Part shown: positions 1 through 53,289 of the stretch, in pieces
Numbering within the stretch: the stretch's first letter is position 1
Layout: every line of letters starts with the position of its first letter
Virus record (IMG/VR): IMGVR_UViG_3300030101_004884
Location: 1 to 53,289 of that record
DNA length: 53,289 bases
DNA from: a virus
Taxonomy: Duplodnaviria; Caudoviricetes
Strand: one strand, 5' to 3'
Translations under genes and position numbers: made by a program
The notes under the pieces: model-generated
Seen by the model: the letters and a program-made list of their open reading frames with translations, nothing else
Told to the model about the DNA's origin: nothing
Database searches by the model: none

Positions 1-99
1 TCCGCTACTAAATACGGTTTTTACGTTTTTACCCTTGTTTAATACGTTCTCCAGTGCCTTAATCATGATGCTACCCCTTTAATGTTTTGAGCGATTTCT
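1..99. repeat. 99-bp terminal overlap, identical to 53191..53289 (circular assembly)
   Basis: Exact identity of the first and last 99 nt; the minus-strand operon reads through the junction. Confidence 0.97.
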
Positions 100-149
100 A
101 TCGCTAGTTTTTTTGTTGTTTCGATGATTTCTCTAATAAGTTTTTTCAT
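63..149 (-). CDS. 28-aa peptide MKKLIREIIETTKKLAIEIAQNIKGVAS (not in ORF track)
   Basis: ATGA overlap with the stop of the upstream ORF (146-149) and TGA/ATG overlap with the next gene (66 = 53256). Confidence 0.6.
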   Translation of the reverse strand: MKKLIREIIETTKKLAIEIAQNIKGVAS

Positions 150-334
150 GAATTCACCTCATCCAAGGGCGAGAAGAAACACTTCTGGCAGCGATGCATG
201 CCATTGAGGCTGTCAACGGTGCTGTGGGTACGAAAAGGTTTTTTACCCTTTGGTGTGCAATCCTCACACACCATAACCATATGGCCAATTTGGCCTGTTG
301 GGAGTTTTACTGCGATTTCATTAATTTTTTTCAT
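146..334 (-). CDS. small Zn-binding hypothetical protein (CEDC...CQKC)
   Basis: Start moved to MKKINE, which follows a purine-rich RBS (GGCAGGGA); two CxxC pairs. Confidence 0.6.
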   Translation of the reverse strand: MKKINEIAVKLPTGQIGHMVMVCEDCTPKGKKPFRTHSTVDSLNGMHRCQKCFFSPLDEVNS

Positions 335-447
335 AACTGATCCCTGCCTTCCTCTATTTTGTAACACTAAACCCAAGGTATTTACAACACTAACAACACG
401 AAAAACACGAAAAAGATTAAAGACGATGATAACGTGTTGAAATTTAA

Positions 448-744
448 TCATCTTTTAAAGTTTAAATTTCGAGTATCTCTATATCTGGTCTTTTTATAAT
501 CAGGATCTTCGTTTTTTTTCTCGACTCTAAACCCCTTTAGCTCAAATATTTCAAAAAAATTCGTCCCACAATCCTCACATGTCGTAAATAACTCTATACA
601 AGTGTTAGATTTTCGCTTAACAAACCGACTTCCTGGTGCCACCACAAAACGATAAGAACCCTTGTTTTCTCGGCCACATACAGGACATTTTATCTCGTCT
701 CGTTTAGCGTTTTTTCTGTATTCCTTTTGTGATAATTTTTTCAT
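448..744 (-). CDS. Zn-ribbon protein, paralog of 51443..51706
   Basis: MKKLSQK.Y...CPxCG...CEDCGT.F.E.F.L.G shared with the 51443 ORF; ATGA overlap with the upstream gene. Confidence 0.75.
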   Translation of the reverse strand: MKKLSQKEYRKNAKRDEIKCPVCGRENKGSYRFVVAPGSRFVKRKSNTCIELFTTCEDCGTNFFEIFELKGFRVEKKNEDPDYKKTRYRDTRNLNFKR

Positions 745-1193
745 GATAATCCCTCTTTTCTGCATCCCTTCCTACATCCTTCCCACTGACAATTTTCACC
801 ACGCCACCGGAGCCACTTACAGCGAACCTTTAGGAAATGGGCGCTGTCCAGCTCCTGATAAAAAGCACATAGCTCTAAAAGGCCATAAACGTCCTCTTGA
901 TCTAGTGTAAAGTCGTAGCCCCTGGAATGGAGGTCACGGTTAAAACCCCTCACTTTAGCGTGCAAAATGCCGATGATTTGATGTGACTCTAGACCCCTAG
1001 TAGGTTTAAAAAACGCGCTATAGGCTTCTGAGGGGCCTCCTAGAAAGCGAACAGCGCCATTAAAGCATAGCGTGAATTCGAGCATGTCTCCCTTGAGTAG
1101 TTTTTCCTTAAGCCACTTTTCTACTTTTAAGCCCCTGGCGATGGATTCTTTTTTCAATTCTTTCTCTACTTCTATGATTGTTTCTTTTTCCAT
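741..1193 (-). CDS. hypothetical protein, first gene of the leftward early operon
   Basis: 150-aa ORF with GAAGGAAG RBS; coupled to the next gene. Confidence 0.65.
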   Translation of the reverse strand: MEKETIIEVEKELKKESIARGLKVEKWLKEKLLKGDMLEFTLCFNGAVRFLGGPSEAYSAFFKPTRGLESHQIIGILHAKVRGFNRDLHSRGYDFTLDQEDVYGLLELCAFYQELDSAHFLKVRCKWLRWRGENCQWEGCRKGCRKEGLS

Positions 1194-1194
1194 G

Positions 1195-1435
1195 ATGTTT
1201 TTTCTTCCTTCTATTTGTTAAACCGTCTCAGTCTTTTAAAACTCGCAGTTCGTAATGATTTTTTTCTCTCACCTGTTAAACGATGCCAGTTATAGATTTC
1301 TCGCATTTGGTAGTCGTTTTTTTCACCTCTCATATACGAAACCAGCTCAAGTGTATTTTTCTGGCAGTTCGCAATGATTTTTTTTCGCTTCTACAAATAA
1401 AACGATTCTCACGTCATTTTCTGACAGTTTAATGT
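1195..1435. repeat. degenerate ~60-bp tandem repeat (about 4 units)
   Basis: CTSRCAKTT cores at 1242, 1300, 1361 and 1421; the first three are followed by T-tracts. Confidence 0.55.
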
Positions 1436-1487
1436 AAAAAAAAGCAATAAAGGATATGTAGGACTATAAGTAGCTGATTTTATTGAC

Positions 1488-1772
1488 GTTACAAAAGTAA
1501 CAAAACGAAAATAAAAATGTAACCGCTAAAAGTCTTTTGTTTTCAATACGTTAGGCTATAAATTGGGCCTGAGTTACAAAACACAAAAAATTTACCCTAC
1601 CTATATAGAGAATTGAATTATGGATGTGATCTGTGTTGGGTGGGAAATTTATTCTCAGTATATATGGTTTTGTTTGTAACTTTGTAACTCTATTATTTTT
1701 CTTAGTTAAGTGTCTCTAAATTAAAAGCTTTTTCGGTTACAACAAATTGTAACTCTTTTGTCGCCTTGTTAC
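1488..1772. other. candidate replication origin (GTTAC/GTAAC iteron-like pentamers around an AT-rich TATATA core)
   Basis: Nine pentamers (1488, 1497, 1519, 1573, 1676, 1684, 1736, 1749, 1768) in non-coding AT-rich DNA; IHF-like sites near 1467 and 1841. Confidence 0.45.
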
Positions 1773-1887
1773 CCTATTGATTTATAAGGGTTTTCTATTA
1801 TCAACCACACGGTCAATATAGGGTTGAAATGGCGCTCTTGTATGTGTTTGATATATAAGAACTTTTTAGGGCCTATTTTTAGCGTTT

Positions 1888-1902
1888 TGGCACGATTCTT
1901 GC
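1888..1902 (+). promoter_or_regulatory. sigma54 -24/-12 site TGGCACGATTCTTGC
   Basis: Matches TGGCAC-N5-TTGC with exact GG-N10-GC spacing. Confidence 0.8.
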
Positions 1903-2019
1903 GACACTGAACATGTTTTCAGCAATAACTGCGAAGATACGCGCCGATTTTTGCCATTTTGACAAACTTTTGCAGATGTATGGTATTTTTACCATATCGA
2001 TACGTGAATCCGGTTCACG

Positions 2020-2075
2020 AAAAAACTTTTAAAAGGGGGGGGTTGAAAAAAACTTTTAAAAGGGGGGGTCCCCCT
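2020..2075. repeat. two copies of the dispersed AAAACTTTTAAAAGGGGGG element
   Basis: Same motif and orientation at 48294, 51080 and 52162. Confidence 0.8.
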
Positions 2076-2093
2076 TCTCTGGCCTCGCTCGCC

Positions 2094-2233
2094 CGTCAGA
2101 ATTTTGACACGTCAGAATTTTGACACGTCAGATTTCTGGCGTCATTTTTCTGACACGTCAAATCACTGACGCGCCAGATTGTTGACACGTCAAATTTGTG
2201 GCGTCAAATCGATGACGCGCCAAAAAATTGGCG
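2094..2233. repeat. tandem array of nine palindromic CGYCA-N6-TGRCR sites
   Basis: Units of 14-16 bp, e.g. CGTCA GAATTT TGACA, CGTCA AATCAC TGACG, CGCCA AAAAAT TGGCG. Confidence 0.9.
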
Positions 2234-2268
2234 CTAGAAATTGCGAAATTCAAATTCTACTTTTTATA

Positions 2269-2284
2269 TGCAAATTTGGTGCCA
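2269..2284 (-). promoter_or_regulatory. sigma54 -24/-12 site TGGCACCAAATTTGCA
   Basis: Consensus match with GG-N10-GC spacing. Confidence 0.8.
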
Positions 2285-2522
2285 ATTATCGCTTCACCTC
2301 CCAATTATTTTTTCGCCTAATTCAATTATATATAGGGCAAAAAACAAGGTTTTAAGCCCCTTGAATTAGATCCTGGAATTAGATCCTAAATTGCCGCGTC
2401 AATCGGTGCAAATTGGGCAAAATTCAAAATATGATTTTTTATTTTTTACAATTATTTTTTAGCCTAAAATTAAAAGCCTTATTTTTCATCTGTTTATGCT
2501 TTTCTTTTTGTTGTTTTTTTTA

Positions 2523-2551
2523 TTGTTTTCATTGTTTAAAATGTTTATAAA
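2523..2551 (+). promoter_or_regulatory. sigma70-like promoter TTGTTT-17-TATAAA
   Basis: AT-rich sequence upstream; precedes the 2600 operon; spacer begins TCATTG, like other early promoters. Confidence 0.55.
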
Positions 2552-2599
2552 GAGATCACTCTTTAAGAGAATGAACACTAAAAAAAGAAGGGATCAAAA

Positions 2600-2860
2600 A
2601 TGAAAATAGAAATCAACGAGGATTGCAATATCTGCACCGATTGTCTTTTGTATCTGGTCAATGGCGAGGAACCACACAACGAGGATCCGCAGCACCCTTT
2701 TGATGGTACAGGCAACAATACAAAATATTTTTCGTTTTCTTTGAAGAGCGAAGAAACATTTTTTAGCCATACAAGGTGTGATAACTGCCTAAGGCCTTTG
2801 GCTGGTGATCGACACAATGGTGATTTAATAGCTTACAAGACCGAAAAAAAAGAAGGATAA
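2600..2860 (+). CDS. Cys-rich hypothetical early protein
   Basis: RBS AAGGGA; CxxC motifs (ICTDC, RCDNC). Confidence 0.75.
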   Translation: MKIEINEDCNICTDCLLYLVNGEEPHNEDPQHPFDGTGNNTKYFSFSLKSEETFFSHTRCDNCLRPLAGDRHNGDLIAYKTEKKEG

Positions 2861-2866
2861 AAAACA

Positions 2867-3202
2867 ATGAAAAAACTAAATAAAAAAGAAAAAGAGATAT
2901 TTGTAAAACTTGAGAGCCTTCACTTGATGAAGGCTGATCTTAAATCGTCTTTGGCGTCAATTGCGGCACAAATTGCAGCCTATGAATTGCAATTACAAAC
3001 CATTGATCAACGTAAGTTAATCAACGGTAAATTATGGCATAACGGAATTGAGTTATACACGTTTAAAAGAACAACGTGTAAACACAAGAGCGTAGCAATT
3101 GATCTTGTGGAACGTCACGGAATCCCACGGAAAGATCTTGAGGAAGCAATTGAAAAGCATTCAAAGACTAATCAATCATTAAAAACTAAATTAGCATTAT
3201 AG
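2867..3202 (+). CDS. hypothetical coiled-coil early protein
   Basis: RBS GAAGGA; operon spacing. Confidence 0.75.
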   Translation: MKKLNKKEKEIFVKLESLHLMKADLKSSLASIAAQIAAYELQLQTIDQRKLINGKLWHNGIELYTFKRTTCKHKSVAIDLVERHGIPRKDLEEAIEKHSKTNQSLKTKLAL

Positions 3203-3211
3203 GGGTTCAAA

Positions 3212-3445
3212 ATGAAAAAAACGTTAATTCATGTGACTAACGACGAAACGCAAGAAACCAAAACGTATAGGGTTGTAGGCATGACCCATAGCGGATCAAG
3301 GGGCTTGGAGTACCAATTAAGTCCTGATCAACCCTTCGACGGTTTGGTTCATAGCGTTTGCCATGCGCCACCGGATGGAGTTTTAAGGTTTAAGTCAAGT
3401 GGTAATACATACCGAATTGAACACGTTGAAAGGGGCATATCATGA
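3212..3445 (+). CDS. hypothetical early protein
   Basis: RBS AGGGG; ATGA overlap with the next gene. Confidence 0.7.
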   Translation: MKKTLIHVTNDETQETKTYRVVGMTHSGSRGLEYQLSPDQPFDGLVHSVCHAPPDGVLRFKSSGNTYRIEHVERGIS

Positions 3446-4242
3446 GACAGTCAGTAAGGATCGGCGCATATGGCGATCCTTTTGCAGTGCCTAAAAACAT
3501 ATGGGAAAAGCTTTTTAAGGGCAGATCAAAGATCAAGCATAGGAGAAAAGACCTACCCGATCTTGGTTGGATCTTATATCGTGGCCCGTCTATGTTTGAT
3601 CCTAAGACTGAGATCGTGTTGATAGCTACTCGCAATTCGAGAAACATTAAAACTGGTAACATGATCCAGTTATGGATCTTACTTGTGGACATAGCGCCAC
3701 ACGAAGCCACAAAGGAATTGAAAGCTATTTGTGGTGGCTGTTTATATCGGCACGATCTAGCCGACAAGGGCAAAGGTGGCTGTTATGTGTTAAGGCATAA
3801 CGCTCCCTTAAGCATCTGGCGATCTTTTCACTCTGGTAAATATTCAACCGATACCGATCAAGCTTTTGACTTCATAGCAGATCAGATCGATCGCTATGGA
3901 TACACGGGATATAGTGAAGGCTCAATTCGTTTCTTAAACAGTAGAATAAAAGAGAAAGCGCAAAACGCTGAATTTCTAGCGTCTAAAATTATGTTGTCGG
4001 CCAAGTCTCAAATTGAAGCCTTGGAATTACAGCGTAAAGGCTTTAAAACATTTCGACCCGTTGGTTCGCTTGACGAAATGATAGAAGGCGAAACGCTTTG
4101 CGAGTCGGACAAAAACGATCTTCAGTGTGAAGAGTGTCTTAAGTGTGACGCTAAAAACGGATCGATCGTTGTGCTTGCTCATGGGGCAAAAAAGAAAACT
4201 GTATTACATACTATTGGATCCCTAAAACGCGCAACCGCTTAA
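3442..4242 (+). CDS. conserved Cys-rich phage protein (DUF7227/Gp88-like, recalled from memory), apparently with permuted motif order
   Basis: Motifs GWILYRGPS, SRNIKTGNMIQLWIL, ICGGC, CYV, VRIGAYGDP, TGY, GFKTFR, CEECLKC and AHG. Confidence 0.7.
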   Translation: MRQSVRIGAYGDPFAVPKNIWEKLFKGRSKIKHRRKDLPDLGWILYRGPSMFDPKTEIVLIATRNSRNIKTGNMIQLWILLVDIAPHEATKELKAICGGCLYRHDLADKGKGGCYVLRHNAPLSIWRSFHSGKYSTDTDQAFDFIADQIDRYGYTGYSEGSIRFLNSRIKEKAQNAEFLASKIMLSAKSQIEALELQRKGFKTFRPVGSLDEMIEGETLCESDKNDLQCEECLKCDAKNGSIVVLAHGAKKKTVLHTIGSLKRATA

Positions 4243-4269
4243 GCCCTATCGCCTAACCCTAACAAAACG

Positions 4270-4295
4270 AGCCCCCTTTAAAGGGGGCTTTTTTT
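4270..4295 (+). terminator. intrinsic terminator of the 2600-4242 operon
   Basis: AGCCCCC-TTTAAA-GGGGGCT followed by a T run. Confidence 0.85.
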
Positions 4296-4303
4296 ATGCC
4301 TTG

Positions 4304-4411
4304 CGTTCGTCGTTCGTTCGTCGTTCGTCGTCCGTCGTTCGTTCGTCGTTCGTTCGTCGTCCGTCGTTCGTTCGTCGTTCGTCGTTCGTTCGTCGTTCGT
4401 CGTCCGTCGTT
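4304..4411. repeat. A-free CGT/CGTT/CGTC microsatellite, 30 CGT units
   Basis: Directly visible; 108 bp. Confidence 0.95.
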
Positions 4412-4433
4412 GAAAAAATCGATACCTTTTTTT

Positions 4434-4551
4434 TGGTCCTATACTTGCATTATGCAAGATCGGTGCCACTTTTTTGGCATGAACCTTGCAATAATGCAAT
4501 TACCATACCCGAACCAAATTCTGTTTTTGTTGGCATGCAAGTTCCGTGCCA
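4434..4551. promoter_or_regulatory. cluster of five sigma54 -24/-12 sites in both orientations
   Basis: +4434 TGGTCCTATACTTGCA; -4468 TGGCACCGATCTTGCA; +4475 TGGCATGAACCTTGCA; -4510 GGGTATGGTAATTGCA; -4551 TGGCACGGAACTTGCA; all have GG-N10-GC spacing. Confidence 0.8.
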
Positions 4552-4613
4552 GGCCCCCTACCACAACCCAGCGCCAAATTAAGCCCTGAAGGTATCCCAC
4601 CTTTGATTACATT

Positions 4614-4658
4614 AAAAAAGGCCGCCCTTTCAGACGACCCTAGTTGGCCCGACGTTTA
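4614..4658 (-). ncRNA. candidate ~45-nt small RNA
   Basis: Promoter GTGCTT-17-TATTAA (4693..4665), then terminator GGTCGTCT-GAAA-GGGCGGCC-TTTTTT (4639..4614), with no ORF between them. Confidence 0.4.
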
Positions 4659-4917
4659 TGTGGTTTAATACAGGCTCCAAACAATAAAAGCACAATCGAC
4701 AAGCTAGGCCAAGTTTTATTTTCTAGAAATTGCGCTTGCCCAAAAACTGATCGGCCAATTTACAAAAAAACAAATTTTAAGCTGTTTTTGTCAAGGGACA
4801 TTTAGCATCCCCCCTTATTTGTCCCTAGTCATAATCGTTATGCAAACAATAAAGACAATGTAGCTTTTATCGCTAATATATGTTGCAAAAACAGCATTAT
4901 GGACATATTATCTGCAC

Positions 4918-5017
4918 ATCACAAAAAAAGCAGCGGTTTTAACCCCTTCCTTTCCGCTGCTACTTCTTTTTTGTTTGGTAGTTTTCCTCCCCTTGTTCGC
5001 GCAGGGGGAGGTTTTTT
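4918..5017 (+). ncRNA. candidate ~100-nt small RNA with C/U-rich loop
   Basis: TTGCAA-17-TATTAT promoter (4883..4911), hairpin AGCAGCGG/CCGCTGCT (4929..4961), terminator 4986..5017. Confidence 0.5.
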
Positions 5018-5065
5018 ATGGCTTAAGTGCTTGCGCCTAAAGATCCTGTGTGATCTTATACGTTT

Positions 5066-5141
5066 AACACAAGACCCATGTGTTGCGGCGACTCCAGGTG
5101 AACGCTCCCCCAAAAAACCATCATCTGGGGTCGCTTCTTTT
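5066..5141 (+). ncRNA. candidate structured RNA or terminator with CTCCCCC loop
   Basis: Hairpin AACACA/TGTGTT, then a 14-bp stem (5088..5134, two G-U pairs) followed by TTCTTTT. Confidence 0.4.
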
Positions 5142-5159
5142 ATTGGGTAGGGAGTTTTT

Positions 5160-5372
5160 ATGAAGTTACTGGCTGGTGTCGTCGTGTTCGCATCAATTTT
5201 TGGCGCGATCCCTTTTTTGCTTTTCGCCCACCTTCCGGCTTATGCGGCGGTATCGATAAACCTTCTTGTATCAGGGTTGATATTGGGTTTGATGTCTAAT
5301 GCGTCGAAGGAACAAGAAAGACCAGCTAAGCCTCTCACCACCGAAGAACTTATTAGATTGATGAAGAGGTAG
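5160..5372 (+). CDS. small two-TM membrane protein
   Basis: RBS GGGAG; two hydrophobic segments. Confidence 0.7.
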   Translation: MKLLAGVVVFASIFGAIPFLLFAHLPAYAAVSINLLVSGLILGLMSNASKEQERPAKPLTTEELIRLMKR

Positions 5373-5377
5373 GCGTC

Positions 5378-5848
5378 ATGGAAAACCATGAAAGATTTTT
5401 AAGCCATCTTGATAAAAGCTCAGAGGCGGTTTTTGCAGCAGCAGCGTTTCTTCATAAAAAGGGATTGGATGTAAGGATAAACGCAACCCGACGTGCGTCT
5501 TCTCATTCTGAGTGGAAGAAATACAGAGATGATGGCGACATTTATGCATACGACAAAAAAGGCAATTCATACAGAGTTGAGGCCAAGGGTTTAAGTTGCG
5601 ATTTTACCTCCGTGCGGGATTGGAAATTTAAAGACTTCATGGTGTGTGCAAAGCATTCTTTTGACTCTGCATCCCCTAAGCCTTATGCGTATATTATCTT
5701 AAATAAAAACAAGACCCATGCGGCCATAGTCAGGTCGTCAACAAGTTCTTGCTGGGAGACTGTTTCAAGAAAAGACTCAAGGTATGATAATGTTGTGCAG
5801 GAATTTTACACATGCCCCATGGGAAGCATTGATTGGGTTAGTTTATAA
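5378..5848 (+). CDS. hypothetical protein, possible PD-(D/E)xK nuclease fold
   Basis: DDGD...VEAK pattern; RBS GAGGT. Confidence 0.65.
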   Translation: MENHERFLSHLDKSSEAVFAAAAFLHKKGLDVRINATRRASSHSEWKKYRDDGDIYAYDKKGNSYRVEAKGLSCDFTSVRDWKFKDFMVCAKHSFDSASPKPYAYIILNKNKTHAAIVRSSTSSCWETVSRKDSRYDNVVQEFYTCPMGSIDWVSL

Positions 5849-5862
5849 AAAAAGAGGTAGGC

Positions 5863-6573
5863 GTGAATGAGTTGGCACTTTTTGCAGGAGCAGGCGGAGG
5901 AATCCTGGGAGGGTCATTGCTTGGATGGCGCACCCTCGCGGCTGTTGAAATTAATCCCTTTTGCAGGCGAGTCCTGCTCGCAAGACAACGAGACGGATGC
6001 TTGCCCGAGTTCCCCATCTGGGATGACGTGTCCACCTTCGATGGTCGACCATGGCGTGGATACATCGACATCATCACCGGAGGGTTCCCGTGCCAGGACA
6101 TTAGCACAGCAGGAGCAGGCGCTGGCATTTCGGGCAAAAGGTCAGGGCTCTGGTCGGAAATGGCGCGGATATGCAGCGAGATTATGCCGAGATTCATATA
6201 TGTGGAAAATAGCCCAATGCTCACAGGACGTGGACTTGACCGAGTTCTCATGGATATGGCCGCAATGGGGTATGATGCGCGATGGGGTATGTTATCCGCA
6301 GCCGATACGGGCGCACTCCATAAGCGCAAGCGCATCTGGGTTTTGGCCAACACCAACGGTTTACGGAAACCACAACAGGAAGGGCGCGAGCAAGTATTCG
6401 GGCGACGGCTTGGCGACAGCGGTTCGGAAGAATGCGGAAGTCGGTGGCCCCCTGAACCCTCAGTGGGTCGAATGGCTCATGGGGTGGCCGATAGGGTGGA
6501 CAGACTTAAGGCCCTTGGAAATGGACAGGTTCCAAGAGTGGCGGCGTCAGCATTCTTAATGTTGAAAAAATAG
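5863..6573 (+). CDS. C5-cytosine DNA methyltransferase, alpha-type polypeptide (motifs I-VIII and X)
   Basis: LFAGAGG, GGFPCQ, VENSP, HKRKRIW and RLKALGNGQVP. Confidence 0.92.
   Translation: MNELALFAGAGGGILGGSLLGWRTLAAVEINPFCRRVLLARQRDGCLPEFPIWDDVSTFDGRPWRGYIDIITGGFPCQDISTAGAGAGISGKRSGLWSEMARICSEIMPRFIYVENSPMLTGRGLDRVLMDMAAMGYDARWGMLSAADTGALHKRKRIWVLANTNGLRKPQQEGREQVFGRRLGDSGSEECGSRWPPEPSVGRMAHGVADRVDRLKALGNGQVPRVAASAFLMLKK
5867..6559 (+). CDS. nested +1-frame methyltransferase partner polypeptide (TRD/motif IX-like)
   Basis: 230-aa ORF entirely inside the MTase gene; carries WPTP and LNPQWVEWLMGWPIGWT, the segment absent from the main frame. Confidence 0.75.
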   Translation: MSWHFLQEQAEESWEGHCLDGAPSRLLKLIPFAGESCSQDNETDACPSSPSGMTCPPSMVDHGVDTSTSSPEGSRARTLAQQEQALAFRAKGQGSGRKWRGYAARLCRDSYMWKIAQCSQDVDLTEFSWIWPQWGMMRDGVCYPQPIRAHSISASASGFWPTPTVYGNHNRKGASKYSGDGLATAVRKNAEVGGPLNPQWVEWLMGWPIGWTDLRPLEMDRFQEWRRQHS

Positions 6574-6673
6574 CCTGCTCCCATCACAGACCTGCTGCTC
6601 ACCATCGAGCAACCCACCCTCCATATGGCGGCTCGTCAGCCTACCGGATCACAACCAGGGACTTCATTTGGTA

Positions 6674-7843
6674 TTAATTACAGTTCGTCGAAAAGAAGTC
6701 GAGAAGATCGTCAATCATCCAGACCGAGTATCCTAGAAAAAATATGGTTCCTCCCGTTGGTATGCCTATTTGCTCATATTCAGCAACATAATTAGGCTTA
6801 ATAACTGAATGAACAATGATACCAGAAGCAATACATGCCGACGTGGCCTCTTCAAGCGCCATGCTTTGCGCTGACTGGGGCTCTTCGTCGGTGAAGACAA
6901 GGAGATGTCTTTCTGCGTCTTGTCTCCAGGTGATTTCTGACGAGGAACAGACTTCATGGATGGCATCAATACCTGGCTCAAGGCCTCCTCCAATATTCGT
7001 AGCATTTATAATTTCTCCTTGGAATGTCGTGCCATCCACAAGGTCGGTGATAATCCTCATGGTTGCGTATCCAAATATTCTTTGTTCGTGCCTGGGTCCT
7101 GGAAAGACCGCTGCGCCGAACCGAGTTTCAGTGTCATTCATGGCTCCGGCTACGGTATGCGTTGTTGTTATTGCTTCGTTGAAAAGCGAGTCCATAGAGC
7201 CGGAACCGTCTATGATAAAAAATATGTCAATTTTATCAAAAAGATCTTCATCGATAAGGCCATCGCAATCATTGTCAAGACCGTCGCATATCTCCGTCGT
7301 CGGCGTTTTTTCGTGCAAGCACATTTCTTGAGCATTAACACAGTCTATCACCCCTGCCCTGCATTCGCCGAAAGCCAGCGTTTCAGGATTTCCAGTATAG
7401 CAAAGCTCCAAAGAAAGATTGTTGTCAACCAGACCATCGCAATCATCGTCGAGCCCATTGCAAACTTCGTCCACGCCTTCTTCTCTTCCTCTACAAACTC
7501 TTTGTCCTTCATCGCACACCTCCGTGCCAGCGTTACAAATACCTAAATTGGAACCACAGGCTTGTCCGGCCCACTCCTCGGTAAGGTTGTTATCAATTTC
7601 TCCATCGCAATCATCGTCGATCTGGTTACACAGCTCAGGGACGGGCAGTGTTTGGCCTTGGCAATTCACTACGATGTCGTTTTCATCACAAATCGTTACG
7701 CCGACCCCACAAGGTCCATTGCCTGCCGTTCCAGGGGGGCCAGCGTAACAGGGGAGATTGCAAGCCTTTGAAACCATCGCGATGTCTTCATCACATCCAG
7801 CCAAAGACAATAAAACCAATAAAGACAACACGGCTTTGTTCAT
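6674..7843 (-). CDS. lipoprotein with Cys/Asp-rich MopE-like repeats and a C-terminal vWA domain
   Basis: Lipobox LAGC; three ExC(N/D)xxD(D/N)DCDGx(I/V)D repeats; MIDAS DGSGS and FTDE. Confidence 0.85.
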   Translation of the reverse strand: MNKAVLSLLVLLSLAGCDEDIAMVSKACNLPCYAGPPGTAGNGPCGVGVTICDENDIVVNCQGQTLPVPELCNQIDDDCDGEIDNNLTEEWAGQACGSNLGICNAGTEVCDEGQRVCRGREEGVDEVCNGLDDDCDGLVDNNLSLELCYTGNPETLAFGECRAGVIDCVNAQEMCLHEKTPTTEICDGLDNDCDGLIDEDLFDKIDIFFIIDGSGSMDSLFNEAITTTHTVAGAMNDTETRFGAAVFPGPRHEQRIFGYATMRIITDLVDGTTFQGEIINATNIGGGLEPGIDAIHEVCSSSEITWRQDAERHLLVFTDEEPQSAQSMALEEATSACIASGIIVHSVIKPNYVAEYEQIGIPTGGTIFFLGYSVWMIDDLLDFFSTNCN

Positions 7844-8094
7844 TAAACACCCATTCGATCCAGTAGGCTGTCCACAAGACCCCTTGTTGCGCCTGCCATG
7901 TTCGCCAGCTCGTAAAGCTCTTGTTTGCTAATAAATCCGCGTTGATACACGCCAATGGCGTAAAAGAAAAGCTTTGCGCGATCTTCATCACCGTTGAAAT
8001 ACATATCAACAACGTTCTGCATGGGTCTGTATGATTTAGCTTCAAGGTCTAAAATGCGCTCAAGCTCATATATTTTTTCTTTTATATCTATCAT
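7843..8094 (-). CDS. hypothetical protein
   Basis: Start moved to MIDIK, downstream of the terminator; stop/start overlap with the lipoprotein gene. Confidence 0.6.
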   Translation of the reverse strand: MIDIKEKIYELERILDLEAKSYRPMQNVVDMYFNGDEDRAKLFFYAIGVYQRGFISKQELYELANMAGATRGLVDSLLDRMGV

Positions 8095-8105
8095 TTTGCG
8101 CCCAT

Positions 8106-8144
8106 AAAAAAACCGACCCGTAGGCACACGCCAGTCAGGTCGGT
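8106..8144 (-). terminator. intrinsic terminator
   Basis: ACCGACC...GGTCGGT stem followed by a T run on the minus strand. Confidence 0.55.
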
Positions 8145-8171
8145 CAAGACAAAAGGTTTTTAAAATTTATC

Positions 8172-8480
8172 TTATATCATGTAATCGGGCAAGCCTTTGC
8201 CGTCATGGGGCTCATAATATCTTTCACGCATACCCAAATCGGAGACAGCCCTGATGCGATCCTTTGAGACTGCCATTACTTTTCTTATGTGTTTTTGAGA
8301 CTTGCCTTTTCTGTTGTATTCGGCAATTCTGTTGCCCTCGGTAAGGTATCTTCTTATTTTTGCGGCAGGAATCTTTAGTCTAACGGCTATAGACAATATG
8401 CCAATGCCTTCGTTATATAGCTTAATAATGTCTTCGCATGGAAGTTCAAATGCGCTATCGAGTTGGCTTCCTAATTTCAA
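8172..8480 (-). CDS. HTH-like hypothetical protein, divergent from TerS
   Basis: IIKLYNEGIGILSIAVRLKIPAAKIRRYL helix-turn-helix pattern; AGGAGG RBS before a TTG start. Confidence 0.65.
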   Translation of the reverse strand: MKLGSQLDSAFELPCEDIIKLYNEGIGILSIAVRLKIPAAKIRRYLTEGNRIAEYNRKGKSQKHIRKVMAVSKDRIRAVSDLGMRERYYEPHDGKGLPDYMI

Positions 8481-8510
8481 TTTGTCCTCCTTTTATGATA
8501 AGTAACCAGT

Positions 8511-8990
8511 ATGACTGATATTTTAAGTTTACGCAACGGTGTTGCTCAAAGAACGACCGCAAAAAATGTTTTAAAGCTGAGAAAGATGGGCTTAGACGCA
8601 CAGCAGATTTCTGGCGAGCTTGATATGCCGCTTGACCGCGTTAAGAACATCATTTCAAATGCATTGAAGGCTCTCGCAAAAGAGATGAAGGGTCAAGCAG
8701 AGCAGATTAGGTCTTTAGAGCTAACGCGCCTAGATGAGCTTCAGACCGCTATCTGGGCAGACTGTATGGATGGCAAACTTACCGCTATTGATCGCGTATT
8801 AAAGATCATGGAGCGCAGATCTAAGTTGGTTGGTCTGGATGCGCCTGATCGACTTGATATTAAGGCAGACATGAAGCTTGAGCATATGAAAGAGGCAAAA
8901 GAGCGTTTGATGTCTAAGATTTTGGATATGGTGCCACAGGAAGAAGAAGAGGTGGTGGCCGAACTCCCTGCGCCCGAGCTTGAGGACTAA
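8511..8990 (+). CDS. terS: terminase small subunit
   Basis: N-terminal HTH; LELTRLDEL...AIDRVLKIMERRSKLVGLDAP signature; lies upstream of TerL. Confidence 0.8.
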   Translation: MTDILSLRNGVAQRTTAKNVLKLRKMGLDAQQISGELDMPLDRVKNIISNALKALAKEMKGQAEQIRSLELTRLDELQTAIWADCMDGKLTAIDRVLKIMERRSKLVGLDAPDRLDIKADMKLEHMKEAKERLMSKILDMVPQEEEEVVAELPAPELED

Positions 8991-9238
8991 AAGCACTCCC
9001 ACCTTAAAACGCCAAACTCATCTCTGTGAAATTCGCCTTCTTCGTAAAATGTGTGATTAATCCCCTCAACGGTTACATCGAAGAATGCTTTTTGAAGCTC
9101 ATAGAACGAAGTTATCTGCACTTCCCTAAAAAACCCAAGTCCAAATTCGTCCTCAAAAGCGCAAAGCTCTAGAAGCAGGCACATGGGTTCGCCGTTAAGG
9201 TCTTCGTCTATTTTAACCAGTGAATATCGCCATTCCAC
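8987..9238 (-). CDS. antisense 83-aa hypothetical protein between terS and terL
   Basis: GGAGG RBS 8 nt before a GTG at 9238; fills the otherwise empty gap. Confidence 0.55.
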   Translation of the reverse strand: MEWRYSLVKIDEDLNGEPMCLLLELCAFEDEFGLGFFREVQITSFYELQKAFFDVTVEGINHTFYEEGEFHRDEFGVLRWECF

Positions 9239-9311
9239 CCTTGCGGCCTCCTGTTTTCTTGTTTTATCATATAATGCTTTGATTACGTTATTAAATGTTT
9301 TATATTTAGCC

Positions 9312-10664
9312 ATGGCAACAAGAGTAAAAAAACCTAAAAAAGAAATGCCTTCGACCATGGAGAAAATCCAGGCGCTACCAGAAAAAACCAAACAGGAAAT
9401 ACTCGCGTCCCTGAGCGTTGAGCAGTTGGCCGAAATGGATCATATGTGGGAAATGTGGGCACGCCCCAAGCAGCTTCCTCCAAAGGGAGACTGGTTTGTT
9501 TGGCTGATTTGCGCTGGCCGTGGTTTCGGCAAGACCCGAAGCGGCGCTGAGTTTGTTCGCATGATGGTGGAAAGCGGTCGCGCTAAAAGAGTTGCACTGG
9601 TTGGCCGTACCGCAGCTGATGTTCGTGATGTTATGATTGAGGGCGAATCTGGCATTTTAGCTTGTTGCCCAAAATGGAACAGGCCTGAGTATATTATTAC
9701 AAAACGCAGGCTCGTATGGCCAAACGGTGCGATTGCTACTACTTATTCTTCCCAGGAGCCTGATATGCTTCGTGGTCCCCAGCATGATCTTGCTTGGTGT
9801 GACGAACTTGCAGCATGGCAGTACGATGAAACCTTTGATCACTTAAAGCTAGGTCTGCGTTTGGGGCGTAAGCCAAGAATGTGTATCACCACAACACCTA
9901 AGCCTAACATGTTGATGCGACAGTTATTAAAGTCACAAGGGGTCCATGTAACCACTGGATCGACCTATGAGAACAAAAGCAACTTGTCTAACAACTTCTT
10001 TCAAGAGGTGGTTGGAAGGTATGAGGGTACGTCCCTGGGCCGTCAAGAGATTTACGGCGAACTTTTGGAGGACCTTCCTGGCTCCTTGTGGCGATTTTCT
10101 ACCATCGAGAGGTGTCGCGTTAGCAAGTCGCCCGAGTTCAAGCGCGTGGTGATTGGTGTTGACCCAGCCATTAAATCAGATAAGGATGAGACAGGCATTT
10201 CAGTCTGCGGCATTGGCGAAGATAACAAGGCGTATGTTATAGCAGATCTATCTTGTAGAGAAAGCCCTCAAAACTGGGCGAGAATTGCAATTAACGCTTT
10301 TTTTGAGTATGGTGCTGATCGTATAGTGGCGGAATCCAACCAGGGTGGTGAAATGGTGACTTCGGTTATAAAAACCGCAAACCCCAATGTGCCAGTTAAA
10401 GCTGTTTGGGCTACTAAATCAAAAGCGTCTCGCGCTGAACCCATTTCTGCTTTGTATGAGCAGGGTCGGGTTCACCATATCGGAATCTTTGAGGACCTTG
10501 AAGACCAAATGGTGACTTATCAGCCAGGACAACGAAAATCTCCAGATCGACTGGATGCTATGGTTCATGCGTTAACAGAGTTAATGCTGAAGCGAAAAGC
10601 ACCTTTGGATTTGGCAAAATTTAATTGGGGATTCGGTACTCGCGATAACCCCTGGAGACTGTAG
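9312..10664 (+). CDS. terL: terminase large subunit
   Basis: Walker A GRGFGKT, Walker B AWCDE, nuclease motifs GVDPA and DRLDA; start moved to MATRV. Confidence 0.95.
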   Translation: MATRVKKPKKEMPSTMEKIQALPEKTKQEILASLSVEQLAEMDHMWEMWARPKQLPPKGDWFVWLICAGRGFGKTRSGAEFVRMMVESGRAKRVALVGRTAADVRDVMIEGESGILACCPKWNRPEYIITKRRLVWPNGAIATTYSSQEPDMLRGPQHDLAWCDELAAWQYDETFDHLKLGLRLGRKPRMCITTTPKPNMLMRQLLKSQGVHVTTGSTYENKSNLSNNFFQEVVGRYEGTSLGRQEIYGELLEDLPGSLWRFSTIERCRVSKSPEFKRVVIGVDPAIKSDKDETGISVCGIGEDNKAYVIADLSCRESPQNWARIAINAFFEYGADRIVAESNQGGEMVTSVIKTANPNVPVKAVWATKSKASRAEPISALYEQGRVHHIGIFEDLEDQMVTYQPGQRKSPDRLDAMVHALTELMLKRKAPLDLAKFNWGFGTRDNPWRL

Positions 10665-12017
10665 ATGGCTCGCTACCCCAACTTAGATATTATCGGTCAT
10701 ACAGGTTTAAATTACACAGGCGGCAACATCAACGAGGAATGGCTGACTAAGCTTTCCGGCGACAGGGCGATTCGTGTCTATAAAGAGATGCGAGATAATG
10801 ACGCAATCGTTGGCTCCATTCTTTATGCTATCAAAGCCTTGGTAAGACAGGTGCCATGGGCAGTCGAGGAAAACCATTCTGGCCACCCACAGGCTGAACG
10901 TGCGGCAGAGTTTTTGCGCGAGTGTGCTTTCGATGACATGTCCCTAACATGGGAAGATCTTATATCGGAAATACTTAGCATGCTTGTTTTTGGTTTCTCC
11001 GCTTTTGAGATTGTCTACAAGATTAGACGTGGACCTGACTCACGCAGCCCAAAATACCGATCAAACTACACTGATGGCCTCATAGGGTGGCGCAAGATAG
11101 CAACACGCTCGCAAGACTCCATCACAGAATGGGCGCTAGATGAGGATGGCGGCATACGCGGCTTTTATCAAAACGCATCTCCAAACTACCAGACCGTGTT
11201 TATCCCCATCGAAAAGGCGCTGCTTTTCCGCACGGAAGTAAACAAGAACAATCCTGAAGGCCGCTCGCTGCTTCGCAACGCTTATCGGTCTTATTTTTTC
11301 TTAAAGCGCATCCAGGAACTTGAAGCCATCGGTATTGAGCGTGAACTGGCTGGGTTGCCCGTATTGCAGGTTCCACCTGAAATCATGATGCCAAACGCAA
11401 AGGCGGAGCAGAAAACCCTCCGCAACAACCTTGAGACGCTGATTCAGCAAATCCGCAGAGACGAACGAGAAGGCGTTCTAATGCCTTCCGAGGTTGACTC
11501 CGACAACAGGCCCACAGGGTTCAAGTTATCGCTTCTATCGACCGGAGGGCGGCGTCAAATCGATACCAACGAAACCATCAAGAGATACGAGTCTCGCATC
11601 GCGATGTCAGTACTTGCTGAGTTCATTTTGCTCGGTACTGATTCTCACGGGTCGTTCGCTCTGGCGTCATCCAAGACCGACCTTTTTGCATCAGCATTGG
11701 GCGGCATCCTAGACTCCATTGAGGCAGTGATGAATCGTTTTGCCGTTGCTCGACTGATGAAGCTCAATCCAGTGTTTCCCAGAGAGTCATGGCCGCGATT
11801 TAAGCATGGCGACATAGAGAAAGCCCCATTGGATGAGGTTGGAACATTTATCCAGCGAGTGGCGGGTGCGAACCTGTTAACACCAGATGTTGCAGTGGAG
11901 GCCAAGGTACGCGAGATGGCGGGTCTGCCCGAGGCGGGACCAGAGACTAAGCTTGTGGAAGATATTGAGGAAGAGGAAGTTGTTGAGGAGGAAGAAGATG
12001 CCCTACAAGACGACTGA
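10665..12017 (+). CDS. portal protein (DUF935/Mu gp29-like)
   Basis: Position after TerL; FGFSAFEIVY, NPEGRSLLR and GSFALA motifs. Confidence 0.9.
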   Translation: MARYPNLDIIGHTGLNYTGGNINEEWLTKLSGDRAIRVYKEMRDNDAIVGSILYAIKALVRQVPWAVEENHSGHPQAERAAEFLRECAFDDMSLTWEDLISEILSMLVFGFSAFEIVYKIRRGPDSRSPKYRSNYTDGLIGWRKIATRSQDSITEWALDEDGGIRGFYQNASPNYQTVFIPIEKALLFRTEVNKNNPEGRSLLRNAYRSYFFLKRIQELEAIGIERELAGLPVLQVPPEIMMPNAKAEQKTLRNNLETLIQQIRRDEREGVLMPSEVDSDNRPTGFKLSLLSTGGRRQIDTNETIKRYESRIAMSVLAEFILLGTDSHGSFALASSKTDLFASALGGILDSIEAVMNRFAVARLMKLNPVFPRESWPRFKHGDIEKAPLDEVGTFIQRVAGANLLTPDVAVEAKVREMAGLPEAGPETKLVEDIEEEEVVEEEEDALQDD

Positions 12018-14367
12018 GCAAGCCTACGCCGTGGCTCGCTCTATGGGTTGCGACAAGATTCATAAAATGCCCGATGGGACATACATGCCTTGCGGTTCAC
12101 ACGCTGAGTATGACAGGATGAAAAAAGATGGACGTAATACAAAGAGTTATAAAGTATCGCTGCCTGTTGAGAATGCTTTGCGTAGAAAAATGCGATCCCA
12201 CAACAGCAGGTACGGAGATGATAAAAAGACTAGAGCAACTCTTGGTGCCCTTAAAAGAGTCTACTCGGACGGTCTTAAGTCATACAAGGAAAACCGAGCC
12301 CAGAGCAGAGAAAAGTGGGCCTACGGAAAAGTGAATGGATACCTTAACTCGCTCGCTAAAGAAATTGAAAAGGCCAAAGGCGATGCATCTTCCACCCCAG
12401 CTCCTCCAAGCGATAGGCGTTCCGGTTCCAGTAGAAACAAGCCAGGTTCGGCATCCGGCTCCAGAGGCGGAATAATTGTTACCGATTCTACCGAGAAAAC
12501 CCTCCGCAACAAGATTGATGCTCACAACGATAAGAACACAAAGTCATGGCAAAAAGCGACCATGGGCAAACTAAAGGCGGTTTATCGTCGCGGAGCAGGC
12601 GCTTTCTCCACATCCCATCGACCTGGTATGACCAGATCACAGTGGGCTTTTGCTAGGGTTAACGCTTTTCTTTATTTGCTGTCTAAGGGCAGGCCAAAAA
12701 ATTCTAAATACATTACCGACAACGATCTTTTGCCTAGCGGCCATCCGGCCCTTAAAAAGTCTGAGGGCTTAGAGAAGTCTAAATCGTTTCGCCCACCGCA
12801 GTCCGTTGCTGACGCAGCTCGACGCGCGTTAGAGGTTCGTGCAAAAAAGCCGCCATCTCAGCGAGGTATGACCCTCGTTGGCCTAGCAAGGGCCAGGGAT
12901 TTATCGAACCGAAAAAGCCTTTCTCTTGATACCGTTAAGAGAATGAAGGCTTATTTTGATCGTCACGAGGTAGATAAAAAAGGTTCTACATGGAGTGAAA
13001 AAGGCAAGGGCTGGCAAGCGTGGCACGGATGGGGTGGCGACGCCGGACGCTCGTGGGCCAATAAAATATTAAGAATGGAATCAAGGACAACAAGGAAGAT
13101 GAATAATATTTTTAAGCTTAAAGAATTATGCGACGGAATGTACCCCCTCATGGTTGCTAATGACTTGTATGAGAAAGTTGAGGTCGGTACTTGGCCTGAG
13201 CTTGCGATGCTCCTGAAAAAGTCTGAAGATTGTTCGTGGATTTACAGCAAGGAAGACGAAGAAATATGTCGTCTTGATAAGAGGCCATCAACTGTTTTAA
13301 AGGTTGAGGGCAAGAAAAGTCATTCCATGCTTTCTGGAAAGCATAAGTACACCCTCGTGGATGCACACGGCAAAACCGTGGAAACGGGATGGCTTGATGA
13401 TGATTTCAGGGTGGCAGACCATGTTACATCTGAAGACCAGGACCCAACCGAGTCAGCAAAAATCATTACTCTGACTGATGAAGACAGAGAGCTTGATGGT
13501 ATCGCAGAGACGATTGCGGATGGCGTTACTACCAAAGAGTTTTTTAAAACCCTGGTTGACAACAAGACCGAGAAGAACGCAAGCCTTGTTTTTCTTTCTT
13601 TGATGCCAACTCTTGATGAAATTGATGCCGGAGAATGTCTTTGCGGTAGCATTAAAAAGAACCTGGGGGAGCAGATAATTGATCCCATCGCAACCCACTT
13701 AGACCAGGTGAGCTTTGTCAACATTGTTCCTTTTGAGGTAACGGATGAGATAGGCAAGAGATCTGCGCCGGACAAAGAAACTGTTGATGAGTGGCGGCCA
13801 CTTGTTGACCTCGCGCTGGCCAAGGCGGATAAAAATGCGATTGTTGTCGCCCTTGGCAAGGATGTTGCCGCTCACTATTTAGATGTGGTTGATTTTGTTA
13901 TGCCGCATCCGTTTTCAAAGTCAAAATACAGCCTTCCACGCAAGGTCGAAGAGCTAAAGAAAGCGTATGAAAAGAAATTTGACCGTCAGGTTAAAATCAC
14001 CAAAAGCGACACCGATAGACGACTTGTTTATGGTGTTGTTTTGGAGCCAGAGGTTATTGATGCACATAATGATGTTGTTTCTGTTGACGAAATAGAAAAC
14101 GCAGCGCATAATTACCTCATAAAGTCTCGAATGATTGGCGATCAGCACAATAAGCCAGCCAAAGCAGACATAGTAGAAAGTTATATTGCACCCGCCGATC
14201 TGGATATAGGTGGTCAGCAAATCAAAAAGGGTTCCTGGGTTATGGTTACGAAAGTACACGATGACCGAATGTGGACAGGCATCAAAAAAGGCTCTTACAC
14301 AGGGTACTCTATTGGTGGCTACGCAGTAAAAGAACCCATTGAAGATGTCGGGCATTTATCACAGTAA
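11998..14367 (+). CDS. multidomain prohead protease (C-terminal XkdF/S78-like) with N-terminal cargo domains, including a UDG-like fold
   Basis: RLVYGVVLEP..D.H, IVESYIAP, KGSWV and YTGYSIGG; start moved to MPYKT. Confidence 0.85.
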   Translation: MPYKTTEQAYAVARSMGCDKIHKMPDGTYMPCGSHAEYDRMKKDGRNTKSYKVSLPVENALRRKMRSHNSRYGDDKKTRATLGALKRVYSDGLKSYKENRAQSREKWAYGKVNGYLNSLAKEIEKAKGDASSTPAPPSDRRSGSSRNKPGSASGSRGGIIVTDSTEKTLRNKIDAHNDKNTKSWQKATMGKLKAVYRRGAGAFSTSHRPGMTRSQWAFARVNAFLYLLSKGRPKNSKYITDNDLLPSGHPALKKSEGLEKSKSFRPPQSVADAARRALEVRAKKPPSQRGMTLVGLARARDLSNRKSLSLDTVKRMKAYFDRHEVDKKGSTWSEKGKGWQAWHGWGGDAGRSWANKILRMESRTTRKMNNIFKLKELCDGMYPLMVANDLYEKVEVGTWPELAMLLKKSEDCSWIYSKEDEEICRLDKRPSTVLKVEGKKSHSMLSGKHKYTLVDAHGKTVETGWLDDDFRVADHVTSEDQDPTESAKIITLTDEDRELDGIAETIADGVTTKEFFKTLVDNKTEKNASLVFLSLMPTLDEIDAGECLCGSIKKNLGEQIIDPIATHLDQVSFVNIVPFEVTDEIGKRSAPDKETVDEWRPLVDLALAKADKNAIVVALGKDVAAHYLDVVDFVMPHPFSKSKYSLPRKVEELKKAYEKKFDRQVKITKSDTDRRLVYGVVLEPEVIDAHNDVVSVDEIENAAHNYLIKSRMIGDQHNKPAKADIVESYIAPADLDIGGQQIKKGSWVMVTKVHDDRMWTGIKKGSYTGYSIGGYAVKEPIEDVGHLSQ

Positions 14368-14424
14368 GCCTGGATATTATTCACTTGCTGCTTGTAATTC
14401 TGCAAGCAATGATAGGAGTCCGTC

Positions 14425-15276
14425 ATGAAAATTAAGCGATTGAAGGAACTTGAAACGCACGAGGTGAGCATTGTCGATAGACCTGCTAATCGCCGCACGT
14501 TTTTAGTTCTTAAAAATGAAACCTCTACAGGAGATAAAGACATGGAAGATAAAATTCTTAGTCTTCTGGATACGCCCTTTGAAAACGAAGAGCAGTATTT
14601 AGAAACTCTAAAGAAAAATGAAATGTCTGATGACGCCATCCAGGCCATCGCGGCTGCAATGCGACTTTTAAAACCACACCAGGAAATGCTTTCCGGTGAA
14701 GGTGTGAATGTCGTAAAGGAGTTATTAGGCATTGAAGAAGAAGAGACGACCTCCGATGATAACGAGGGAACTACTGATACCGAGTTGGATATTAACGAAG
14801 TACCAGAGGACGTTCGTGATCAGGTGGAAAGTCTTTTTAAGAGCCAATCTGAAGCCATTCAAAAGGCTGAGGAACTAGAGAAAGAAATCAATGTGATGAA
14901 AGCTGAAAAGTTGCGAAAGCAATTTATCACTAAAGCTGAGTCAGATTTTGGCAGCGTTCCTGGAACCACTGCTGTTGACCTTGGTGAATTGCTCCAAGAG
15001 TTAACTGCTGTAGCGCCAGAAGCAACGGCAAAAATTGAATCTATCTTAGAATCTGTAAACAAAGCTATGGAAACCTCTGAAGTATTAGAAGAAGCTGGTC
15101 AAGCGGCCAAAGAAGAAACTGGTACTGCATGGGACAAGGTAGAGGCTCGTGCTGCCGAGTTACGTAAAGACAATCCTGATCTTTCCGTATATCAGGCTCG
15201 CGCCAAGGTGTTGGAGAGCAATACCGAACTTTTTCAAGCTTATAATAACGAATTTGAATCCAATAAAAGGAGCTAA
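14425..15276 (+). CDS. scaffold protein with N-terminal protease-like EVSIVDRPAN segment
   Basis: Acidic coiled coil located between the protease and capsid genes. Confidence 0.75.
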   Translation: MKIKRLKELETHEVSIVDRPANRRTFLVLKNETSTGDKDMEDKILSLLDTPFENEEQYLETLKKNEMSDDAIQAIAAAMRLLKPHQEMLSGEGVNVVKELLGIEEEETTSDDNEGTTDTELDINEVPEDVRDQVESLFKSQSEAIQKAEELEKEINVMKAEKLRKQFITKAESDFGSVPGTTAVDLGELLQELTAVAPEATAKIESILESVNKAMETSEVLEEAGQAAKEETGTAWDKVEARAAELRKDNPDLSVYQARAKVLESNTELFQAYNNEFESNKRS

Positions 15277-15278
15277 TA

Positions 15279-15662
15279 ATGGCAACTCAACAAAGTTTGA
15301 CTTGTATTACGCTTGAAGCAGGCGCAGACCTCTCCAGCGATCAATACAAACTGGTAAAATTAAGTGCTGGCAAAGCAGTTCTCTGTGCAGCCGCAACCGA
15401 CGCCCCAGTTGGCGTTTTACAAAACAAGCCTGGTTCTGGCGAGGCTGCAACTGTTTGTGTTAGCGGAGCAACAAAATTGCTCGCAGGCGCAACCATTAAC
15501 TCTGGCGAACTTGTTGGCACAGATGCATCAGGCACTGCTGACTCCAAGACCCCAGGCACTGACACTGATGAATATGTCGTCGGTACTGCCTTAACTGGCG
15601 CTGCCTCTGGTGAAATTCTCACCGCTTTGATCAACACTGAAGCACCTCACCGTGCCTCATAA
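15279..15662 (+). CDS. capsid cement/decoration protein (DUF2190-like)
   Basis: Ala/Gly-rich; VGVLQNKP..GEAATV motif; lies immediately before the MCP. Confidence 0.8.
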   Translation: MATQQSLTCITLEAGADLSSDQYKLVKLSAGKAVLCAAATDAPVGVLQNKPGSGEAATVCVSGATKLLAGATINSGELVGTDASGTADSKTPGTDTDEYVVGTALTGAASGEILTALINTEAPHRAS

Positions 15663-15679
15663 TTTAAGGAGTACATAAC

Positions 15680-16657
15680 ATGCCTTTACCTACTGCAAGT
15701 GATGTACATGTAAACGCGGCGCTGTCGAATATCAGTATCGCGTACATGCAAGAGGCCGCTGGTTTTGTGGCTGACAAAGTGTTTCCAATCGTTCCTGTTC
15801 AAAGACAGGGTGATCGGTATTTCGTATATAACCGTGGTGACCTGCTTCGTTCTGAAGCTGCTCTTCGCGCACCTGGCACAGAGTCTGCTGGTGGTGGTTT
15901 CCGTTTGGACAACTCCGCTTCATACTTCTGCGACGTTTACGCAATCCACAAGAACATTGACGATCAAGTTCGTGCAAACGCTGACGCTGCTGTCAATGTT
16001 GAAGCCGATGCCGCTCGTTACGTAACTCAACAGTTGATGATGAAGCGTGACCGAGTATGGGCTGACGGATTCTTCAAGACTGGTATCTGGGATATTGATC
16101 TTGACGGTGTTGCTGGCGTTCCTGCTGCTGGTCAGTTCAAGCGTTGGGATGAAACCGATGGCACTCCTATTGATAACATCATGGAACAATCAGAAGCTAT
16201 CATGGAAAAGACTGGCAAGCGTCCAAATACTTTGGTGCTGTCTGCTCCTGTTTACCGTGGTCTTCGTAACAACGAACAAGTTATTGAGCGCATCAAGTAC
16301 ACCCAGCGTGGCATCGTCACGACTGACATCTTGGCCTCACTCTTGGATCTGGATCGAGTTATCGTTGCTTCTGCTACCAACAATACCGCTGCTGAAGGTG
16401 CTGCTGTTTCGACAGAATTCATCTTAGGCAAGAGCGCGTTGTTGACCTACTCCGCTCCAAACCCAAGCTTGTTGACCCCTTCCGGTGGATACATGTTCTC
16501 TTGGAACGGATTGATGGGCGCAGGTCCTGAAGGTAATCGAATCAAGCGTTACCGCATGGAACACCTCGCTGCTGACCGTATTGAAGGCGAAATGTCTTTT
16601 GATGCCAAGTTAGTATCTAGCGAATGTGGCGCTTTCTTTGAAGATGCTGTAAGCTAA
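15680..16657 (+). CDS. major capsid protein
   Basis: 325 aa with strong RBS; LSNISIAY..FVADKVFP.VPV, RAPGT and RPNTLVL motifs; followed by a terminator. Confidence 0.9.
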   Translation: MPLPTASDVHVNAALSNISIAYMQEAAGFVADKVFPIVPVQRQGDRYFVYNRGDLLRSEAALRAPGTESAGGGFRLDNSASYFCDVYAIHKNIDDQVRANADAAVNVEADAARYVTQQLMMKRDRVWADGFFKTGIWDIDLDGVAGVPAAGQFKRWDETDGTPIDNIMEQSEAIMEKTGKRPNTLVLSAPVYRGLRNNEQVIERIKYTQRGIVTTDILASLLDLDRVIVASATNNTAAEGAAVSTEFILGKSALLTYSAPNPSLLTPSGGYMFSWNGLMGAGPEGNRIKRYRMEHLAADRIEGEMSFDAKLVSSECGAFFEDAVS

Positions 16658-16664
16658 TAAAAAC

Positions 16665-16693
16665 ACGGCCCTCGTTCGTGGGGGCCGTCTTCT
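16665..16693 (+). terminator. terminator after the MCP gene
   Basis: ACGGCCC...GGGCCGT stem followed by CTTCT. Confidence 0.6.
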
Positions 16694-16694
16694 A

Positions 16695-17036
16695 ATGGAG
16701 AAGATAATGTATAAAGCTTTAAGAGTTTTAAAAGTCGGTGGTCAGATATTTTACATTGGCGACGTGTTGCCAGAAAACGCTTCTGAAATCATCAATGTTG
16801 ATGCCTTTATTAAAAAGGGCTGGATTGAGCTTATGGCGGTAGACGCTGTTGCCAAAAAACCTGTTGAGAATGTGAGCATAGTTGACGCTATGTCTAAAAA
16901 CCTTTCCAGCAAAAAGGGCAAGAAAAAAGCAAAGACAAAGAAAAAGATTGGTTCGATTTTGGCGTCAAAAAGCAAAGAGAAGCCTGTTGAGACAACCCTT
17001 GAGGCTGCTACTCTACCAAAGCCTGATATGGATTAA
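16695..17036 (+). CDS. hypothetical head-associated protein with Lys-rich tail
   Basis: Position after the MCP; YKALRVLK..G.I.YIGD pattern. Confidence 0.65.
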   Translation: MEKIMYKALRVLKVGGQIFYIGDVLPENASEIINVDAFIKKGWIELMAVDAVAKKPVENVSIVDAMSKNLSSKKGKKKAKTKKKIGSILASKSKEKPVETTLEAATLPKPDMD

Positions 17037-17038
17037 AA

Positions 17039-17464
17039 ATGGCATTCACATATACGTCGGACCCTGAAAACTCTAAACGCGATGCCGTTAGACTTCTTAC
17101 GGGAGACACTATCAGCACTGATGCGCTTTTGCAGGACAGCGAGGTGGATTACTTCCTGTCTCTATACGCCGATTCCCCTTATCCGGCAGCGGCGGCAGCG
17201 TGTGATGCGATCTCGTCGAAGTATGCGCGTCAGGCAGATACAACCAACGGTCGCTTATCAGTTAAGGCGTCTCAGAGATCAGAGGCGTATGCGAAAAAAG
17301 CAAAAGAACTAAGGCGAGACAGCGTGAATGGTGCCGAAGTTTTCTTCGGTGGAATGACAATCTCTGGTAAAAACGATCTTGATGCAGATACCGACGCTGT
17401 TCAACCTGCTTTCAGTATAGGTATGGATGATTACGACTCTCCTGTGACTGACGAGGACTGTTAA
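17039..17464 (+). CDS. head-tail adaptor
   Basis: DAVRLLTGDT...LQDSEVDYFL; synteny. Confidence 0.8.
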   Translation: MAFTYTSDPENSKRDAVRLLTGDTISTDALLQDSEVDYFLSLYADSPYPAAAAACDAISSKYARQADTTNGRLSVKASQRSEAYAKKAKELRRDSVNGAEVFFGGMTISGKNDLDADTDAVQPAFSIGMDDYDSPVTDEDC

Positions 17465-17465
17465 T

Positions 17466-17795
17466 ATGTTGGACCCGCAGCTCGCATCGCAATTCAAGCA
17501 AAAAATGAGCTATGCAGCGCCAACAGGCGTAGGCGTAGATGGCGATCTGTCTTACGGTTCAACTAGAACAATGATTGCTCGCGTTGAGCCTGTTGATCGA
17601 ACTCGTGAGCTTGGTCGCGGAACACGTCTTGACACAACACACCGAATTTACACCGAGACTGAAATCCAGATGGACTTTCGACTTTGGCTTCCTGGCGACA
17701 GCCCCTTGGACCGAACTCTTGCTCGCAGGCCCAAATTCATATTAGAACTGGTTGATGAAAACGGTGATTTAGACCATTACGAAATCGAGGTCTAA
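17466..17795 (+). CDS. head closure protein
   Basis: Synteny; beta-rich 109 aa ending DHYEIEV. Confidence 0.7.
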   Translation: MLDPQLASQFKQKMSYAAPTGVGVDGDLSYGSTRTMIARVEPVDRTRELGRGTRLDTTHRIYTETEIQMDFRLWLPGDSPLDRTLARRPKFILELVDENGDLDHYEIEV

Positions 17796-18266
17796 ATGAT
17801 TAAGTTTGACATCAGTGATTTTGTCGCCAAAACAAACAAGATCGCAGAGAATCTTGAGAAGTCATCAGAGGAAATAACGCACTTTGGGGCAATAGAGGTT
17901 TGGCGCAAGTCCCAACAGATAGTTCCTGTTGACACAAGGCTGTTAAAGTCAACTGGTTACCTCGCAACAAAATCAACAGGAATCCGAGCCACAGTTGAAA
18001 TAGGTTACGGTGGACCCATTGCTGGCTTTGAAGATGATTATGTTTTTTATGCGGCCACACAGGAGAGAAACCGGAAATATTTGGCCAACTCTGTAAGCAA
18101 TGAAATATTTAAAAAAGGGCTGGTTAGCGCAATAAAAACTTTTCTTCGCAAGCCATCGCAAGTGTTTTTTCACCGTCAAGAAAACCCTCCGTATGACTCT
18201 CAAAGCAATAATCGCTCTGAGATTTTGGTTGTAAAAAAGGCCCGTCAAGACGGTAGAGAGGTCTAA
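17796..18266 (+). CDS. HK97 gp10-like neck/tail-completion protein
   Basis: SQQIVPVDTRLLKS motif; synteny. Confidence 0.7.
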   Translation: MIKFDISDFVAKTNKIAENLEKSSEEITHFGAIEVWRKSQQIVPVDTRLLKSTGYLATKSTGIRATVEIGYGGPIAGFEDDYVFYAATQERNRKYLANSVSNEIFKKGLVSAIKTFLRKPSQVFFHRQENPPYDSQSNNRSEILVVKKARQDGREV

Positions 18267-18268
18267 AA

Positions 18269-19015
18269 ATGCCAACCCCTGATTTAGATTTAGCAAACCA
18301 CCTTGAAGCAGAGCTTGTCGGCACTGTTGGCACGGATGTTTTTCGCGGCCCAGTTCGCGCTCCGTCAAGGTACATTCCGCATCGAAGCATCTTCTGCTTC
18401 ACTCAGGGTGGCCCACCACCGATCCCTCTTTTTGGCGCAGACCGCACCGACGTTAGAGAGGCCCGTGTCAGCGTTTACATACGCGGCAACATCGGCACCT
18501 ATACGGCGACTGCAACTTTTGCAAGGATGGTTTATGACGCCGTAGAGAGAGCGCGAATCTCTGGTTACGCATCGGTTTTATCTGATGCATCTGAGCCTTT
18601 ATACATCGGACTTGATCCCACTGAGCATCCCGTCTTTAACCTCGATGTCATGATGATTTACTCAAGCGATGGAACATCTGGCGGTGGTGGTGGCGGATCG
18701 CCGATCTTGCCGCCTGCCCTTGAAACCGTAGACGTTACAAACGCAATGTCTCCATATACGGTTAAGGTTGCTGATAAAATTCTTAGCTGTAAAACATCCA
18801 CTGGTGACATCACCCTTCAGTTGCAGGCCGCGAATTTGGCTGGCGACGGAAAACTGTATATAATAAAAGATGAGGATGGTAACGCAGCGACGAACAACAT
18901 CACTATTTTGCCTGCTGCTGGTGAAACGATAGATGGAGAGTCAGAACTTGTTGTAAGCAATGATGACGGATCTGCTTCTATCTATTCTAATGGTGAGAAC
19001 TTCTTTATTTTCTAG
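18269..19015 (+). CDS. tail terminator fused to a fibre/baseplate-like C-terminal domain
   Basis: N-terminal terminator-like domain, GGGGGG linker, then IIKDEDGNAATNNITI...GETIDG. Confidence 0.65.
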   Translation: MPTPDLDLANHLEAELVGTVGTDVFRGPVRAPSRYIPHRSIFCFTQGGPPPIPLFGADRTDVREARVSVYIRGNIGTYTATATFARMVYDAVERARISGYASVLSDASEPLYIGLDPTEHPVFNLDVMMIYSSDGTSGGGGGGSPILPPALETVDVTNAMSPYTVKVADKILSCKTSTGDITLQLQAANLAGDGKLYIIKDEDGNAATNNITILPAAGETIDGESELVVSNDDGSASIYSNGENFFIF

Positions 19016-19022
19016 GTGAAAA

Positions 19023-19268
19023 ATGTCTTACTTAATTGGAAAATCCATGGCCAAGCCTGTAGATGTACAGAGTGGTGATATTCCCGTATTTGATGATTCA
19101 GGCAACGTACAAAGCCTTTCTCCTACTGAAACCTATGTTGAACAAAAGCCCTCCCCAAACTCGCAAGGGATTAGGGGTCAGAGATATTACGACGGAGTTT
19201 ATATATATGAATGTGTCGCGGAAAACATGTGGCGAAGGTATTATGCGGAGGCAGAGTGGGATGATTGA
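19023..19268 (+). CDS. small structural protein with fibre-tip-like motif
   Basis: P..NSQGIRGQRYYDGVYIYECVAENMWRR. Confidence 0.6.
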   Translation: MSYLIGKSMAKPVDVQSGDIPVFDDSGNVQSLSPTETYVEQKPSPNSQGIRGQRYYDGVYIYECVAENMWRRYYAEAEWDD

Positions 19269-21571
19269 TGACTCAGGCAACGAATAACACCATCCTCGTC
19301 GTCGGCGGTAAAATACTTACTACCGACGATTTTGTTTTTAAGGCGCGTCAAGAGTCTGTTGATGATGTTATTGACGACTTTGGGCCGCCGATCATTAATT
19401 TTATAAGCCCTTCTCTGTTGAAGGAGGGCGAAAGGATAGAAATAATTATGTCTGGAAACAGAAATTACAGCCCATTACAAGCGGCAATATCTGGAGATGG
19501 TGTTACCGTTGATACTGTCACTGTTAACGATAACGGACAAGTTACCATTGTTGCAACAACGGCGGAAGACGCAGTTTTGTCTGGTGACGGCAGCGAGCTT
19601 CGCGACGTAACCATTACGACCCTTGCAGCACCGGATGGCAGCGAGCTTACAGATGCAGATGGAAACATCTTAACTTCTAGCACAACTTTGCCTCAAGCTT
19701 TTCGAGTTTATTATGCGGAACCAAGTCTTAGTGGATCAAATGCCCCCAATTTGACGCAGGGCCAAACCTTAACTATCGCTCTTCAGGGTGATAAGATGTA
19801 TGACAAGTGGGACAACACTCAAGATATGCGTGTTGATCTTGGCGCGGGAATTAATACCGACAGCGTTACCGTTGTCAGTCGAACAAACGCCTCGATTACT
19901 TTAACCGTAGATGCTTTGGCTGGTCGCGGAAACAGGTCCGTGGATGTAACAACTTACTCAGGATCTGCAAGTGAAAACAATGAAAACTTAATTGATCATT
20001 TAGAGATTTTCTATAGTGCGCCCGAAGTAACCCGTATGCATTCCCTGTCGGGCGATGACACAATTGATTCACTCACCGACACCGTTCAGATGGAGGCCGG
20101 AGAAAGCTTTGATCTTCAATTGACAGGCTCAAGACTCGAAGGAATCTCCCAGCCAGGTCGAATTGTTTTTCTTGATGAATCAGATCAGCCCTATACCCAT
20201 ATTGCGGTTTCAAACCAAGCAGAAAACGCTCCAGCGGGAAGCGGTCTTGGTCACACAGCCACATTCACGGCGACAGTGGCTGAAGATGCTCCCGAGGCAA
20301 CGGGATTAAGGGTTCAATTTCAAACTCTCTCAGCAACAGGGACTCACACTGCTGATTTTATACCAGGAGAAGCTGGTCTTGAAGTCGTACCAGCAGACCC
20401 AACCATTTCGTCTTTTTCAATATCTTTGCGACCAGGACTTGTCGGCCAGGATGATAGGGTTATCGAGATTGATGATGCTGCGCGTGAGTGCGTTATCACT
20501 GGAAAGAATATCCGTGCAGGATACTCTCTAAAGGTAATGAAGGATGAGTCTGGAAATATCACTGATGCGACGAGTGAGTTTGAGATAACCAACGAAGTAT
20601 TAATCGATAATCTGGCGAATGCAGATGACACACTTACTTTTAATATCAGAGCTGATGGCGCAAGTGAGACAGATGCTGCTGGGCAGTTAGCTTACTTCTT
20701 TAAAATTGAAACCGCTTCTGGGTCTTCGGACAGCAGCCCAAATAAGAGCAAGAATCAGCTTGTTGTTCTTCCTGGCGACCTTGCCCTGGTAGAAAACCAC
20801 AACACCTTCAACCATGCTTCTGTTCGTAAATCTGGTGAAACTGGAACAACCCCAGTGTCTTTTTCCATCTTCGGAGCAAATATTTACAATACAGTTGCGG
20901 ATGATCCGAGCGCATTAGCCGATTTTGACAATGCTGGATACGTAGGTGATCTTGGCGTGCTTCCAGATGGCGCTGGCAACGGACAAATTAAGGTTAGCAT
21001 TAATAGCGCAGCCTTTTCTGAAGTAAAATGTGTTGCTCAGGACAAAAACAGGGCTGTTTTCTCCGCAGTCATGGACAATGAAGCTGTTGCGGAAGGACTG
21101 AAAGATGTTACGCTTACCACCAGATCTAGTCAGTTTTCAATATCGGGCATCCTAGACGTTCTCCCTCCGGCTCCAACAGTGTCCTCAATTGATCCGAACG
21201 AGCAAGAAGAAGGAACCCAGAAAACACTCATCATCAGTGGGGCTGACTTCTTCCCTCTTGGCGCGGGTCTTGCTGGGGCTTCTTATAATGAAGAGGCCAC
21301 CGAAGAACTTGTGGATCTAGCAAACGACCTTCTTAAGGAGTCACTAGAAGTGATGGGCACAATACCTTCGGACCCAAGCAATCCGACCATAGAAGAATTT
21401 GAACAGATGATAGCAGTGATGGAGCAAGGAAAAGCAGACCTTCTTCTTAGTGTCAATGAATTGATTGGAGCTGGCGCTAATCCTGCCACAGCGGATGAAT
21501 TCATTGCGGAGTTTGAAAAAATAATGGATGAGCTTAAAAAAGAAAAGGTCCAATTAGAAAACAACTCATAA
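19265..21571 (+). CDS. large Ig-like (IPT/TIG-type) repeat virion protein
   Basis: Repeated P.I/V.S..P...G......I.G..F strands; acidic, Thr-rich composition. Confidence 0.75.
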   Translation: MMTQATNNTILVVGGKILTTDDFVFKARQESVDDVIDDFGPPIINFISPSLLKEGERIEIIMSGNRNYSPLQAAISGDGVTVDTVTVNDNGQVTIVATTAEDAVLSGDGSELRDVTITTLAAPDGSELTDADGNILTSSTTLPQAFRVYYAEPSLSGSNAPNLTQGQTLTIALQGDKMYDKWDNTQDMRVDLGAGINTDSVTVVSRTNASITLTVDALAGRGNRSVDVTTYSGSASENNENLIDHLEIFYSAPEVTRMHSLSGDDTIDSLTDTVQMEAGESFDLQLTGSRLEGISQPGRIVFLDESDQPYTHIAVSNQAENAPAGSGLGHTATFTATVAEDAPEATGLRVQFQTLSATGTHTADFIPGEAGLEVVPADPTISSFSISLRPGLVGQDDRVIEIDDAARECVITGKNIRAGYSLKVMKDESGNITDATSEFEITNEVLIDNLANADDTLTFNIRADGASETDAAGQLAYFFKIETASGSSDSSPNKSKNQLVVLPGDLALVENHNTFNHASVRKSGETGTTPVSFSIFGANIYNTVADDPSALADFDNAGYVGDLGVLPDGAGNGQIKVSINSAAFSEVKCVAQDKNRAVFSAVMDNEAVAEGLKDVTLTTRSSQFSISGILDVLPPAPTVSSIDPNEQEEGTQKTLIISGADFFPLGAGLAGASYNEEATEELVDLANDLLKESLEVMGTIPSDPSNPTIEEFEQMIAVMEQGKADLLLSVNELIGAGANPATADEFIAEFEKIMDELKKEKVQLENNS

Positions 21572-21601
21572 TCGATTCTTATCGTTTATTCTCGCAAGCG
21601 T

Positions 21602-21618
21602 CCCTTCTTCGGAAGGGG
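21602..21618 (+). terminator. hairpin with C(UUCG)G tetraloop
   Basis: CCCTTC-TTCG-GAAGGG; lacks a strong U tract, so it may be a processing or stability hairpin. Confidence 0.45.
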
Positions 21619-21630
21619 CCTTGCCCTTAT

Positions 21631-21700
21631 GAAGAGGTTGGGATATACAGGTTTCCTCCCCTTTCCTGTAGCGCGGTTCGACTCCGCGCCCTTTTCTCCC
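21631..21700 (+). ncRNA. tRNA-like RNA lacking a D-arm, with a CCUCC-containing loop
   Basis: Acceptor-like GAAGAGG/CCTTTTC; stem TACAGG/CCTGTA with loop TTTCCTCCCCTTT; T-arm GCGCGG-TTCGACT-CCGCGC. Confidence 0.55.
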
Positions 21701-21806
21701 TTTTGGGATCTATAAATATGGGTGTTTTTAGCAGATCTATTTGTTATTTTGCTCTTTGATCTGTTAATTTACAGCCTGAAACAATGTCTATTTGGAGGAC
21801 ACTAAT

Positions 21807-22265
21807 ATGGCTTTAGCAGCACATGAGATTATTTTACGGATCGACAATTCCGCTTTTACCACCTACAGCAGCGCGACCACTACTCCTGACGGAGCCGAGA
21901 TTACTGGCGCAAAAGACCTCACCCTGAGCAACAGTGCCGACATTCTCGACACCACGGCTTTCTCTGACGGTTCTTTCCGCACTAAGCTTTCAGGACTTAA
22001 AGACGCATCCATGTCTTTCAGTGCCAACTTTGAGACTGGCAGCACAAACGGAACTGTTGCAGATCTTTTTGACGCCCTTGCCAACGCAACAACAAAGCAT
22101 TTCTTTATGGGCCTAAGCGGCGCAGACGCAGGCGCTGGAAACAACGCAGGATTCAGAGCCGAAGGCATTATCGAGTCTGTAGAGATTTCCGGTTCGGTTG
22201 ACGGACTTGTGGAGGCTTCGGTTTCAGTACAGCTTACGGGCGCACCAACATTTCTCGACACATAG
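21807..22265 (+). CDS. tail tube protein 1
   Basis: GGAGG RBS; LDTT...FRTKLSGLKDAS and GSVDGLVE motifs of TP901-1-like tube proteins. Confidence 0.85.
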   Translation: MALAAHEIILRIDNSAFTTYSSATTTPDGAEITGAKDLTLSNSADILDTTAFSDGSFRTKLSGLKDASMSFSANFETGSTNGTVADLFDALANATTKHFFMGLSGADAGAGNNAGFRAEGIIESVEISGSVDGLVEASVSVQLTGAPTFLDT

Positions 22266-22274
22266 GAGGTCAAT

Positions 22275-22982
22275 ATGACCGCCATTGCTGCACATTTATG
22301 CCGTCTTTATATGACGGGCACATCTTCCAATGCAACATCTGGGGCTTTGAACGATTTAGGCGGTGGAACCTCCTGGCAGATACCGAAATCGGGAAATCGG
22401 CAGATCTTAGATCCGTCAACTGCTCAGGTGTTTGAAAACGGCACATCCACCGTCACTCCCGCCACCATCGACCATCTTTTTGGGATCGTAAACACGCCTG
22501 GAGCTGGTGAACCTGCCTTGAATATTCAGGACATCAACTACCTCCCCAAGTATGAAGTCGGGACGGTTACGGATTTCTCCATCAGCGTGTCCTCCGACAT
22601 CCTGGATTGCTCAACTATTGATGGTGAAGTTTTTAGGAATTATAAAAACGGACTGGTTGATCTTAGCGGCTCGTTGACGTTGCTTGAAACCCCTAATCAG
22701 GACTATGATACGACTCTCCCAGCATCAACCGATCCTCTCCCAGGCGAAATCAAGCTTTTTGACTTGCTATCGGACGGTACGCCGAAGGTACTTGAGATTA
22801 AGTTTGATCCCACCTCAAATCAGGTTTTCAGGGCTTTTATTGTTATTGAGAGCTATGAAAACACAGGCTCGGTTGACGGCCTTGTAGAAACCAGTATATC
22901 ATTCCAAGGCGCACCTCAGAGTGCGACAGAAACTGGAACATCTACTGGCTCCGCATACTCATTTGGAGACATCGGAAGCTGA
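22275..22982 (+). CDS. tail tube protein 2 (paralog with N-terminal extension)
   Basis: SDILDCST..FRNYKNGLVDLSGS and GSVDGLVE shared with tube protein 1. Confidence 0.75.
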   Translation: MTAIAAHLCRLYMTGTSSNATSGALNDLGGGTSWQIPKSGNRQILDPSTAQVFENGTSTVTPATIDHLFGIVNTPGAGEPALNIQDINYLPKYEVGTVTDFSISVSSDILDCSTIDGEVFRNYKNGLVDLSGSLTLLETPNQDYDTTLPASTDPLPGEIKLFDLLSDGTPKVLEIKFDPTSNQVFRAFIVIESYENTGSVDGLVETSISFQGAPQSATETGTSTGSAYSFGDIGS

Positions 22983-22994
22983 TAAGGGGACAAT

Positions 22995-23357
22995 ATGTCA
23001 GAAAACATCCGTAATTTAATCCGTACAGCAACTTTAGGGACTGGTGCCGACAGAGCATCCACAATCATGCCTATTAATGGGCAGGACGTAGAAGTTCGGC
23101 AGCCCACCGTAGGCCAGCGCAGCAAGATTTTGACTGCAGCAGGTGGTGGCACCACAGGCGAAATCAAGGACTTCTCTAAGCTCCAGATTGCTGCCATTAT
23201 GCACTGCTGCTACGTGCCGAATACGGAAGAACACATTTTTGAGAAGGCTGATGAAGCCACGCTTATGAACATGCCGTCCGGTGGATGGGTTGATGAGCTT
23301 GCGGCAGAGGCCGTTCGGTTGATGAATACCGAAGCGGAGCAAGACGCAAAAAACTAA
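22995..23357 (+). CDS. tail assembly chaperone (gpG-like)
   Basis: Lies between the tube and tape measure genes; ends in slippery A AAA AAC TAA. Confidence 0.85.
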   Translation: MSENIRNLIRTATLGTGADRASTIMPINGQDVEVRQPTVGQRSKILTAAGGGTTGEIKDFSKLQIAAIMHCCYVPNTEEHIFEKADEATLMNMPSGGWVDELAAEAVRLMNTEAEQDAKN

Positions 23358-23563
23358 AGAAAGACGGCGAACGCCAGTTTCTGTTCTTCTTAGCAGAGAC
23401 ACTAGGTTACACCGTCAACGATTTGGCCGAGCGTCTGTCCGTTTCAGAATTTTTGGAGTGGCACGAATACTTCAAAATAAAGAACGAGGCGGAAAAGAAG
23501 GCCATGGATAAAGCAAAAGCTAGAAACAATACACGCTCTCCTCGTTCCTTTAGGAGGCGTTAA
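23348..23563 (+). CDS. -1 frameshift extension of the tail chaperone (gpGT-like)
   Basis: The -1 frame reads LKKDGERQFLFFLAETLGYTVNDLAERLSVSEFLEWHEYF...; its TAA overlaps the tape measure ATG. Confidence 0.85.
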   Translation, partial: KKLKKDGERQFLFFLAETLGYTVNDLAERLSVSEFLEWHEYFKIKNEAEKKAMDKAKARNNTRSPRSFRRR

Positions 23564-26500
23564 TGGCTGAGGGTGCAGGACAAATAACCGCGTCGTTGAC
23601 GCTGGATGTAAGCGACTTTAAGGCGTCTATTGGTATGGCCCAAAAGTCCCTTAAGAGCATGGGTGTCGGCGCAGCAAAATCGGCATCTCAAACAGTTGAC
23701 AAGTTAACAAAGTCAACAAAGTCAGCAAATCAGGCACTAAGAGATGAGGTTAAGACTCTTAATAAGATAAGCAAAGAGTTTACCACTTACAACGAGGCCT
23801 TAAGACACGGCGTTGTAACCGTAGATCAGGCCAAAGCGGCCCATGTAAAATTAAATAAAGAAATAGTCTCTTTAAAATCTTCTGCCCTCGAAACGCGAGA
23901 GGGAATGAACGCCTTGTATGGGGCAATGTCTAAGTCGCAGGGCACTAAAAATGAGATTGTTAGGTTTGATCAATTGTCGAGCCAAATGGCGCGAGCAAAT
24001 CAGGCGGCAAGCGGTGCAAAAACATCATTAGGGGCAATGTTTGCCGTGATGGGAACTGGCGCAGCAGGAGCGTCGCGTTCTCTTGTTATGTCCATGACAA
24101 ACCTTACGGAATCTTTTCAAAAAGGTATGATGGGCGGAAGACAACTTAGAACATTTTTACTTGGCGACGTAATGGATGCTTTCATGATTGCGTCTTTCGC
24201 CGCCAGCTCTTTTGGGGCAATGGCGGAAAAGGCAACGGGTAAGGCCGCCAAAGCTTTTTCATTTCTTGCATCAAAATTTCCACCCATCATGGCCGCACTA
24301 ACCCTTGTTTCTGCTGCTTTGGGCTTCTTTTTGTTTAATACAGATAGTGCAAAAAAGAAAACAAAAGAGATGGGCGACGCGACAGATTCGGCATCGAAAT
24401 CATTCATTAGAGCCGCTCATGACCTGACCGTTTTAGAGGCGGAACTAGCGCAGGTAACAACAGCTTTTGATGGGTACATAGCCAGGGCCAATAAAGCAGA
24501 AGAAATAAAGCTGGACAAGGCCGTGAGGCCAAGTCAGTTGCTTGTAAAAACGCTTAACAAGATAAATGATATTGATGTAGGCCCTTTTGCTCAAGACATA
24601 GCTCAGGCAGAAAATTTCATAGAGGAAATGAGGCATGAGGTGGGGCTTCTTGACGACCGCATGGCAAGTCTTTCTGGAATGGAAGGTGTTTTGCATGACA
24701 ACAAAGAAGTAAACGAGGAGCTTGAGAAAAGAAACAGTATATTAACAAAGCTTTCGGCTCAAGAATCCAGGCTCGCGATGTTTCAACGTCAATACAATGA
24801 GAGAGGCCGCGCTAACGCTTCCGAGCTAGGCGGCAGACTGAGCCGTCAAAAGCGCGTTGTTGAAGAGCTAAGAAAGCAGTTGAGCGCCATAGAGTCCCTG
24901 GTGGGGGATACGTCTGAGCTTGAGAATATTGACGCCAAAAGAGCATCCTTGGCCAGGGACACCGTAAAAGAAGAGCAGGCACTCATTGAGCTTCGAGAAA
25001 AACAAAAAGAGCTTGCAGCAAAAGAAAGAGCAAGAAAAAGAGATAGCGCCGCTGCGAATCTCATTGAGGACTTTAAAAGGCTTGATAAGATGATGCGAGC
25101 CTTTGGCAAGTCTCCCTTCGAGGCAGACAGTCAGCAGGCCGTTAAATACATGAAACAGCTTGAGCAGGTTGAGAAAAAGCTTAAGAGGTTGGCAAAATCA
25201 TCCAAGACTGCCGCTAAATTTGTTCAGCAAACAGAAGATCAACAGGCGATAAAAAACTTAAAAGAGAGAACGGCTGAGTATGAAAAACAAATAGAGGCCG
25301 CAAAGAGACTGAGAAAAGTTGCCGAAGAAGGATTAAGAAAAACAGGTGTTGAAACGAAAGCCAGGCCGCTTCGTCTCGGAGGAGATCAGGTAGCGCCTAT
25401 GACGGGCGCACAGATTTTTGAGCAAAAAATTAAGGGTAAGGATCCGGCTGATGAGGCCATGCTGGCGAGAGTAAAGGCATTCAAGAAAGGACTAGAAGAC
25501 CTTGGTCTATCAACAGATCAGGCAGCACAGGCACTCAGATCCATGCCGTTTGCTATTAACGATGTCATGGTGGCGGCTGCACAGTTCGCCGACGATCTTG
25601 TCTCTGGCGTCGGCGAGATGACCAGGGGTAGCTTTAGCAACGTCTTAGCTATGACAGGCAAGGGTGCGGGAATGGGGATTGCCGCCGCTTTTGGTGCCGA
25701 CCCTGAAACAGGTGGAAAAATCGGCGAAGCCCTTGGCGCTTTTTCCGATATGATGGTTGGAAAAATAGAGGTAAAGACGAACGTCGTAGACCTTGACGGC
25801 AACGCAGTCAACGTAAACATGGGTGAACTTTTAGCGTTTGAGTTCAACGATCAACTAAAGCAAGGCGCAGACGCATTTAAACCTCTTGCGGATGTTGTTT
25901 TTCATTTAGCATCAAACCTCGGCGGTCTTTTAGCAATGCTTTCAAACGCTTTCGCGCCATTAATAGATATGGTTGCCAATGTTTTAAACATGGTCTTCAA
26001 TGTTATTTTTATGATTTTTGCCACTCTCGGGCCTGCGTTCGCACTTGTTACAGGTGCGCTGTTAATGCTTAGCCCAGTCGTCGAGGCCGCCGCCAATTTT
26101 GTTCATGGCCTAATCAGCGCGGTCTTTGGCCTGGTGACAATGGTTCTGGGCGCAGTTTCGGCGATTGCCTCAATGGCGATACAGTTGCTAACAGTTGTTC
26201 CAGTTCTCGAGATCTTCGCAACACTCTTAAATGGTTTTTCCGAGGGCTTTATTATCTTGGCCGATGCTTTTGGGCATGCCACTGTCGCAATCGGAGAGTT
26301 CGTAAGATGGGTTGGTCAGGTCACCAAGAACGAAGGCTTGGCTAACATGGGTCAAGACCTTATGGATCTAGCAGGTGATTTTTTGCAGGGCCTTGACAGA
26401 GAGCTTGGCCCATTTGGTCGAGAGCTTCAAGAGTCGGCAGACCTCATGGCTGAGTCAAACGAGCAGAGATCAAAAGCAAACAAGGAAGCCTCGAAGGTTC

Positions 26501-26718
26501 TCAACGCTCCGAAGGGCTTCAAGATTGAAAAGTACCGTTACGAAGCAATGAATCGCGAAGGCATGACAAACCCTTATACTGGTGCGCCGCTTAACCAAAA
26601 CAACGTAAACATATATGGAGCTGTTACCGTTATTGCTGATAGCCCTGAAGACTTTATGACCAGAATGCAAAACAATGCAAACAGGGTTGGAAGCATCAAC
26701 CCACAGTTCGGCGGGTAG
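23563..26718 (+). CDS. tape measure protein
   Basis: 1051 aa, Ala/Gly-rich helical and coiled-coil regions, hydrophobic repeats; synteny. Confidence 0.93.
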   Translation: MAEGAGQITASLTLDVSDFKASIGMAQKSLKSMGVGAAKSASQTVDKLTKSTKSANQALRDEVKTLNKISKEFTTYNEALRHGVVTVDQAKAAHVKLNKEIVSLKSSALETREGMNALYGAMSKSQGTKNEIVRFDQLSSQMARANQAASGAKTSLGAMFAVMGTGAAGASRSLVMSMTNLTESFQKGMMGGRQLRTFLLGDVMDAFMIASFAASSFGAMAEKATGKAAKAFSFLASKFPPIMAALTLVSAALGFFLFNTDSAKKKTKEMGDATDSASKSFIRAAHDLTVLEAELAQVTTAFDGYIARANKAEEIKLDKAVRPSQLLVKTLNKINDIDVGPFAQDIAQAENFIEEMRHEVGLLDDRMASLSGMEGVLHDNKEVNEELEKRNSILTKLSAQESRLAMFQRQYNERGRANASELGGRLSRQKRVVEELRKQLSAIESLVGDTSELENIDAKRASLARDTVKEEQALIELREKQKELAAKERARKRDSAAANLIEDFKRLDKMMRAFGKSPFEADSQQAVKYMKQLEQVEKKLKRLAKSSKTAAKFVQQTEDQQAIKNLKERTAEYEKQIEAAKRLRKVAEEGLRKTGVETKARPLRLGGDQVAPMTGAQIFEQKIKGKDPADEAMLARVKAFKKGLEDLGLSTDQAAQALRSMPFAINDVMVAAAQFADDLVSGVGEMTRGSFSNVLAMTGKGAGMGIAAAFGADPETGGKIGEALGAFSDMMVGKIEVKTNVVDLDGNAVNVNMGELLAFEFNDQLKQGADAFKPLADVVFHLASNLGGLLAMLSNAFAPLIDMVANVLNMVFNVIFMIFATLGPAFALVTGALLMLSPVVEAAANFVHGLISAVFGLVTMVLGAVSAIASMAIQLLTVVPVLEIFATLLNGFSEGFIILADAFGHATVAIGEFVRWVGQVTKNEGLANMGQDLMDLAGDFLQGLDRELGPFGRELQESADLMAESNEQRSKANKEASKVLNAPKGFKIEKYRYEAMNREGMTNPYTGAPLNQNNVNIYGAVTVIADSPEDFMTRMQNNANRVGSINPQFGG

Positions 26719-26723
26719 TCTAG

Positions 26724-27584
26724 ATGTCTTTTTGCACCATAAATGGCATCGATATACCAATAGCTGATGCGTCTGCTAAAAGAGATATTGACATCTACGG
26801 TCGATACGACAGAGGCCCGACCGGAGGAGCAAACCCATCTTTTTGTAAGACAAAACGAGCATGGACATTAACGACCCCACCGCTGCCTAAAGATGAGTAT
26901 CTTGTATACAGGGGGCTTGTTGATGGCGATGGGCTATCTATTCAGTGTCAAAACAATCTTTACGCCTCTGACGGCACTCCTGCCCGTGGAAACGCGACCG
27001 ACACTGTGTCGTTTAACCATATGATCAATTCAGAAGATACGTTACCCATGCAGTTTGATGGGGGTCTTTATTGGGCAGAGTTTGGCAGTATACTTGCAGA
27101 CTCTTGGTACTGGGAGACTGGCTATTCAGATGTTCAGCCCTGGACCATACTGTGGATTACAAACAATTCCTCTTATGAAGGCTCAGATCTTTTTTGCAAA
27201 ACAGGAAATGGCCCGTTTGCGGACGCTGTTGGCTACCGTAACGGCACCACCGTTTCTGGTGCAGCCTCCGGTCTTCTCAATGTCGGAATACTTCCTGGAG
27301 ATCAGGTTTTAAAGATATATAACAACATATCGTCATTTTCTTATCATAAAATGTATAAAGAGATTGTTTTGCTGCCATATAGGCTCACCGAAGAGCAGAG
27401 AATATCGGCCACCACAAGAACAAAGAGATGGAGCCTTGTGCCTCAGCTTAGGCTGTCAGGTGACATGGTTGAGGGAGAAACCGTTGATGTTTTCGGTGTT
27501 TCTGGCGACACAAGCTTTGTTCGAGTTGCCAACGCCTCTTCCCCAATATACAATACCCTGTCGTTTACATTGCAGGAGAAGTAA
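26724..27584 (+). CDS. distal tail (Dit-like) protein 1
   Basis: Follows the TMP; F..ING, KRAWTLTTPPL and LSFTLQE. Confidence 0.65.
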   Translation: MSFCTINGIDIPIADASAKRDIDIYGRYDRGPTGGANPSFCKTKRAWTLTTPPLPKDEYLVYRGLVDGDGLSIQCQNNLYASDGTPARGNATDTVSFNHMINSEDTLPMQFDGGLYWAEFGSILADSWYWETGYSDVQPWTILWITNNSSYEGSDLFCKTGNGPFADAVGYRNGTTVSGAASGLLNVGILPGDQVLKIYNNISSFSYHKMYKEIVLLPYRLTEEQRISATTRTKRWSLVPQLRLSGDMVEGETVDVFGVSGDTSFVRVANASSPIYNTLSFTLQEK

Positions 27585-27589
27585 AGAAC

Positions 27590-28888
27590 ATGAATTTTTT
27601 GAGGTTAAACAATTTCGAGGTTCCTGTTCAGGTTGATTCTGTGTCAAGCCAAATAAATAGGGTCGGCAGAACAAGCAGGTCTGCAAACAGTCAATACAGC
27701 TCCTCAACAACATACAAAAAAAGAACATTTTCTGCCACCACTGTTCCGCTGCCCATGGACGAGGCCTATGCGATAGAGCAGTTAATACTTGGTTCTGGCA
27801 CACACACAACATTATCTGACGGAATACACTCGTCAGGCGGAGTTTGCCCCTCCTTCTCTGTTCAGAACAACATACCTAAGCCGGATATAACAATCAAAAA
27901 CAATGGCGTTGCGCCTATCGGTGCGTACTGTAATTTTGGGACCAACACCGCAAACTGTGTCGCGGGAAAAATATTGCTGGACGTAGATCTTCGCGGCGAC
28001 TTCGATCAGACAGGTTCGGGTGAGTTTGCTCGACTTAGAGTTCAAGGTTACTCAATCCCTCTTACTGACGCGACATCGTTTCCAGACTCGGGATACGAAC
28101 ACATGACCGACAACGTCTCATCTTACTTTCCCGCCATACGGGATCTTGATGTTACGGCAATAATAGGCAGGCGTACAAGTTTTGATATATCCGCCTGGGG
28201 CAGTGCCTCTGCTGGAAGTTTTGCCACAACTGAGGCCAGATTCACCTTTAAAAGCCCCCTTTTAAATGGTGGTGCTGATCAGGTGTATACGCTCACAAAT
28301 TTTTACAACGACAACACCGTAACGCAATCTGTTTCGCTGACAGGAAGAAACGCTTCGGCGGTTTATTGCAATCAAACTCTTTTTGGAGAGAACGACTGGA
28401 CCATCTTGGCTTATCATTGGCCAGCGGCCCCTAGTGAGTGGTTTGGTGTTGCAGGTGTCGGCTCAGGACAAACCATAGATGCGTACTACAGATACGGAAC
28501 TGGATACTCGGGCTTGCAGCCAACAGCCACAGATTTTTATGATTTCTTCTCTGTTATGGGTGGACCATGGGGGGATATGATTGTGGGCAGCGGAGGTGCC
28601 GGATACAGGCTTTCGGATGTCACCTTTTTGCCCTACAAGGCAACACCTGAAATGATTGCGGTATGGAAAGACATAAGAACCCAGGGCACTCACATTTACC
28701 CCTTTTCTCCGCTTCCAAATTTATATCTGTCTGGAGACGTATTGCAGGAGGGCTCAACCCCATCAACTCCTCGACCTCAAATAGAGGTTTATGGAACAGT
28801 GGAAGATGCTGAGTACATTCAGGGGCATTACAATGGCACATGGCACGACAACCTGGTGACGCTTTCTTTTTCCCTTGATGAGGTTTAG
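27590..28888 (+). CDS. distal tail (Dit-like) protein 2, paralog with larger insertion
   Basis: FLRLNN, KRTFSATTVPL, LPY, P.L.LSGD and LSFSLDE parallel the 26724 ORF. Confidence 0.65.
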   Translation: MNFLRLNNFEVPVQVDSVSSQINRVGRTSRSANSQYSSSTTYKKRTFSATTVPLPMDEAYAIEQLILGSGTHTTLSDGIHSSGGVCPSFSVQNNIPKPDITIKNNGVAPIGAYCNFGTNTANCVAGKILLDVDLRGDFDQTGSGEFARLRVQGYSIPLTDATSFPDSGYEHMTDNVSSYFPAIRDLDVTAIIGRRTSFDISAWGSASAGSFATTEARFTFKSPLLNGGADQVYTLTNFYNDNTVTQSVSLTGRNASAVYCNQTLFGENDWTILAYHWPAAPSEWFGVAGVGSGQTIDAYYRYGTGYSGLQPTATDFYDFFSVMGGPWGDMIVGSGGAGYRLSDVTFLPYKATPEMIAVWKDIRTQGTHIYPFSPLPNLYLSGDVLQEGSTPSTPRPQIEVYGTVEDAEYIQGHYNGTWHDNLVTLSFSLDEV

Positions 28889-28890
28889 TC

Positions 28891-31800
28891 ATGAGAATAT
28901 TCACAAGAACATATGGGGCATACCCTAAAATATCTGAGAATACAGTAATGGCATTTACAGCAGATTTAACCAGGGCTGATGGTGACTCTGGAGATCTTAC
29001 GTCGCTAGTTAGATATAATGATGCTGCTATAGCACCTCTATCTATGACATCTGGAACTGCGCCGATTGTTGATTGTCCGGCAGGCGTCGCAAGGCACTTC
29101 AATGATCACAACAATTACTTGGCTCAAACAGCAGCGGGTGGGGATCATGCACAGTTAACAGGCGAGCTTACATGGCAATGCTGGATGTATGTTGACTCTA
29201 CCCAGTATGGCGGAACCGTAAATCAGGATCGTCACTACGCATGGATGTACGCAACTCACGTCAGCGATGCTCAGGTTGAAAATTGTCTTATGTCCGTACA
29301 AATTTCCGCACCTAAAAACGGCGGCATCACAACACCGTCAGACCCAGTAGAGTCCATCGGTGTATTCTGGGAAAAAGGCCCATCGGGCGGATCGCAAAAC
29401 ATATTTTGTGACAGTTCCCAACCCCCTCCTGTTGATCAATGGTTTCACTTCGCCGCTGTAAGAGCAGATGACCCCAACAACGCTGGAAAATGCACTCTTA
29501 AAATGTACATAAACGGATGCCAGATGCGCGACGCAAGCGGAGCCAATGAGGAATTTATAAACCTTGACTACCCTGATGGCGGCACTTCGTCGCGATGGGG
29601 ATTTGGCAACTTTAATGGTGTTCCCACTACCTCTGGTTACTGGTTTAAGGGAAGAGTCGGTCCTGCCTTGGTTAGCACGGACGTATACACCCAAGAACGC
29701 ATCGCCGAAGACTATAGACGTGGGTGCGGCACCGCAACAAACAACAGAGTTTACGCTGAGGTGATAACGACCGACCCTCTAGGCAACGATTATTATAACG
29801 CCATTTTAACAAGGTTTGTGACGCCATCCTCACCCAGGGTGGGCAGTATTGGCGAGGACATTGCCATTGATACAAGAGACACAGTTGATGTCCTGCAATC
29901 GGTTCGCATTGATGACAGTGTTGACAACAGAGTGGCTACGGCCTCTGTTAACGTATATAAGAACTACGGAAAAACAAACTTGTCTCCATACGCATCAAAC
30001 AGCTTCACTAACAGGAGAACGTCTCCGCTTGGTTCAACCTCTACTATGGCATCACGTCAAGCACCTTCGCTTGAGGACACTGTTTACTTTGAGCCAAATC
30101 AAAACACTCCTACTTCCTATTTCAAACTCGGCCAGAGAACTAAGATATATTTTGCAAGAATGCCGTATGGCAAGCTTCCGTACAGATCAACATTTGACGC
30201 ACCAGGCGAGGCCATATCGTCATCGGGATGGAGAAAAGACTTTGAAACATATTTTGACGGATATGTTGACGCCATAGACATAGGCGACGACATCATAACT
30301 TTAAAATTAAGAGACAAAGGGATGATTCTGGCCGACACGTTTATAGAGTCGGACGATCAGAGATCTTCAGAAAGATTTGTTGACGTAGGAGATACTCTTT
30401 ATACTGCAATCAACAACGTCATATTTGCCAACAACTGGGTTAACATGTTTGGCACAACGTCCTCACCAACGCTTTTTGAGCCTATATCTTCTGATTGGGA
30501 ATTTGGAATAGAGGGCACGATTGACAGAGAGGGCCTTCTGTCTGCCGCAAACAAGCTTTCTGCCCAGATAGGCTGGATGGTTAAATATAAATGGGCTAAA
30601 CATTTTGGCTCTGTTGAATCATCCCCAGGGTCTGGTGTGAGTGTTCTCGGTCAAAGCTTTTTGCCGACCTTAATGGACCCTGAGAGAGACAAGAAGGTGT
30701 GTGATTCTTATTTGTCCACAGAGGACTATACATCCATAACAAAGCTTTCTTTGGATTTATCAGGAGTCAGAAATGCAGTAAGAGTTTATTATTGGGAGCC
30801 TGGCTGGGGCTCAGATCTTTCATATCGTGTTGAAAACGTAGATGCCGTAACAATGGCTCCAAATCGCCTGGGTGTGACCGATGACGACACGACTTCGCAG
30901 TCAAAGTACGGAAGAAGATTCATGGAGGTCCAGGAAGATAAGTCCAGCCTCATAAACAGCCTTGGCGAAGCAGAGCGCATGGCAGAAGCAATTGTTAAAG
31001 ACCTGGCCGAACCATTAGCGCAAAGCTCTATTGCTGCCATGGACATGGTGGAGGTTGAGCTAAACGACATGATCATGGTTGAGCCAGACAACATACACTC
31101 GGATGTCCCCCTGTATATGGCTGCAACAACCATATCGACAGAATTCCGAGACGGCATGGCGAAGGTGGACTGCGGTTTAAGACAAAGACCCTCATCTGGC
31201 GGCTCCAGACACATAGCCAGCAGTAGAACCGGAAATTCTGGTGCGATGTTTCGCGCTGGGCTTAGAGACGGCAGATCCCCAACCTTGAGCGCGATAGCAA
31301 ACGCCATCGACAGGCTTCATAGCATAGCCCAGTACGGTGGCATATCTGCAAACCTGAATAATGCCAACTTTAACCAAAATGAAGCAGGCTCTCAGGTTCC
31401 TCCTATTGGGTGGACAATGAGCGGTGGAACATGGGGCAGCATTTCTTCTGGTGGAAATATGTACCTTAGAGGAAACATATCAGCAGGCGGCGGCGCAAAC
31501 ACAATTGATGGTGTGACGGGAAATTTTGTTCTTCAAATACCGGACACTGCTGGTGAGATAACGTCGCCACAGTTTCCGGTTTCGGGAGGAAAGGGGTATA
31601 TCTTAAACCTCAGATATGGATGGGATGCGGCTCCAGGGACCGCAACGATACAAGTTGATATAGGCTATCAATGCAGGTATGGCGGATCAACGGTGACCAA
31701 CGTCTCGCCCTTGGCCTTGGTGCAACAAACATCTTCAACGTCAGCAACGAAAGAGATATTCTCTAAGCAGATAGCAATAAGTTCCGTACCGACAACTCTT

Positions 31801-32466
31801 CACGCAGACGCAGAGATAGGAGCGGGAACATATCCGATAACTCACCTTTGTGCGGTTTTAAGGGCGAACAACATGGGTACTGCGTCTAAGATATATATCG
31901 ACTCCATAGAGCTGACGCCTGCCGAGCCAACATGTCGAAGAAGACCTGCTGCTGACGTGGCAATAAGTAAAATAACGTATACGGCAGCCGAGGTGGCAAC
32001 AACAACATCTGATTTTGATGTTGGGGATATGGCAGATACGAATGGTGTGCTAATAAAAGAGGCAGGGTTTTATGATGTTAAATTTAACCTATCAATTCTT
32101 CTTGTGTCGAATAATGCAAACATAAACGTCATGGAGGGTCCAGGAGCCACCAATGATACGAGATTATGCAAGGGCGAGGTCGGTATGTATGGCGGTGTTT
32201 GGATAAATTACTCATCTGCAACTCCTGAACCTGCTGCAAAGATCACTGGCGCAATCGGGCAGTTCGTCAAACAAAGCAGCTCTTCTCCGTATTATTACAG
32301 AGCCGTTTCTTCAGGTTCGGGAAGACTCTATCTTGAAAAGGGAGACTACTTAACTCTTAGGCACTTTGGGACACTTTTTCACAATGACAACACTGCGAAC
32401 GCCCAAATAAAATCAGAAAACACTTTCCTGGAGGTGTCAAAAGCCTCCTTGTTTGAAACGTCCTAA
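28891..32466 (+). CDS. tail tip/hub protein with N-terminal LamG-like and C-terminal carbohydrate-binding-like domains
   Basis: LTWQCWMY, QWFHFAAV and KMYING (LamG-like); FDGYVD..I.L.LRD and SQSKYGRR (hub-like). Confidence 0.8.
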   Translation: MRIFTRTYGAYPKISENTVMAFTADLTRADGDSGDLTSLVRYNDAAIAPLSMTSGTAPIVDCPAGVARHFNDHNNYLAQTAAGGDHAQLTGELTWQCWMYVDSTQYGGTVNQDRHYAWMYATHVSDAQVENCLMSVQISAPKNGGITTPSDPVESIGVFWEKGPSGGSQNIFCDSSQPPPVDQWFHFAAVRADDPNNAGKCTLKMYINGCQMRDASGANEEFINLDYPDGGTSSRWGFGNFNGVPTTSGYWFKGRVGPALVSTDVYTQERIAEDYRRGCGTATNNRVYAEVITTDPLGNDYYNAILTRFVTPSSPRVGSIGEDIAIDTRDTVDVLQSVRIDDSVDNRVATASVNVYKNYGKTNLSPYASNSFTNRRTSPLGSTSTMASRQAPSLEDTVYFEPNQNTPTSYFKLGQRTKIYFARMPYGKLPYRSTFDAPGEAISSSGWRKDFETYFDGYVDAIDIGDDIITLKLRDKGMILADTFIESDDQRSSERFVDVGDTLYTAINNVIFANNWVNMFGTTSSPTLFEPISSDWEFGIEGTIDREGLLSAANKLSAQIGWMVKYKWAKHFGSVESSPGSGVSVLGQSFLPTLMDPERDKKVCDSYLSTEDYTSITKLSLDLSGVRNAVRVYYWEPGWGSDLSYRVENVDAVTMAPNRLGVTDDDTTSQSKYGRRFMEVQEDKSSLINSLGEAERMAEAIVKDLAEPLAQSSIAAMDMVEVELNDMIMVEPDNIHSDVPLYMAATTISTEFRDGMAKVDCGLRQRPSSGGSRHIASSRTGNSGAMFRAGLRDGRSPTLSAIANAIDRLHSIAQYGGISANLNNANFNQNEAGSQVPPIGWTMSGGTWGSISSGGNMYLRGNISAGGGANTIDGVTGNFVLQIPDTAGEITSPQFPVSGGKGYILNLRYGWDAAPGTATIQVDIGYQCRYGGSTVTNVSPLALVQQTSSTSATKEIFSKQIAISSVPTTLHADAEIGAGTYPITHLCAVLRANNMGTASKIYIDSIELTPAEPTCRRRPAADVAISKITYTAAEVATTTSDFDVGDMADTNGVLIKEAGFYDVKFNLSILLVSNNANINVMEGPGATNDTRLCKGEVGMYGGVWINYSSATPEPAAKITGAIGQFVKQSSSSPYYYRAVSSGSGRLYLEKGDYLTLRHFGTLFHNDNTANAQIKSENTFLEVSKASLFETS

Positions 32467-32470
32467 TACG

Positions 32471-33001
32471 ATGCGCCGCTTCTTCAGGGGTATCAAGAAA
32501 ACGGCCAAAGTCTTGCTGATTTTTGGTTTTGGGGTGTTTTTATGTGCTTTTTACTTCAAGCTGCAAAATGCGCCATTAAAACGAGTAACTGGGGATGACA
32601 TCTCATATATGGAAATTGAGGGATCAGAGATCTCTTATACGGTAGATCTCTACAGCTCTGTAACAGGCGCAAAAGTAGGTGAAATCTCCGATAAGGTTTA
32701 CTTCGATGAACGCTTAAACTTTGATCTTTTTTACGTGCCGTGCGACAAAGAGATTGGTGAGCTATGCGATGAGCCTGTGCTTCTTTTTTGGGCGAGATAT
32801 ATCAACAAGAAGCAACCTATAGCATTAAGGTCATCTGTTTACTTTACAGAGGATGGTCGTCGTCACATGCCGCCAGATCATCCATATTTTAACAAGCTCA
32901 AGAGAAAGGTCTTGGAGCGTTTTTGCAGGATTACAGAGTTCTGCTTAAAGGAAAAGTATGATGGATTTGGACTTAAAATTCCTTATTTCGATTTTGACTA
33001 G
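32471..33001 (+). CDS. membrane-anchored hypothetical protein
   Basis: Basic N-terminus plus one TM segment; start uncertain. Confidence 0.6.
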   Translation: MRRFFRGIKKTAKVLLIFGFGVFLCAFYFKLQNAPLKRVTGDDISYMEIEGSEISYTVDLYSSVTGAKVGEISDKVYFDERLNFDLFYVPCDKEIGELCDEPVLLFWARYINKKQPIALRSSVYFTEDGRRHMPPDHPYFNKLKRKVLERFCRITEFCLKEKYDGFGLKIPYFDFD

Positions 33002-33221
33002 CGGTGCTGGCATTGGTGCTGCATGGGGGCACTCTCAGTCCAAAATTCACACCCTTACAGAGCGTCTTGAAGAAATAAAAAAAGAAAAAGCTTCGATAGA
33101 GAAGGTTGAAATTGTGCTACAAAGACTTGTTGGAATAGAAGAGCGTCTCGCTGAGCGCATCGGATCTATTGATGACAAGTTGAAAGAAGTCAAAGAAGAC
33201 ATAAAAGCTTTAAGGAGTTAA
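32958..33221 (+). CDS. TM plus coiled-coil protein of the lysis cassette
   Basis: N-terminal TM followed by a heptad-rich tail; precedes the holin and endolysin. Confidence 0.65.
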   Translation: MMDLDLKFLISILTSGAGIGAAWGHSQSKIHTLTERLEEIKKEKASIEKVEIVLQRLVGIEERLAERIGSIDDKLKEVKEDIKALRS

Positions 33222-33222
33222 T

Positions 33223-33516
33223 ATGGAACCCGCAACTCATTCACTTTTGGCTGCTGGCGCAATCGCAGCGTTCATCAGAGCATTTATACCTGTTTTAAAG
33301 TCAGAAAAGCTTGGAAATATGTGGTCAAAGGCCCCTAAATGGCTAAGGCCTGCTATTTTAATGGTGCTGACAGCCTCTCTCGCTCTCTGTGACGCGCTCG
33401 TGTCTGGCGGCTCTATCTCGGGCGCACTCTTGGCTGCTTTGGCTGCTCTCGGCGCTGCTACGGCCTCATACGAGACACAGAAATCCTTAAAGAAGGATAA
33501 AAAAGGTGACGGATAA
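33223..33516 (+). CDS. putative holin
   Basis: 97 aa, about 3 hydrophobic segments, basic C-terminus, adjacent to the amidase. Confidence 0.7.
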   Translation: MEPATHSLLAAGAIAAFIRAFIPVLKSEKLGNMWSKAPKWLRPAILMVLTASLALCDALVSGGSISGALLAALAALGAATASYETQKSLKKDKKGDG

Positions 33517-34147
33517 CAAGCCAGTCAGCGCAGACCTTCAGTCGCAAATACTTGACGCAGAGTACAGGGTAAACATTAATGCCCTGCGGCCATGCAGACA
33601 AAGCACTAAATATGTTGTGCTTCACCGTATCGGCGTTGGCAGATGTGCCTCTGATGTTGAGCAGTTTTTTACCGAATCAGCAGAAGGGGTCGCAACCGTA
33701 ACTGTTCGGCCAGCGAAACTTGCCGAAACCATTAAAAAGTGGAAACTGTACGGTGTGCCAGAACGGTACAAGGCCCGTGCGTTTGTTCCATATCACTTCG
33801 TCATCGACCTTCACGGCGGCATTACGCAATTTCTTGATTATGACGCACGAGGCGCTCACTGCTACGGGTTCAATAGCCACAGCATAGGCGTTGCCTGCAT
33901 TGGTGATTTCCGCATCGAAAAAACCACGGATGCTCAAATGTATGCGTCCCAGGTTCTATGTAGAGATCTTTTGTTTAAGTACGGAGAAACTGTAAGAATA
34001 AAACGCCATGACGACCTCCGTCGCGCCAACAATCAGCGTATAAAGGGGTGCCCTGGACGCAACTACCCATTCGAGCGTGTAAAAAAATGGGCAGAAATCG
34101 CACTAAAAAACAAAATAGAGGTTGACGGCACTCGCCCGACCGAGTAG
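33506..34147 (+). CDS. endolysin, N-acetylmuramoyl-L-alanine amidase (Amidase_2)
   Basis: YVVLH, PYHFVID, GAHC.GFNS.SIGV..IGDF, RH.D and CPG motifs. Confidence 0.9.
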   Translation: MTDNKPVSADLQSQILDAEYRVNINALRPCRQSTKYVVLHRIGVGRCASDVEQFFTESAEGVATVTVRPAKLAETIKKWKLYGVPERYKARAFVPYHFVIDLHGGITQFLDYDARGAHCYGFNSHSIGVACIGDFRIEKTTDAQMYASQVLCRDLLFKYGETVRIKRHDDLRRANNQRIKGCPGRNYPFERVKKWAEIALKNKIEVDGTRPTE

Positions 34148-34180
34148 GTTCATAAGCAACCAACAAAAAAGGAGAGTTAA

Positions 34181-35245
34181 ATGGTTGATTTATCAGGTCA
34201 GTCTATTGGGGCTACCCGCATTACTGCAATCGCAGGCATTAACCCGTACACCAAACCTATTGATGTATGGAGTGAGATCATGGGCATTTCTGAGGGCTTC
34301 TCAGGGAACGAGGCCTCGCGTCTAGGGCTACAGTTAGAGCCCACTGTGGCGAAAGATTACGCCATAAAAAACAATTATGCTTTCAACGTAGACGACTATG
34401 TTTACGATGGTCTTGGCAACAACTCCTACGTCGGCTCGAAAGAGCTTTTGTCTCCTGATGGAAAACTGGCCCTTCAGCCAGGAAACAAGGTGTATCACCC
34501 TGATGTTCCATACTTTCACTGCACCCCTGACTTTCTCATTCCTAATGCCAAGGGCGACATCGTAAAAATACTAGAGATCAAAACGTTTGGCCTGCTGTCC
34601 GGTGGGCGTGGCGCGTCAGAGGTTTGGGGTCGCGAGTTTACCGATGAAGTGCCGAGCTGGTATTTCGCGCAGGTGCAGTGGCAAATGTACATCATAGGCC
34701 CACAGGTTAAAGAGGTTGATCTGCATGTCATGGTCCCAGGTTTTGGTGACAAGCTTTTTTACACATACACGATCAAAAGAGACGATGAGCTTATAGAGAT
34801 ACTTGCAGACAAGGCACATGAGTTCTGGCAGGAAAACGTTTTAAAAGAGGTAGCGCCACCGACTGATGGTAGCGACAGTTACAAAGAATATCTCGCAGAT
34901 CGCTTTCCCAAGAACAACGCAAACGTTTTAAGTGACGATGGCACGTCTTATGCCTTGGTGGAACAGTACCTTGAGGGCAAAAAAATGATGCAAGCAGGCA
35001 AAGACATTATGCAAGAAGCCCAAAACAAGCTCAAGGAAATCATCGGTGAAAACACAGGCGTCAAGGGCTCGTGGGGCAATGTTTCTTGGAAAAACATCAA
35101 AGATGGCGAGAAAAAAGATTTTGAAGCGGCCTTCTACGCATTGGCGAAAAAGACCAAAGCAGAAAAGGATGCACAAAAAATACTGGAACAAAACACAGTC
35201 GTAAAGAAGGGTTATCGGAGATTTACCGTTAGCTCTAAGAGGTAA
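34181..35245 (+). CDS. YqaJ-like viral recombinase exonuclease
   Basis: IGA..I.AI.G.NPY, G..LEP, TPD, LEIKT and Y.AQVQWQM. Confidence 0.92.
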   Translation: MVDLSGQSIGATRITAIAGINPYTKPIDVWSEIMGISEGFSGNEASRLGLQLEPTVAKDYAIKNNYAFNVDDYVYDGLGNNSYVGSKELLSPDGKLALQPGNKVYHPDVPYFHCTPDFLIPNAKGDIVKILEIKTFGLLSGGRGASEVWGREFTDEVPSWYFAQVQWQMYIIGPQVKEVDLHVMVPGFGDKLFYTYTIKRDDELIEILADKAHEFWQENVLKEVAPPTDGSDSYKEYLADRFPKNNANVLSDDGTSYALVEQYLEGKKMMQAGKDIMQEAQNKLKEIIGENTGVKGSWGNVSWKNIKDGEKKDFEAAFYALAKKTKAEKDAQKILEQNTVVKKGYRRFTVSSKR

Positions 35246-35247
35246 AC

Positions 35248-35952
35248 ATGAACAATAGCAGCAAAAAAGGGAGCATGGCTATGGTACTAGCAAAACAACA
35301 GGAAGAAGTAGGGTCACGAGGGATTGTTCTTCATTCATTTGAAGACTTGAAGCGTTTTTGTAGCGCATCGGCAGCCTCGGGTTATTTTAAGGACGCGCAA
35401 GACGTGGCTAAGGCAATCGTCAAAGTGCAGGCAGGAATGGAGCTTGGTGTTCCACCGATTGCAAGCATGGCAGGCATTCACATCGTGGAAGGCAAGCCTA
35501 CGTTGTCATCAGGCCTTATTGCGTCACGCATCAAAGCCAGCGGCAAGTATCGGTTTGTTGTCAAAAAGCATACCGAAACCGAGTGCGAGCTTGAGTTCAA
35601 GGAAAAGCTTGATGGCTCTTGGGAGTCTGTTGGTGTTGCGTCGTTTACCATGGCGGATGCGGCGAAGGCAGGCATTGGTGGTCGCACCAACTGGAAGCGT
35701 TACCCTAAGAACATGTTATTCGCTCGCGCCATCAGCAATGGGGCCAGATGGTATTGTGCAGACATCTTTACTGGTGCCATCTACACCACCGAAGAGATTC
35801 AGGATGACATCTCTATCGTGTCTGACGACGTTCAAACAGAGGCGGTGAATGTCACGCCCGAAGTTGTTGCGCCGAAAGAAGAAAAGGTGGACCCAAAGAA
35901 GCTCAAGGGCGCAAAGGCAATCAAAGACGCGCTGAAGAAAGACTCAAAATAA
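35248..35952 (+). CDS. RecT/Red-beta-like ssDNA annealing protein
   Basis: G.ELG.PP..S...I..VEGKP and W..YP..ML.ARA; adjacent to YqaJ. Confidence 0.8.
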   Translation: MNNSSKKGSMAMVLAKQQEEVGSRGIVLHSFEDLKRFCSASAASGYFKDAQDVAKAIVKVQAGMELGVPPIASMAGIHIVEGKPTLSSGLIASRIKASGKYRFVVKKHTETECELEFKEKLDGSWESVGVASFTMADAAKAGIGGRTNWKRYPKNMLFARAISNGARWYCADIFTGAIYTTEEIQDDISIVSDDVQTEAVNVTPEVVAPKEEKVDPKKLKGAKAIKDALKKDSK

Positions 35953-35966
35953 AAAAGGGAGAGAGC

Positions 35967-36431
35967 ATGACAACAGCAAAGAATAACACAGCATGGAGAA
36001 GCACAAGCACTATGGGCAATGGCGTTAATGATGCCATGTTTGCAACCCTAGCAGGTCTTCGATACAGAATCCAAAAAGAAACAGGTGTCGATGAGGTAAA
36101 ATATGGGTTATATAGGCTCGCTAAAACTGGTTCCCGCAAGAAAGTTTGGCAGATTAGCGAGATTGCAAAATTTACCACGCTAACAGGGGCCACTGTTCGC
36201 AACTATATACAATCCGGCTTTTTAGATGCCACAAAAATAGGACACAAGTGGCTTGTCAGGCATGATGAGGTGGTTCGTGTTTTTGGTGGCCTGGGTATAC
36301 GCTTTGAGGACGGAGATCATTGTATTGAGGAGTGGAGCTTTCTCAGAGAGATGGAAACTGCTGAGGCGGCGCAACGGTTGGCGGAAGTGGACGCAGCAGA
36401 GTTTCACGCAAGAAAAGATGCAAAGTCGTAA
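35967..36431 (+). CDS. excisionase-like (HTH_17) DNA-binding protein
   Basis: ISEIAK....TVRNYIQSG.L.A.KIG..W.V. Confidence 0.75.
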   Translation: MTTAKNNTAWRSTSTMGNGVNDAMFATLAGLRYRIQKETGVDEVKYGLYRLAKTGSRKKVWQISEIAKFTTLTGATVRNYIQSGFLDATKIGHKWLVRHDEVVRVFGGLGIRFEDGDHCIEEWSFLREMETAEAAQRLAEVDAAEFHARKDAKS

Positions 36432-36684
36432 CGCAGGGCATTGCATGATGTGTGGTGCTGCATGTTTTATGCATGCAGGCCACGATCCCATATGCGTGGA
36501 TTGCTACGTGCCAGAAAATCCTACTTTTGGATGGAAGGTCCGAAAGTGGATGGAAACAAAAAACGGCAAATCGGCAGACCTGAAAAAATTCGCCACCACC
36601 TCACAAAAAGAATCTTTTTTGAACCGAGAACTCGGTCTTAAAATAAAGAAAAACAAGAAAAAAGAAACGGCAGACGATAGATGA
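36418..36684 (+). CDS. small Zn-finger hypothetical protein
   Basis: CMMC...CVDC; ATGA overlap with the helicase gene. Confidence 0.55.
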   Translation: MQSRNAGHCMMCGAACFMHAGHDPICVDCYVPENPTFGWKVRKWMETKNGKSADLKKFATTSQKESFLNRELGLKIKKNKKKETADDR

Positions 36685-38165
36685 AGCAAACACTCCGACC
36701 CTACCAAGAAGAAGCGGTTTCAAGGTGTCGAGAGTCTGTCGCAAAGCATAAAAGAGTATTGCTGCAACTGCCAACAGGCGGCGGAAAAACCACTATCGCT
36801 GCCGAGGTGATAGACCTTGCAGTAAAGAAAAATAAAACAGTTTTATTTATAGCTCATCGTCGAGAACTTATACACCAGGCCTATGAGAGGTTTACGGGTT
36901 TCGGGCTAGACTGCTCGGTGGTGCTGTCCGGCGATAAAAGATGTGACTCTGAAAAACCTGTTCAGATTGGCTCGGTGCAGACATGTGTGCGCCGGAAGAA
37001 ATACATGGCATCCATTTCGCCCGATCTTATTATTGTTGACGAGGCGCACCATGCCGTGGCGAACAGCTACGTTACCATATTGAAAATGTATCCAGACGCA
37101 GCAGTTATGGGTTTATCCGCAACACCATATCGAACGGACGGAAAAGGGCTTGGGTCGATTGATGGCTACTCTGTTTTTCAGGCGCTGGTTGTTGTGGAGA
37201 CAACGGGCTCGCTGATAAATCAGGGATATCTATCCCCTTGCGAGGTATGGGTGCCGCAGGTGTTAAGCTTTTCTAAGGTAAAGCTAGATAAGGGCGATTT
37301 CGACAGAAAAGAAGTCGAAAAAATGTTTATCGATAGGGACCTTATGGAAAATGTTGCTGCTGACTGGAAGAAATACTGCAACGGACTTCAGACGCTTGTC
37401 TTTGCGTCATCGGTTCAGCATAGCGAGTCACTGGTGGCGGTATTTAACGAGCAAGGCATCCCAGCGGAACATATTGATGGCACAACGCCTAAGCCTCAAA
37501 GAGAAAAGATACTATCACAGCTCGCAGACGGCTCTACAAGGGTCGTATCAAACTTCGGTGTGCTGACAGAGGGGTTTGATTGCCCAGCGGTTTCTGCGCT
37601 CATTCTGGCGCGTCCTACGATGTCAATGGCTCTTTACAAGCAGATGGTGGGCCGTGGGCTCAGATCTCATGAGGGAAAAACATCTGCCGTGATCCTTGAT
37701 TATGGCAAAAACACCATGCGGCACACATGGCCAACCAATGATCCGCCTGCTGATCTTTCTGACGGCTTGACGGAGAATGCAAAAACCAAGAAAAAGAAGG
37801 ACGAAGAAATAGCCGCATGGATCTGCCCTAAGTGTTGTGCTGCTACGCCCATGTCTGATGATAAATGCACAAAATGTGGTGCCCCCAAGCCAGTCGCAAA
37901 GATAAAGCATAAAAAAAAGAACTATAAGCTTATCAGGTTGAATGAAAATGATATACAATCACCGCTCACGCACTCACAAGTGCTTAAGAGAAGACTGAAG
38001 TTTTTTGAGTTAGAGGAGAAGGATAAAGCAATGGGGAGAAGCATGTGGACATCTTCATACAAATACAAATCACTGTATGGGAACATGCCTCACGACGACG
38101 GCATACTTTCTTCAGGCGAGACATATCATTATTTTAAAAACAGACCAAGGAGGGCAAAGAAGTGA
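36681..38165 (+). CDS. superfamily 2 DEAH helicase with C-terminal Zn finger
   Basis: LRPYQ, PTGGGKT, DEAHH, LSATP, LTEGFD and QMVGRGLR. Confidence 0.95.
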   Translation: MKQTLRPYQEEAVSRCRESVAKHKRVLLQLPTGGGKTTIAAEVIDLAVKKNKTVLFIAHRRELIHQAYERFTGFGLDCSVVLSGDKRCDSEKPVQIGSVQTCVRRKKYMASISPDLIIVDEAHHAVANSYVTILKMYPDAAVMGLSATPYRTDGKGLGSIDGYSVFQALVVVETTGSLINQGYLSPCEVWVPQVLSFSKVKLDKGDFDRKEVEKMFIDRDLMENVAADWKKYCNGLQTLVFASSVQHSESLVAVFNEQGIPAEHIDGTTPKPQREKILSQLADGSTRVVSNFGVLTEGFDCPAVSALILARPTMSMALYKQMVGRGLRSHEGKTSAVILDYGKNTMRHTWPTNDPPADLSDGLTENAKTKKKKDEEIAAWICPKCCAATPMSDDKCTKCGAPKPVAKIKHKKKNYKLIRLNENDIQSPLTHSQVLKRRLKFFELEEKDKAMGRSMWTSSYKYKSLYGNMPHDDGILSSGETYHYFKNRPRRAKK

Positions 38166-41143
38166 CAAAATTATTCAACTTTGACGAGCTAAGAGAAGGG
38201 CTATACAGAAGATTTAAAGATGATGATGTCTTTGAGCTTAGGCTTATGGGTGCTGTTACCGAAAACGACAGCACCAGAAGAAACTATAGCGGTTATTTTA
38301 GCGTTGTTGATTTTGATGCCATCCAAAAACACCTTTTAAGCATTAAGAACTACGAACATCTTTGGGGTTCAAACGCTCCAGTGAAAGAGGAGACAAGAAA
38401 GAGAGCCGATGGCTTGTTTAAGTCAGGGGCAGGAATACACTCCGGCAATAATGATGCAAAAAAAATAAAAAGTATCTTTATTGATTTCGATGTGGTGAAG
38501 CCAGAAAAACACAAAAACAACTGCTCTTCTGACGAGGAAAAAGCCCAGGCATGGCCATCCGTTGAGGAATGCAAATCTCTTCTTAAAAAATACAACTTTC
38601 CTGAGCCATCAGAAATCTCTGACTCCGGCAACGGCTATCACGTTCTCTACAAGTGCGACCTGCCCGTAAGCTACAGTGGCCTTATTAAGCGTTTTTTAAA
38701 GATCTTAAAATACCACCTTGCAAACGACCATGTTAAAATTGATGAGTCCGTTCATAATCCAGGTCGAATGATTCGCCTCCCTGGAACACTGAATCAAAAG
38801 GGCAAGGATTTGCCTGATAGACCTCATCGCATGACGGGCGTAATAGAAGAAAACCCACCGCAAGAGGTTACACTTGAAATGCTTGAGGCTTTCGTCGCTG
38901 CAAACTCTTGGGTGGAAAAAAGCGAATCGTCTCAGGTTTCAAACAAGTGCGATCTCTCCATAAAAGAAATTGCTGAAACTTCTGGCGCAGAAATAAGAAA
39001 TCTTGGCAACCCGATAAAAAGCGGCTCTAACCTTGTTTATAAATGCAAGTGCGTCATGTGCAACAGTGCCAATTATGATGCGTGGATCACCAAGTATAAA
39101 GATGGTTTTTCCTACGGCTGTTTTCATGACACTTGTGACGCCAAAAAGGGTGGGACCGCTAAGTTTGCGAAAAAATTTGGCATACCTCTAAAGCAGATCA
39201 GAGCCGAAGAGGGTGAAGAGATTTTGATTTCGGAGTCTTTCAGGAGCGAAAAGTACGATGGTCCCGCAACCCTTAAGATGCCACGAAACTACAAATACGA
39301 AGATGGCTTTATAAAAAGCATGGATGGAAAAAGCAGTAAAGACATTACGTCCCAGGCTGTTTACATATCCGCAACCCTTGAGGACGTTGAGACAGAGGAA
39401 GAGTATGTTCAGATTGCGTACACCAGAAACTCTAAATGGCGGTACAGGGTAGTCAAAAAAAGAAGCATTGTTGATAGACAAAAAATCATTGAGCTTGCAG
39501 ACAGGGGACTTTCAGTTGGTTCCGATAATGCAACGGCGTTGATTGGTTATCTTCGCAGTTTTCACATTGAAAACGAAAATAGGATGAAGCTGGCTCGCTC
39601 AAGCTCAAGAATGGGGTGGCAGGAAGTTGATGGGGAGATGGGGTTTCTTTGGGGGGAGAAATACATAGGTAAGGACAGCGTTATATCCAACGAGGTTATG
39701 TCAAATCAGTCAGCACGTCACTGGCCTGACAACAGCATCTTTTTTCAGGCGGCATCCAGCGGTGAAACACAGCTTGTTAAAACGTTGACCTCGAACGGTA
39801 CGCTTGACGGATGGCGGTCTACAATGCAGTGGTGTTGTGAGCATCCAAATCTGTTAAGTATGATTCTTGGTTCTTTCTGCTCTCCCTTACTGGAGGTTTT
39901 AAACCAAGACAACTTCGTCATGGATTACTGCAACCGCACTTCATCCGGTAAAACCACGGGACTTGTTTTTGCTTCATCGATATGGGGAAACCCTGATAAA
40001 TCAAAAGGTGGATCATTAATAAGGTCATGGGATATTACACCGACAAGTGCAGAGCGAGTAGCCCACGCAAGAAACCACATGCCTTTGTTTATGGATGACA
40101 CCAAAGCGGCTCGTGACCTTGCAGTGGTGGTGAACATTGTCTACAAACTGGCGAGTTCTCAAAACAGGGGTCGAGGAAATATCTCTGGCACTGATATGGA
40201 TAAAAACTTTAGAAACGTGATCATATCAACCGGAGAGGAAAGCCTAGCTGACTTTTCTAAGGATGGCGGTTCAATAGCTCGCGTCTTACAGGTGTCTGGC
40301 CCTATGTTTACAAAGATGGGCAAGGGCTTTTCTGTGGAGATGCAGGAAAGGGTGAACGAGGTATATCAGAACTACGGTATGGCTGGCCCAATGTTCGTTA
40401 AATATATAGCGGAAAATCGTAACAGATGGGATGAGTGGCGCACTTTGCATCGTGAAAAAATGCTTAGGGTTAACACCAGAAATGAAAACATCTTGAATCG
40501 TCTTGCTAAATGCATGGCAACGATTATGGTGTGTGCTGACATTTTAAGAGAGTCTGGAATACTTGAGCTTGATCAATCGCAAGTAGATGAAGCACTAGAC
40601 CTTATCTGGACGAAGTGTAGAGAAAATACTGACGACTCAGACAGAGAGGCCTCTGCTCTTATGTGCGTAGAGGAGGGTCTTTTGGAAAAGCGGGATTGCG
40701 TTGTTGTTGTTGAGTACAATAGTATTGGGGATGTAAACTATAGAAAAACGCTTGCAGATAATGACAACTCGGCGTTCGTAAGACCAGGATTTGAGCCCAT
40801 TGCTAAATGTCACACTAGCAAAGCAGGGCGGGTTACTATGCTCGCGGTTGCAATAAAGACGATAAAGGACATCTTGTCTAGAAACGGGTACAATCCTCGG
40901 GCTCTCATTTCTCAGTGGAGAGAGAAGGGCTGGCTTATTGAAGACCAGGGGTCTAAAACGCCAGTTGTTAATCTTGGTAAAAAGGCACGGTCGAGGTGTG
41001 TTGTTTTTAATGAAAAAGCATGTGAGAAGCTCAGCCTTTACGGAGAAGAAGAAAAAAGCTTAAGTGCCGCCATCACAGAGGCAAAAGAAGACATGCTTAT
41101 GGATGATTACGGCGACAGTTACAATGAATGGGATACGGTATGA
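38162..41143 (+). CDS. primase-helicase (AEP-like primase, Zn finger, DUF927 helicase)
   Basis: FIDFD, DSGNGYH, RLPGT.N.K; CxxC...C.H..C; SSGKTT, PLFMDD and ISTGE. Confidence 0.88.
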   Translation: MTKLFNFDELREGLYRRFKDDDVFELRLMGAVTENDSTRRNYSGYFSVVDFDAIQKHLLSIKNYEHLWGSNAPVKEETRKRADGLFKSGAGIHSGNNDAKKIKSIFIDFDVVKPEKHKNNCSSDEEKAQAWPSVEECKSLLKKYNFPEPSEISDSGNGYHVLYKCDLPVSYSGLIKRFLKILKYHLANDHVKIDESVHNPGRMIRLPGTLNQKGKDLPDRPHRMTGVIEENPPQEVTLEMLEAFVAANSWVEKSESSQVSNKCDLSIKEIAETSGAEIRNLGNPIKSGSNLVYKCKCVMCNSANYDAWITKYKDGFSYGCFHDTCDAKKGGTAKFAKKFGIPLKQIRAEEGEEILISESFRSEKYDGPATLKMPRNYKYEDGFIKSMDGKSSKDITSQAVYISATLEDVETEEEYVQIAYTRNSKWRYRVVKKRSIVDRQKIIELADRGLSVGSDNATALIGYLRSFHIENENRMKLARSSSRMGWQEVDGEMGFLWGEKYIGKDSVISNEVMSNQSARHWPDNSIFFQAASSGETQLVKTLTSNGTLDGWRSTMQWCCEHPNLLSMILGSFCSPLLEVLNQDNFVMDYCNRTSSGKTTGLVFASSIWGNPDKSKGGSLIRSWDITPTSAERVAHARNHMPLFMDDTKAARDLAVVVNIVYKLASSQNRGRGNISGTDMDKNFRNVIISTGEESLADFSKDGGSIARVLQVSGPMFTKMGKGFSVEMQERVNEVYQNYGMAGPMFVKYIAENRNRWDEWRTLHREKMLRVNTRNENILNRLAKCMATIMVCADILRESGILELDQSQVDEALDLIWTKCRENTDDSDREASALMCVEEGLLEKRDCVVVVEYNSIGDVNYRKTLADNDNSAFVRPGFEPIAKCHTSKAGRVTMLAVAIKTIKDILSRNGYNPRALISQWREKGWLIEDQGSKTPVVNLGKKARSRCVVFNEKACEKLSLYGEEEKSLSAAITEAKEDMLMDDYGDSYNEWDTV

Positions 41144-41556
41144 AAAGAATAAAACACGGTGACAGATACTATTTTATGGACGACTTTATTGCAGCGTTTT
41201 GCACCAACGGGCCTGATGGATTAATTGAAAAGATAGACCTGTGGCCTTGGGCGAAACAGAAAAGAGTTGTTGATGAGGTCTTAAGGCAGACCATAGAATT
41301 TGCCAACAAAAGCTTCTGGCAAGATCTTGATGTGTGGTATGAGAAAAAACAAATATTGCACGATAGACCGAAAAAGCTTCCAAAGATCAATGAAAGAAGG
41401 TATTACAAGTCAACAAACATAAATAACTCTAGATATACGTATCTTAGAATACCTGTAAATATATACTCAAAGGAGGGTGGGGACGTGTTTAAGGTTTCGT
41501 TTGGAAGTAAAAAAATAACTATAACAAAAGTAGAGGGAGAAAATAATGAGCAATAA
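41140..41556 (+). CDS. hypothetical protein
   Basis: ATGA overlap with the primase stop. Confidence 0.6.
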   Translation: MKRIKHGDRYYFMDDFIAAFCTNGPDGLIEKIDLWPWAKQKRVVDEVLRQTIEFANKSFWQDLDVWYEKKQILHDRPKKLPKINERRYYKSTNINNSRYTYLRIPVNIYSKEGGDVFKVSFGSKKITITKVEGENNEQ

Positions 41557-41857
41557 AAACTTTAAGCACGAGGCGTTAACATTTATGCATCTTTTGCGTT
41601 TTAACGCCATTGAGAGGTGTGAAACAGATGCTGAAAGAATAGAGTTTTTCTATGATTTCGCAGAGGCCATTGGGATGAATTTTTCAAAGCACTTTGAAGA
41701 CACAAAGGCGCAATATGGCCAGCAGATTGCAGATCACATGGTTTTATCTTTTGTTGAAACCGCGTGCGCTGTAAACCCAGATTTCGCAAAAACCATTAAA
41801 GGCATTGTAGATAGATGCTTTGGTGGTGTTGTGGAAAAACAGGAATACTTAAACTAA
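41546..41857 (+). CDS. hypothetical protein
   Basis: GAGGGAG RBS; operon packing. Confidence 0.65.
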   Translation: MSNKNFKHEALTFMHLLRFNAIERCETDAERIEFFYDFAEAIGMNFSKHFEDTKAQYGQQIADHMVLSFVETACAVNPDFAKTIKGIVDRCFGGVVEKQEYLN

Positions 41858-41869
41858 AAAGGAGAAAAT

Positions 41870-42223
41870 ATGTCTAGTATGAACGTAGTAACATTGGTTG
41901 GAAACATGGGTAAAGACCCTAAGATCTTTGATGGCAACACCAAGGTCGCCAAATTTAGCATTGCAACCAATGAGTTTGTTAAGCAGGAAAAAAAGACCGA
42001 ATGGCACAACATCGTGGCTTTCGGAAAAACTGCTGACATTATAGAGGCTTACGCAAAGAAGGGCACAAAGATCGGTGTTTTAGGCCGCTTAAGCAACGGT
42101 TCCTATGAAAAAGACGGTCAAACCGTGTATTATACTGAAGTTATTGCGAATAACGTTCAGCTTTTGTCTCCCAAGGGCACATCCGAGGGGAACAACTTCA
42201 GTAACGATCAAATACCATTCTAG
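41870..42223 (+). CDS. ssb: single-stranded DNA-binding protein
   Basis: MNVVTLVGN.GKDP, TEWHNIVAFGK and acidic DQIPF tail. Confidence 0.95.
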   Translation: MSSMNVVTLVGNMGKDPKIFDGNTKVAKFSIATNEFVKQEKKTEWHNIVAFGKTADIIEAYAKKGTKIGVLGRLSNGSYEKDGQTVYYTEVIANNVQLLSPKGTSEGNNFSNDQIPF

Positions 42224-42261
42224 TGGGCCGTGCGTCACGGCTTACTATGGAGCAGTGAGCC

Positions 42262-42510
42262 GTGGCCAACACCTTAAAAGACAGAGTAGAAGAACTAGAA
42301 GATAAAAACGAGAACCTGGAGCGCGAGATCGAAAACATGGAGATTCGTGTTCAAAGCCTCGAAGAGCAACAGCAGCCAATCCTTGAAAAGATAGCGTCCT
42401 ACAGAGAAGCTGAAGTTCGTATTGAGGGGGCCATAACAGGCCTTAAGTGGCTGGCTGGCTTATTAACGTTTTTAGCAACATTGGGTCATTGCATTCCTAT
42501 TGATTACTAA
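42262..42510 (+). CDS. coiled-coil protein with C-terminal TM
   Basis: Heptad pattern followed by a hydrophobic end; GGAG RBS before GTG. Confidence 0.6.
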   Translation: MANTLKDRVEELEDKNENLEREIENMEIRVQSLEEQQQPILEKIASYREAEVRIEGAITGLKWLAGLLTFLATLGHCIPIDY

Positions 42511-42519
42511 GGAGTAAAA

Positions 42520-43221
42520 ATGACCTGGACCTTAAAGCAAGGCGACTGGCGAGATGAGCTGGCCGACATCGAAGAAGTTGACGCAATCATAACCGACCCG
42601 CCATTTGGCGCACGAACACACAAGGGCGATGCCGCAGCAGCGGTTCAACAAAAGTCAGCAACAGGTCAAAGCAAGCGGCGACCTATTACGTATAAAAACT
42701 TTCACCCTGCTGATGTTTATGAGTTTGTTTATTCGTGGCAACATCGCAACAAGGGATGGTGGATTTGCATTACATCGCACGATCTGATTCCCGCATGGGA
42801 GCAAGCCTTTAGAGAGATCGGGCTATACTCGTTTGCTCCGCTGCCGTTTATACGTAAAGTGCCGAGGCTTTTAGGCGACGGTCCCGCGTCATGGGCTGAC
42901 TATATCATGGCGGCGCGGCCAAGAAACATTAACTACAGTAGATGGGGATGCAGACCAGGCGCTTACGTGCTTGAGAAGGGCCATTACGAGCGTAAAAAGA
43001 TCGCGGTAGGCGGTAAGCCTATATGGTTAATGAAGAAGCTTGTAGAGGACTACACGAAGCCTGGTGACGTTGTATGCGACCCTTTTGCTGGTGGGGCCAC
43101 AACTCTAGCTGCTGCCACAATGCTTGGGCGCAAGTCTGTAGGGTGTGAGCTGCGCGAGGAGATATACCAAAAGGCGCTAGAGCGTTTATCGGGAATCACA
43201 ACAGAATCGGATGCTGCATGA
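42520..43221 (+). CDS. DNA N6-adenine/N4-cytosine methyltransferase (beta class)
   Basis: ITDPPF precedes KP..L and DPFAGGATT. Confidence 0.9.
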   Translation: MTWTLKQGDWRDELADIEEVDAIITDPPFGARTHKGDAAAAVQQKSATGQSKRRPITYKNFHPADVYEFVYSWQHRNKGWWICITSHDLIPAWEQAFREIGLYSFAPLPFIRKVPRLLGDGPASWADYIMAARPRNINYSRWGCRPGAYVLEKGHYERKKIAVGGKPIWLMKKLVEDYTKPGDVVCDPFAGGATTLAAATMLGRKSVGCELREEIYQKALERLSGITTESDAA

Positions 43222-43685
43222 TCATTGTAAGTTTTGACCCTGGCGCTAAAACAGGATTTTGTATCCGCGAAGACTCAGAGGTCTTGCTGTCGGGAACAGA
43301 GGACCGTGAAAAGGCTGTAGAGGTTGTAAAAAACTTTATTGAGCCTGGGGTGCCGGACATTGTTGTTATTGAGGGTGCCTACGTCCCTATGGCGTCGGCA
43401 GGATACATTAGCGGTATTCTCAAGCTGTGTAAGACATCAGGATTTATTGAGGGCGTTTGCTACGCTTATTGGCGCGATGCTCTCGTATGGAGGCCTCTGT
43501 CCACACAATGGCGTTCAGTGTTAGGGCTACGCCCAAAAAACAGAGACGAAGCCAAAGCGGTTGTTTTGGCCTGGGCTGAGGCTCATGTCGGTAGAAAAAT
43601 CGAGGGGCCGCGTGGTGGTGTGGCTCACGACGAGGCCGAGGCGATTGCGATGGGCGCTGCTGCATTTATTAAGTTCCTAAACTAG
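43218..43685 (+). CDS. RuvC-like Holliday junction resolvase
   Basis: SFDPG..TG, VVIE, W...G and DEAEA. Confidence 0.8.
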   Translation: MIIVSFDPGAKTGFCIREDSEVLLSGTEDREKAVEVVKNFIEPGVPDIVVIEGAYVPMASAGYISGILKLCKTSGFIEGVCYAYWRDALVWRPLSTQWRSVLGLRPKNRDEAKAVVLAWAEAHVGRKIEGPRGGVAHDEAEAIAMGAAAFIKFLN

Positions 43686-43856
43686 GTAGCCACACTCTAT
43701 AAGCTTTTCTTTGTACTGTGCGTTTTCTTCCATGATGGCCTTCATCACTTGCCTACACAGCACTGCTTCCGCCTGTGCAGCCTCTGCCTTCTCTTTTGTT
43801 TTGCGTGTTTCCTGTTCAATGGTTTGAAGTCGAAGTTCTAAATCTCTTTGGTTCAT
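43677..43856 (-). CDS. small coiled-coil protein, last gene of the minus arm
   Basis: GAGG RBS before MNQRD; converges with the RuvC-like gene. Confidence 0.6.
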   Translation of the reverse strand: MNQRDLELRLQTIEQETRKTKEKAEAAQAEAVLCRQVMKAIMEENAQYKEKLIECGYLV

Positions 43857-43864
43857 CTGGGCCT

Positions 43865-44365
43865 CTAATACTGATATGTTTCGGCCTCCAACTCTTGGTG
43901 AAAGCCACAATAGATACAACTGTAGTATCTTTCTTTATACCCCTTTGCGAGGTGTAAGCCCATGGATCTGCACTTAGGACACACTTTTTGAGATCCTCCC
44001 TTTCTCGGCGGCCCTCCGGCAACATAGCCGTAACTCACAGGCACCAAACTCTCTCTGTATGCGTTCATATAGACAACTTCGCATGCCTTTCTTGGCGATT
44101 TTTTATTTTTGGATGAGCATTTTTTAGATGATGACTGTATCCTGAAGGGATCAAGAATGTCTTTTATATTTAACCTGCTTTTATTGCGCCTACTGTCTCT
44201 TAAAGCAAAAAAAAGCTCTTCCCTGGCAGTTCTTCCCTGGGGTTTTTTTTCGCTTTTCTTCATTTGAACCCTGTAAGACTGAAGTATTTGTTTTACTTGG
44301 GTGTCAAAATCTAAAGCATTAAAGATGTCAATTATTTTTCTGGCGAGTTCTTCTCTTGCGGTCAT
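43865..44365 (-). CDS. basic protein with C-terminal Zn ribbon
   Basis: CPKC...CIYCG; GGAGG RBS. Confidence 0.7.
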   Translation of the reverse strand: MTAREELARKIIDIFNALDFDTQVKQILQSYRVQMKKSEKKPQGRTAREELFFALRDSRRNKSRLNIKDILDPFRIQSSSKKCSSKNKKSPRKACEVVYMNAYRESLVPVSYGYVAGGPPRKGGSQKVCPKCRSMGLHLAKGYKERYYSCIYCGFHQELEAETYQY

Positions 44366-44643
44366 TGTTCCTCCTGTGGCTTGTCAAAACACACATGCAT
44401 TTTTATCTCAACAAGACCACAGTGTTCACATTTTACCTTTATTCCGCACTTAGAGCAGTTATACTCAGGCTGCCCCCCAAACAGACCACAAGTAAAGCAT
44501 CTATCAACGCCATTCGCCATTTTTTTCTTCTTCAACTTTTCCTCGACAGACTTCCCCAGTCTCTCTTTTATCACACTTTTTTTATAACGTGTGGGTCTGC
44601 GAGGCTTGCGTATCGGAAAATCCGACGATCTGGTATCCGCCAT
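44362..44643 (-). CDS. Cys-rich Zn-finger protein (start uncertain)
   Basis: CFTCG, CSKCG and CEHCG; ATGA overlap with the next gene. Confidence 0.5.
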   Translation of the reverse strand: MADTRSSDFPIRKPRRPTRYKKSVIKERLGKSVEEKLKKKKMANGVDRCFTCGLFGGQPEYNCSKCGIKVKCEHCGLVEIKMHVCFDKPQEEQ

Positions 44644-44839
44644 CGGCGATATGAGCGTACTTGCATACCGTAACCATGTACTCAGAAAACGGCTCCAAAA
44701 GGCTGGATGCACAGCACCTCCTAACCCTTTGAAGCAATTCTTTAACACCAATTTTGTAAACAATTTCTTTTTTACCACTATACGGAATCCCTAGATCTTC
44801 ACAGGTTTCACGAGTGAAAAACAAAACCATTGAGGTCAT
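44582..44839 (-). CDS. hypothetical protein
   Basis: ATGA coupling to the stop at 44836. Confidence 0.45.
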   Translation of the reverse strand: MTSMVLFFTRETCEDLGIPYSGKKEIVYKIGVKELLQRVRRCCASSLLEPFSEYMVTVCKYAHIADGGYQIVGFSDTQASQTHTL

Positions 44840-45063
44840 CTGTTCATTACAAAATTTGAGTCGATCCATTTCTCTACCTCTTCTTTTGTCGTCATCCATG
44901 GTGATGCGCCTCGACCAACACCGAGCCTCACTGCTCGCAATTTGCCAGCCTTCATCGCGGTGATAACCTGTCTTTTGTTTAAAAACGGATATGCTGATTC
45001 AATGTCTGTTGTTGACATACCGTTTTCATGTACTTCATGTAAAAAGTCTATTTTTTCTTTCAT
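44836..45063 (-). CDS. excisionase-like HTH protein
   Basis: V..AMKAGKL.A.RLG...W.TT.EEV..WI; AGGAG RBS. Confidence 0.7.
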   Translation of the reverse strand: MKEKIDFLHEVHENGMSTTDIESAYPFLNKRQVITAMKAGKLRAVRLGVGRGASPWMTTKEEVEKWIDSNFVMNR

Positions 45064-45072
45064 CTTTTTCTC

Positions 45073-45375
45073 CTAACATTCTTCGATCTGCAAAAGATCT
45101 ATCCACCAATAAGAAAGATCACCTTCCTCATTCTCTGTCACACTCACAACCTTGTCGCCATGATTCAAATTTATCCTGGACTTGTTAACGGTCGCATCAA
45201 GACCAGTTTCATCAACAAACTTTCTCGCCACAGAATCTTTCCTGAAACAAGAGATAAAATTCGATGAATCTCGAACAACTATTTTTACGTTTTCTGGATA
45301 TATAGGAATGAGCCGTATCTGGGTTTCTTTTTGTGGCACCATATCAACCCTAAAAGAGTCAGTTAAAAATAACAT
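45073..45375 (-). CDS. hypothetical protein
   Basis: GAGAGG RBS; operon packing. Confidence 0.65.
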   Translation of the reverse strand: MLFLTDSFRVDMVPQKETQIRLIPIYPENVKIVVRDSSNFISCFRKDSVARKFVDETGLDATVNKSRINLNHGDKVVSVTENEEGDLSYWWIDLLQIEEC

Positions 45376-45703
45376 CTATCCTCTCCCCTTGAAAAAGCCA
45401 CTCTGTAGCCATCGCAGACCCTTCTGTCCACACCACGTCCACCGAGCGCCACCGAACACGAAACATGCCCAGTTCATTAGAATGCAGAACGAATTGATTG
45501 TTGGGCAGTCTCAACAAAACACCTCGCTGCATAAAATCTTCCCTGCAAAGATCGTGAACTTCAAACACGAACGCATACTTGCCGGAATCGTCTACAGAGA
45601 AAGACATTAGCTGCGCCTTCTCTGAGCCTTGAAAAAACGGCACTGGGTATTTCTCGCCCTCTGCCGCATCAGGATTTAGATAACAAAAAACCTCTGCTTG
45701 CAT
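45359..45703 (-). CDS. hypothetical protein
   Basis: Start lies 1 nt after the upstream stop. Confidence 0.6.
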   Translation of the reverse strand: MQAEVFCYLNPDAAEGEKYPVPFFQGSEKAQLMSFSVDDSGKYAFVFEVHDLCREDFMQRGVLLRLPNNQFVLHSNELGMFRVRWRSVDVVWTEGSAMATEWLFQGERIDVIFN

Positions 45704-45704
45704 A

Positions 45705-46157
45705 TTACTTACCACAAACCCAAAGCATTAAAACGTGCTGCTCTTCACTCAGGGCAACTTTTAAATTGACACCGAAAGAAGTCTTAAGAATAGGGGGGTG
45801 CTGGTAGGCAGCACAAAGCTCTCTGTGTGTCACCAGGTTGTTGTCTTTAATATATTTTTTTGCAAACTTTTCTGTCTTCATTATCCGGTCTTTTTCTCTC
45901 CACAAAAACAGGGATGCCCCATACACCTTATTTTCTTCGTCTTGAAAAATGTCTGGCGAATAAGCCCTGCAACGCCAATCCCATGACTCCTGCTTAAGTT
46001 TGGTTCCAGTAACACGCTTGGGTATGCGAAAAGACTTTATGACGATGTTTCCATCTTCGTGGTCAACATTTGTCCTCAATGCTTTGGCGACAACGTCAAC
46101 AGGGAAATCACCATATCTTTCGGCAAAAGCCATTATCTCATCAAGCATCTTACTCAT
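45705..46157 (-). CDS. hypothetical protein
   Basis: Overlapping operon arrangement. Confidence 0.65.
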   Translation of the reverse strand: MSKMLDEIMAFAERYGDFPVDVVAKALRTNVDHEDGNIVIKSFRIPKRVTGTKLKQESWDWRCRAYSPDIFQDEENKVYGASLFLWREKDRIMKTEKFAKKYIKDNNLVTHRELCAAYQHPPILKTSFGVNLKVALSEEQHVLMLWVCGK

Positions 46158-46377
46158 TTGGAATCCATCCTGCCCAGTAGCCTTTTTCGTTTTTTGTAAA
46201 ATTAAATGTTTCGTACAAGGTCATCTCAACCATGCGACCACGATGGTGACGCAACCTTGTGACGATCGCCCTAAGAAGCATAATTCTTTTACCAGCGCCC
46301 ATACAAATCTCTTTTACTGTTAAATTCATGGACGGTATTCTCATCTCGTAAATATCCGTCTTCGTTTCCTCAATCAT
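46150..46377 (-). CDS. hypothetical protein
   Basis: Operon packing; AGGGG RBS. Confidence 0.6.
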   Translation of the reverse strand: MIEETKTDIYEMRIPSMNLTVKEICMGAGKRIMLLRAIVTRLRHHRGRMVEMTLYETFNFTKNEKGYWAGWIPNE

Positions 46378-46594
46378 TAAAGTCGCCCCTTCTTAAAAAT
46401 AATGTGTCGCCACCGTCATAAGACATTATAGCCCTATCGTTATCTATGAAATAATCACACTTGCCATTCTTGATGGGAGGTGGCGTAAGGTATTGTTGCA
46501 GGTATCGAGGCTCTGTTAAATATCTGTAGCACCTGTCTCTAAGATTGCAGTTGTAACCCTTGCAAAGAGGCGTGTTGAGGTCCACAAATGTCAC
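46370..46594 (-). CDS. small Cys-rich phage protein
   Basis: CxGxxCxLRDxCYRY...CDYF pattern common in phage genomes. Confidence 0.7.
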   Translation of the reverse strand: MTFVDLNTPLCKGYNCNLRDRCYRYLTEPRYLQQYLTPPPIKNGKCDYFIDNDRAIMSYDGGDTLFLRRGDFND

Positions 46595-46854
46595 AAGTAT
46601 CTCCTCTTAAAAGACTCCAATACCTCATCGTGTATCTGCTGGCAGTGGTGAGCGTCACGACCGTTGACGATGAAATTGCCATCAGGAAAAACTGTCACAG
46701 TTCCGCCTTTGTAGTCAACCGTCCTGGTTTCACCGACCTCTAAAGCAAATTTCTTTTTTATTTCGTCGATTCTTTCTTGTGCTTGGGTGTGCATAATATG
46801 ACAGCCAATCGCCACCATAAACATGAAGCCCGAAAACCAAAAGTACCATCCCAT
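46591..46854 (-). CDS. N-terminal TM hypothetical protein
   Basis: GGGAG RBS; hydrophobic N-terminus. Confidence 0.65.
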   Translation of the reverse strand: MGWYFWFSGFMFMVAIGCHIMHTQAQERIDEIKKKFALEVGETRTVDYKGGTVTVFPDGNFIVNGRDAHHCQQIHDEVLESFKRRYL

Positions 46855-46869
46855 AGCTCTTCTCCCTTT

Positions 46870-47457
46870 TTATACTTCGTCATAAGTCATCGCCGCCCTC
46901 ATTTTTTCAAGCGCCTCTTTTTTTATTCTAGAAGCACCAGACTCGCTGATACGCATGTTTTTGCCGATGTCGGCAAGCGTATCTCCTCTGTAAAAGTGCA
47001 TCCAGATAACACTCAACTCCCTGCTCGTCAGACCAGAGAAACCAAAACTTAATAAAATTCTTGCATCCATTATGTTAAACCCTAAATCGTAAAACGGTAA
47101 ATCCTCATCAAGCTCAACAAAGGTCGTACTCATCACTCTCAGCCTCGTTTTTCCGACGCCAAGCTCTTCACATAGGCTTTCGTTGTTTACCTCAACACCT
47201 TTTTTTATCAGGTGTTCCTTTGCTTTCTTCAGCTCAATACTACCACGCGACAATGGATTTTCTTTTCTAAGGCCGTCTATAATAGCGTATTTAACTTTCC
47301 ACTCAGCATAATCATCAAAAGCCATTGTTGACTCATCCTTATATGTTTTAAGGGCTTTTTCGTAGCCCTGCCATCCGTATGAATACAGATCTTCCTTTGC
47401 TGTTTCACATGGCAGAGAAATTCTCTTTATGGCGTTGTTGATAATCTGCATCATCAT
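46870..47457 (-). CDS. RNA polymerase sigma factor, FliA/WhiG (sigma28)-like
   Basis: Region 2 EDLYSYG..G..KA..TY...F..YA..KVKYAIIDGLR; region 4 LTSRE..VI...FY...TL.DIG....ISES..SRI...AL.KMR. Confidence 0.88.
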   Translation of the reverse strand: MMMQIINNAIKRISLPCETAKEDLYSYGWQGYEKALKTYKDESTMAFDDYAEWKVKYAIIDGLRKENPLSRGSIELKKAKEHLIKKGVEVNNESLCEELGVGKTRLRVMSTTFVELDEDLPFYDLGFNIMDARILLSFGFSGLTSRELSVIWMHFYRGDTLADIGKNMRISESGASRIKKEALEKMRAAMTYDEV

Positions 47458-47654
47458 AGTTCAGATCTCTCTACGTATGACTTCGCAGAAGCAGATGAGT
47501 GAAAGCTTTGAACAACAAGCCAGTCCTTTCCTGTTTTGCGGTACAGGGTATGCCCGTTGCTGGTTTGATATATTCGGTAAAGCCCTTTTGTGCCGCAAGC
47601 CGCCAAACAAGGCATGTGGCCGGAAGAGCTTATATTGTACCAACTGATGCTCAT
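47454..47654 (-). CDS. hypothetical protein
   Basis: GAGGAG RBS; ATGA overlap with the sigma gene. Confidence 0.6.
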   Translation of the reverse strand: MSISWYNISSSGHMPCLAACGTKGLYRIYQTSNGHTLYRKTGKDWLVVQSFHSSASAKSYVERSEL

Positions 47655-47714
47655 GCTTTTTCTCCTCTTTTTTTCTTTTTACACAGGTCAGGCAAAAATA
47701 CAAGAAAGACTTGC

Positions 47715-47963
47715 TTACCTTACGTGTTTTCCCCAACTCTCTATTGATGTTGCCAGGTATTCTATTTCATGAAGATAAATAACAGCCATCCTGTCATCAG
47801 AAATTTTCTGGGCTTTCTTGAGACAATTTCTCATCGCCCTGGCTAAGACCTCTTGGAAGTTTTGAAAGGCTATACGCACGTTTTGATCTTCGGTTACAAA
47901 CCCGCTGTATGACTCTACGCGGTCAATAAGGCGCTGCATGCGCTGAACGTCACGCTGGTTCAT
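47715..47963 (-). CDS. hypothetical protein
   Basis: GGAGG RBS; ATGA coupling. Confidence 0.65.
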   Translation of the reverse strand: MNQRDVQRMQRLIDRVESYSGFVTEDQNVRIAFQNFQEVLARAMRNCLKKAQKISDDRMAVIYLHEIEYLATSIESWGKHVR

Positions 47964-48232
47964 GCTTCCTCCAGTATCTCACCATCGACAACAATCTTCT
48001 GGCTCAAGGGGAAATCGCTTGTGACGTGATTTTCCCAAACCAAAGATGAACATTCGTTCAAAAAGAAATGCATCCGAAGATCGTTAAAAGCAATCTCAGG
48101 GTCTTGGTTGTAATGGTTCATAAAAGAAATATATGCCTGAAGTTCTTCTTTGGCGTTTTGCCAAGCATCATCCATCGTTCTGCCTGCGCCCCACACCGAA
48201 CCGTCTCTTGCGTCATAAACTGCGTAATACAT
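47960..48232 (-). CDS. hypothetical protein
   Basis: AGGAGAGGG RBS, downstream of the promoter at 48254. Confidence 0.7.
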   Translation of the reverse strand: MYYAVYDARDGSVWGAGRTMDDAWQNAKEELQAYISFMNHYNQDPEIAFNDLRMHFFLNECSSLVWENHVTSDFPLSQKIVVDGEILEEA

Positions 48233-48253
48233 GATCCCTCTCCTTTTTTTGTT

Positions 48254-48282
48254 ATCATGGCATTAAAGACAATAAAGTACAA
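48254..48282 (-). promoter_or_regulatory. sigma70-like promoter TTGTAC-17-CATGAT with TTTATTG spacer
   Basis: 17-nt spacing and shared spacer motif. Confidence 0.5.
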
Positions 48283-48293
48283 ACATGTTTATG

Positions 48294-48323
48294 AAAAAAC
48301 TTTTAAAAGAGGGGGGTGCCCTC
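48294..48323 (-). repeat. dispersed CTTTTAAAAG/G-run element (hairpin plus T-tract on the minus strand)
   Basis: GAGGG-CACC-CCCTC-TTTTAAAAGTTTTTT. Confidence 0.75.
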
Positions 48324-48728
48324 TATGCCGCGCTCAAGGCCTTCCAGAAATTGCTCCATCTCTTGTCCATTAAGGTCATACCAGCCCTTTCGCTCGGTCA
48401 GGTTGTAGATCCAGAAATTGTTGCAGCCCTGGGTGTAGCAAACAATCCATGCTTTGCACCCAAGCGCCTTGGCAACGTGACGCGCTGTGCGGCCCTGTAC
48501 GTCCTTTTTTTCATATCGGCATATGATGGCATCCAAATACGACTGAGACGGCTCACAGTCCGCGAGGGTGATTTCTAGGACCCCCACCGGAACCAGCTCG
48601 CCATCAATAAAACGCCACTCCACAAGATCGACATCTGAAGCCAGCAAGCGGCGACCGAGGGTACGATGCCACTGCTGAAATTCTTTAGCCCTATCTTTGG
48701 TTTCAGGTCTATTTATTTGCTTTTTCAT
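48303..48728 (-). CDS. hypothetical protein, possible restriction-endonuclease-like fold
   Basis: WHR....SDVDLVEW...P.GVLE...Q......A..LG pattern. Confidence 0.65.
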   Translation of the reverse strand: MKKQINRPETKDRAKEFQQWHRTLGRRLLASDVDLVEWRFIDGELVPVGVLEITLADCEPSQSYLDAIICRYEKKDVQGRTARHVAKALGCKAWIVCYTQGCNNFWIYNLTERKGWYDLNGQEMEQFLEGLERGIEGTPLF

Positions 48729-49292
48729 CTAAAACATTATCCATCTCAAAGAGCGGCTCTTACTGTATGTTGTGGGACTACAGAATTCACCTCTAACGAC
48801 TCCCGCATCACCCCACATTTTTTTTCCCCTATATAAAAACAGGCATCCATTAGGTATTTTTTTTCTAAAATTGTCTTTTACCATTTTAAATAACTCCCTA
48901 TTGGTGCAATCAACATACATGACAGTTGCATCTTCATAATTAAAATTAAAAAGATCGGCCTGGTGAAACTCTGGCGGAAAAGCAGACATATAATTATACT
49001 TTGGCACTTCTGCTATCGCCGACAAAACTCTGTCTTCATAGTATTCAATGCCGATAGATTTCTTTATTTCACAAGACACTGCAACATGTAAAACCATCTT
49101 TCCAGCTCCTGAGCCAAGATCGTAAAAAACACACTGTTTGTCCTCAAAAAATAGTTTAAATTCATCAATAATGCACTGAACGCCCTCTTTGGTGATTTCT
49201 CCGTACAGGGATGGTGCAACTGGGGATTCGTCGTTTTTGTGAATCTTTTTTTGCCATCGTTTATTTTTGTATATTTCATCAACTTGATTCAT
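48729..49292 (-). CDS. class I SAM-dependent methyltransferase, DOT1-like
   Basis: LYGEIT, VFYDLGSGAGKMV, SIGIE and DATVMYV; start moved to MNQVD (AGGAG RBS). Confidence 0.8.
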   Translation of the reverse strand: MNQVDEIYKNKRWQKKIHKNDESPVAPSLYGEITKEGVQCIIDEFKLFFEDKQCVFYDLGSGAGKMVLHVAVSCEIKKSIGIEYYEDRVLSAIAEVPKYNYMSAFPPEFHQADLFNFNYEDATVMYVDCTNRELFKMVKDNFRKKIPNGCLFLYRGKKMWGDAGVVRGEFCSPTTYSKSRSLRWIMF

Positions 49293-49467
49293 TTGTTTTA
49301 GCACTCCTAAAAACCTCTGCATCGGTTTTATATTTAAAGTCAGCCACAGGAACGTGGTAAACATCACCTGCGGTATCCTTTAAAACTTTGTAGACCGTAT
49401 ACCCGCCAGGACCAAATGTGGCGGCTGATATTTTCGATGGACGCTGAGCTATTTCGTACTTAATCAC
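49279..49467 (-). CDS. hypothetical protein
   Basis: GTGA coupling with the upstream gene. Confidence 0.55.
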   Translation of the reverse strand: MIKYEIAQRPSKISAATFGPGGYTVYKVLKDTAGDVYHVPVADFKYKTDAEVFRSAKTNESS

Positions 49468-49859
49468 AGCACACCCACCAACCCACGGTCCTCGGCCTCT
49501 TCTGACATCGATATTGCGTTAAACACGTCGTCAGCATCTTCGATGTCGTCAAACTCACCTAAAAGCTTAATGGAAAATTCTTCATAAAGGGGGGCTATGC
49601 GGTATGCCAGCCCGTAGCGAAAAAGACCGTAGAAAATTTTACCGTCGCCAAGGCATCCGCGTTGACGCCATGTTGAAAGCAAACCAAAAAGTTCTTCATC
49701 GTCACACGGCTCAAAGGCAAAAGTCGGGATACCGTGACATCCGTAAACGACAACCCACGACAAGTCACTTGGGTCATCAATGATGTCACCATCGGGCGCA
49801 AAAAAAACGCCGTTTCTTAACTCAGCAAAGTCTAACCCCATCTTTTTTTGTCCATACAT
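49464..49859 (-). CDS. acidic hypothetical protein
   Basis: Operon packing. Confidence 0.6.
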   Translation of the reverse strand: MYGQKKMGLDFAELRNGVFFAPDGDIIDDPSDLSWVVVYGCHGIPTFAFEPCDDEELFGLLSTWRQRGCLGDGKIFYGLFRYGLAYRIAPLYEEFSIKLLGEFDDIEDADDVFNAISMSEEAEDRGLVGVL

Positions 49860-50677
49860 TTTTTTATTTTATCTAATATGCCGTCCTTTTTTTCCGTCAT
49901 ACCTTCTACGTGGTCAACGGCAGACCACACCTCGTACTGCCTGCCCCATGCATCAAAGGGGAAGTTACAGTGCCCACGTCGGCCCCACTTGTCTCCCCAT
50001 GAATTTCTTATGATAAAGCCATGAAGGTCCCAGCCGATAACGGTCATCGCGTGACCGCCAATCTTAACGTAGTCATCTTTCTTTTGCCACATATCGTTAT
50101 CTACGCGATACGACGGTTTTCCAGAAGATGTGCGAGATACGATTTTCCCATAAACTGGCACCGAAATTAAGCATGGGCCATGAAGGTAAATTGCGTTTTT
50201 CAAATCATACACTGTTAACACTTGCGCGTAGTTTGCGATCCTGTAAACCTTCGCCTCATCCTTTATGAAACCTTTTATTTTTTTTAGCCCTCTTGGGGGG
50301 ATGTCATTTCCAGCCCTATAGGGATAAGTAGCTTCAAGGCATACGCCATGTTGATGTAAAAATTTCATGGCGTTTCGGCAATTCATGCCGCGCTTGTTCT
50401 TTGGCCTACAGTCATAAATAAACTGTGGTGAAAGATATCCATCAAGTAATACATCTTTTTGGTTATTATGTTCCTGGATGGCTGCCAAGGTTTGAGCCAC
50501 GCAAGACCCCTGTGGCCCCTGGTTACGCACAGGAAACATATCTTTTTTAAGAGAAAAAGTTTTTGGAAGAGGGGGGTGTGACGTACACACCTGATCGAAA
50601 AGTAAGTCCCGCTCATCATGAGGGGACTTCTCCATGCATAACGCATCGGAATTTGTTATTTGTGTCATTTTTTGCAC
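49832..50677 (-). CDS. papain-family (C1) cysteine protease
   Basis: PVRNQG..GSC, LSPQFIY, GGHA and IRNSWG.KWG..G (Q, C, H and N catalytic residues). Confidence 0.92.
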   Translation of the reverse strand: MQKMTQITNSDALCMEKSPHDERDLLFDQVCTSHPPLPKTFSLKKDMFPVRNQGPQGSCVAQTLAAIQEHNNQKDVLLDGYLSPQFIYDCRPKNKRGMNCRNAMKFLHQHGVCLEATYPYRAGNDIPPRGLKKIKGFIKDEAKVYRIANYAQVLTVYDLKNAIYLHGPCLISVPVYGKIVSRTSSGKPSYRVDNDMWQKKDDYVKIGGHAMTVIGWDLHGFIIRNSWGDKWGRRGHCNFPFDAWGRQYEVWSAVDHVEGMTEKKDGILDKIKKCMDKKRWG

Positions 50678-50772
50678 CTAAAAACATGTTAATAAATAAT
50701 GTTTTTAGCATATTTTTGATCAAGCATCTATATGTAAGGCTTTATGCTTGGAAAACATGCCATCGCGAGTCG

Positions 50773-51066
50773 TTAAACGACCCTCGAAAGCCATGTTTTA
50801 AATTCATCCACAAGGTGACGTGAATGCATGTGACATCCGACACGCATAACTCCCCATCGGCGGTAGCAGTTAAAAACCTTGGACTCATCGCCATCTACGA
50901 CAAATGTCCAACTTTCATCATCATAGCCCTTGTCGATTTCCATCGGGAAGCCAGGGCCTGCCTCAAATGATTCGACGATTAATTTTTGGCTTTCGTCTAA
51001 AACCCCTGCAAGGCTTGTGTTGTCAATGCTCGCGCTGTTATCAAGTTTAAAATTGGTCATTTTCAT
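50773..51066 (-). CDS. hypothetical protein
   Basis: ATGA coupling; GGAAGG RBS. Confidence 0.65.
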   Translation of the reverse strand: MKMTNFKLDNSASIDNTSLAGVLDESQKLIVESFEAGPGFPMEIDKGYDDESWTFVVDGDESKVFNCYRRWGVMRVGCHMHSRHLVDEFKTWLSRVV

Positions 51067-51443
51067 ACCTTCCCATCTGAAAAACTTTTAAAAGAGGGGG
51101 TGCCCCTCATATCGTTAACAACATTATCAATAGCTTTTGTTATCTCTTTTTCATCCCTGTCAGACGCTTGGATAAATGGACCCAATACCTCTTGCACCGT
51201 AAGGCCCTCAAGCGCATCGCTAATTTCCTCAAGGTACATTTTCGCAATAAAAATTAATGCTTCATATTTTGCAAAAGATTTACCGTCACCATCAAAACGT
51301 CTAGAAAGTCTTTTCATATGCTCGCCACGTTCAGGCTTACTTACGATCACGCTAACCCTGTCAAGATTGCCAACGATGGCTGTAGAAACAATAAAACCCG
51401 CATGGGCGAAAGCTTTTTCGAGTACCTTAATTTCTTTTTTCAT
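51063..51443 (-). CDS. hypothetical protein
   Basis: TAATG coupling; GAGGTG RBS. Confidence 0.65.
   Translation of the reverse strand: MKKEIKVLEKAFAHAGFIVSTAIVGNLDRVSVIVSKPERGEHMKRLSRRFDGDGKSFAKYEALIFIAKMYLEEISDALEGLTVQEVLGPFIQASDRDEKEITKAIDNVVNDMRGTPSFKSFSDGKV
51080..51108 (-). repeat. dispersed CTTTTAAAAG/G-run element, inside a coding 3' end
   Basis: GAGGGG-CAC-CCCCTC-TTTTAAAAGTTTTT. Confidence 0.75.
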
Positions 51444-51706
51444 TATAACTTCACCTCGTTTGATAGAGCGGTGATAAATTCACGCACTTCTTTTTTTGTT
51501 TTTTTGATTTCATAACCTGCAAGTCTAAACTTTTCTACAAAATGCGTCCCACAGTCCTCACAGTGAGCTTCATGCTCAATCCATGTGTCGCATGCCCTAT
51601 CGGGCTGCTGGGTGTTGTAAACGCAATCCTGGCCACCACACGCGGGACAGGTAAGCTTGCCTCTTAAGGCCATTTCTTTGTAGGTTTTTTGTGATAGTTT
51701 TTTCAT
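51443..51706 (-). CDS. Zn-ribbon protein, paralog of 448..744
   Basis: MKKLSQKTY...CPACG...CEDCGTHF; AAGGAGG RBS. Confidence 0.8.
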   Translation of the reverse strand: MKKLSQKTYKEMALRGKLTCPACGGQDCVYNTQQPDRACDTWIEHEAHCEDCGTHFVEKFRLAGYEIKKTKKEVREFITALSNEVKL

Positions 51707-51724
51707 GATGTTTTTTTCCTCCTT

Positions 51725-52099
51725 CTATCCCCTTGTTTGCGCCTCTACGATGCCAGCAAATTGCCATTGCGCTTCATCTAAACTGCAAAGCTGAAGATCC
51801 CAAATTAAATCAGTCATGATTTCTTCGTCAAAATCTGGAAAGCATTCTTTTGCTTCTTTAAGGCGATTTTCCCGCATATTTTCAACACATAAAAGCCAGT
51901 TATCACCTAAAAATTCACCTTGTGAATCAAATGCCGCATCAAAGGCATCATCCTGTGTAAATGGTCTAAGCAATCCCTCTTGTTTAAGTAAAATAACTTC
52001 CCAAGCTTCTCCGAGTTTTTTCTTGTCTCCATTGTGGTGTAAAATCTCATCTGCATCGATTTCTGAAAAAATATCTAAAAGTTTTTTAATGTTAGTCAT
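51725..52099 (-). CDS. acidic hypothetical protein
   Basis: Downstream of the promoter at 52124; AAGGGA RBS. Confidence 0.7.
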   Translation of the reverse strand: MTNIKKLLDIFSEIDADEILHHNGDKKKLGEAWEVILLKQEGLLRPFTQDDAFDAAFDSQGEFLGDNWLLCVENMRENRLKEAKECFPDFDEEIMTDLIWDLQLCSLDEAQWQFAGIVEAQTRG

Positions 52100-52123
52100 G
52101 ATGTGATCCCTTTCTTTTTTTTA

Positions 52124-52152
52124 ATCTTAAACCATAAAAACAATAAAAGCAA
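52124..52152 (-). promoter_or_regulatory. sigma70-like promoter TTGCTT-17-TAAGAT with TTATTG spacer
   Basis: Good consensus, intergenic position. Confidence 0.65.
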
Positions 52153-52161
52153 CAATAGGTC

Positions 52162-52190
52162 AAAAAAATCTTTTAAAAGGGGGGGCTACC
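52162..52190 (-). repeat. dispersed CTTTTAAAAG/G-run element
   Basis: AAAAAAATCTTTTAAAAGGGGGGGCTACCC on the + strand. Confidence 0.7.
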
Positions 52191-52437
52191 CTGATTTTTC
52201 CATCATTAAAGTTATCTCTTTTCTTTCCTCGTCCGACACTGGCGCTGTCACACATGCTTCCTCACGGTAACCATTCCATATTTTTTCGGCCACAAAAACA
52301 ATCTCGCGAACCTCTTGGGCAGAAAATTTGACCCCTTCGTCACGCTGAAATTCAGCTAAAATTTTATTAGCGTTATAATCAGAGTTAAATAGACGTGCGT
52401 TAACAAGATAACTAGCAGCTTCGTTTTTAATCATCAT
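52186..52437 (-). CDS. hypothetical protein
   Basis: Start moved to MMIKNE, overlapping the upstream small ORF. Confidence 0.6.
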   Translation of the reverse strand: MMIKNEAASYLVNARLFNSDYNANKILAEFQRDEGVKFSAQEVREIVFVAEKIWNGYREEACVTAPVSDEERKEITLMMEKSG

Positions 52438-52594
52438 TTTCATCATCCTTTTTTGCTTTTTCATTTTTCCAATTCTCAACAGCGTTTTTTTCACCGTTAA
52501 TAATACGCTCTAACAGCTCTTGACCACCCTGCTCCCATAAGATCAATGCGTCACCTAATGCTTTTCTCATTCGCTCATCTTCTTTTTTCTTCAT
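52427..52594 (-). CDS. 55-aa hypothetical protein MKKKEDERMRKALGDAL... (not in ORF track)
   Basis: GGGAG RBS; fills the gap between 52604 and 52437. Confidence 0.55.
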   Translation of the reverse strand: MKKKEDERMRKALGDALILWEQGGQELLERIINGEKNAVENWKNEKAKKDDENDD

Positions 52595-52603
52595 TGTTGC
52601 TCC

Positions 52604-52969
52604 CTACCTATAAAACGATTGTTTTTTATTTATCTGACACTTATTTTCATGTGATACCCCTTCCGTTAATTCCACATAACCCATGCCTTTTGATATATTT
52701 TCATACTCTAAATCGGGATATTCATCGAAAATTTCCCTGTAGGCTTTCTCGTGCTGAATCTTTCTATGTTGATCCAGCAAAGCAATGCGTTCTCGCGTAC
52801 CGTAAGGGTATTTTGCGGTACATAAATCTAAGCCTAGTGTGCCTACCCTGCCATAAGGTTTACCATCAATGTGCATGACTGTGCTGTGTTGTGGGCGCTG
52901 TGGCTCCCAAGCGGTAAAAACAATACGCCGTGTGCCGATAATGTATCTTCGAGTAATGATATTTTTCAT
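52604..52969 (-). CDS. hypothetical protein
   Basis: GAGGTG RBS; ATGA coupling. Confidence 0.65.
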   Translation of the reverse strand: MKNIITRRYIIGTRRIVFTAWEPQRPQHSTVMHIDGKPYGRVGTLGLDLCTAKYPYGTRERIALLDQHRKIQHEKAYREIFDEYPDLEYENISKGMGYVELTEGVSHENKCQINKKQSFYR

Positions 52970-53256
52970 GATGCCACCTCATACCTTGTGAACCACACAT
53001 ATTTAACGTCTTGACCCTGGAATTTGCTGTCTTTGATTTCCTGGATAAATTCGACAAAATTTTCACCTTTTGAGAAAACCGCGCTTTTTTTCCAATAAGC
53101 CCCTTTTGCTTTTTTTATCGTTTCACTTTTTGTGCGTTTTTTTTCCAGATCTACTTTTGAGAATAAAACATTATTTTTAGCGTCAATATATCCGCTACTA
53201 AATACGGTTTTTACGTTTTTACCCTTGTTTAATACGTTCTCCAGTGCCTTAATCAT
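52966..53256 (-). CDS. basic hypothetical protein
   Basis: AGGGG RBS; coupled to the 63..149 peptide across the junction. Confidence 0.65.
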   Translation of the reverse strand: MIKALENVLNKGKNVKTVFSSGYIDAKNNVLFSKVDLEKKRTKSETIKKAKGAYWKKSAVFSKGENFVEFIQEIKDSKFQGQDVKYVWFTRYEVAS

Positions 53257-53289
53257 GATGCTACCCCTTTAATGTTTTGAGCGATTTCT
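53191..53289. repeat. 99-bp terminal overlap, copy of 1..99
   Basis: Exact identity with 1..99. Confidence 0.97.

What the first reader, a model, noticed from the sequence alone, without database searches (positions are those of the whole stretch)
1888..4551. Seven sigma54 sites packed into non-productive geometry: candidate sigma54 decoy or DNA-capping system
Seen: seven GG-N10-GC sites fitting the -24/-12 pattern, five of them exact TGGCAY-N5-TTGC matches. They lie at +1888, -2284, and five within 118 bp (+4434, -4468, +4475, -4510, -4551). Two pairs in the cluster are head-to-head with their -12 boxes only a few nt apart, and no site has an adjacent downstream gene. Established: sigma54 holoenzyme binds these sites as a stable closed complex until an enhancer-binding protein acts. 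Inference: these are not ordinary promoters. They could titrate host sigma54-RNAP, act as roadblocks, or coat and protect a DNA end during entry. I noticed no comparable sites elsewhere but did not scan exhaustively.
Basis: partly seen in the sequence, partly recalled or inferred. Interest (0 to 1): 0.85.

Follow-up and report, generated by a model that had tools for sequence, protein, structure and literature searches.

The report
Phage hub of sigma-54 promoter sites
A marine phage carries a tight cluster of DNA sites that match the promoters read by the bacterial sigma-54 RNA polymerase, partly arranged as mirror-image pairs, and the same odd arrangement recurs in many unrelated phages but almost never in bacteria, which suggests that phages exploit this host factor in a way not yet described.

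Summary
The 53,289-bp record is a complete phage genome. It has 5 exact TGGCAY-N5-TTGC sites (0.42 expected), all within 1888-4551. Two weaker sites each mirror a strong one.

With the C of the -12 GC taken as -12, each head-to-head pair predicts divergent starts 17-18 bp apart. That makes a compact two-way promoter with overlapping, mutually exclusive polymerase sites.

The feature is general:
- The strict palindrome occurs in 63 viral-contig stretches, 0 for a reversed control, and 3 in 596 Gb of bacterial genomes.
- Tandem pairs occur in more than 120 stretches.
- Sites sat in one hub in most of the 17 site-bearing records, up to 480 kb.
- No sigma-54 activator was found in the 11 records searched, and no sigma-54 DNA-binding domain in the 6 searched.

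Orientation statistics favour a direction-dependent, promoter-like role: 18 of 21 one-way arrays have a divergent upstream gene. However, genes are rarely close downstream.

Best reading (about 0.45): host sigma-54 polymerase sites that act as activator-gated promoters for short or leader transcripts around a likely replication origin and ahead of the late operon. A decoy role is not excluded. DNA-end capping is unsupported. I found no description of this in six literature searches.

The parts
1888..1903 (+). P1, a sigma-54-type site TGGCACGATTCTTGCG. Predicted start is near 1914, rightward.
   Evidence: It is conserved in both 51-kb relatives: G001 1451+ TGGCACGCTTCTTGC, and G002 85-99- with an identical core. 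The following ~180 nt are 70% identical in G001.
2269..2284 (-). P2, a sigma-54-type site TGGCACCAAATTTGCA. Predicted start is near 2258, leftward, converging on P1 across the iterons.
   Evidence: In G001 three minus-strand sites (1754, 1795, 1836) occupy the equivalent place downstream of P1.
4434..4449 (+). Site A (weak): TGGTCCTATACTTGCA. It is the mirror partner of B.
   Evidence: 2 mismatches.
4453..4468 (-). Site B (exact): TGGCACCGATCTTGCA. Predicted start is near 4442, leftward.
4475..4490 (+). Site C (exact): TGGCATGAACCTTGCA. Predicted start is near 4501, rightward toward the late operon.
4495..4510 (-). Site D (weak): GGGTATGGTAATTGCA. It is the mirror partner of C.
   Evidence: 2 mismatches.
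4536..4551 (-). Site E (exact): TGGCACGGAACTTGCA. Predicted start is near 4525, leftward.
2094..2242 (.). Iteron array: about 8 copies of TGACACGTCA-like units with 16/46-bp spacing, between P1 and P2. An A+T-rich stretch follows at about 2290-2580. This is a candidate replication origin.
   Evidence: families D2, D3. The phage has a primase/helicase (38162-41143), a helicase and an SSB, and none of the ORFs searched hit a DNA polymerase. The origin assignment is inferred.
2020..2068 (.). Two copies of the 22-nt repeat AAAAAACTTTTAAAAGGGGGGG. It is conserved in G001 and G002.
   Evidence: (D9).
2058..2078 (-). Terminator-like hairpin plus T-run on the minus strand, about 180-200 nt downstream of the P2 start.
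4269..4290 (.). Two-way terminator-like hairpin. It ends the 3442-4242 gene and would stop leftward transcripts from B, D and E after about 150-255 nt.
   Evidence: (I18).
4293..4425 (.). Tandem repeat (CGTTCGT...)n with almost no A on the + strand. A leftward transcript through it would be purine-rich.
   Evidence: D1.
4986..5011 (+). Strong terminator-like hairpin (11 pairs) plus T-run on the + strand, about 490-550 nt downstream of the A and C starts and ahead of the late genes.
   Evidence: G001 has a comparable hairpin plus T-run at the same relative place.

Best explanation
The seven sites are binding sites for the host's sigma-54 RNA polymerase holoenzyme. I read them as activator-gated promoters, not dead ends.

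Proposed mechanism:
- Each mirror pair (A/B and C/D) is a compact two-way promoter. The polymerase can sit in either orientation but not both. It starts outward from points 17-18 bp apart.
- P1 and P2 fire toward each other across an iteron array that is probably the replication origin.
- The 4434-4551 cluster fires rightward into the long leader of the late operon, which runs from the terminase gene to the tail genes.
- The same cluster fires leftward into a purine-rich repeat that ends at a terminator.
- The products are therefore mostly short non-coding or leader transcripts.
- The phage encodes no recognisable activator. Firing would depend on a host enhancer-binding ATPase acting from solution or from nearby dyads. 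This would couple origin and late-leader transcription to the host's physiological state.

What is shown and what is inferred:
- Shown: the motif match, its clustering, its recurrence and virus-specificity, the one-hub-per-genome rule, and the orientation bias.
- Inferred: binding by sigma-54, the start points, the transcripts, and the activator.
For: 1. Motif. There are 5 exact sites against 0.42 expected. Across 544 unique sites from related-type loci, the positions my pattern left free match the sigma-54 consensus as I recall it:
- T before TGG: 55%
- purine after TGGCAY: 88%
- A/T after TTGC: 94%
They also resemble the Salmonella sites listed in PMC3844500 (passages seen).

2. The two arms are independent two-part sites, not a hairpin. 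In 119 palindromes the 5-nt arm spacers agree less than chance: 0.255 against 0.327 +/- 0.019.

3. A host factor is implied.
- Site clusters occur in loci that fall into 22 unlinked groups with G+C 0.32-0.62.
- BLAST-level comparison of 6 whole genomes found no protein family shared by all of them.
- A small Cys protein shared by 3 of them was found in only 1 of 30 further records.

4. Placement is promoter-like.
- Mixed clusters lie between divergent genes in 22 of the 49 cases with both flanks called, co-directional in 24 and convergent in 3.
- In 27 one-way arrays the upstream ORF points away in 18 of the 21 cases with a called ORF. The downstream ORF is co-oriented in 13 of 23, at a median of 190 nt.

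5. Canonical cases exist.
- L117 (portal 39% identical to the window's) has a site, then a ribosome-binding site, then ATG 62 nt on, a 111-codon ORF and a terminator.
- G008 has a site, hairpins, AAGGAGG and GTG.
- L193 and L214 are similar.

6. In the window, each strong site is followed on its own strand by a terminator-like hairpin.

7. P1 and its downstream sequence are conserved in relatives.

8. [quoted passage not shown]
Against: - No sigma-54 activator domain was found in the window, in 5 other 40-51-kb records or in 5 records of 178-480 kb. No sigma-54 DNA-binding domain was found in the window or in the 5 large records.
- In the window, a Walker-A motif occurs in the terminase frame and in one 119-residue + frame at 45964-46320 that overlaps minus-strand genes, which I judge spurious; no other frame of 100 residues or more has one.
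- The host is unknown, so the presence of rpoN is untested.
- Gene starts within 15-150 nt of the predicted start are no commoner than in a mirrored control: 28 of 291 against 32 of 291 single sites. There is only a mild excess within 15-300 nt: 75 against 52 of 291.
- Many arrays point against both neighbouring genes. This holds in 10 of 23 one-way arrays, and in L085 9 of 11 sites do so.
- Core motifs are tiled at 26-29 and 46-47 bp. That is too dense for simultaneous holoenzyme occupancy.
- In the L014 family a near-consensus sigma-70 promoter lies between the array and the first late gene.
- G002, a close relative, keeps only P1.
- There are no RNA data.
- My ORF calls are crude, and many loci are related, so the counts are not independent.
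Confidence: 0.45

Rival explanations
1. Non-productive capture. The hub binds sigma-54, either free or as holoenzyme, without transcription. On replicated phage DNA it would titrate sigma-54 away from host promoters. Alternatively, the long-lived closed complexes would act as roadblocks or insulators between transcription units.
For: - There is one dense hub per genome even in 178-480-kb records.
- The 16-bp cores are tiled without overlap at minimal spacings of 3-6 bp within the window cluster and 26-29 bp in tandem arrays. That fits a small binder such as free sigma-54 better than polymerase.
- No activator is encoded.
- Genes are rarely close downstream.
- Some arrays face oncoming transcription head-on.
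- The window cluster sits between the early-right operon terminator and the late operon.
- The mirror arrangement is virus-specific.
- Closed complexes are stable and need an activator (PMC3844500, passage seen).
Against: - A sponge predicts random orientation, but upstream genes are divergent in 18 of 21 one-way arrays. Convergent contexts are rare, at 3 of 49.
- Mirror pairs halve holoenzyme capacity.
- G002 keeps a single conserved site, P1, which is useless as a sponge.
- Canonical site-to-gene cassettes exist.
- No benefit to the phage has been shown.
Confidence: 0.22
2. The motif is read by something other than sigma-54: an unrecognised phage DNA-binding protein, or another host protein. 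The hub would then be an origin, packaging or partition site whose repeat unit merely resembles -24/-12.
For: - One hub per genome is typical of origins, pac sites and centromere-like arrays.
- Arrays with a 46-bp period of inverted repeats resemble plasmid centromeres (recalled).
- Hubs lie next to iterons in the window, G008 and L117.
- The two boxes share a TKGCA core one helical turn apart.
- The host's rpoN is unverified.
- Two 'giant-virus MAG' contigs appear among the tandem hits.
Against: - The outer box is always the GG type and the inner box always the TTGC type. The free positions follow the sigma-54 consensus.
- The motif is identical across unlinked phage groups with G+C 0.32-0.62, whereas the sites of phage-specific binders co-evolve and diverge.
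- No shared phage protein was found.
- Single, non-repeated sites such as P1 are conserved.
Confidence: 0.15
3. The palindromes act as hairpins or cruciforms, for example terminators, RNA stem-loops or hairpin promoters.
For: The cluster folds better than shuffles (z -3.2 and -3.8 for 4425-4560 on the two strands). A T-run follows the A/B palindrome.
Against: - Arm spacers are less complementary than chance, which leaves 5+6-bp stems with a 5x5 internal loop.
- Sequence rather than pairing is conserved.
- Single sites and one-way arrays are commoner than palindromes: only 13 of 76 tandem-ascertained loci have a mirror pair.
- The two actinomycete hits, which are perfect hairpins including their spacers, look different.
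Confidence: 0.03

Closest known systems
Sigma-54 (RpoN) dependent -24/-12 promoters of bacteria
   Same: The two-part motif is TGGCAY-N5-TTGCW with fixed spacing. The flanking preferences also match (and the site list in PMC3844500).
   Different: - Here the sites lie on lytic-looking phage genomes with no encoded activator.
- They are packed into one hub per genome, often tandem at 26-29 or 46-47 bp or mirror-paired.
- They are usually hundreds of nt from genes.
- The mirror pair is essentially absent from 596 Gb of bacterial genomes.
Pseudo-symmetric two-way sigma-70 promoters (Warman, Grainger and colleagues; PMC12825309, passages seen)
   Same: One short symmetric element engages polymerase in either orientation, and one binding event excludes the other. 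Divergent starts are most often 18 bp apart. The mirror pairs here predict 16-19 bp, with the mode at 17-18.
   Different: Those promoters rest on the symmetry of a shared -10 hexamer and open spontaneously. Here two complete -24/-12 sites face each other and would need an ATPase activator. 'Sigma54' does not occur in that paper's main text.
Intragenic or orphan sigma-54 binding sites of Salmonella, E. coli and Vibrio (PMC3844500)
   Same: These are sigma-54 sites without an obvious downstream gene. Proposed roles include antisense RNA, transcriptional interference and sRNA promoters.
   Different: Those sites are scattered singly in chromosomes, not arrayed in a hub or mirror-paired.
Htm (Gp204) of Mosigvirus AV110, bioRxiv 10.64898/2026.10.06.757011 (passages seen)
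   Same: It is the only phage-sigma-54 link I found. It is a phage AAA+ protein with the fold of enhancer-binding proteins, and its authors hypothesise that it acts on the sigma-54 polymerase.
   Different: It lacks GAFTGA. Its link to sigma-54 is a hypothesis, and no phage-borne sigma-54 sites are described in the passages I saw. The window has no comparable ATPase: a Walker A occurs in the terminase frame and in one probably spurious 119-residue frame.
Face-to-face promoter switches of P2/186-type phages and promoter-plus-unwinding-element origins of T4/T7 (recalled, not checked here)
   Same: P1 and P2 converge over about 345 bp. The promoters sit beside iterons and an A+T-rich stretch.
   Different: Those systems use sigma-70 or phage polymerases. 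No homology was tested.

Membership tests
Sigma-54-dependent promoter | GG and GC doublets exactly 10 bp apart, within TGGCAY-N5-TTGCW | tested here: met
   Four sites have 0 mismatches and one has 1. Two have 2 mismatches.
Sigma-54-dependent promoter | More sites than chance, lying in non-coding DNA | tested here: met
   There are 5 sites against 0.42 expected, and 0 of 100 shuffles reach 5. All lie in the two gaps 1433-2600 and 4243-4898.
Sigma-54-dependent promoter | The host encodes sigma-54 (rpoN) | not testable with these tools
   The host is unknown. No relatives are drawn for virus records. Cultured terminase relatives infect alphaproteobacteria and others but lack the sites.
Sigma-54-dependent promoter | An enhancer-binding AAA+ activator is available | tested here: inconclusive
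   None is encoded by the phage (Walker A in the terminase frame and in one probably spurious 119-residue frame). Host activators are unknown. Candidate upstream dyads are GTTACAACAAATTGTAAC at 1737-1754 and AGGATCTAATTC x2 at 2361-2390.
Sigma-54-dependent promoter | The transcript starts about 12 nt downstream of the GC | not testable with these tools
   No RNA run holds the region.
Sigma-54-dependent promoter | A gene or RNA lies downstream in the same orientation | tested here: inconclusive
   Window leaders are 400-925 nt, with terminator-like hairpins 150-550 nt downstream. Across loci there is no excess of gene starts within 150 nt. The orientation bias is nevertheless clear, and canonical cases exist.
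Symmetric two-way promoter | Two overlapping promoters on opposite strands with divergent starts 10-23 bp apart | tested here: met
   This is a geometric prediction only. The -12 C positions are 6 or 7 bp apart in the window, giving starts 18 or 17 bp apart. Across loci the distances are 6 (55 cases), 7 (41), 8 (22) and 5 (8).
Sigma-factor decoy or sponge | Binding without transcription, and titration of the host regulon | not testable with these tools
   This needs binding and reporter assays. The orientation bias argues against a purely passive sponge.
Hairpin or cruciform element | Complementarity along the whole arms | tested here: not met
   Spacer agreement is 0.255 against 0.327 in shuffles.

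The most novel reading that the evidence does not exclude
Many uncultured phages, from 40-kb tailed phages to 480-kb records, carry a dedicated 'sigma-54 hub' through which they take over the host's sigma-54 pool by an undescribed route. One possibility is that a phage factor unrelated to known enhancer-binding ATPases unlocks the closed complexes, a sigma-54 counterpart of T4 sigma appropriation. The other is that the tiled, mirror-paired sites sequester sigma-54 to silence its regulon. Either would be a new mode of phage-host transcriptional conflict.
Probability: 0.3. Interest if true: 0.9.

Novelty: new variant of a known kind. Interest (0 to 1): 0.8.

Why it matters
Sigma-54 transcription is the one bacterial initiation pathway with no established role in phage development. 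If these hubs are real sigma-54 sites, three things follow:
- A sizeable set of environmental phages depends on, senses or disables this pathway.
- The mirror-paired unit would be the first two-way sigma-54 promoter architecture.
- Its near-absence from bacteria would make it a sequence signature of phage DNA.

The idea is directly testable with standard binding and reporter assays. It would also give a handle on gene control in uncultured marine phages.

Tried and rejected
Searches for relatives and hosts:
- A DNA search of GenBank phages with 1-8000 found no match.
- Rfam and tRNA scans of the window found nothing.
- The 266-aa neighbour protein brought no related loci.
- Two cluster-bearing families brought no cultured relatives. 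For L021, L073 and the L014 portal. The G008 DNA polymerase reaches only about 27% identity.
- Cultured terminase relatives lack clusters. Four of 5 have no site, and CRP-6 has 2 scattered sites.
- The conserved 18-mer of the G-run repeat brought only G001 and two unrelated contigs.

Expression:
- No RNA holder is listed for 1400-5400.
- Laying contigs of four DNA runs showed only the same phage at low depth, plus heavy unrelated cover of the simple repeat.

Candidate cofactor and enhancer:
- A small 4-Cys protein (46370-46594) is shared with G001 and G009. A profile search of 30 further records (27 found through the site patterns, including G002, plus the terminase relatives G003 and G004) found it only in G002.
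- WGGATCTWA as a candidate enhancer word gave 4 matches against 1.66 expected, with 7 of 100 shuffles as good. That is not significant.

Rejected readings:
- Hairpin or terminator reading of the palindromes.
- DNA-end capping.
- A phage-encoded sigma-54 or activator.

Literature: searches found nothing on phage-borne sigma-54 site clusters. Only open-access PMC and bioRxiv were covered. Supplements were not opened.


Full report
WHAT THE WINDOW IS

The window is a whole IMG/VR virus record of 53,289 bp with a 99-bp terminal repeat.

Gene content:
- A rightward block runs from about 4.9 to 43.7 kb. It holds terminase (9183-10664), portal, protease/head fusion, major head protein, tail-sized ORFs, amidase, RecE/RecT-like proteins, helicase, primase/helicase, SSB, a resolvase and methyltransferases.
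- A leftward block of small genes runs from 1333 through the record's ends to 43865. It includes a sigma-70-family sigma factor at 46870-47457.
- A short rightward operon lies at 2600-4242, with ribosome-binding sites.
- Among the ORFs I searched, none hit a DNA polymerase or an integrase; a few smaller ORFs were not searched.

The closest cultured phages by terminase (about 46% identity) infect Brevundimonas, a Roseobacter-group strain and others. The host is unknown. The same phage is seen at low depth in several marine metagenomes.

THE OBSERVATION

TGGCAYNNNNNTTGC occurs five times (1888+, 2284-, 4468-, 4475+, 4551-). Shuffles give 0.42, and none of 100 shuffles reaches five. The pattern occurs nowhere else in the genome.

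All five sites lie in the two non-coding gaps 1433-2600 and 4243-4898. These gaps make up about 3.4% of the genome.

The other two sites (4434+, 4510-) have two mismatches each. Such sites are at chance level genome-wide: 63 against 60.7. The same holds for bare GG-N10-GC: 342 against 325. These two sites matter only because each lies mirror-wise against an exact site, with the TTGCA and TGCAA boxes 3 and 4 nt apart.

GEOMETRY

The usual sigma-54 register puts GG at -24 and GC at -12 relative to the start (PMC3844500, passage seen). On that register:
- Site A would start near 4460 going right and site B near 4442 going left.
- Site C would start near 4501 going right and site D near 4484 going left.

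The paired sites are therefore not colliding promoters. They are overlapping divergent ones with starts 18 and 17 bp apart. Each start lies inside the partner's spacer, so only one polymerase can occupy a pair at a time.

This is the logic described for pseudo-symmetric sigma-70 promoters. [quoted passage not shown]

P1 (start near 1914, rightward) and P2 (start near 2258, leftward) do converge. They do so over about 345 bp that hold eight TGACACGTCA-type iterons and two copies of a 22-nt repeat.

Terminator-like hairpins lie on the appropriate strands:
- minus 2078-2058, downstream of P2
- 4269-4290, two-way, downstream of B, D and E
- plus 4986-5011, downstream of A and C
- a weak one at plus 2125-2142, downstream of P1

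RELATIVES

Two 51-kb records have terminases 90% identical to the window's.
- G001 keeps P1 and about 180 nt after it. Just downstream it has three minus-strand sites, each mirror-paired with a weak plus-strand site at a 2-nt box spacing.
- G002 keeps only P1, with an identical core.
- Neither has sites at the position of the window's second cluster. The sequence just right of it (4556-4783) is nevertheless conserved in both.
- A more distant relative, L117/G015 (portal 39% identical), has all 12 of its sites within 1.6 kb upstream of its terminase operon, next to iterons. One site shows textbook geometry: site, ribosome-binding site, ATG 62 nt on, a 111-codon ORF, then a terminator.

P1 is therefore stable. 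The arrays turn over and move.

THE WIDER PATTERN

How common the arrangement is:
- The strict full palindrome TGGCAY-N5-TTGCA-N3/4-TGCAA-N5-RTGCCA occurs in 63 viral stretches.
- The same pattern read backwards occurs in none.
- In 596 Gb of bacterial and archaeal genomes it occurs three times.
  - Two hits are actinomycete inverted repeats that are complementary through the spacers as well.
  - The third is a 5.5-kb, phage-like contig of a Saprospiraceae MAG. It has five sites within 100 bp and one more site 1.8 kb away.
- In 76 loci new from that scan, 13 also hold a mirror pair. One-way arrays are therefore the commoner form.

Diversity and motif:
- Of 138 loci from the palindrome scans, 78 hold at least three sites.
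- Together with the window, these fall into 22 groups with no shared protein of 100 aa or more, spanning G+C 0.32-0.62.
- Across 544 unique sites, the positions my pattern left free follow the sigma-54 consensus as I recall it from Barrios and colleagues: T before TGG 55%, purine after TGGCAY 88%, A/T after TTGC 94%.
- Mirror pairs have -12 C positions 6, 7, 8 or 5 bp apart in 55, 41, 22 and 8 cases. Only 6 and 7 were selected for.
- The arm spacers are not complementary: 0.255 against 0.327 +/- 0.019 in 119 palindromes. This excludes a hairpin-based function.

ONE HUB PER GENOME

Site counts in whole records:

| Record | Sites in hub / total | Hub position or span |
|---|---|---|
| G001 | 4 of 4 | 1451-1836 |
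| G006 | 8 of 8 | 42652-43075 |
| G008 | 10 of 10 | 20238-20745 |
| G005 | 7 of 7 | 28585-28963 |
| G009 | 4 of 5 | 30727-30819 |
| G007 | 3 of 3 | 48581-49327 |
| G015 | 12 of 12 | 50085-51698 |
| G019 | 6 of 9 | 19075-19211 |
| G016 | 3 of 4 | 43006-43089 |
| G017 | 4 of 4 | 13512-15400 |
| G012 (354 kb) | 21 of 25 | 4 kb |
| G014 (179 kb) | 14 of 19 | 3.3 kb |
| G013 (210 kb) | 12 of 19 | 6.2 kb |
| G011 (448 kb) | 11 of 16 | 10.2 kb |
| G010 (481 kb) | 10 of 21 | 4.6 kb |

- G002 holds only its single P1 site, and G018 is the exception, with 13 sites spread over 23 kb.
- The backwards control pattern gave 0-1 hits per record in these 17 records.
- Two further terminase relatives, G003 and G004, had no site at all.
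- No Sigma54_activat domain was found in the window, G005-G009 or G010-G014. No Sigma54_DBD was found in the window or G010-G014.
- Six whole genomes share no protein family at BLAST level.

DOES DIRECTION MATTER?

Evidence that it does:
- Of 71 dereplicated clusters of at least three sites, 49 had both flanks called (ORFs of 100 aa or more). Flanking genes are divergent in 22, co-directional in 24 and convergent in 3.
- For 27 one-way arrays, the upstream ORF points away from the array in 18 of the 21 cases with a called ORF.
- The downstream ORF is co-oriented in 13 of 23 cases, at a median of 190 nt.

A passive binding site should not care about direction. A promoter, or a directional block, should.

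Evidence against ordinary mRNA promoters:
- Gene starts within 15-150 nt of the predicted start are no commoner than in a mirrored control: 28 against 32 of 291 single sites. There is only a mild excess at 15-300 nt: 75 against 52.
- Ten of 23 one-way arrays point against the downstream gene.
- L085 has nine of eleven sites opposing both neighbours.
- The L014 family has a near-consensus sigma-70 promoter between array and first late gene.

These statistics rest on crude ORF calls and partly related loci.

READING

The identity of the motif across unlinked phages points to a conserved host factor that reads a two-part site, namely sigma-54. I put this at about 0.8.

Its role is less clear. I favour activator-gated promoters that make short or leader transcripts in the phage's control and origin region (0.45). 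The reasons are the orientation bias, the canonical cases, the paired terminators in the window, and the conservation of P1 with its transcript region.

The activator is the weak point. None is encoded, so a host enhancer-binding ATPase would have to act, either from solution or from nearby dyads. Candidate dyads in the window are GTTACAACAAATTGTAAC at 1737-1754 and the AGGATCTAATTC pair at 2361-2390. These are unproven.

A capture or roadblock role (0.22) remains open. It would explain the dense tiling, which leaves room for free sigma-54 but not for several polymerases.

A different binder (0.15) and a hairpin role (0.03) are less likely.

NOVELTY

Six full-text searches found no description of sigma-54 site clusters on phage genomes. 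The nearest item is a 2026 preprint proposing that a T4-like phage AAA+ protein with an enhancer-binding-protein fold acts on the sigma-54 polymerase (passages seen).

The searches cover only open-access PMC and bioRxiv. Supplements were closed.

Noticed in passing
window 2094-2242 and 2290-2580: About eight TGACACGTCA-type iterons are followed by a very A+T-rich stretch. With a primase/helicase and no polymerase hit among the ORFs searched, this looks like the replication origin. Iterons also adjoin the site hubs in G008 (GTTGGTTAAAGCTGACCA x3) and L117 (TCAATATCTA repeats).
   Followed up: partly
window 2020-2068; L136 1615-1665; G002 region: A 22-nt unit AAAAAACTTTTAAAAGGGGGGG contains the perfect palindrome CTTTTAAAAG. 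It occurs twice in the window and in G001, and in two looser copies in G002. Its function is unknown.
   Followed up: partly
window 4596-4790 (minus strand): This non-coding block is conserved in G001 and G002. It has an invariant 20-mer (AAGCCTGTATTAAACCACAT on the minus strand) and a minus-strand terminator-like hairpin at 4641-4618. It may be a leftward small RNA antisense to the late-operon leader, or a late promoter region.
   Followed up: partly
window 4986-5011: A strong plus-strand terminator-like hairpin lies inside the nominal 83-codon ORF 4899-5150. G001 has a counterpart. This suggests an attenuator ahead of the late genes, so the ORF may not be real.
   Followed up: no
window 4293-4425: This (CGTTCGT...)n tandem repeat has almost no A on the + strand. 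G001 has a C/A-rich, T-poor tract at the same place. Unrelated contigs cover the repeat at very high depth in metagenomes.
   Followed up: no
window 46870-47457 (-): The phage encodes a sigma-70-family sigma factor with regions 2 and 4. Its promoters are unknown, and the protein is not shared with the other hub-bearing genomes I compared.
   Followed up: partly
window 46370-46594 (-): A small four-cysteine protein (NC.L.D.CYR motif) is shared with G001, G002 and the otherwise unrelated G009. It is absent from the 29 other records searched.
   Followed up: yes
window 1737-1754 and 1489-1505; G002 about 60-80 bp upstream of P1: GTTACAA/TTGTAAC dyads lie upstream of P1 in the window and in G002. 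They are candidate operator or enhancer sites.
   Followed up: no
L193 1-120: This is a perfect 28-bp tandem repeat. Each unit carries TGGCATGAAGATTGC, and a gene follows about 120 nt on. Many arrays lie at contig ends, probably because repeats break assemblies.
   Followed up: no
L085 2040-2480 (minus strand): Seven to nine tandem sites are each followed by a conserved TATGTGAG or AAGGTGAG directly after TTGC. This suggests a conserved start region.
   Followed up: no
L254, L256: Two contigs labelled as giant-virus MAGs hold tandem sigma-54-type sites. In L256 the sites lie inside a 339-codon ORF. They may be mis-binned phage DNA or coding repeats. If they are truly eukaryotic viruses, this would count against the sigma-54 reading.
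   Followed up: no
window 6674-7843 (-): A 389-aa protein has a von Willebrand A domain and MopE-type metal-binding repeats. It is encoded against the flow of the late block.
   Followed up: no

Follow-up and report, generated by a model that had tools for sequence, protein, structure and literature searches.

What does a phage do with nine consecutive palindromic boxes in a stretch of non-coding DNA? The 53,289-nucleotide sequence analysed here (the window; IMG/VR record IMGVR_UViG_3300030101_004884, Caudoviricetes) carries such an array at 2094–2233. A preliminary description, made from the letters alone, had read it as a row of sites for a dimeric protein lying between convergent sigma54 promoters, and had proposed an amplified enhancer or a sponge for a host regulator, with the small terminase subunit or another phage helix-turn-helix (HTH) protein as the alternative binder. 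Our preferred reading, with a probability of roughly 40%, is a landing pad of multiple operators that was acquired with an accessory module and would serve a dimeric HTH regulator.

The array lies where the two gene arms of a complete genome diverge

The window is a whole phage genome. Its bases 1–99 are identical to 53191–53289, the record is classed with terminal repeats, and the genome is therefore either circular (53,190 bp) or permuted. Since nothing of the genome lies outside the window, the array is the sole one of its kind in it.

The array is situated inside a 1.4-kb non-coding region from which two gene arms diverge: minus-strand ORFs run from 1193 leftward, across the junction, to 43865, and plus-strand ORFs from 2600 to 43685. 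The plus arm opens with a four-gene operon (2600–4242, plus strand; 86, 111, 77 and 266 aa), which ends in a strong terminator hairpin (4269–4290) and whose last gene (3442–4242) encodes a GP88/DUF7227-like protein. Methyltransferases, terS (8511–8990), terL (9183), head, tail and lysis genes follow, and a recombination and replication block (YqaJ, a RecT-like protein, a helicase and a DUF927 primase-helicase) occupies about 34–41 kb. The minus arm starts with three genes (146–1193, minus strand; 150, 105 and 101 aa) and contains small genes, an ECF-like sigma factor (46870–47457), a papain-like protease and a methyltransferase. Domain scans covered 54 of the 80 ORFs of the window, 40 of them with Pfam and 14 further ones with PHROGs only. 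No integrase, ParA or sigma54 activator was found among these 54, and none of the 40 ORFs scanned with Pfam carries a Sigma54_activat domain. The window contains no tRNA and no match to an Rfam family.

Reading rightward from the first leftward gene, the control region holds a cluster of seven TGTAAC/GTTACA words (1488–1753, with a dyad at 1736–1753), an exact sigma54 -24/-12 consensus on the plus strand (1888–1902), a leader of about 110 nt and then two copies of a ~23-nt A-run / CTTTTAAAAG / G-run motif (2013–2078, minus strand), which adjoin the array. The right copy of this motif forms a terminator-like hairpin on the minus strand (2078–2058), and further copies are found at 48287, 50547, 51072 and 52157. 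On the other side of the array, an AT-rich spacer (2234–2599; GC 26–36% in 150-nt windows, 26–29% in 2350–2650) extends to the first rightward gene. It includes a second exact sigma54 consensus (2270–2284, minus strand), a 13-nt repeat of 2.2 copies (2359–2387) and a sigma70-like hexamer pair (2423–2452, plus strand). The DNA of the control region has no match in the phage collection.

Half-sites are fixed and spacers are free

A pattern scan of all 53,289 bases for GYCA-N6-TGRC returned 13 matches, nine of them contiguous at 2095–2232, which bears out the nine consecutive 14–16-bp units of the preliminary description. In shuffled sequences the mean number of matches was 3.17 (sd 1.83, maximum 9), and 13 or more were reached in none of 100 shuffles. 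The boxes, 14-bp dyads of the form C-GYCA-N6-TGRC-R, start at 2095, 2111, 2127, 2141, 2157, 2173, 2189, 2203 and 2219, that is, at intervals of 16, 16, 14, 16, 16, 16, 14 and 16 bp. Tandem Repeats Finder delimits 2094–2197 as a repeat of period 16, with 6.7 copies and 70% matches.

Base counts over the nine boxes separate half-sites from spacers, again as had been described. In the first half-site G, C and A are present in 100% of the boxes and the second position is T or C (78 and 22%); in the second half-site T, G and C are present in 100% and the third position is A or G (67 and 33%). Six of the eight half-site positions are thus fully conserved, and a C precedes the box in nine cases of nine. 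The AT-rich spacer has no fixed position: the commonest base accounts for 44–67% at five of its six positions, and at the remaining one A occurs in eight of the nine boxes (89%). The inner spacer is a constant 6 nt, whereas neighbouring boxes are separated by either 0 or 2 nt; the unit of function is hence the 14-bp dyad, not the junction.

Dyads with half-site centres about 10 bp apart, fixed half-sites and a free spacer are what an array of operators should look like. The array appears to have been selected for binding by a dimeric protein rather than to have arisen by slippage; the conservation pattern, the constant N6 and the recurrence of the boxes with other spacers in unrelated phages (see below) all argue for this earlier proposal. 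The array is letter-identical in contigs of two other samples (X2 and X4). A single contig break is present in the source run, in a CGTTCGT repeat (4333–4382) away from the array.

Two other candidates were tried and rejected. For a structured RNA, the fold of the array (z = -6.0) is a trivial outcome of tandem palindromes. For a promoter array read by the ECF-like sigma factor of the phage, TGAC-N17-CGTC gave only four matches, three inside the array and one in a gene.

The box class recurs in unrelated phages

A double-box scan returned 35 viral loci with arrays of 2–11 boxes, in some cases as two arrays 1–2 kb apart. Triple boxes in the 16-bp register were found at 16 viral loci, whereas two control half-sites of matched composition (CTGA/TCAG and GACT/AGTC) gave 0 and 0; GTCA arrays are therefore a specific, over-represented and recurrent class, and not a chance half-site. 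Outside the window, 20 arrays with a total of 96 boxes yield the consensus YGTCA-A-W-W-T-T-T-TGAC-R. Over 21 arrays, the eight intervals of the window included, boxes are spaced by 16 bp in 54 of 84 intervals, by 14 bp in 10 and by 17 bp in 8.

The arrays found elsewhere lie between genes, most often near terL (13 loci, at 160–1360 bp), a gene for a GP88/DUF7227-like protein (12 loci, including 3442–4242 of the window) or a Terminase_2 terS (10 loci, at 338–929 bp). Among the best 80 viral loci for the GP88-like protein, 11 carry clusters of at least two boxes, upstream of the gene in 10 of the 11; further loci of this set carry different tandem dyads, with half-sites TGAT-N7, ATGT-N8, TATC-N4 and ACGT-N8. 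In Roseobacter phage CRP-403, a cultured relative, one of the first genes past the gap behind terL encodes the GP88-like protein. Gene order and array neighbours together place the recurring slot where the late/terminase end meets the early operon. Of 27 arrays, 9 have a G/C run of at least 6 no more than 80 bp away; the background density of such runs is 0.24 per kb.

The same boxes are found in bacteria. A scan of bacterial genomes gave at least 120 double-box loci, many of them in Paenibacillus and Acidobacteriota, and the ORFs flanking the double boxes were housekeeping genes in 7 of 10 scanned. Several kinds of cellular regulator thus make use of this half-site.

Arrays of operators, iterons or packaging sites are textbook material. 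For a single box type, repeated nine-fold and recurring in unrelated marine phages at the early/terminase junction, we found no published description in a search of the literature outside subscription journals.

Close relatives lack the array and the genes that flank it

Searching with TerL identified two 51-kb genomes, G006 and G007, in which TerL is 90% and the capsid protein 92–94% identical to those of the window. Structural and replication genes are mostly common to the three genomes, at 60–94% identity. Both relatives keep the plus-strand sigma54 site nearly letter for letter, together with the leader and the twin motifs. Reading of the two loci revealed isolated boxes only: the place of the array is taken in G006 by two 41-bp repeats of face-to-face sigma54-like elements, and in G007 by a 10-bp repeat of 3.5 copies plus other sequence. 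The genes on either side of the array (146–1193 and 2600–4242) are also absent from both, as are several others. The array thus belongs to a swappable module and not to the conserved core.

A scan for the promoter together with the leader returned 107 loci, among which the leader motif passed the filter only in G006; G007 is also in this list (as L308), its match being cut there by the contig end. A search with the single protein P0001 yielded no viral relatives.

A proposed landing pad for a dimeric regulator

In the mechanism that we propose, one dimeric HTH protein would fill the nine adjacent 14-bp dyads, whose half-site centres are one helical turn apart. In the 16-bp register, neighbouring dimers would alternate between faces of the DNA, leaving room for all nine sites to be filled at once and about 140 bp to be coated. 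The filled array would then gate or block transcription crossing the control region and would buffer the concentration of free binder, with no role as an upstream activating sequence. The binder would most likely be a small phage protein from the same module, encoded by a window-specific gene on either side; the main alternative would be a host regulator of FleQ-type specificity.

The best single evidence suggesting that arrays come with an HTH protein of their own is a co-variation in another lineage, group A, which comprises 15 related loci. A protein of 143–175 aa is encoded between or beside two arrays in the four loci with arrays (4/4), and the 11 array-free sister loci all lack it (0/11; one of these, L061, has only 410 bp upstream). 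In the four sister loci checked, no replacement array was found. Relatives of this protein are named by their sources as CsgD or NarL/FixJ-type DNA-binding regulators, and its residues 70–117 match the DNA-binding domains of VraR/LiaR weakly (E 0.4–0.6). A further locus, L037, has an HTH_31 gene whose start is 113 bp away from its array. The group-A sisters, which do without array or replacement, show that the module can be dispensed with, a point against an origin or packaging function; more generally, a module absent from sister phages is unlikely to be an essential cis element.

Next to the window's own array, the window-specific genes contain no recognisable DNA-binding domain, and a profile search detected no homologue of the group-A protein in the window or in the other array-bearing lineages. 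Atlas look-ups for 741–1193 and 2867–3202 returned no usable match. Clustering of six genomes (the window and five near-complete array-bearing genomes) gave neither a small protein family common to them nor a common replication protein. When 23 window proteins were compared by phmmer with the ORFs of 46 array loci, the only match was a vWA/MopE-like protein, in common with L006. The HTH_17 protein of the window (35967–36431) had no match in genomes G001–G005, in a search where an empty answer shows nothing. The earlier suggestion that a phage HTH protein other than TerS binds the array is the one that we come to favour; the group-A link speaks for it, and the lack of a recognisable DNA-binding domain beside the window's array against it. 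The genes at 146–1193 are candidate carriers of the binder.

Among known systems, operators of the 434/P22/lambda type are 14-bp dyads bound by HTH dimers, three per operator. The array resembles them in its 14-bp dyad, its 4–5-bp half-sites one turn apart, its free AT-rich spacer and its place in a divergent control region. It differs from them in having nine contiguous sites, flanking promoters of the sigma54 type, no obvious overlap with -35/-10 elements and no cognate repressor gene identified. Nine contiguous operators exceed, to our knowledge, those of known phage switches. The stoperators of mycobacteriophage L5 are asymmetric and dispersed, whereas the sites of the array are symmetric and contiguous. 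With stoperator/roadblock and decoy arrays, it would share many copies of a regulator site in transcribed DNA and the expected outcomes, blocking and titration.

A host regulator as a possible binder, and the sigma54 promoters

The boxes may instead bind a host global regulator of FleQ-type specificity, a broadened version of the preliminary proposal. The array would then sense the state of the host in the manner of an enhancer, or would act as a sponge, titrating the regulator while the phage DNA replicates. We consider this possible, though doubtful. The FleQ consensus quoted in PMC6120874 (GTCA, six mostly A/T bases, TGAC) is in print as the preliminary description gave it, and it matches the cross-lineage box consensus, a resemblance of sequence only. 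FleQ is a sigma54 activator, and the phage has four exact sigma54 consensus sites. The Pseudomonas FleQ boxes share with the array a near-identical consensus and the sigma54 link, and differ from it in being single or few and upstream of their targets; the array has nine boxes in tandem, downstream of the promoters. PMC6120874 also calls the FleQ motif unreliable genome-wide.

A more general point in favour of a host factor is that the box class is over-represented in phages that have no candidate binder in common. With no shared binder family, unrelated binders using one half-site would be needed, and a common host factor fits better. Host-factor sites do indeed form arrays in the slot. L081 carries an array of the present type, but in its sister phages L079 and L082 the corresponding stretch, from terS to the GP88-like operon, is filled by boxes that match the canonical Fur box, with eight overlapping matches in about 150 bp (0–2 mismatches, two exact) to a 15-nt consensus. 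A longer, 19-nt Fur consensus goes with the name 'Fur box' in the literature, where repeated decoy sites are also an established concept.

The sigma54 sites themselves were confirmed. TGGCAC-N5-TTGC occurs exactly four times in the window (1888–1902, plus strand; 2270–2284, 4454–4468 and 4537–4551, minus strand), and at up to one mismatch the consensus has 12 matches versus 4.42 expected. The sites at 1888 and 2270 converge on the array, as had been noted, the first from its left and the second facing left into it. The left end of the array is 192 bp downstream of the plus-strand -12 element (1902 to 2094), and its right end is 37 bp downstream of the minus-strand one (2270 to 2233). An upstream activating sequence would be expected about 80–200 bp upstream of a sigma54 promoter; the array is downstream of both. 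G006 and G007, moreover, keep the promoter without the array. Across 44 other array-bearing loci, sigma54-like sites are not enriched near arrays (2 in 54,440 bases near arrays, 21 in 293,509 bases far from them). A better-placed candidate for the upstream site of the 1888 promoter may be the TGTAAC cluster at 1488–1753, which holds 7 of the 25 TGTAAC words of the window and whose dyad is 135–152 bp upstream of the -24 element. The amplified sigma54 enhancer of the preliminary description consequently does not hold up well, and we regard this function of the array as weakly founded.

These same observations on the promoters weigh against a host factor in general. So do the group-A arrays, which track a phage HTH gene, and the bacterial double boxes, which stand beside unrelated housekeeping genes in many phyla: the half-site alone names no binder. 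The nearest cultured TerL relatives, from phages that infect Brevundimonas, Roseobacter and Microcystis, are 46–51% identical.

A possible origin of replication

The boxes might also be iterons for a phage initiator, the AT-rich right flank serving as the unwinding element and the inward promoters and G-runs providing activating or priming transcription. We hold such an origin to be unlikely. Iteron origins, such as lambda ori and P1 incC/incA, have tandem initiator-type sites by AT-rich DNA and swap specificity between relatives, and the array is like them in its tandem sites next to DNA of 26–29% GC. The point at which the arms diverge coincides with the minimum of the cumulative GC skew, which is, however, confounded with gene orientation. 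The array is in one of few long non-coding stretches, and is one of only two sizeable repeat arrays in non-coding DNA. The G/C runs that adjoin arrays across lineages would suit an origin too. Finally, the DUF927 primase-helicase is only 37–44% identical to those of G006 and G007 (10–30% over its N-terminal 150 residues), compared to 60–91% for its neighbours, and its specificity could have co-varied with the array; against this, many other genes differ as well in the two relatives.

Other features fit an origin poorly. The array is palindromic and in a 16-bp dyad register, unlike classical direct iterons of 19–22 bp, and is 14 kb from the replication genes at 34–43 kb, far from an initiator gene. 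One half-site is used by phages that have no replication protein in common. The absence of array and replacement from the group-A sisters would be odd for an essential element.

Packaging, duplication and partition as unlikely alternatives

As a packaging signal (pac or cosB-like), the array would be wrapped by an oligomer of the small terminase, with the G/C run at or near the cut site. This we judge very improbable. The array neighbours of other lineages agree with it, namely the terL and Terminase_2 terS genes at the distances given above and a TerS of the Sf6 type in L026 and its kin, as do the adjoining G/C runs. In the window, however, terS is 6.3 kb from the array, although it is adjacent in several other lineages; the G-run motif is present at four further places of the genome; and one half-site would have to serve different TerS families. 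TerS is 77–78% identical overall to its counterparts in G006 and G007, and its N-terminal HTH is conserved there, where only isolated boxes are found. The preliminary description's suggestion of TerS as the binder is disfavoured in this phage on that account.

Neutral tandem duplication (VNTR) with no binding function has in its favour the identity of units 1 and 2, and is largely refuted: spacers were checked for conservation like that of the half-sites and are free where half-sites are fixed, so that whole units are not alike, the array does not vary between the source and X2 and X4, and the box class recurs in unrelated phages where the control half-sites yield none. A partition centromere for a plasmid-like prophage state is scarcely credible, being suggested by the one weak match of a DNA search with the window's array (E 0.04; on a Methylobacterium plasmid, where two boxes precede a parA/RHH operon by about 110 bp) and countered by the lack of any ParA, ParB or ParM family member among the 54 of 80 ORFs scanned. 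The corresponding search with the array of L018 gave one irrelevant match.

What the slot may be for

If the binder of the landing pad is a phage protein, regulator and pad would be a portable module exchanged by phages and a ready-made orthogonal DNA-binding part; the array is short and defined. If it is a host regulator, the array would be a natural virus-borne transcription-factor sponge, tying infection to motility, biofilm or iron status at sea.

A broader and rather speculative extension is that marine phages keep an early-operon slot by the terminase genes and load it with tandem boxes for host global regulators. The contents of the slot would be FleQ-type boxes here and in at least 10 further lineages, and canonical Fur boxes in L079 and L082, a reading that we likewise think improbable. 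Were it true, replicating arrays would soak up the regulator and rewire host programmes of motility, biofilm or iron; alternatively, the phage would read the state of its host. Either way, the slot would be a takeover device operating at the level of DNA, without a protein.

Two minor observations concern the right side of the module. The GP88-like protein (3442–4242) gives an AlphaFold model with a pLDDT of 84; Foldseek found nothing in the PDB for it at E <= 0.001, and the highest Z from VIA was 2.9. Beyond the operon terminator, a lone GCCA-N6-TGGC box (4465–4478) is made by the -24 elements of a back-to-back pair of sigma54-like sites (4454–4468, minus strand; 4475–4489, plus strand).

Sigma54 sites around the rightward operon

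Exact matches to the sigma54 -24/-12 consensus are present at 1888-1902 on the plus strand, a site kept in both close relatives devoid of the array (G006 and G007), and at 2270-2284, 4454-4468 and 4537-4551 on the minus strand. With a near-site carrying one mismatch (4475-4489, plus strand), these make five sites, all confined to the two intergenic regions bordering the operon of four rightward genes (2600-4242). At 4454-4489, two sigma54-like sequences lie back to back and their -24 elements jointly form a GCCA-N6-TGGC box, whose type is identical to that of the array's last box. No sigma54 activator gene was seen among the 54 of 80 window ORFs scanned. Reliance on host sigma54 promoters, if these sites are used as such, would be unusual for a phage.

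Directly past the operon terminator lies a CGTTCGT-type tandem repeat of about 108 bp with periods of 7, 11 and 18 (4304-4411). This repeat attracts a pile-up of unrelated metagenome contigs and contains the contig break of the source run.

Repeated sequences left of the array and between leftward genes

TGTAAC/GTTACA words are concentrated in 1488-1753, which holds 7 of the window's 25, and one dyad of these words precedes the 1888 promoter by 135-152 bp. At the corresponding position in G006 (locus L040, 1000-1320), about 10 GATCCAC words are clustered. The two clusters look like lineage-specific upstream sites. Ahead of the first leftward gene, a 24-nt repeat is present in three copies set 58-61 bp apart (1242-1384). 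A single near-box with a 5-nt spacer, GTCA-N5-TGAC, is found at 1413-1425.

A motif of about 23 nt, composed of an A-run, CTTTTAAAAG and a G-run, is conserved in all three phages (window, G006 and G007), with 5-6 copies per genome in constant orientation; those of the window are at 2013-2075, 48287, 50547, 51072 and 52157. Because a short G/C hairpin usually adjoins it, the motif reads as a putative minus-strand terminator between leftward genes. Multiple predicted terminators within one arm point to possible antitermination control.

Other genes of the window

The last gene of the operon (3442-4242) encodes P0001, a GP88/DUF7227-like protein. Its RIGAYGDP motif occupies residues 6-13, whereas in the family consensuses (A1 and A2) it is found mid-protein, and P0001 appears circularly permuted relative to the family. 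Family members have seven Cys residues and a single His that are (nearly) invariant. The AlphaFold model of P0001 (pLDDT 84) matched no solved fold (Foldseek against PDB, E <= 0.001).

An ECF-like sigma factor with Sigma70_r2 and r4 domains is encoded at 46870-47457 (minus strand) and shares 45-48% identity with those of G006 and G007. The product of the gene at 6674-7843 (minus strand) is 389 aa long and contains repeated Cys-Asp motifs; its homologue in another array-bearing phage (L006, 13951-14751) carries MopE-like metal-binding repeats together with a vWA domain, and directly adjoins an array. In the 1.2-kb stretch from terL to the portal/protease gene (10665-11886), the only ORFs are short and on the minus strand.

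Box arrays in other genomes

In a marine phage of 32% GC, a Fur-box-like array separates terS from the GP88-like operon (L079 1759-1907; L082 313-461). It comprises 8 overlapping matches at 0-2 mismatches, two of them exact, which suggests iron-responsive control or Fur titration. Among the bacterial loci, many Paenibacillaceae genomes (L136-L203, Paenibacillus and relatives) share a conserved pair of 16-bp dyads that have CG at the centre and resemble a LacI-type double operator; in L152, the single locus of this set that was scanned, the pair lies beside a sugar-binding-protein gene.

What the first reader, a model, noticed from the sequence alone, without database searches (positions are those of the whole stretch)
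2369..4220. GATC-saturated island covering exactly one early operon
Seen (hand count): about 32 GATC sites in about 1.85 kb, about 20 of them in the 800-bp gene 3442..4242, including GATCAGATCGATC (3880) and GATCGATC (4160). For comparison there are about 4 in 1..2360 and about 5 in the 1-kb capsid gene; my rough compositional expectation is 6-7. Established: GATC clusters have methylation-dependent roles at E. coli oriC (SeqA) and at the P1 pac site, whereas many phages avoid GATC. Inference: this segment is selected to carry dense Dam-type methylation or to bind a GATC reader, for packaging or entry control, to shield first-entering DNA, or as a decoy. The beta-class MTase at 42520 is a candidate writer.
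Basis: partly seen in the sequence, partly recalled or inferred. Interest (0 to 1): 0.8.

Follow-up and report, generated by a model that had tools for sequence, protein, structure and literature searches.

The report
GATC-saturated early cassette of a phage
A two-kilobase gene cassette in an uncultured phage carries five times the usual number of GATC sites, forced in codon by codon, and related phages do the same at the same place with unrelated genes, which points to a selected DNA mark whose reader is still unknown.

Summary
There are exactly 32 GATC in 2369..4220 against about 6.5 expected, and 20 of them lie in gene 3442..4242.

It survives every codon control. Within-gene synonymous permutation reached the count in 0 of 5000 tries. 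Under genome codon usage z is 5.7. Asp is GAT 8:1 before a C-starting codon but 1:6 elsewhere.

The excess is concentrated in one gene, not spread evenly over the operon.

Two related 51-kb phages lack these genes. In the same slot, between conserved flanks, they carry non-homologous cassettes, one with an ArdA-like gene. Those cassettes are also GATC-enriched (0 of 3000 permutations each).

Homologues of the 266-aa protein (DUF7227/GP88, function unknown) are not GATC-rich in general: 0 of 80 metagenome loci reach 12/kb. Mydovirus phages of Klebsiella and E. coli do have an independent 6-kb island peaking on their homologue.

Best reading: a selected, DNA-level GATC array over a swappable, probably first-expressed counter-defence cassette, most likely read through adenine methylation.

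Gyrase targeting, recombination or mismatch repair, foreign composition and pac/ori remain rivals.

The parts
1948..2070 (.). Conserved left flank of the slot. It holds two palindrome-like boxes (TTTTTGCCATTTTGACA at 1948..1964 and GGTATTTTTACC at 1982..1993) and two copies of a 22-nt repeat (2020..2041, 2047..2068).
   Evidence: It matches G1rc 52..126 and G2 1494..1666, while the DNA to its right does not match. A combined pattern scan of IMG/VR found only the two known relatives.
2078..2242 (.). Array of short direct repeats (CGTCA/TGACRCG type, spacing 16/46 nt), iteron-like. The relatives carry different repeats at this position.
   Evidence: Families D2 and D3. G1 and G2 show other repeats at the same place. 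Function unknown.
2327..2337 (+). TATATATAGGG box at the head of the cassette. It is conserved in all three phages. Reading it as promoter-like is an inference.
   Evidence: It is the only exact copy in the window. The same box occurs in G1rc at about 583 and in G2 at about 1934.
2369..4220 (.). The GATC island: 32 sites, made up of 4 in the leader and 2 + 4 + 2 + 20 in the four genes.
2359..2384 (+). 13-nt tandem duplication. Each copy ends in a GATC (2369, 2382).
   Evidence: Family D11; sequence read.
2600..2860 (+). Gene of 86 aa, Cys-rich (two CxxC pairs), function unknown. 2 GATC.
   Evidence: ORF. PHROG phrog_3034 (unknown function) E 9.5e-8. No Pfam or NCBIfam match.
2867..3202 (+). 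Gene of 111 aa, function unknown. 4 GATC, all as GAT-Cxx.
3212..3445 (+). Gene of 77 aa, function unknown. 2 GATC.
3442..4242 (+). Gene of 266 aa in the DUF7227/GP88 (phrog_2554) family of phage proteins. Function unknown; conserved Cys cluster. It holds 20 GATC spread over all three frames (8, 4, 8).
   Evidence: phrog_2554 E 1.2e-35. Pfam DUF7227 scores 21.1 bits, below the 27-bit cut-off. AF2 model pLDDT 89.7. BFVD matches to DUF7227 and GP88 proteins; Atlas agrees. No match among solved structures. GATC statistics.
4264..4295 (.). Bidirectional terminator-like hairpin that closes the island.
   Evidence: I5. After 4217 the next GATC sites are 4458 and then 4749.
4293..4425 (.). Tandem repeat (CGTTCGTCGT..., period 11/14) between the terminator and the right flank.
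   Evidence: Family D1.
4550..4783 (.). Conserved right flank of the slot.
   Evidence: Window 4550..4613 matches G1rc 2648..2711 and G2 4364..4427. Window 4613..4783 matches both at 73-75% nt identity.
42520..43221 (+). Beta-class N6/N4 DNA methyltransferase (DPPF motif). It is conserved in both relatives. A candidate writer of unknown specificity.
   Evidence: PF01555 at 64 bits; phrog_67. The best solved relative is 5hek at E 4e-9, aligned over the SAM-binding region only. Window 41834..44023 aligns to G1 and G2 at 72-74% nt identity.
5863..6573 (+). C5 cytosine DNA methyltransferase 1.6 kb right of the island. A second possible writer of unknown specificity. It is present in G1 and absent from G2.
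   Evidence: PF00145 E 1.1e-29; phrog_363. 96% nt identity to G1, and no match for 5852..6430 in G2.

Best explanation
The island is a selected, cis-acting array of bare GATC sites. It lies over one swappable gene cassette at a fixed place in this phage lineage.

The cassette sits between conserved flanks, behind a conserved TATATATAGGG box and in front of a terminator. In one relative it holds an ArdA-like anti-restriction gene. I therefore read the slot as the phage's first-expressed counter-defence cassette (inferred).

Whatever gene sits there is pushed towards GATC in two ways:
- by context-dependent synonymous choice (GAT before C, ATC after G);
- by amino-acid replacements at variable positions.

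The most likely purpose is to carry a dense adenine-methylation mark, G(m6A)TC. The mark would be written by the phage's own N6-adenine methyltransferase or by a host Dam-type enzyme. It would be read by a dimeric GATC or hemimethyl-GATC binder of the SeqA kind. The transcriptional state of the cassette would then depend on whether the DNA is the incoming, fully marked molecule or newly replicated, half-marked or unmarked DNA. That would amount to an epigenetic early-to-late switch.

Shown: the enrichment, its codon-level and protein-level signatures, its presence at the same place in relatives with unrelated genes, and its independence from the gene family.

For: (1) Selection on the tetranucleotide.
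- Gene 3442..4242 has 20 GATC. Within-gene synonymous permutation gives 8.4 +/- 1.9 (0 of 5000 reach 20). Genome codon usage given the protein predicts 7.4 +/- 2.2 (z 5.7; the next gene in the genome has z 1.7).
- 20 of 32 GATC-compatible dipeptides are realised, against 159 of 981 in the rest of the genome.
- Asp is GAT:GAC 8:1 before a C-starting codon and 1:6 otherwise (p 0.009). Ile is ATC 8:2 after a G-ending codon and 1:10 otherwise (p 0.002). The rest of the genome shows no such link for Asp (p 0.73) and the opposite trend for Ile.

(2) The protein itself has shifted. It has 12.0 compatible dipeptides per 100 aa. Its 47-49% identical relatives have 9.0-9.5, and 56 distant homologues have 6.6 +/- 1.4 (maximum 10.0).

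(3) DNA-level reading. Sites fall in all three frames (8, 4, 8) and there is no preference in the flanking bases. GATC is the only word in the top 5 of 256 in all four islands under the codon-aware null, with ranks 5, 1, 5 and 3. In the window the four words above it come from the tandem-repeat ORF.

(4) Position rather than sequence.
- Relatives G001 and G002 (capsid protein 92-94% identical, 65-80% nt identity over most of the genome) have no homologue of the 266-aa gene. They have no DNA match across window 2071..4549.
- Their cassettes are nevertheless enriched. G1 has 37 sites in 391..2372, which includes the densest 800-bp window of that genome (20 sites). G2 has 27 sites in 1679..4044.
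- Within-gene permutation gives 26 vs 13.5 and 19 vs 10.8, with 0 of 3000 reaching the observed count in each. The rest of each genome shows no excess: 149 vs 162, 169 vs 170, 174 vs 160.
- The three cassettes differ in G+C (0.39, 0.57, 0.59).

(5) Not a property of the gene family. Across 80 metagenome loci with homologues, the median density in the homologue is 2.8/kb, the maximum 10.6/kb, and 0 of 80 reach 12/kb. Caulobacter phage S2B has 1 site and Pseudoalteromonas phage KB12-38 has 0.

(6) Counter-defence context.
- The densest gene in the G1 slot passes the Pfam ArdA threshold (28.2 bits against a cut-off of 27).
- The S2B homologue lies 1.2 kb from the genome end, upstream of the RNA polymerase gene.
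- The KB12-38 homologue directly follows an annotated antirestriction gene.

(7) GATC is tolerated where other palindromes are purged. 22 of 64 palindromic hexamers are absent from the genome (521 observed against 856 expected), yet GATC has O/E 1.04. An N6-adenine-type MTase is conserved in all three phages.

(8) Precedent from papers.
- SeqA binding follows local GATC density, and SeqA-bound genes keep raised GATC density across genomes (PMC2912659, section 11 read).
- Intragenic GATC clusters have been described in E. coli and Salmonella (PMC493266, passages read).

(9) Independent islands occur in phages of Dam-proficient hosts.
- Klebsiella phage Iguana_ER37 has 71 sites in 119,001..125,000. 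The codon-aware z is 7.3, and 0 of 3000 permutations reach the observed count.
- E. coli phage AV124 has 65 sites in 5.6 kb against 4.4/kb outside.
- That these hosts are Dam-proficient is general knowledge, not a result from any call.
Against: - No methylation data exist for this phage.
- The specificity of the 42520 MTase is unknown. It is not homologous to either MTase of the Klebsiella phage.
- No SeqA-, MutH- or DpnI-like domain was found in the phage proteins scanned. About 45 of roughly 75 ORFs were scanned, so the search is incomplete.
- The host is unknown, so a Dam/SeqA background cannot be assumed.
- GATC spacing shows no helical phasing (periods 10, 10.5 and 11 give P 0.10, 0.14 and 0.29). 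Only the 3-nt codon period appears.
- Early expression of the cassette was not shown.
- None of the four window proteins matches a known anti-defence family.
- In G2 the enrichment is weaker and more diffuse. Its densest 800-bp windows (12 sites) begin at 551..1001, left of the slot's conserved flank.
- Purifying selection on individual sites was not demonstrable. Between the two Mydovirus phages 56 of 63 island GATC are conserved, against 246 of 295 control tetramers (p 0.34). Between the G1 and G2 leaders 5 of 6 are shared, at 81.5% identity.
- The three small upstream genes are not individually significant.
Confidence: 0.42

Rival explanations
1. Gyrase landing zone. GATC is favoured as the four-base stagger of DNA gyrase cleavage. 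A dense array in the most heavily transcribed, first-used operon would recruit gyrase. Gyrase would then supercoil the incoming DNA or relieve the positive supercoils of early transcription. Methylation would later tune this down.
For: In S. pneumoniae GATC makes up 21.2% of 1517 mapped gyrase cleavage sites. 92.7% of the sites lie in coding genes and track high transcription. GATC methylation lowers both cleavage and supercoiling (PMC12630141, abstract and Discussion read).

Gyrase is universal, so this reading needs no Dam host. The enzyme is two-fold symmetric, which fits a palindrome. The island is coextensive with a transcription unit.

The first three flank positions are slightly G+C-richer in islands (0.54-0.59 against a 0.49 mean). 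Flank G+C shows power at period 10 just above the 95th percentile of random positions (2.78 against 2.16).
Against: - The period-10 signal is absent at 10.5 and 11 (0.44, 0.51) and is uncorrected for three tests.
- No consistent gGATCc context appears.
- The GATC preference is measured under fluoroquinolones in one Gram-positive species. The paper says the E. coli motif is similar but not identical.
- A strong gyrase site is normally one long site of about 130 bp, not 30 short ones (recalled, not from a call).
Confidence: 0.15
2. Compositional hitch-hiking. The cassettes were acquired from donors whose DNA is GATC-rich throughout, and they have not yet been ameliorated. On this reading nothing in this phage reads the sites.
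For: - The slot is clearly a place of gene replacement, with foreign G+C (0.39, 0.57, 0.59 against 0.45-0.49 for the genomes).
- Capsid-gene relatives in high-G+C MAG contigs carry 9-12 GATC/kb throughout (L103, L104, L106, L107).
- Other words also rank high in the G1, G2 and Klebsiella-phage islands (CGCC, GGCC), showing different codon usage there.
Against: - Within-gene permutation keeps each gene's own codon pool and still gives an observed/permuted ratio of 1.7-2.0 in all four islands. The GATC-rich high-G+C relatives give 0.99-1.39.
- Second-order Markov O/E is 1.6-2.35 in the islands but 0.9-1.17 in those relatives.
- The window's island has low G+C, so a high-G+C donor cannot explain it.
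- Three different donors would all have to be GATC-rich.
- The noncoding leaders also carry GATC.
- Among the DUF7227/GP88 homologues sampled, 0 of 80 metagenome loci reach 12/kb.
Confidence: 0.12
3. Recombination or repair device. GATC is the entry site for MutH-type nicking, or for a GATC nickase. A dense array would raise mismatch-repair efficiency or block homeologous exchange in the cassette. Alternatively it would seed breaks that drive cassette swapping.
For: - The slot is the most variable place in the three genomes and is bounded by conserved flanks suited to homologous exchange.
- The phage encodes a RecE-like exonuclease, a RecT-like annealase and a RuvC-like resolvase.
- Avoidance of GATC as a way for a phage to escape methyl-directed mismatch repair is discussed for phiX174 (PMC5014478; only the start of the abstract was seen in the listing).
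Against: - No GATC-specific nuclease was found in the phage proteins scanned.
- Exchange needs only the flanks, not sites inside the cassette.
- Selection for evolvability is weak.
- MutH-type repair is limited to some Gammaproteobacteria (recalled), and the host is unknown.
Confidence: 0.08
4. Packaging site or replication origin. A methylation-gated pac site of the P1 kind, or an oriC/P1 oriR-like origin with iterons, an A+T-rich stretch and GATC sites.
For: - Iteron-like repeats (2078..2242) and a very A+T-rich leader (2385..2599) lie directly left of the genes.
- 56% of island GATC have a neighbour within 31 bp, against 18% elsewhere.
- GATC clusters at oriC, P1 oriR and P1 pac are textbook cases (recalled, not from a call).
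Against: - The sites spread over 1.85 kb of coding DNA, with no repeated hexamer or heptamer context.
- The iterons are not conserved in relatives, although the primase-helicase is partly conserved.
- The terminase genes lie 5 kb away. A more pac-like mini-cluster (4 GATC in 58 bp, 8790..8847) sits in the gene just upstream of TerL.
- The record is a circular assembly (99-nt end overlap), so physical ends are unknown.
Confidence: 0.08
5. RNA-level motif. GAUC in the early transcript is the target of an endoribonuclease or pairs with the GAUC in the 3' tail of 16S rRNA. It would thereby set the life or the translation of early mRNAs.
For: - The island coincides with a transcription unit.
- In all three phages a GATC lies 4-6 nt before the first start codon, inside an AAGGA-like ribosome-binding stretch.
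- T4 RegB cutting GGAG in early mRNAs is a precedent for motif-directed early mRNA decay (recalled).
Against: - The enriched word is a palindrome and the classic DNA methylation site. An RNA motif has no reason to be palindromic.
- There is no extension towards the anti-Shine-Dalgarno complement in the flanks.
- GATC sites also lie upstream of the conserved box in G1 (391, 423, 442) and in G2 (1679..1805).
Confidence: 0.04

Closest known systems
Intragenic GATC clusters of E. coli and Salmonella (Henaut 1996; Riva 2004) and GATC-dense SeqA-bound genes
   Same: These are GATC clusters inside coding sequences, kept by selection and proposed to act through methylation state and SeqA. The window contains a stretch meeting the published cluster rule: 3856, 3880, 3885 and 3889 are four sites with a mean spacing of 11 bp (the rule was read in PMC493266). 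In E. coli, SeqA binding follows local GATC density (PMC2912659, section 11).
   Different: - The published clusters are a few sites within about 60 bp of chromosomal housekeeping genes. Here 32 sites cover a whole 1.85-kb phage cassette.
- Here the feature is tied to a genomic position whose gene content changes between relatives.
- Host Dam and SeqA are unknown for this phage.
GATC clusters at oriC, P1 oriR and the P1 pac site
   Same: Dense GATC in a mobile or replicating element, with methylation-dependent control (recalled, not from a call).
   Different: Those are compact arrays (about 150-250 bp) with repeated contexts, placed next to an origin or a terminase gene. This island is ten times longer, lies in coding DNA, has no shared flank context and is 5 kb from the terminase gene.
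First-entering or first-expressed anti-restriction regions (T7 gene 0.3, the T5 first-step-transfer region, leading regions of conjugative plasmids with ardA)
   Same: - A variable block of small genes at a fixed place. It includes an ArdA-like gene in relative G1.
- Family homologues lie next to the genome end in a T7-like phage and next to an antirestriction gene in another phage.
- T5-like phages are restriction-sensitive only for sites in the terminal repeats (PMC10644984, abstract). Leading regions are enriched in anti-defence genes (PMC11541004 and PMC13478746, seen only in search listings).
   Different: Such regions are expected to lose restriction-type sites, whereas this one accumulates a palindromic site. 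Entry order and timing are not known here. The search listing shows 0 occurrences of GATC in PMC13478746.
Genome-wide GATC excess of cluster B3 mycobacteriophages
   Same: Unexplained over-use of GATC, about four-fold, in phage DNA (PMC4841201, passages read).
   Different: There the excess is genome-wide and accompanied by GGATCC. Here it is local: the rest of the genome has O/E about 0.9 and GGATCC is under-represented (3 against 10.3 expected).
DUF7227 / GP88 (phrog_2554) phage proteins
   Same: The 266-aa product matches phrog_2554 (E 1.2e-35), matches predicted structures of DUF7227 and GP88 proteins, and shares the conserved Cys columns.
   Different: - The Pfam DUF7227 score (21.1 bits) is below the 27-bit cut-off.
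- In this lineage the 'RIGAYGDP' segment is N-terminal, whereas it is mid-protein in other members.
- The family's function is unknown, and no solved structure matches: Foldseek finds none at E <= 1e-3 and the best VIA-align Z is 2.4.

Membership tests
Henaut/Riva intragenic GATC cluster | At least four GATC inside a coding sequence with mean spacing under 18 bp. The screen starts from pairs under 8 bp apart or triplets within 62 bp. | tested here: met
   Sites 3856, 3880, 3885 and 3889 (spacings 24, 5, 4) lie in gene 3442..4242. The rule was read in PMC493266.
Henaut/Riva intragenic GATC cluster | The organism methylates GATC (Dam), and the cluster is conserved in the orthologous gene of a related genome. 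| tested here: not met
   The relatives have no orthologue of the gene, so conservation here is of position, not of the gene. Whether the host has Dam cannot be tested because the host is unknown.
SeqA-type sequestration array (oriC-like) | Pairs of GATC no more than about 31 bp apart. | tested here: met
   56% of island sites have a neighbour within 31 bp, against 18% elsewhere in the genome. The 31-bp limit is recalled, not taken from a call.
SeqA-type sequestration array (oriC-like) | Sites phased on one face of the helix. | tested here: inconclusive
   Pooled pair distances from the four islands give P 0.10, 0.14 and 0.29 for periods 10, 10.5 and 11.
SeqA-type sequestration array (oriC-like) | Hemimethylated state after replication, and a SeqA protein in the host or the phage. 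| not testable with these tools
   No methylome is available and the host is unknown. No SeqA domain was found in the phage proteins scanned, and the scan was incomplete.
P1-type methylation-gated pac site | A compact set of GATC-bearing repeats flanking a cleavage point, in or beside the small terminase gene. | tested here: not met
   The sites are spread over 1.85 kb with no common flank. TerL is at 9183..10664.
ArdA-containing anti-restriction cassette | The cassette encodes an ArdA-family protein. | tested here: not met
   Window: none of the four proteins matches ArdA or any named anti-defence family. Relative G1: ArdA at 28.2 bits against a cut-off of 27, but phmmer found no match to a solved ArdA. 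The PADLOC library was not searched, and it holds defence systems rather than anti-defence proteins.
First-expressed (early) operon | Transcribed first after infection. | not testable with these tools
   The sigma-70-type consensus scan found no more hits than shuffled sequence (10 against 8.9 +/- 3.2). The sequencing-run tool was unreachable in 8 tries.
DUF7227 / GP88 protein family | Profile match at the curated threshold. | tested here: inconclusive
   Pfam DUF7227 scores 21.1 bits against a 27-bit cut-off. However, phrog_2554 gives E 1.2e-35. BFVD structural matches reach E 2e-9, and named DUF7227 rows reach E 1.3e-3.
GATC-specific (Dam-like or DpnA-like) adenine methyltransferase, for gene 42520 | N6-adenine MTase fold and motifs. 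| tested here: met
   PF01555 at 64 bits. The DPPF motif is aligned to DPPY of 5hek.
GATC-specific (Dam-like or DpnA-like) adenine methyltransferase, for gene 42520 | Recognises GATC. | not testable with these tools
   Only the SAM-binding region aligns to solved enzymes of differing specificity. NCBIfam scores (40-44 bits) are far below the equivalog cut-offs.

The most novel reading that the evidence does not exclude
A position-specific 'GATC landing strip'. In several unrelated phage lineages (this uncultured 53-kb phage group and the Mydovirus phages of enterobacteria) the block of accessory or counter-defence genes is kept saturated with GATC whatever genes it holds. This would happen because a GATC reader (adenine methylation plus a hemimethyl binder, or gyrase) gates the expression or processing of the incoming genome. 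Any gene that lands in the slot would then be recoded, down to its amino acids, to carry the mark. That would be a cis-acting epigenetic layer of phage early-gene control that has not been described.
Probability: 0.3. Interest if true: 0.8.

Novelty: new variant of a known kind. Interest (0 to 1): 0.62.

Why it matters
Phage genomics usually treats short palindromes as things to be avoided. This genome has purged 22 of 64 palindromic hexamers, yet it loads one palindrome five-fold into one cassette. It does so at the cost of codon choice and of amino-acid sequence.

Relatives do the same at the same place with different genes. That is hard to explain without a reader of GATC acting in cis on that stretch.

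Either way the question is now directly testable, because the same kind of island exists in cultivable phages of E. coli and Klebsiella, where dam, seqA, mutH and gyrase tools exist. It also gives a simple sequence signature, a codon-aware local GATC excess, that may help to find early or counter-defence cassettes in uncultured phages.

Tried and rejected
**Gene-family property.** Rejected. 80 metagenome loci with homologues have a median of 2.8 GATC/kb in the homologue, and none reaches 12/kb. Phages S2B and KB12-38 have 1 and 0 sites.

**Extended motif** (BamHI, BclI, BglII, PvuI or HIP1-like). Rejected, because the flanks show no preference.

**Helical phasing.** None found.

**Purifying selection on single sites.** Not demonstrable.

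**Search for closer relatives carrying the same gene.**
- IMG/VR protein scan: none.
- DNA pattern of the conserved flank: only the two known relatives.
- VWA-protein alignment scan: one 5.3-kb fragment that stops short of the slot.
- The protein collection does hold 93-94% identical proteins (P0001, P0002).

**Host assignment.** Failed. Two genome-contig scans gave only 38-53% identical capsid genes in MAGs of unrelated phyla.

**Function of the 266-aa protein.**
- The first AF2 model was poor (pLDDT 57.7).
- The second used 61 sequences: 27 of the 31 collection proteins and 33 of the 80 loci. They were picked by hand, after dropping rows with partial coverage or an in-frame stop. It gave pLDDT 89.7.
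- Foldseek against PDB found nothing at E <= 1e-3. VIA-align against 48,161 chains gave a best Z of 2.4.
- BFVD and the Atlas gave only DUF7227/GP88 proteins of unknown function.

**Distant relative G003** (81% complete). No island and no homologue of the 42520 MTase. This is one data point only.

**Klebsiella phage.** Only record positions 1..50,000 and 95,001..143,187 were examined. The middle 45 kb was not examined.

**Proteins of the Klebsiella-phage island.** 9 were scanned against Pfam, with no family above threshold.

**Supplements and earlier findings.** Supplementary files of papers were not opened.

**Not-in-print claim.** It rests. These searches found GATC clusters in chromosomes, a genome-wide excess in B3 mycobacteriophages, and no local phage island.

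Full report
**What the record is.** The window is a whole 53,289-bp virus record. It has a 99-nt overlap between its ends, so it is a circular assembly with arbitrary coordinates. G+C is 45% and there are no tRNA genes. It encodes:
- a large terminase (9183..10664), a portal/protease fusion and a major capsid protein (15680..16657);
- a RecE/RecT-like pair, a helicase, a DUF927 primase-helicase, SSB and a RuvC-like resolvase;
- a sigma factor;
- three methyltransferase-like genes: C5 at 5863..6573, beta-class N6/N4 at 42520..43221, and DOT1-like at 48729..49367.

No close relative exists among 50,697 deposited phage records.

**The observation.**
- 32 GATC start in 2369..4217, and 20 of them lie in gene 3442..4242;
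- 4 lie in 1..2360;
- 5 lie in the capsid gene.

The expectation is 6.4-6.5, or 13.6 under a second-order Markov model that already absorbs the inflated GAT and ATC counts. GATC is the most enriched of 256 tetramers. The best equal-sized window elsewhere has 15 sites, and none of 2000 random placements reached 32 (largest 27). Per gene, 3442..4242 has 25 sites/kb and no other gene exceeds 12/kb.

**Codon controls.** Three were run.

(a) Permuting synonymous codons within the gene keeps the protein and the gene's own codon pool. It gives 8.4 +/- 1.9, with a maximum of 16 in 5000 tries against 20 observed.

(b) Drawing codons from the rest of the genome, given the protein, gives 7.4 +/- 2.2, so z is 5.7. 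The next gene in the genome has z 1.7. 20 of 32 GATC-compatible dipeptides carry the site, against 159 of 981 elsewhere.

(c) Codon choice depends on context. Asp is GAT 8:1 when the next codon starts with C and 1:6 otherwise. Ile is ATC 8:2 after a G-ending codon and 1:10 otherwise. The rest of the genome shows nothing of the kind for Asp, and the opposite trend for Ile.

The protein has also moved. It has 12.0 compatible dipeptides per 100 residues. Its 47-49% identical relatives have 9.0-9.5, and 56 distant homologues have 6.6 +/- 1.4. Most GATC-bearing dipeptides sit where those relatives have incompatible residues.

Sites use all three frames and have no flank preference. The target is therefore the bare tetranucleotide in DNA. 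The three small upstream genes are only mildly raised and are not individually significant.

**Anatomy.** From left to right:
- a conserved flank (1948..2070);
- iteron-like repeats (2078..2242);
- a TATATATAGGG box (2327..2337);
- a 13-nt duplication carrying two GATC;
- a very A+T-rich leader;
- four same-strand genes (2600..4242);
- a bidirectional terminator-like hairpin (4264..4295);
- a tandem repeat (4293..4425);
- a conserved right flank (4550..4783).

No GATC occurs between 1628 and 2369. After 4217 the next are 4458 and 4749. The island fits the unit from the box to the terminator.

**Relatives.** A capsid-protein scan of IMG/VR found two 51-kb records, G001 and G002. Their capsid proteins are 94% and 92% identical to the window's. 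Smaller or more distant contigs also turned up.

G001 and G002 align to the window at 65-80% nt identity over most of the genome, but not across 2071..4549. They have no homologue of the 266-aa gene: 0 of 5 records searched had one, and two of those records are at least 90% complete.

The flanks are conserved, so the same slot holds different cassettes. These cassettes are GATC-dense too.
- G1 has 37 sites in 391..2372 (reverse-complement coordinates). This includes the densest 800-bp window of that genome (20 sites) and a 186-aa gene with 15 sites.
- G2 has 27 sites in 1679..4044.
- Codon-aware z for the slot genes is 4.9, 6.1 and 4.4 in the window, G1 and G2. The share of compatible dipeptides realised is 45%, 54% and 43%, against 16-20% elsewhere.
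- Within-gene permutation gives 28 vs 13.9, 26 vs 13.5 and 19 vs 10.8, with 0 of 3000 reaching the observed count in each. Two of the G2 ORFs overlap by 86 nt.
- The rest of each genome shows no excess under the same test.

G2 is the weakest case. Its raised zone is diffuse (about 36 sites from 1013 to 4044), and its densest windows start left of the conserved flank.

The G1 and G2 leaders are homologous (81.5% identity) and share 5 of 6 GATC positions. That is suggestive but not significant.

A much more distant relative, G003 (capsid protein 44% identical, 81% complete), has no island and no homologue of the 42520 MTase.

**Gene content.** None of the four window proteins matches a named function.

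The 266-aa protein belongs to the virus-only DUF7227/GP88 group:
- phrog_2554 at E 1.2e-35;
- Pfam DUF7227 below its cut-off;
- BFVD and Atlas matches.

A good model (pLDDT 89.7 with 61 sequences) has no counterpart among solved structures. Foldseek finds none at E <= 1e-3 and the best VIA-align Z is 2.4. That shows neither that the fold is new nor what the protein does.

The densest gene in G1 passes the Pfam ArdA threshold narrowly (28.2 against 27). phmmer finds no match to a solved ArdA.

Family homologues sit 1.2 kb from the end of a T7-like Caulobacter phage, upstream of its RNA polymerase gene. In a Pseudoalteromonas phage a homologue directly follows an annotated antirestriction gene.

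This is why I read the slot as an early counter-defence cassette. It remains an inference.

**Is it the gene family or the donor?**

Not the family. Across 80 metagenome loci with homologues, the median is 2.8 GATC/kb in the homologue, the maximum is 10.6/kb, and 0 of 80 reach 12/kb. In 421 kb of those and other loci, no 800-bp window of the 80 metagenome phage loci exceeds 10 sites.

A donor effect is harder to dismiss. Capsid relatives in high-G+C MAG contigs carry 9-12 GATC/kb throughout. There, however, the count follows trinucleotide usage (Markov O/E 0.9-1.17), and the observed/permuted ratio is 0.99-1.39. The four islands give 1.6-2.35 and 1.7-2.0 respectively. The window's island is also low in G+C (0.39).

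**An independent case.** One of three cultured phages I inspected for the homologue has an island. Klebsiella phage Iguana_ER37 carries 71 GATC in 119,001..125,000, against about 4-5/kb elsewhere in the 98 kb examined. The codon-aware z is 7.3, and the peak gene is the homologue, with 14 of 19 possible sites.

E. coli phage AV124, of the same genus (Mydovirus), has the same island: 65 sites in 5.6 kb against 4.4/kb outside. Between the two phages 56 of 63 island sites are conserved, against 246 of 295 control tetramers (p 0.34).

Its MTases are unrelated to the window's 42520 enzyme.

The peak falls on the same family in both lineages. This may simply reflect that it is the longest gene in a block where the family commonly resides.

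**Restriction background.** The genome lacks 22 of 64 palindromic hexamers (521 observed against 856 expected). CCGG, CTAG and GTAC have O/E 0.32-0.40, yet GATC is at 1.04. GATC is thus tolerated, or protected, in a phage under strong restriction pressure.

**Mechanism.** I commit to a selected DNA-level array read through adenine methylation. The phage's N6-adenine-type MTase or a host Dam-type enzyme would be the writer. The effect would be to tie cassette expression to the replication state of the DNA.

Confidence is 0.42. Confidence that the enrichment is a selected cis feature of some kind is about 0.8.

Precedents:
- SeqA binding follows GATC density (PMC2912659, section 11).
- Intragenic GATC clusters exist in enterobacteria (PMC493266, passages).
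- SeqA is listed among the regulators of lambda pR (PMC2777414, passages). The requirement for downstream GATC is known to me only from a title in that paper's reference list.
- Lambda DNA is about half methylated, because replication outruns Dam (PMC10644984, passage).

Against this reading: there is no methylome, no assigned writer, no reader found, the host is unknown, there is no phasing, and no proof of early timing.

The strongest rival came from the literature search. Gyrase cleaves preferentially at GATC in transcribed genes of S. pneumoniae, and methylation lowers that cleavage (PMC12630141, abstract and Discussion). My test for the flanking G+C periodicity of gyrase sites was inconclusive.

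**Novelty.** GATC clusters as such are known. What I did not find in six full-text searches is a kilobase-scale, codon- and residue-shaping island bound to a replaceable phage cassette and conserved by position rather than by sequence. I file it as a new variant of a known kind.

Noticed in passing
whole window; also G001 and G002: Extreme palindrome avoidance. 22 of 64 palindromic hexamers are absent (521 observed against 856 expected); G1 lacks 12 and G2 lacks 15. CCGG, CTAG and GTAC have O/E 0.32-0.40 while GATC is at 1.04. CGATCG occurs 3 times against 10.3 expected, and 2 of those 3 copies lie inside the island.
   Followed up: partly
window 5863..6573: The C5 methyltransferase gene is overlapped along its whole length by a second open frame (5867..6559, 230 aa, no Pfam match). 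The same pair of frames occurs in G1. This stretch is 96% identical to G1, against 65-80% elsewhere, and G2 lacks it. There is no GATC in 5378..6573.
   Followed up: partly
window 8790..8847: Four GATC within 58 bp (spacings 14, 14, 29) inside gene 8511..8990 (phrog_645, weak HTH), just upstream of the large terminase gene. One of the four is shared by all three phages and the others by two of the three. This is a more pac-like cluster than the island.
   Followed up: partly
window 4293..4425: A tandem repeat of CGTTCGTCGT-type units (periods 11 and 14) lies right after the island's terminator. G1 and G2 have proline-rich, low-complexity G+C-rich DNA at the same place.
   Followed up: no
window 2078..2242; G1rc about 500..570; G2 1700..1800: Each phage has its own set of direct repeats just upstream of the conserved TATATATAGGG box. 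The window has iteron-like TGACRCG units. G1 has three CTGCACACAT units. G2 has a 41-bp duplication carrying a GATC.
   Followed up: no
G2 (L010) 1013..1321: Nine GATC in 310 bp of A+T-rich DNA lie left of the conserved flank, outside the slot as I defined it. This region contains the densest windows of that genome.
   Followed up: no
window 3442..4242 (protein): In this lineage (and in P0001-P0004) the conserved 'RIGAYGDP' segment is at the N-terminus. In other DUF7227/GP88 homologues it sits in the middle of the protein. This looks like a circular-permutation-type rearrangement.
   Followed up: no
window 48729..49367 (-), 49832..50677 (-), 6674..7843 (-): Three unusual genes: a DOT1-like SAM methyltransferase, a papain-family cysteine protease, and a Cys-rich VWA protein with a MopE-type metal-binding motif. 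The VWA protein is 55% identical in both relatives.
   Followed up: no
OR472445.1 119,001..125,000; OR352954.1 (L113 11900..17500): Mydovirus phages of Klebsiella and E. coli carry a 5.6-6 kb GATC island (about 11.7/kb against 4.4/kb) over small hypothetical genes. The peak is on the DUF7227/GP88 homologue.
   Followed up: partly
L020 (Pseudoalteromonas phage KB12-38): GATC is strongly avoided there (6 sites in 12.7 kb, 0.5/kb against 3.7/kb expected). The DUF7227/GP88 homologue at 6001..6654 of the locus is not annotated as a gene in that record.
   Followed up: no
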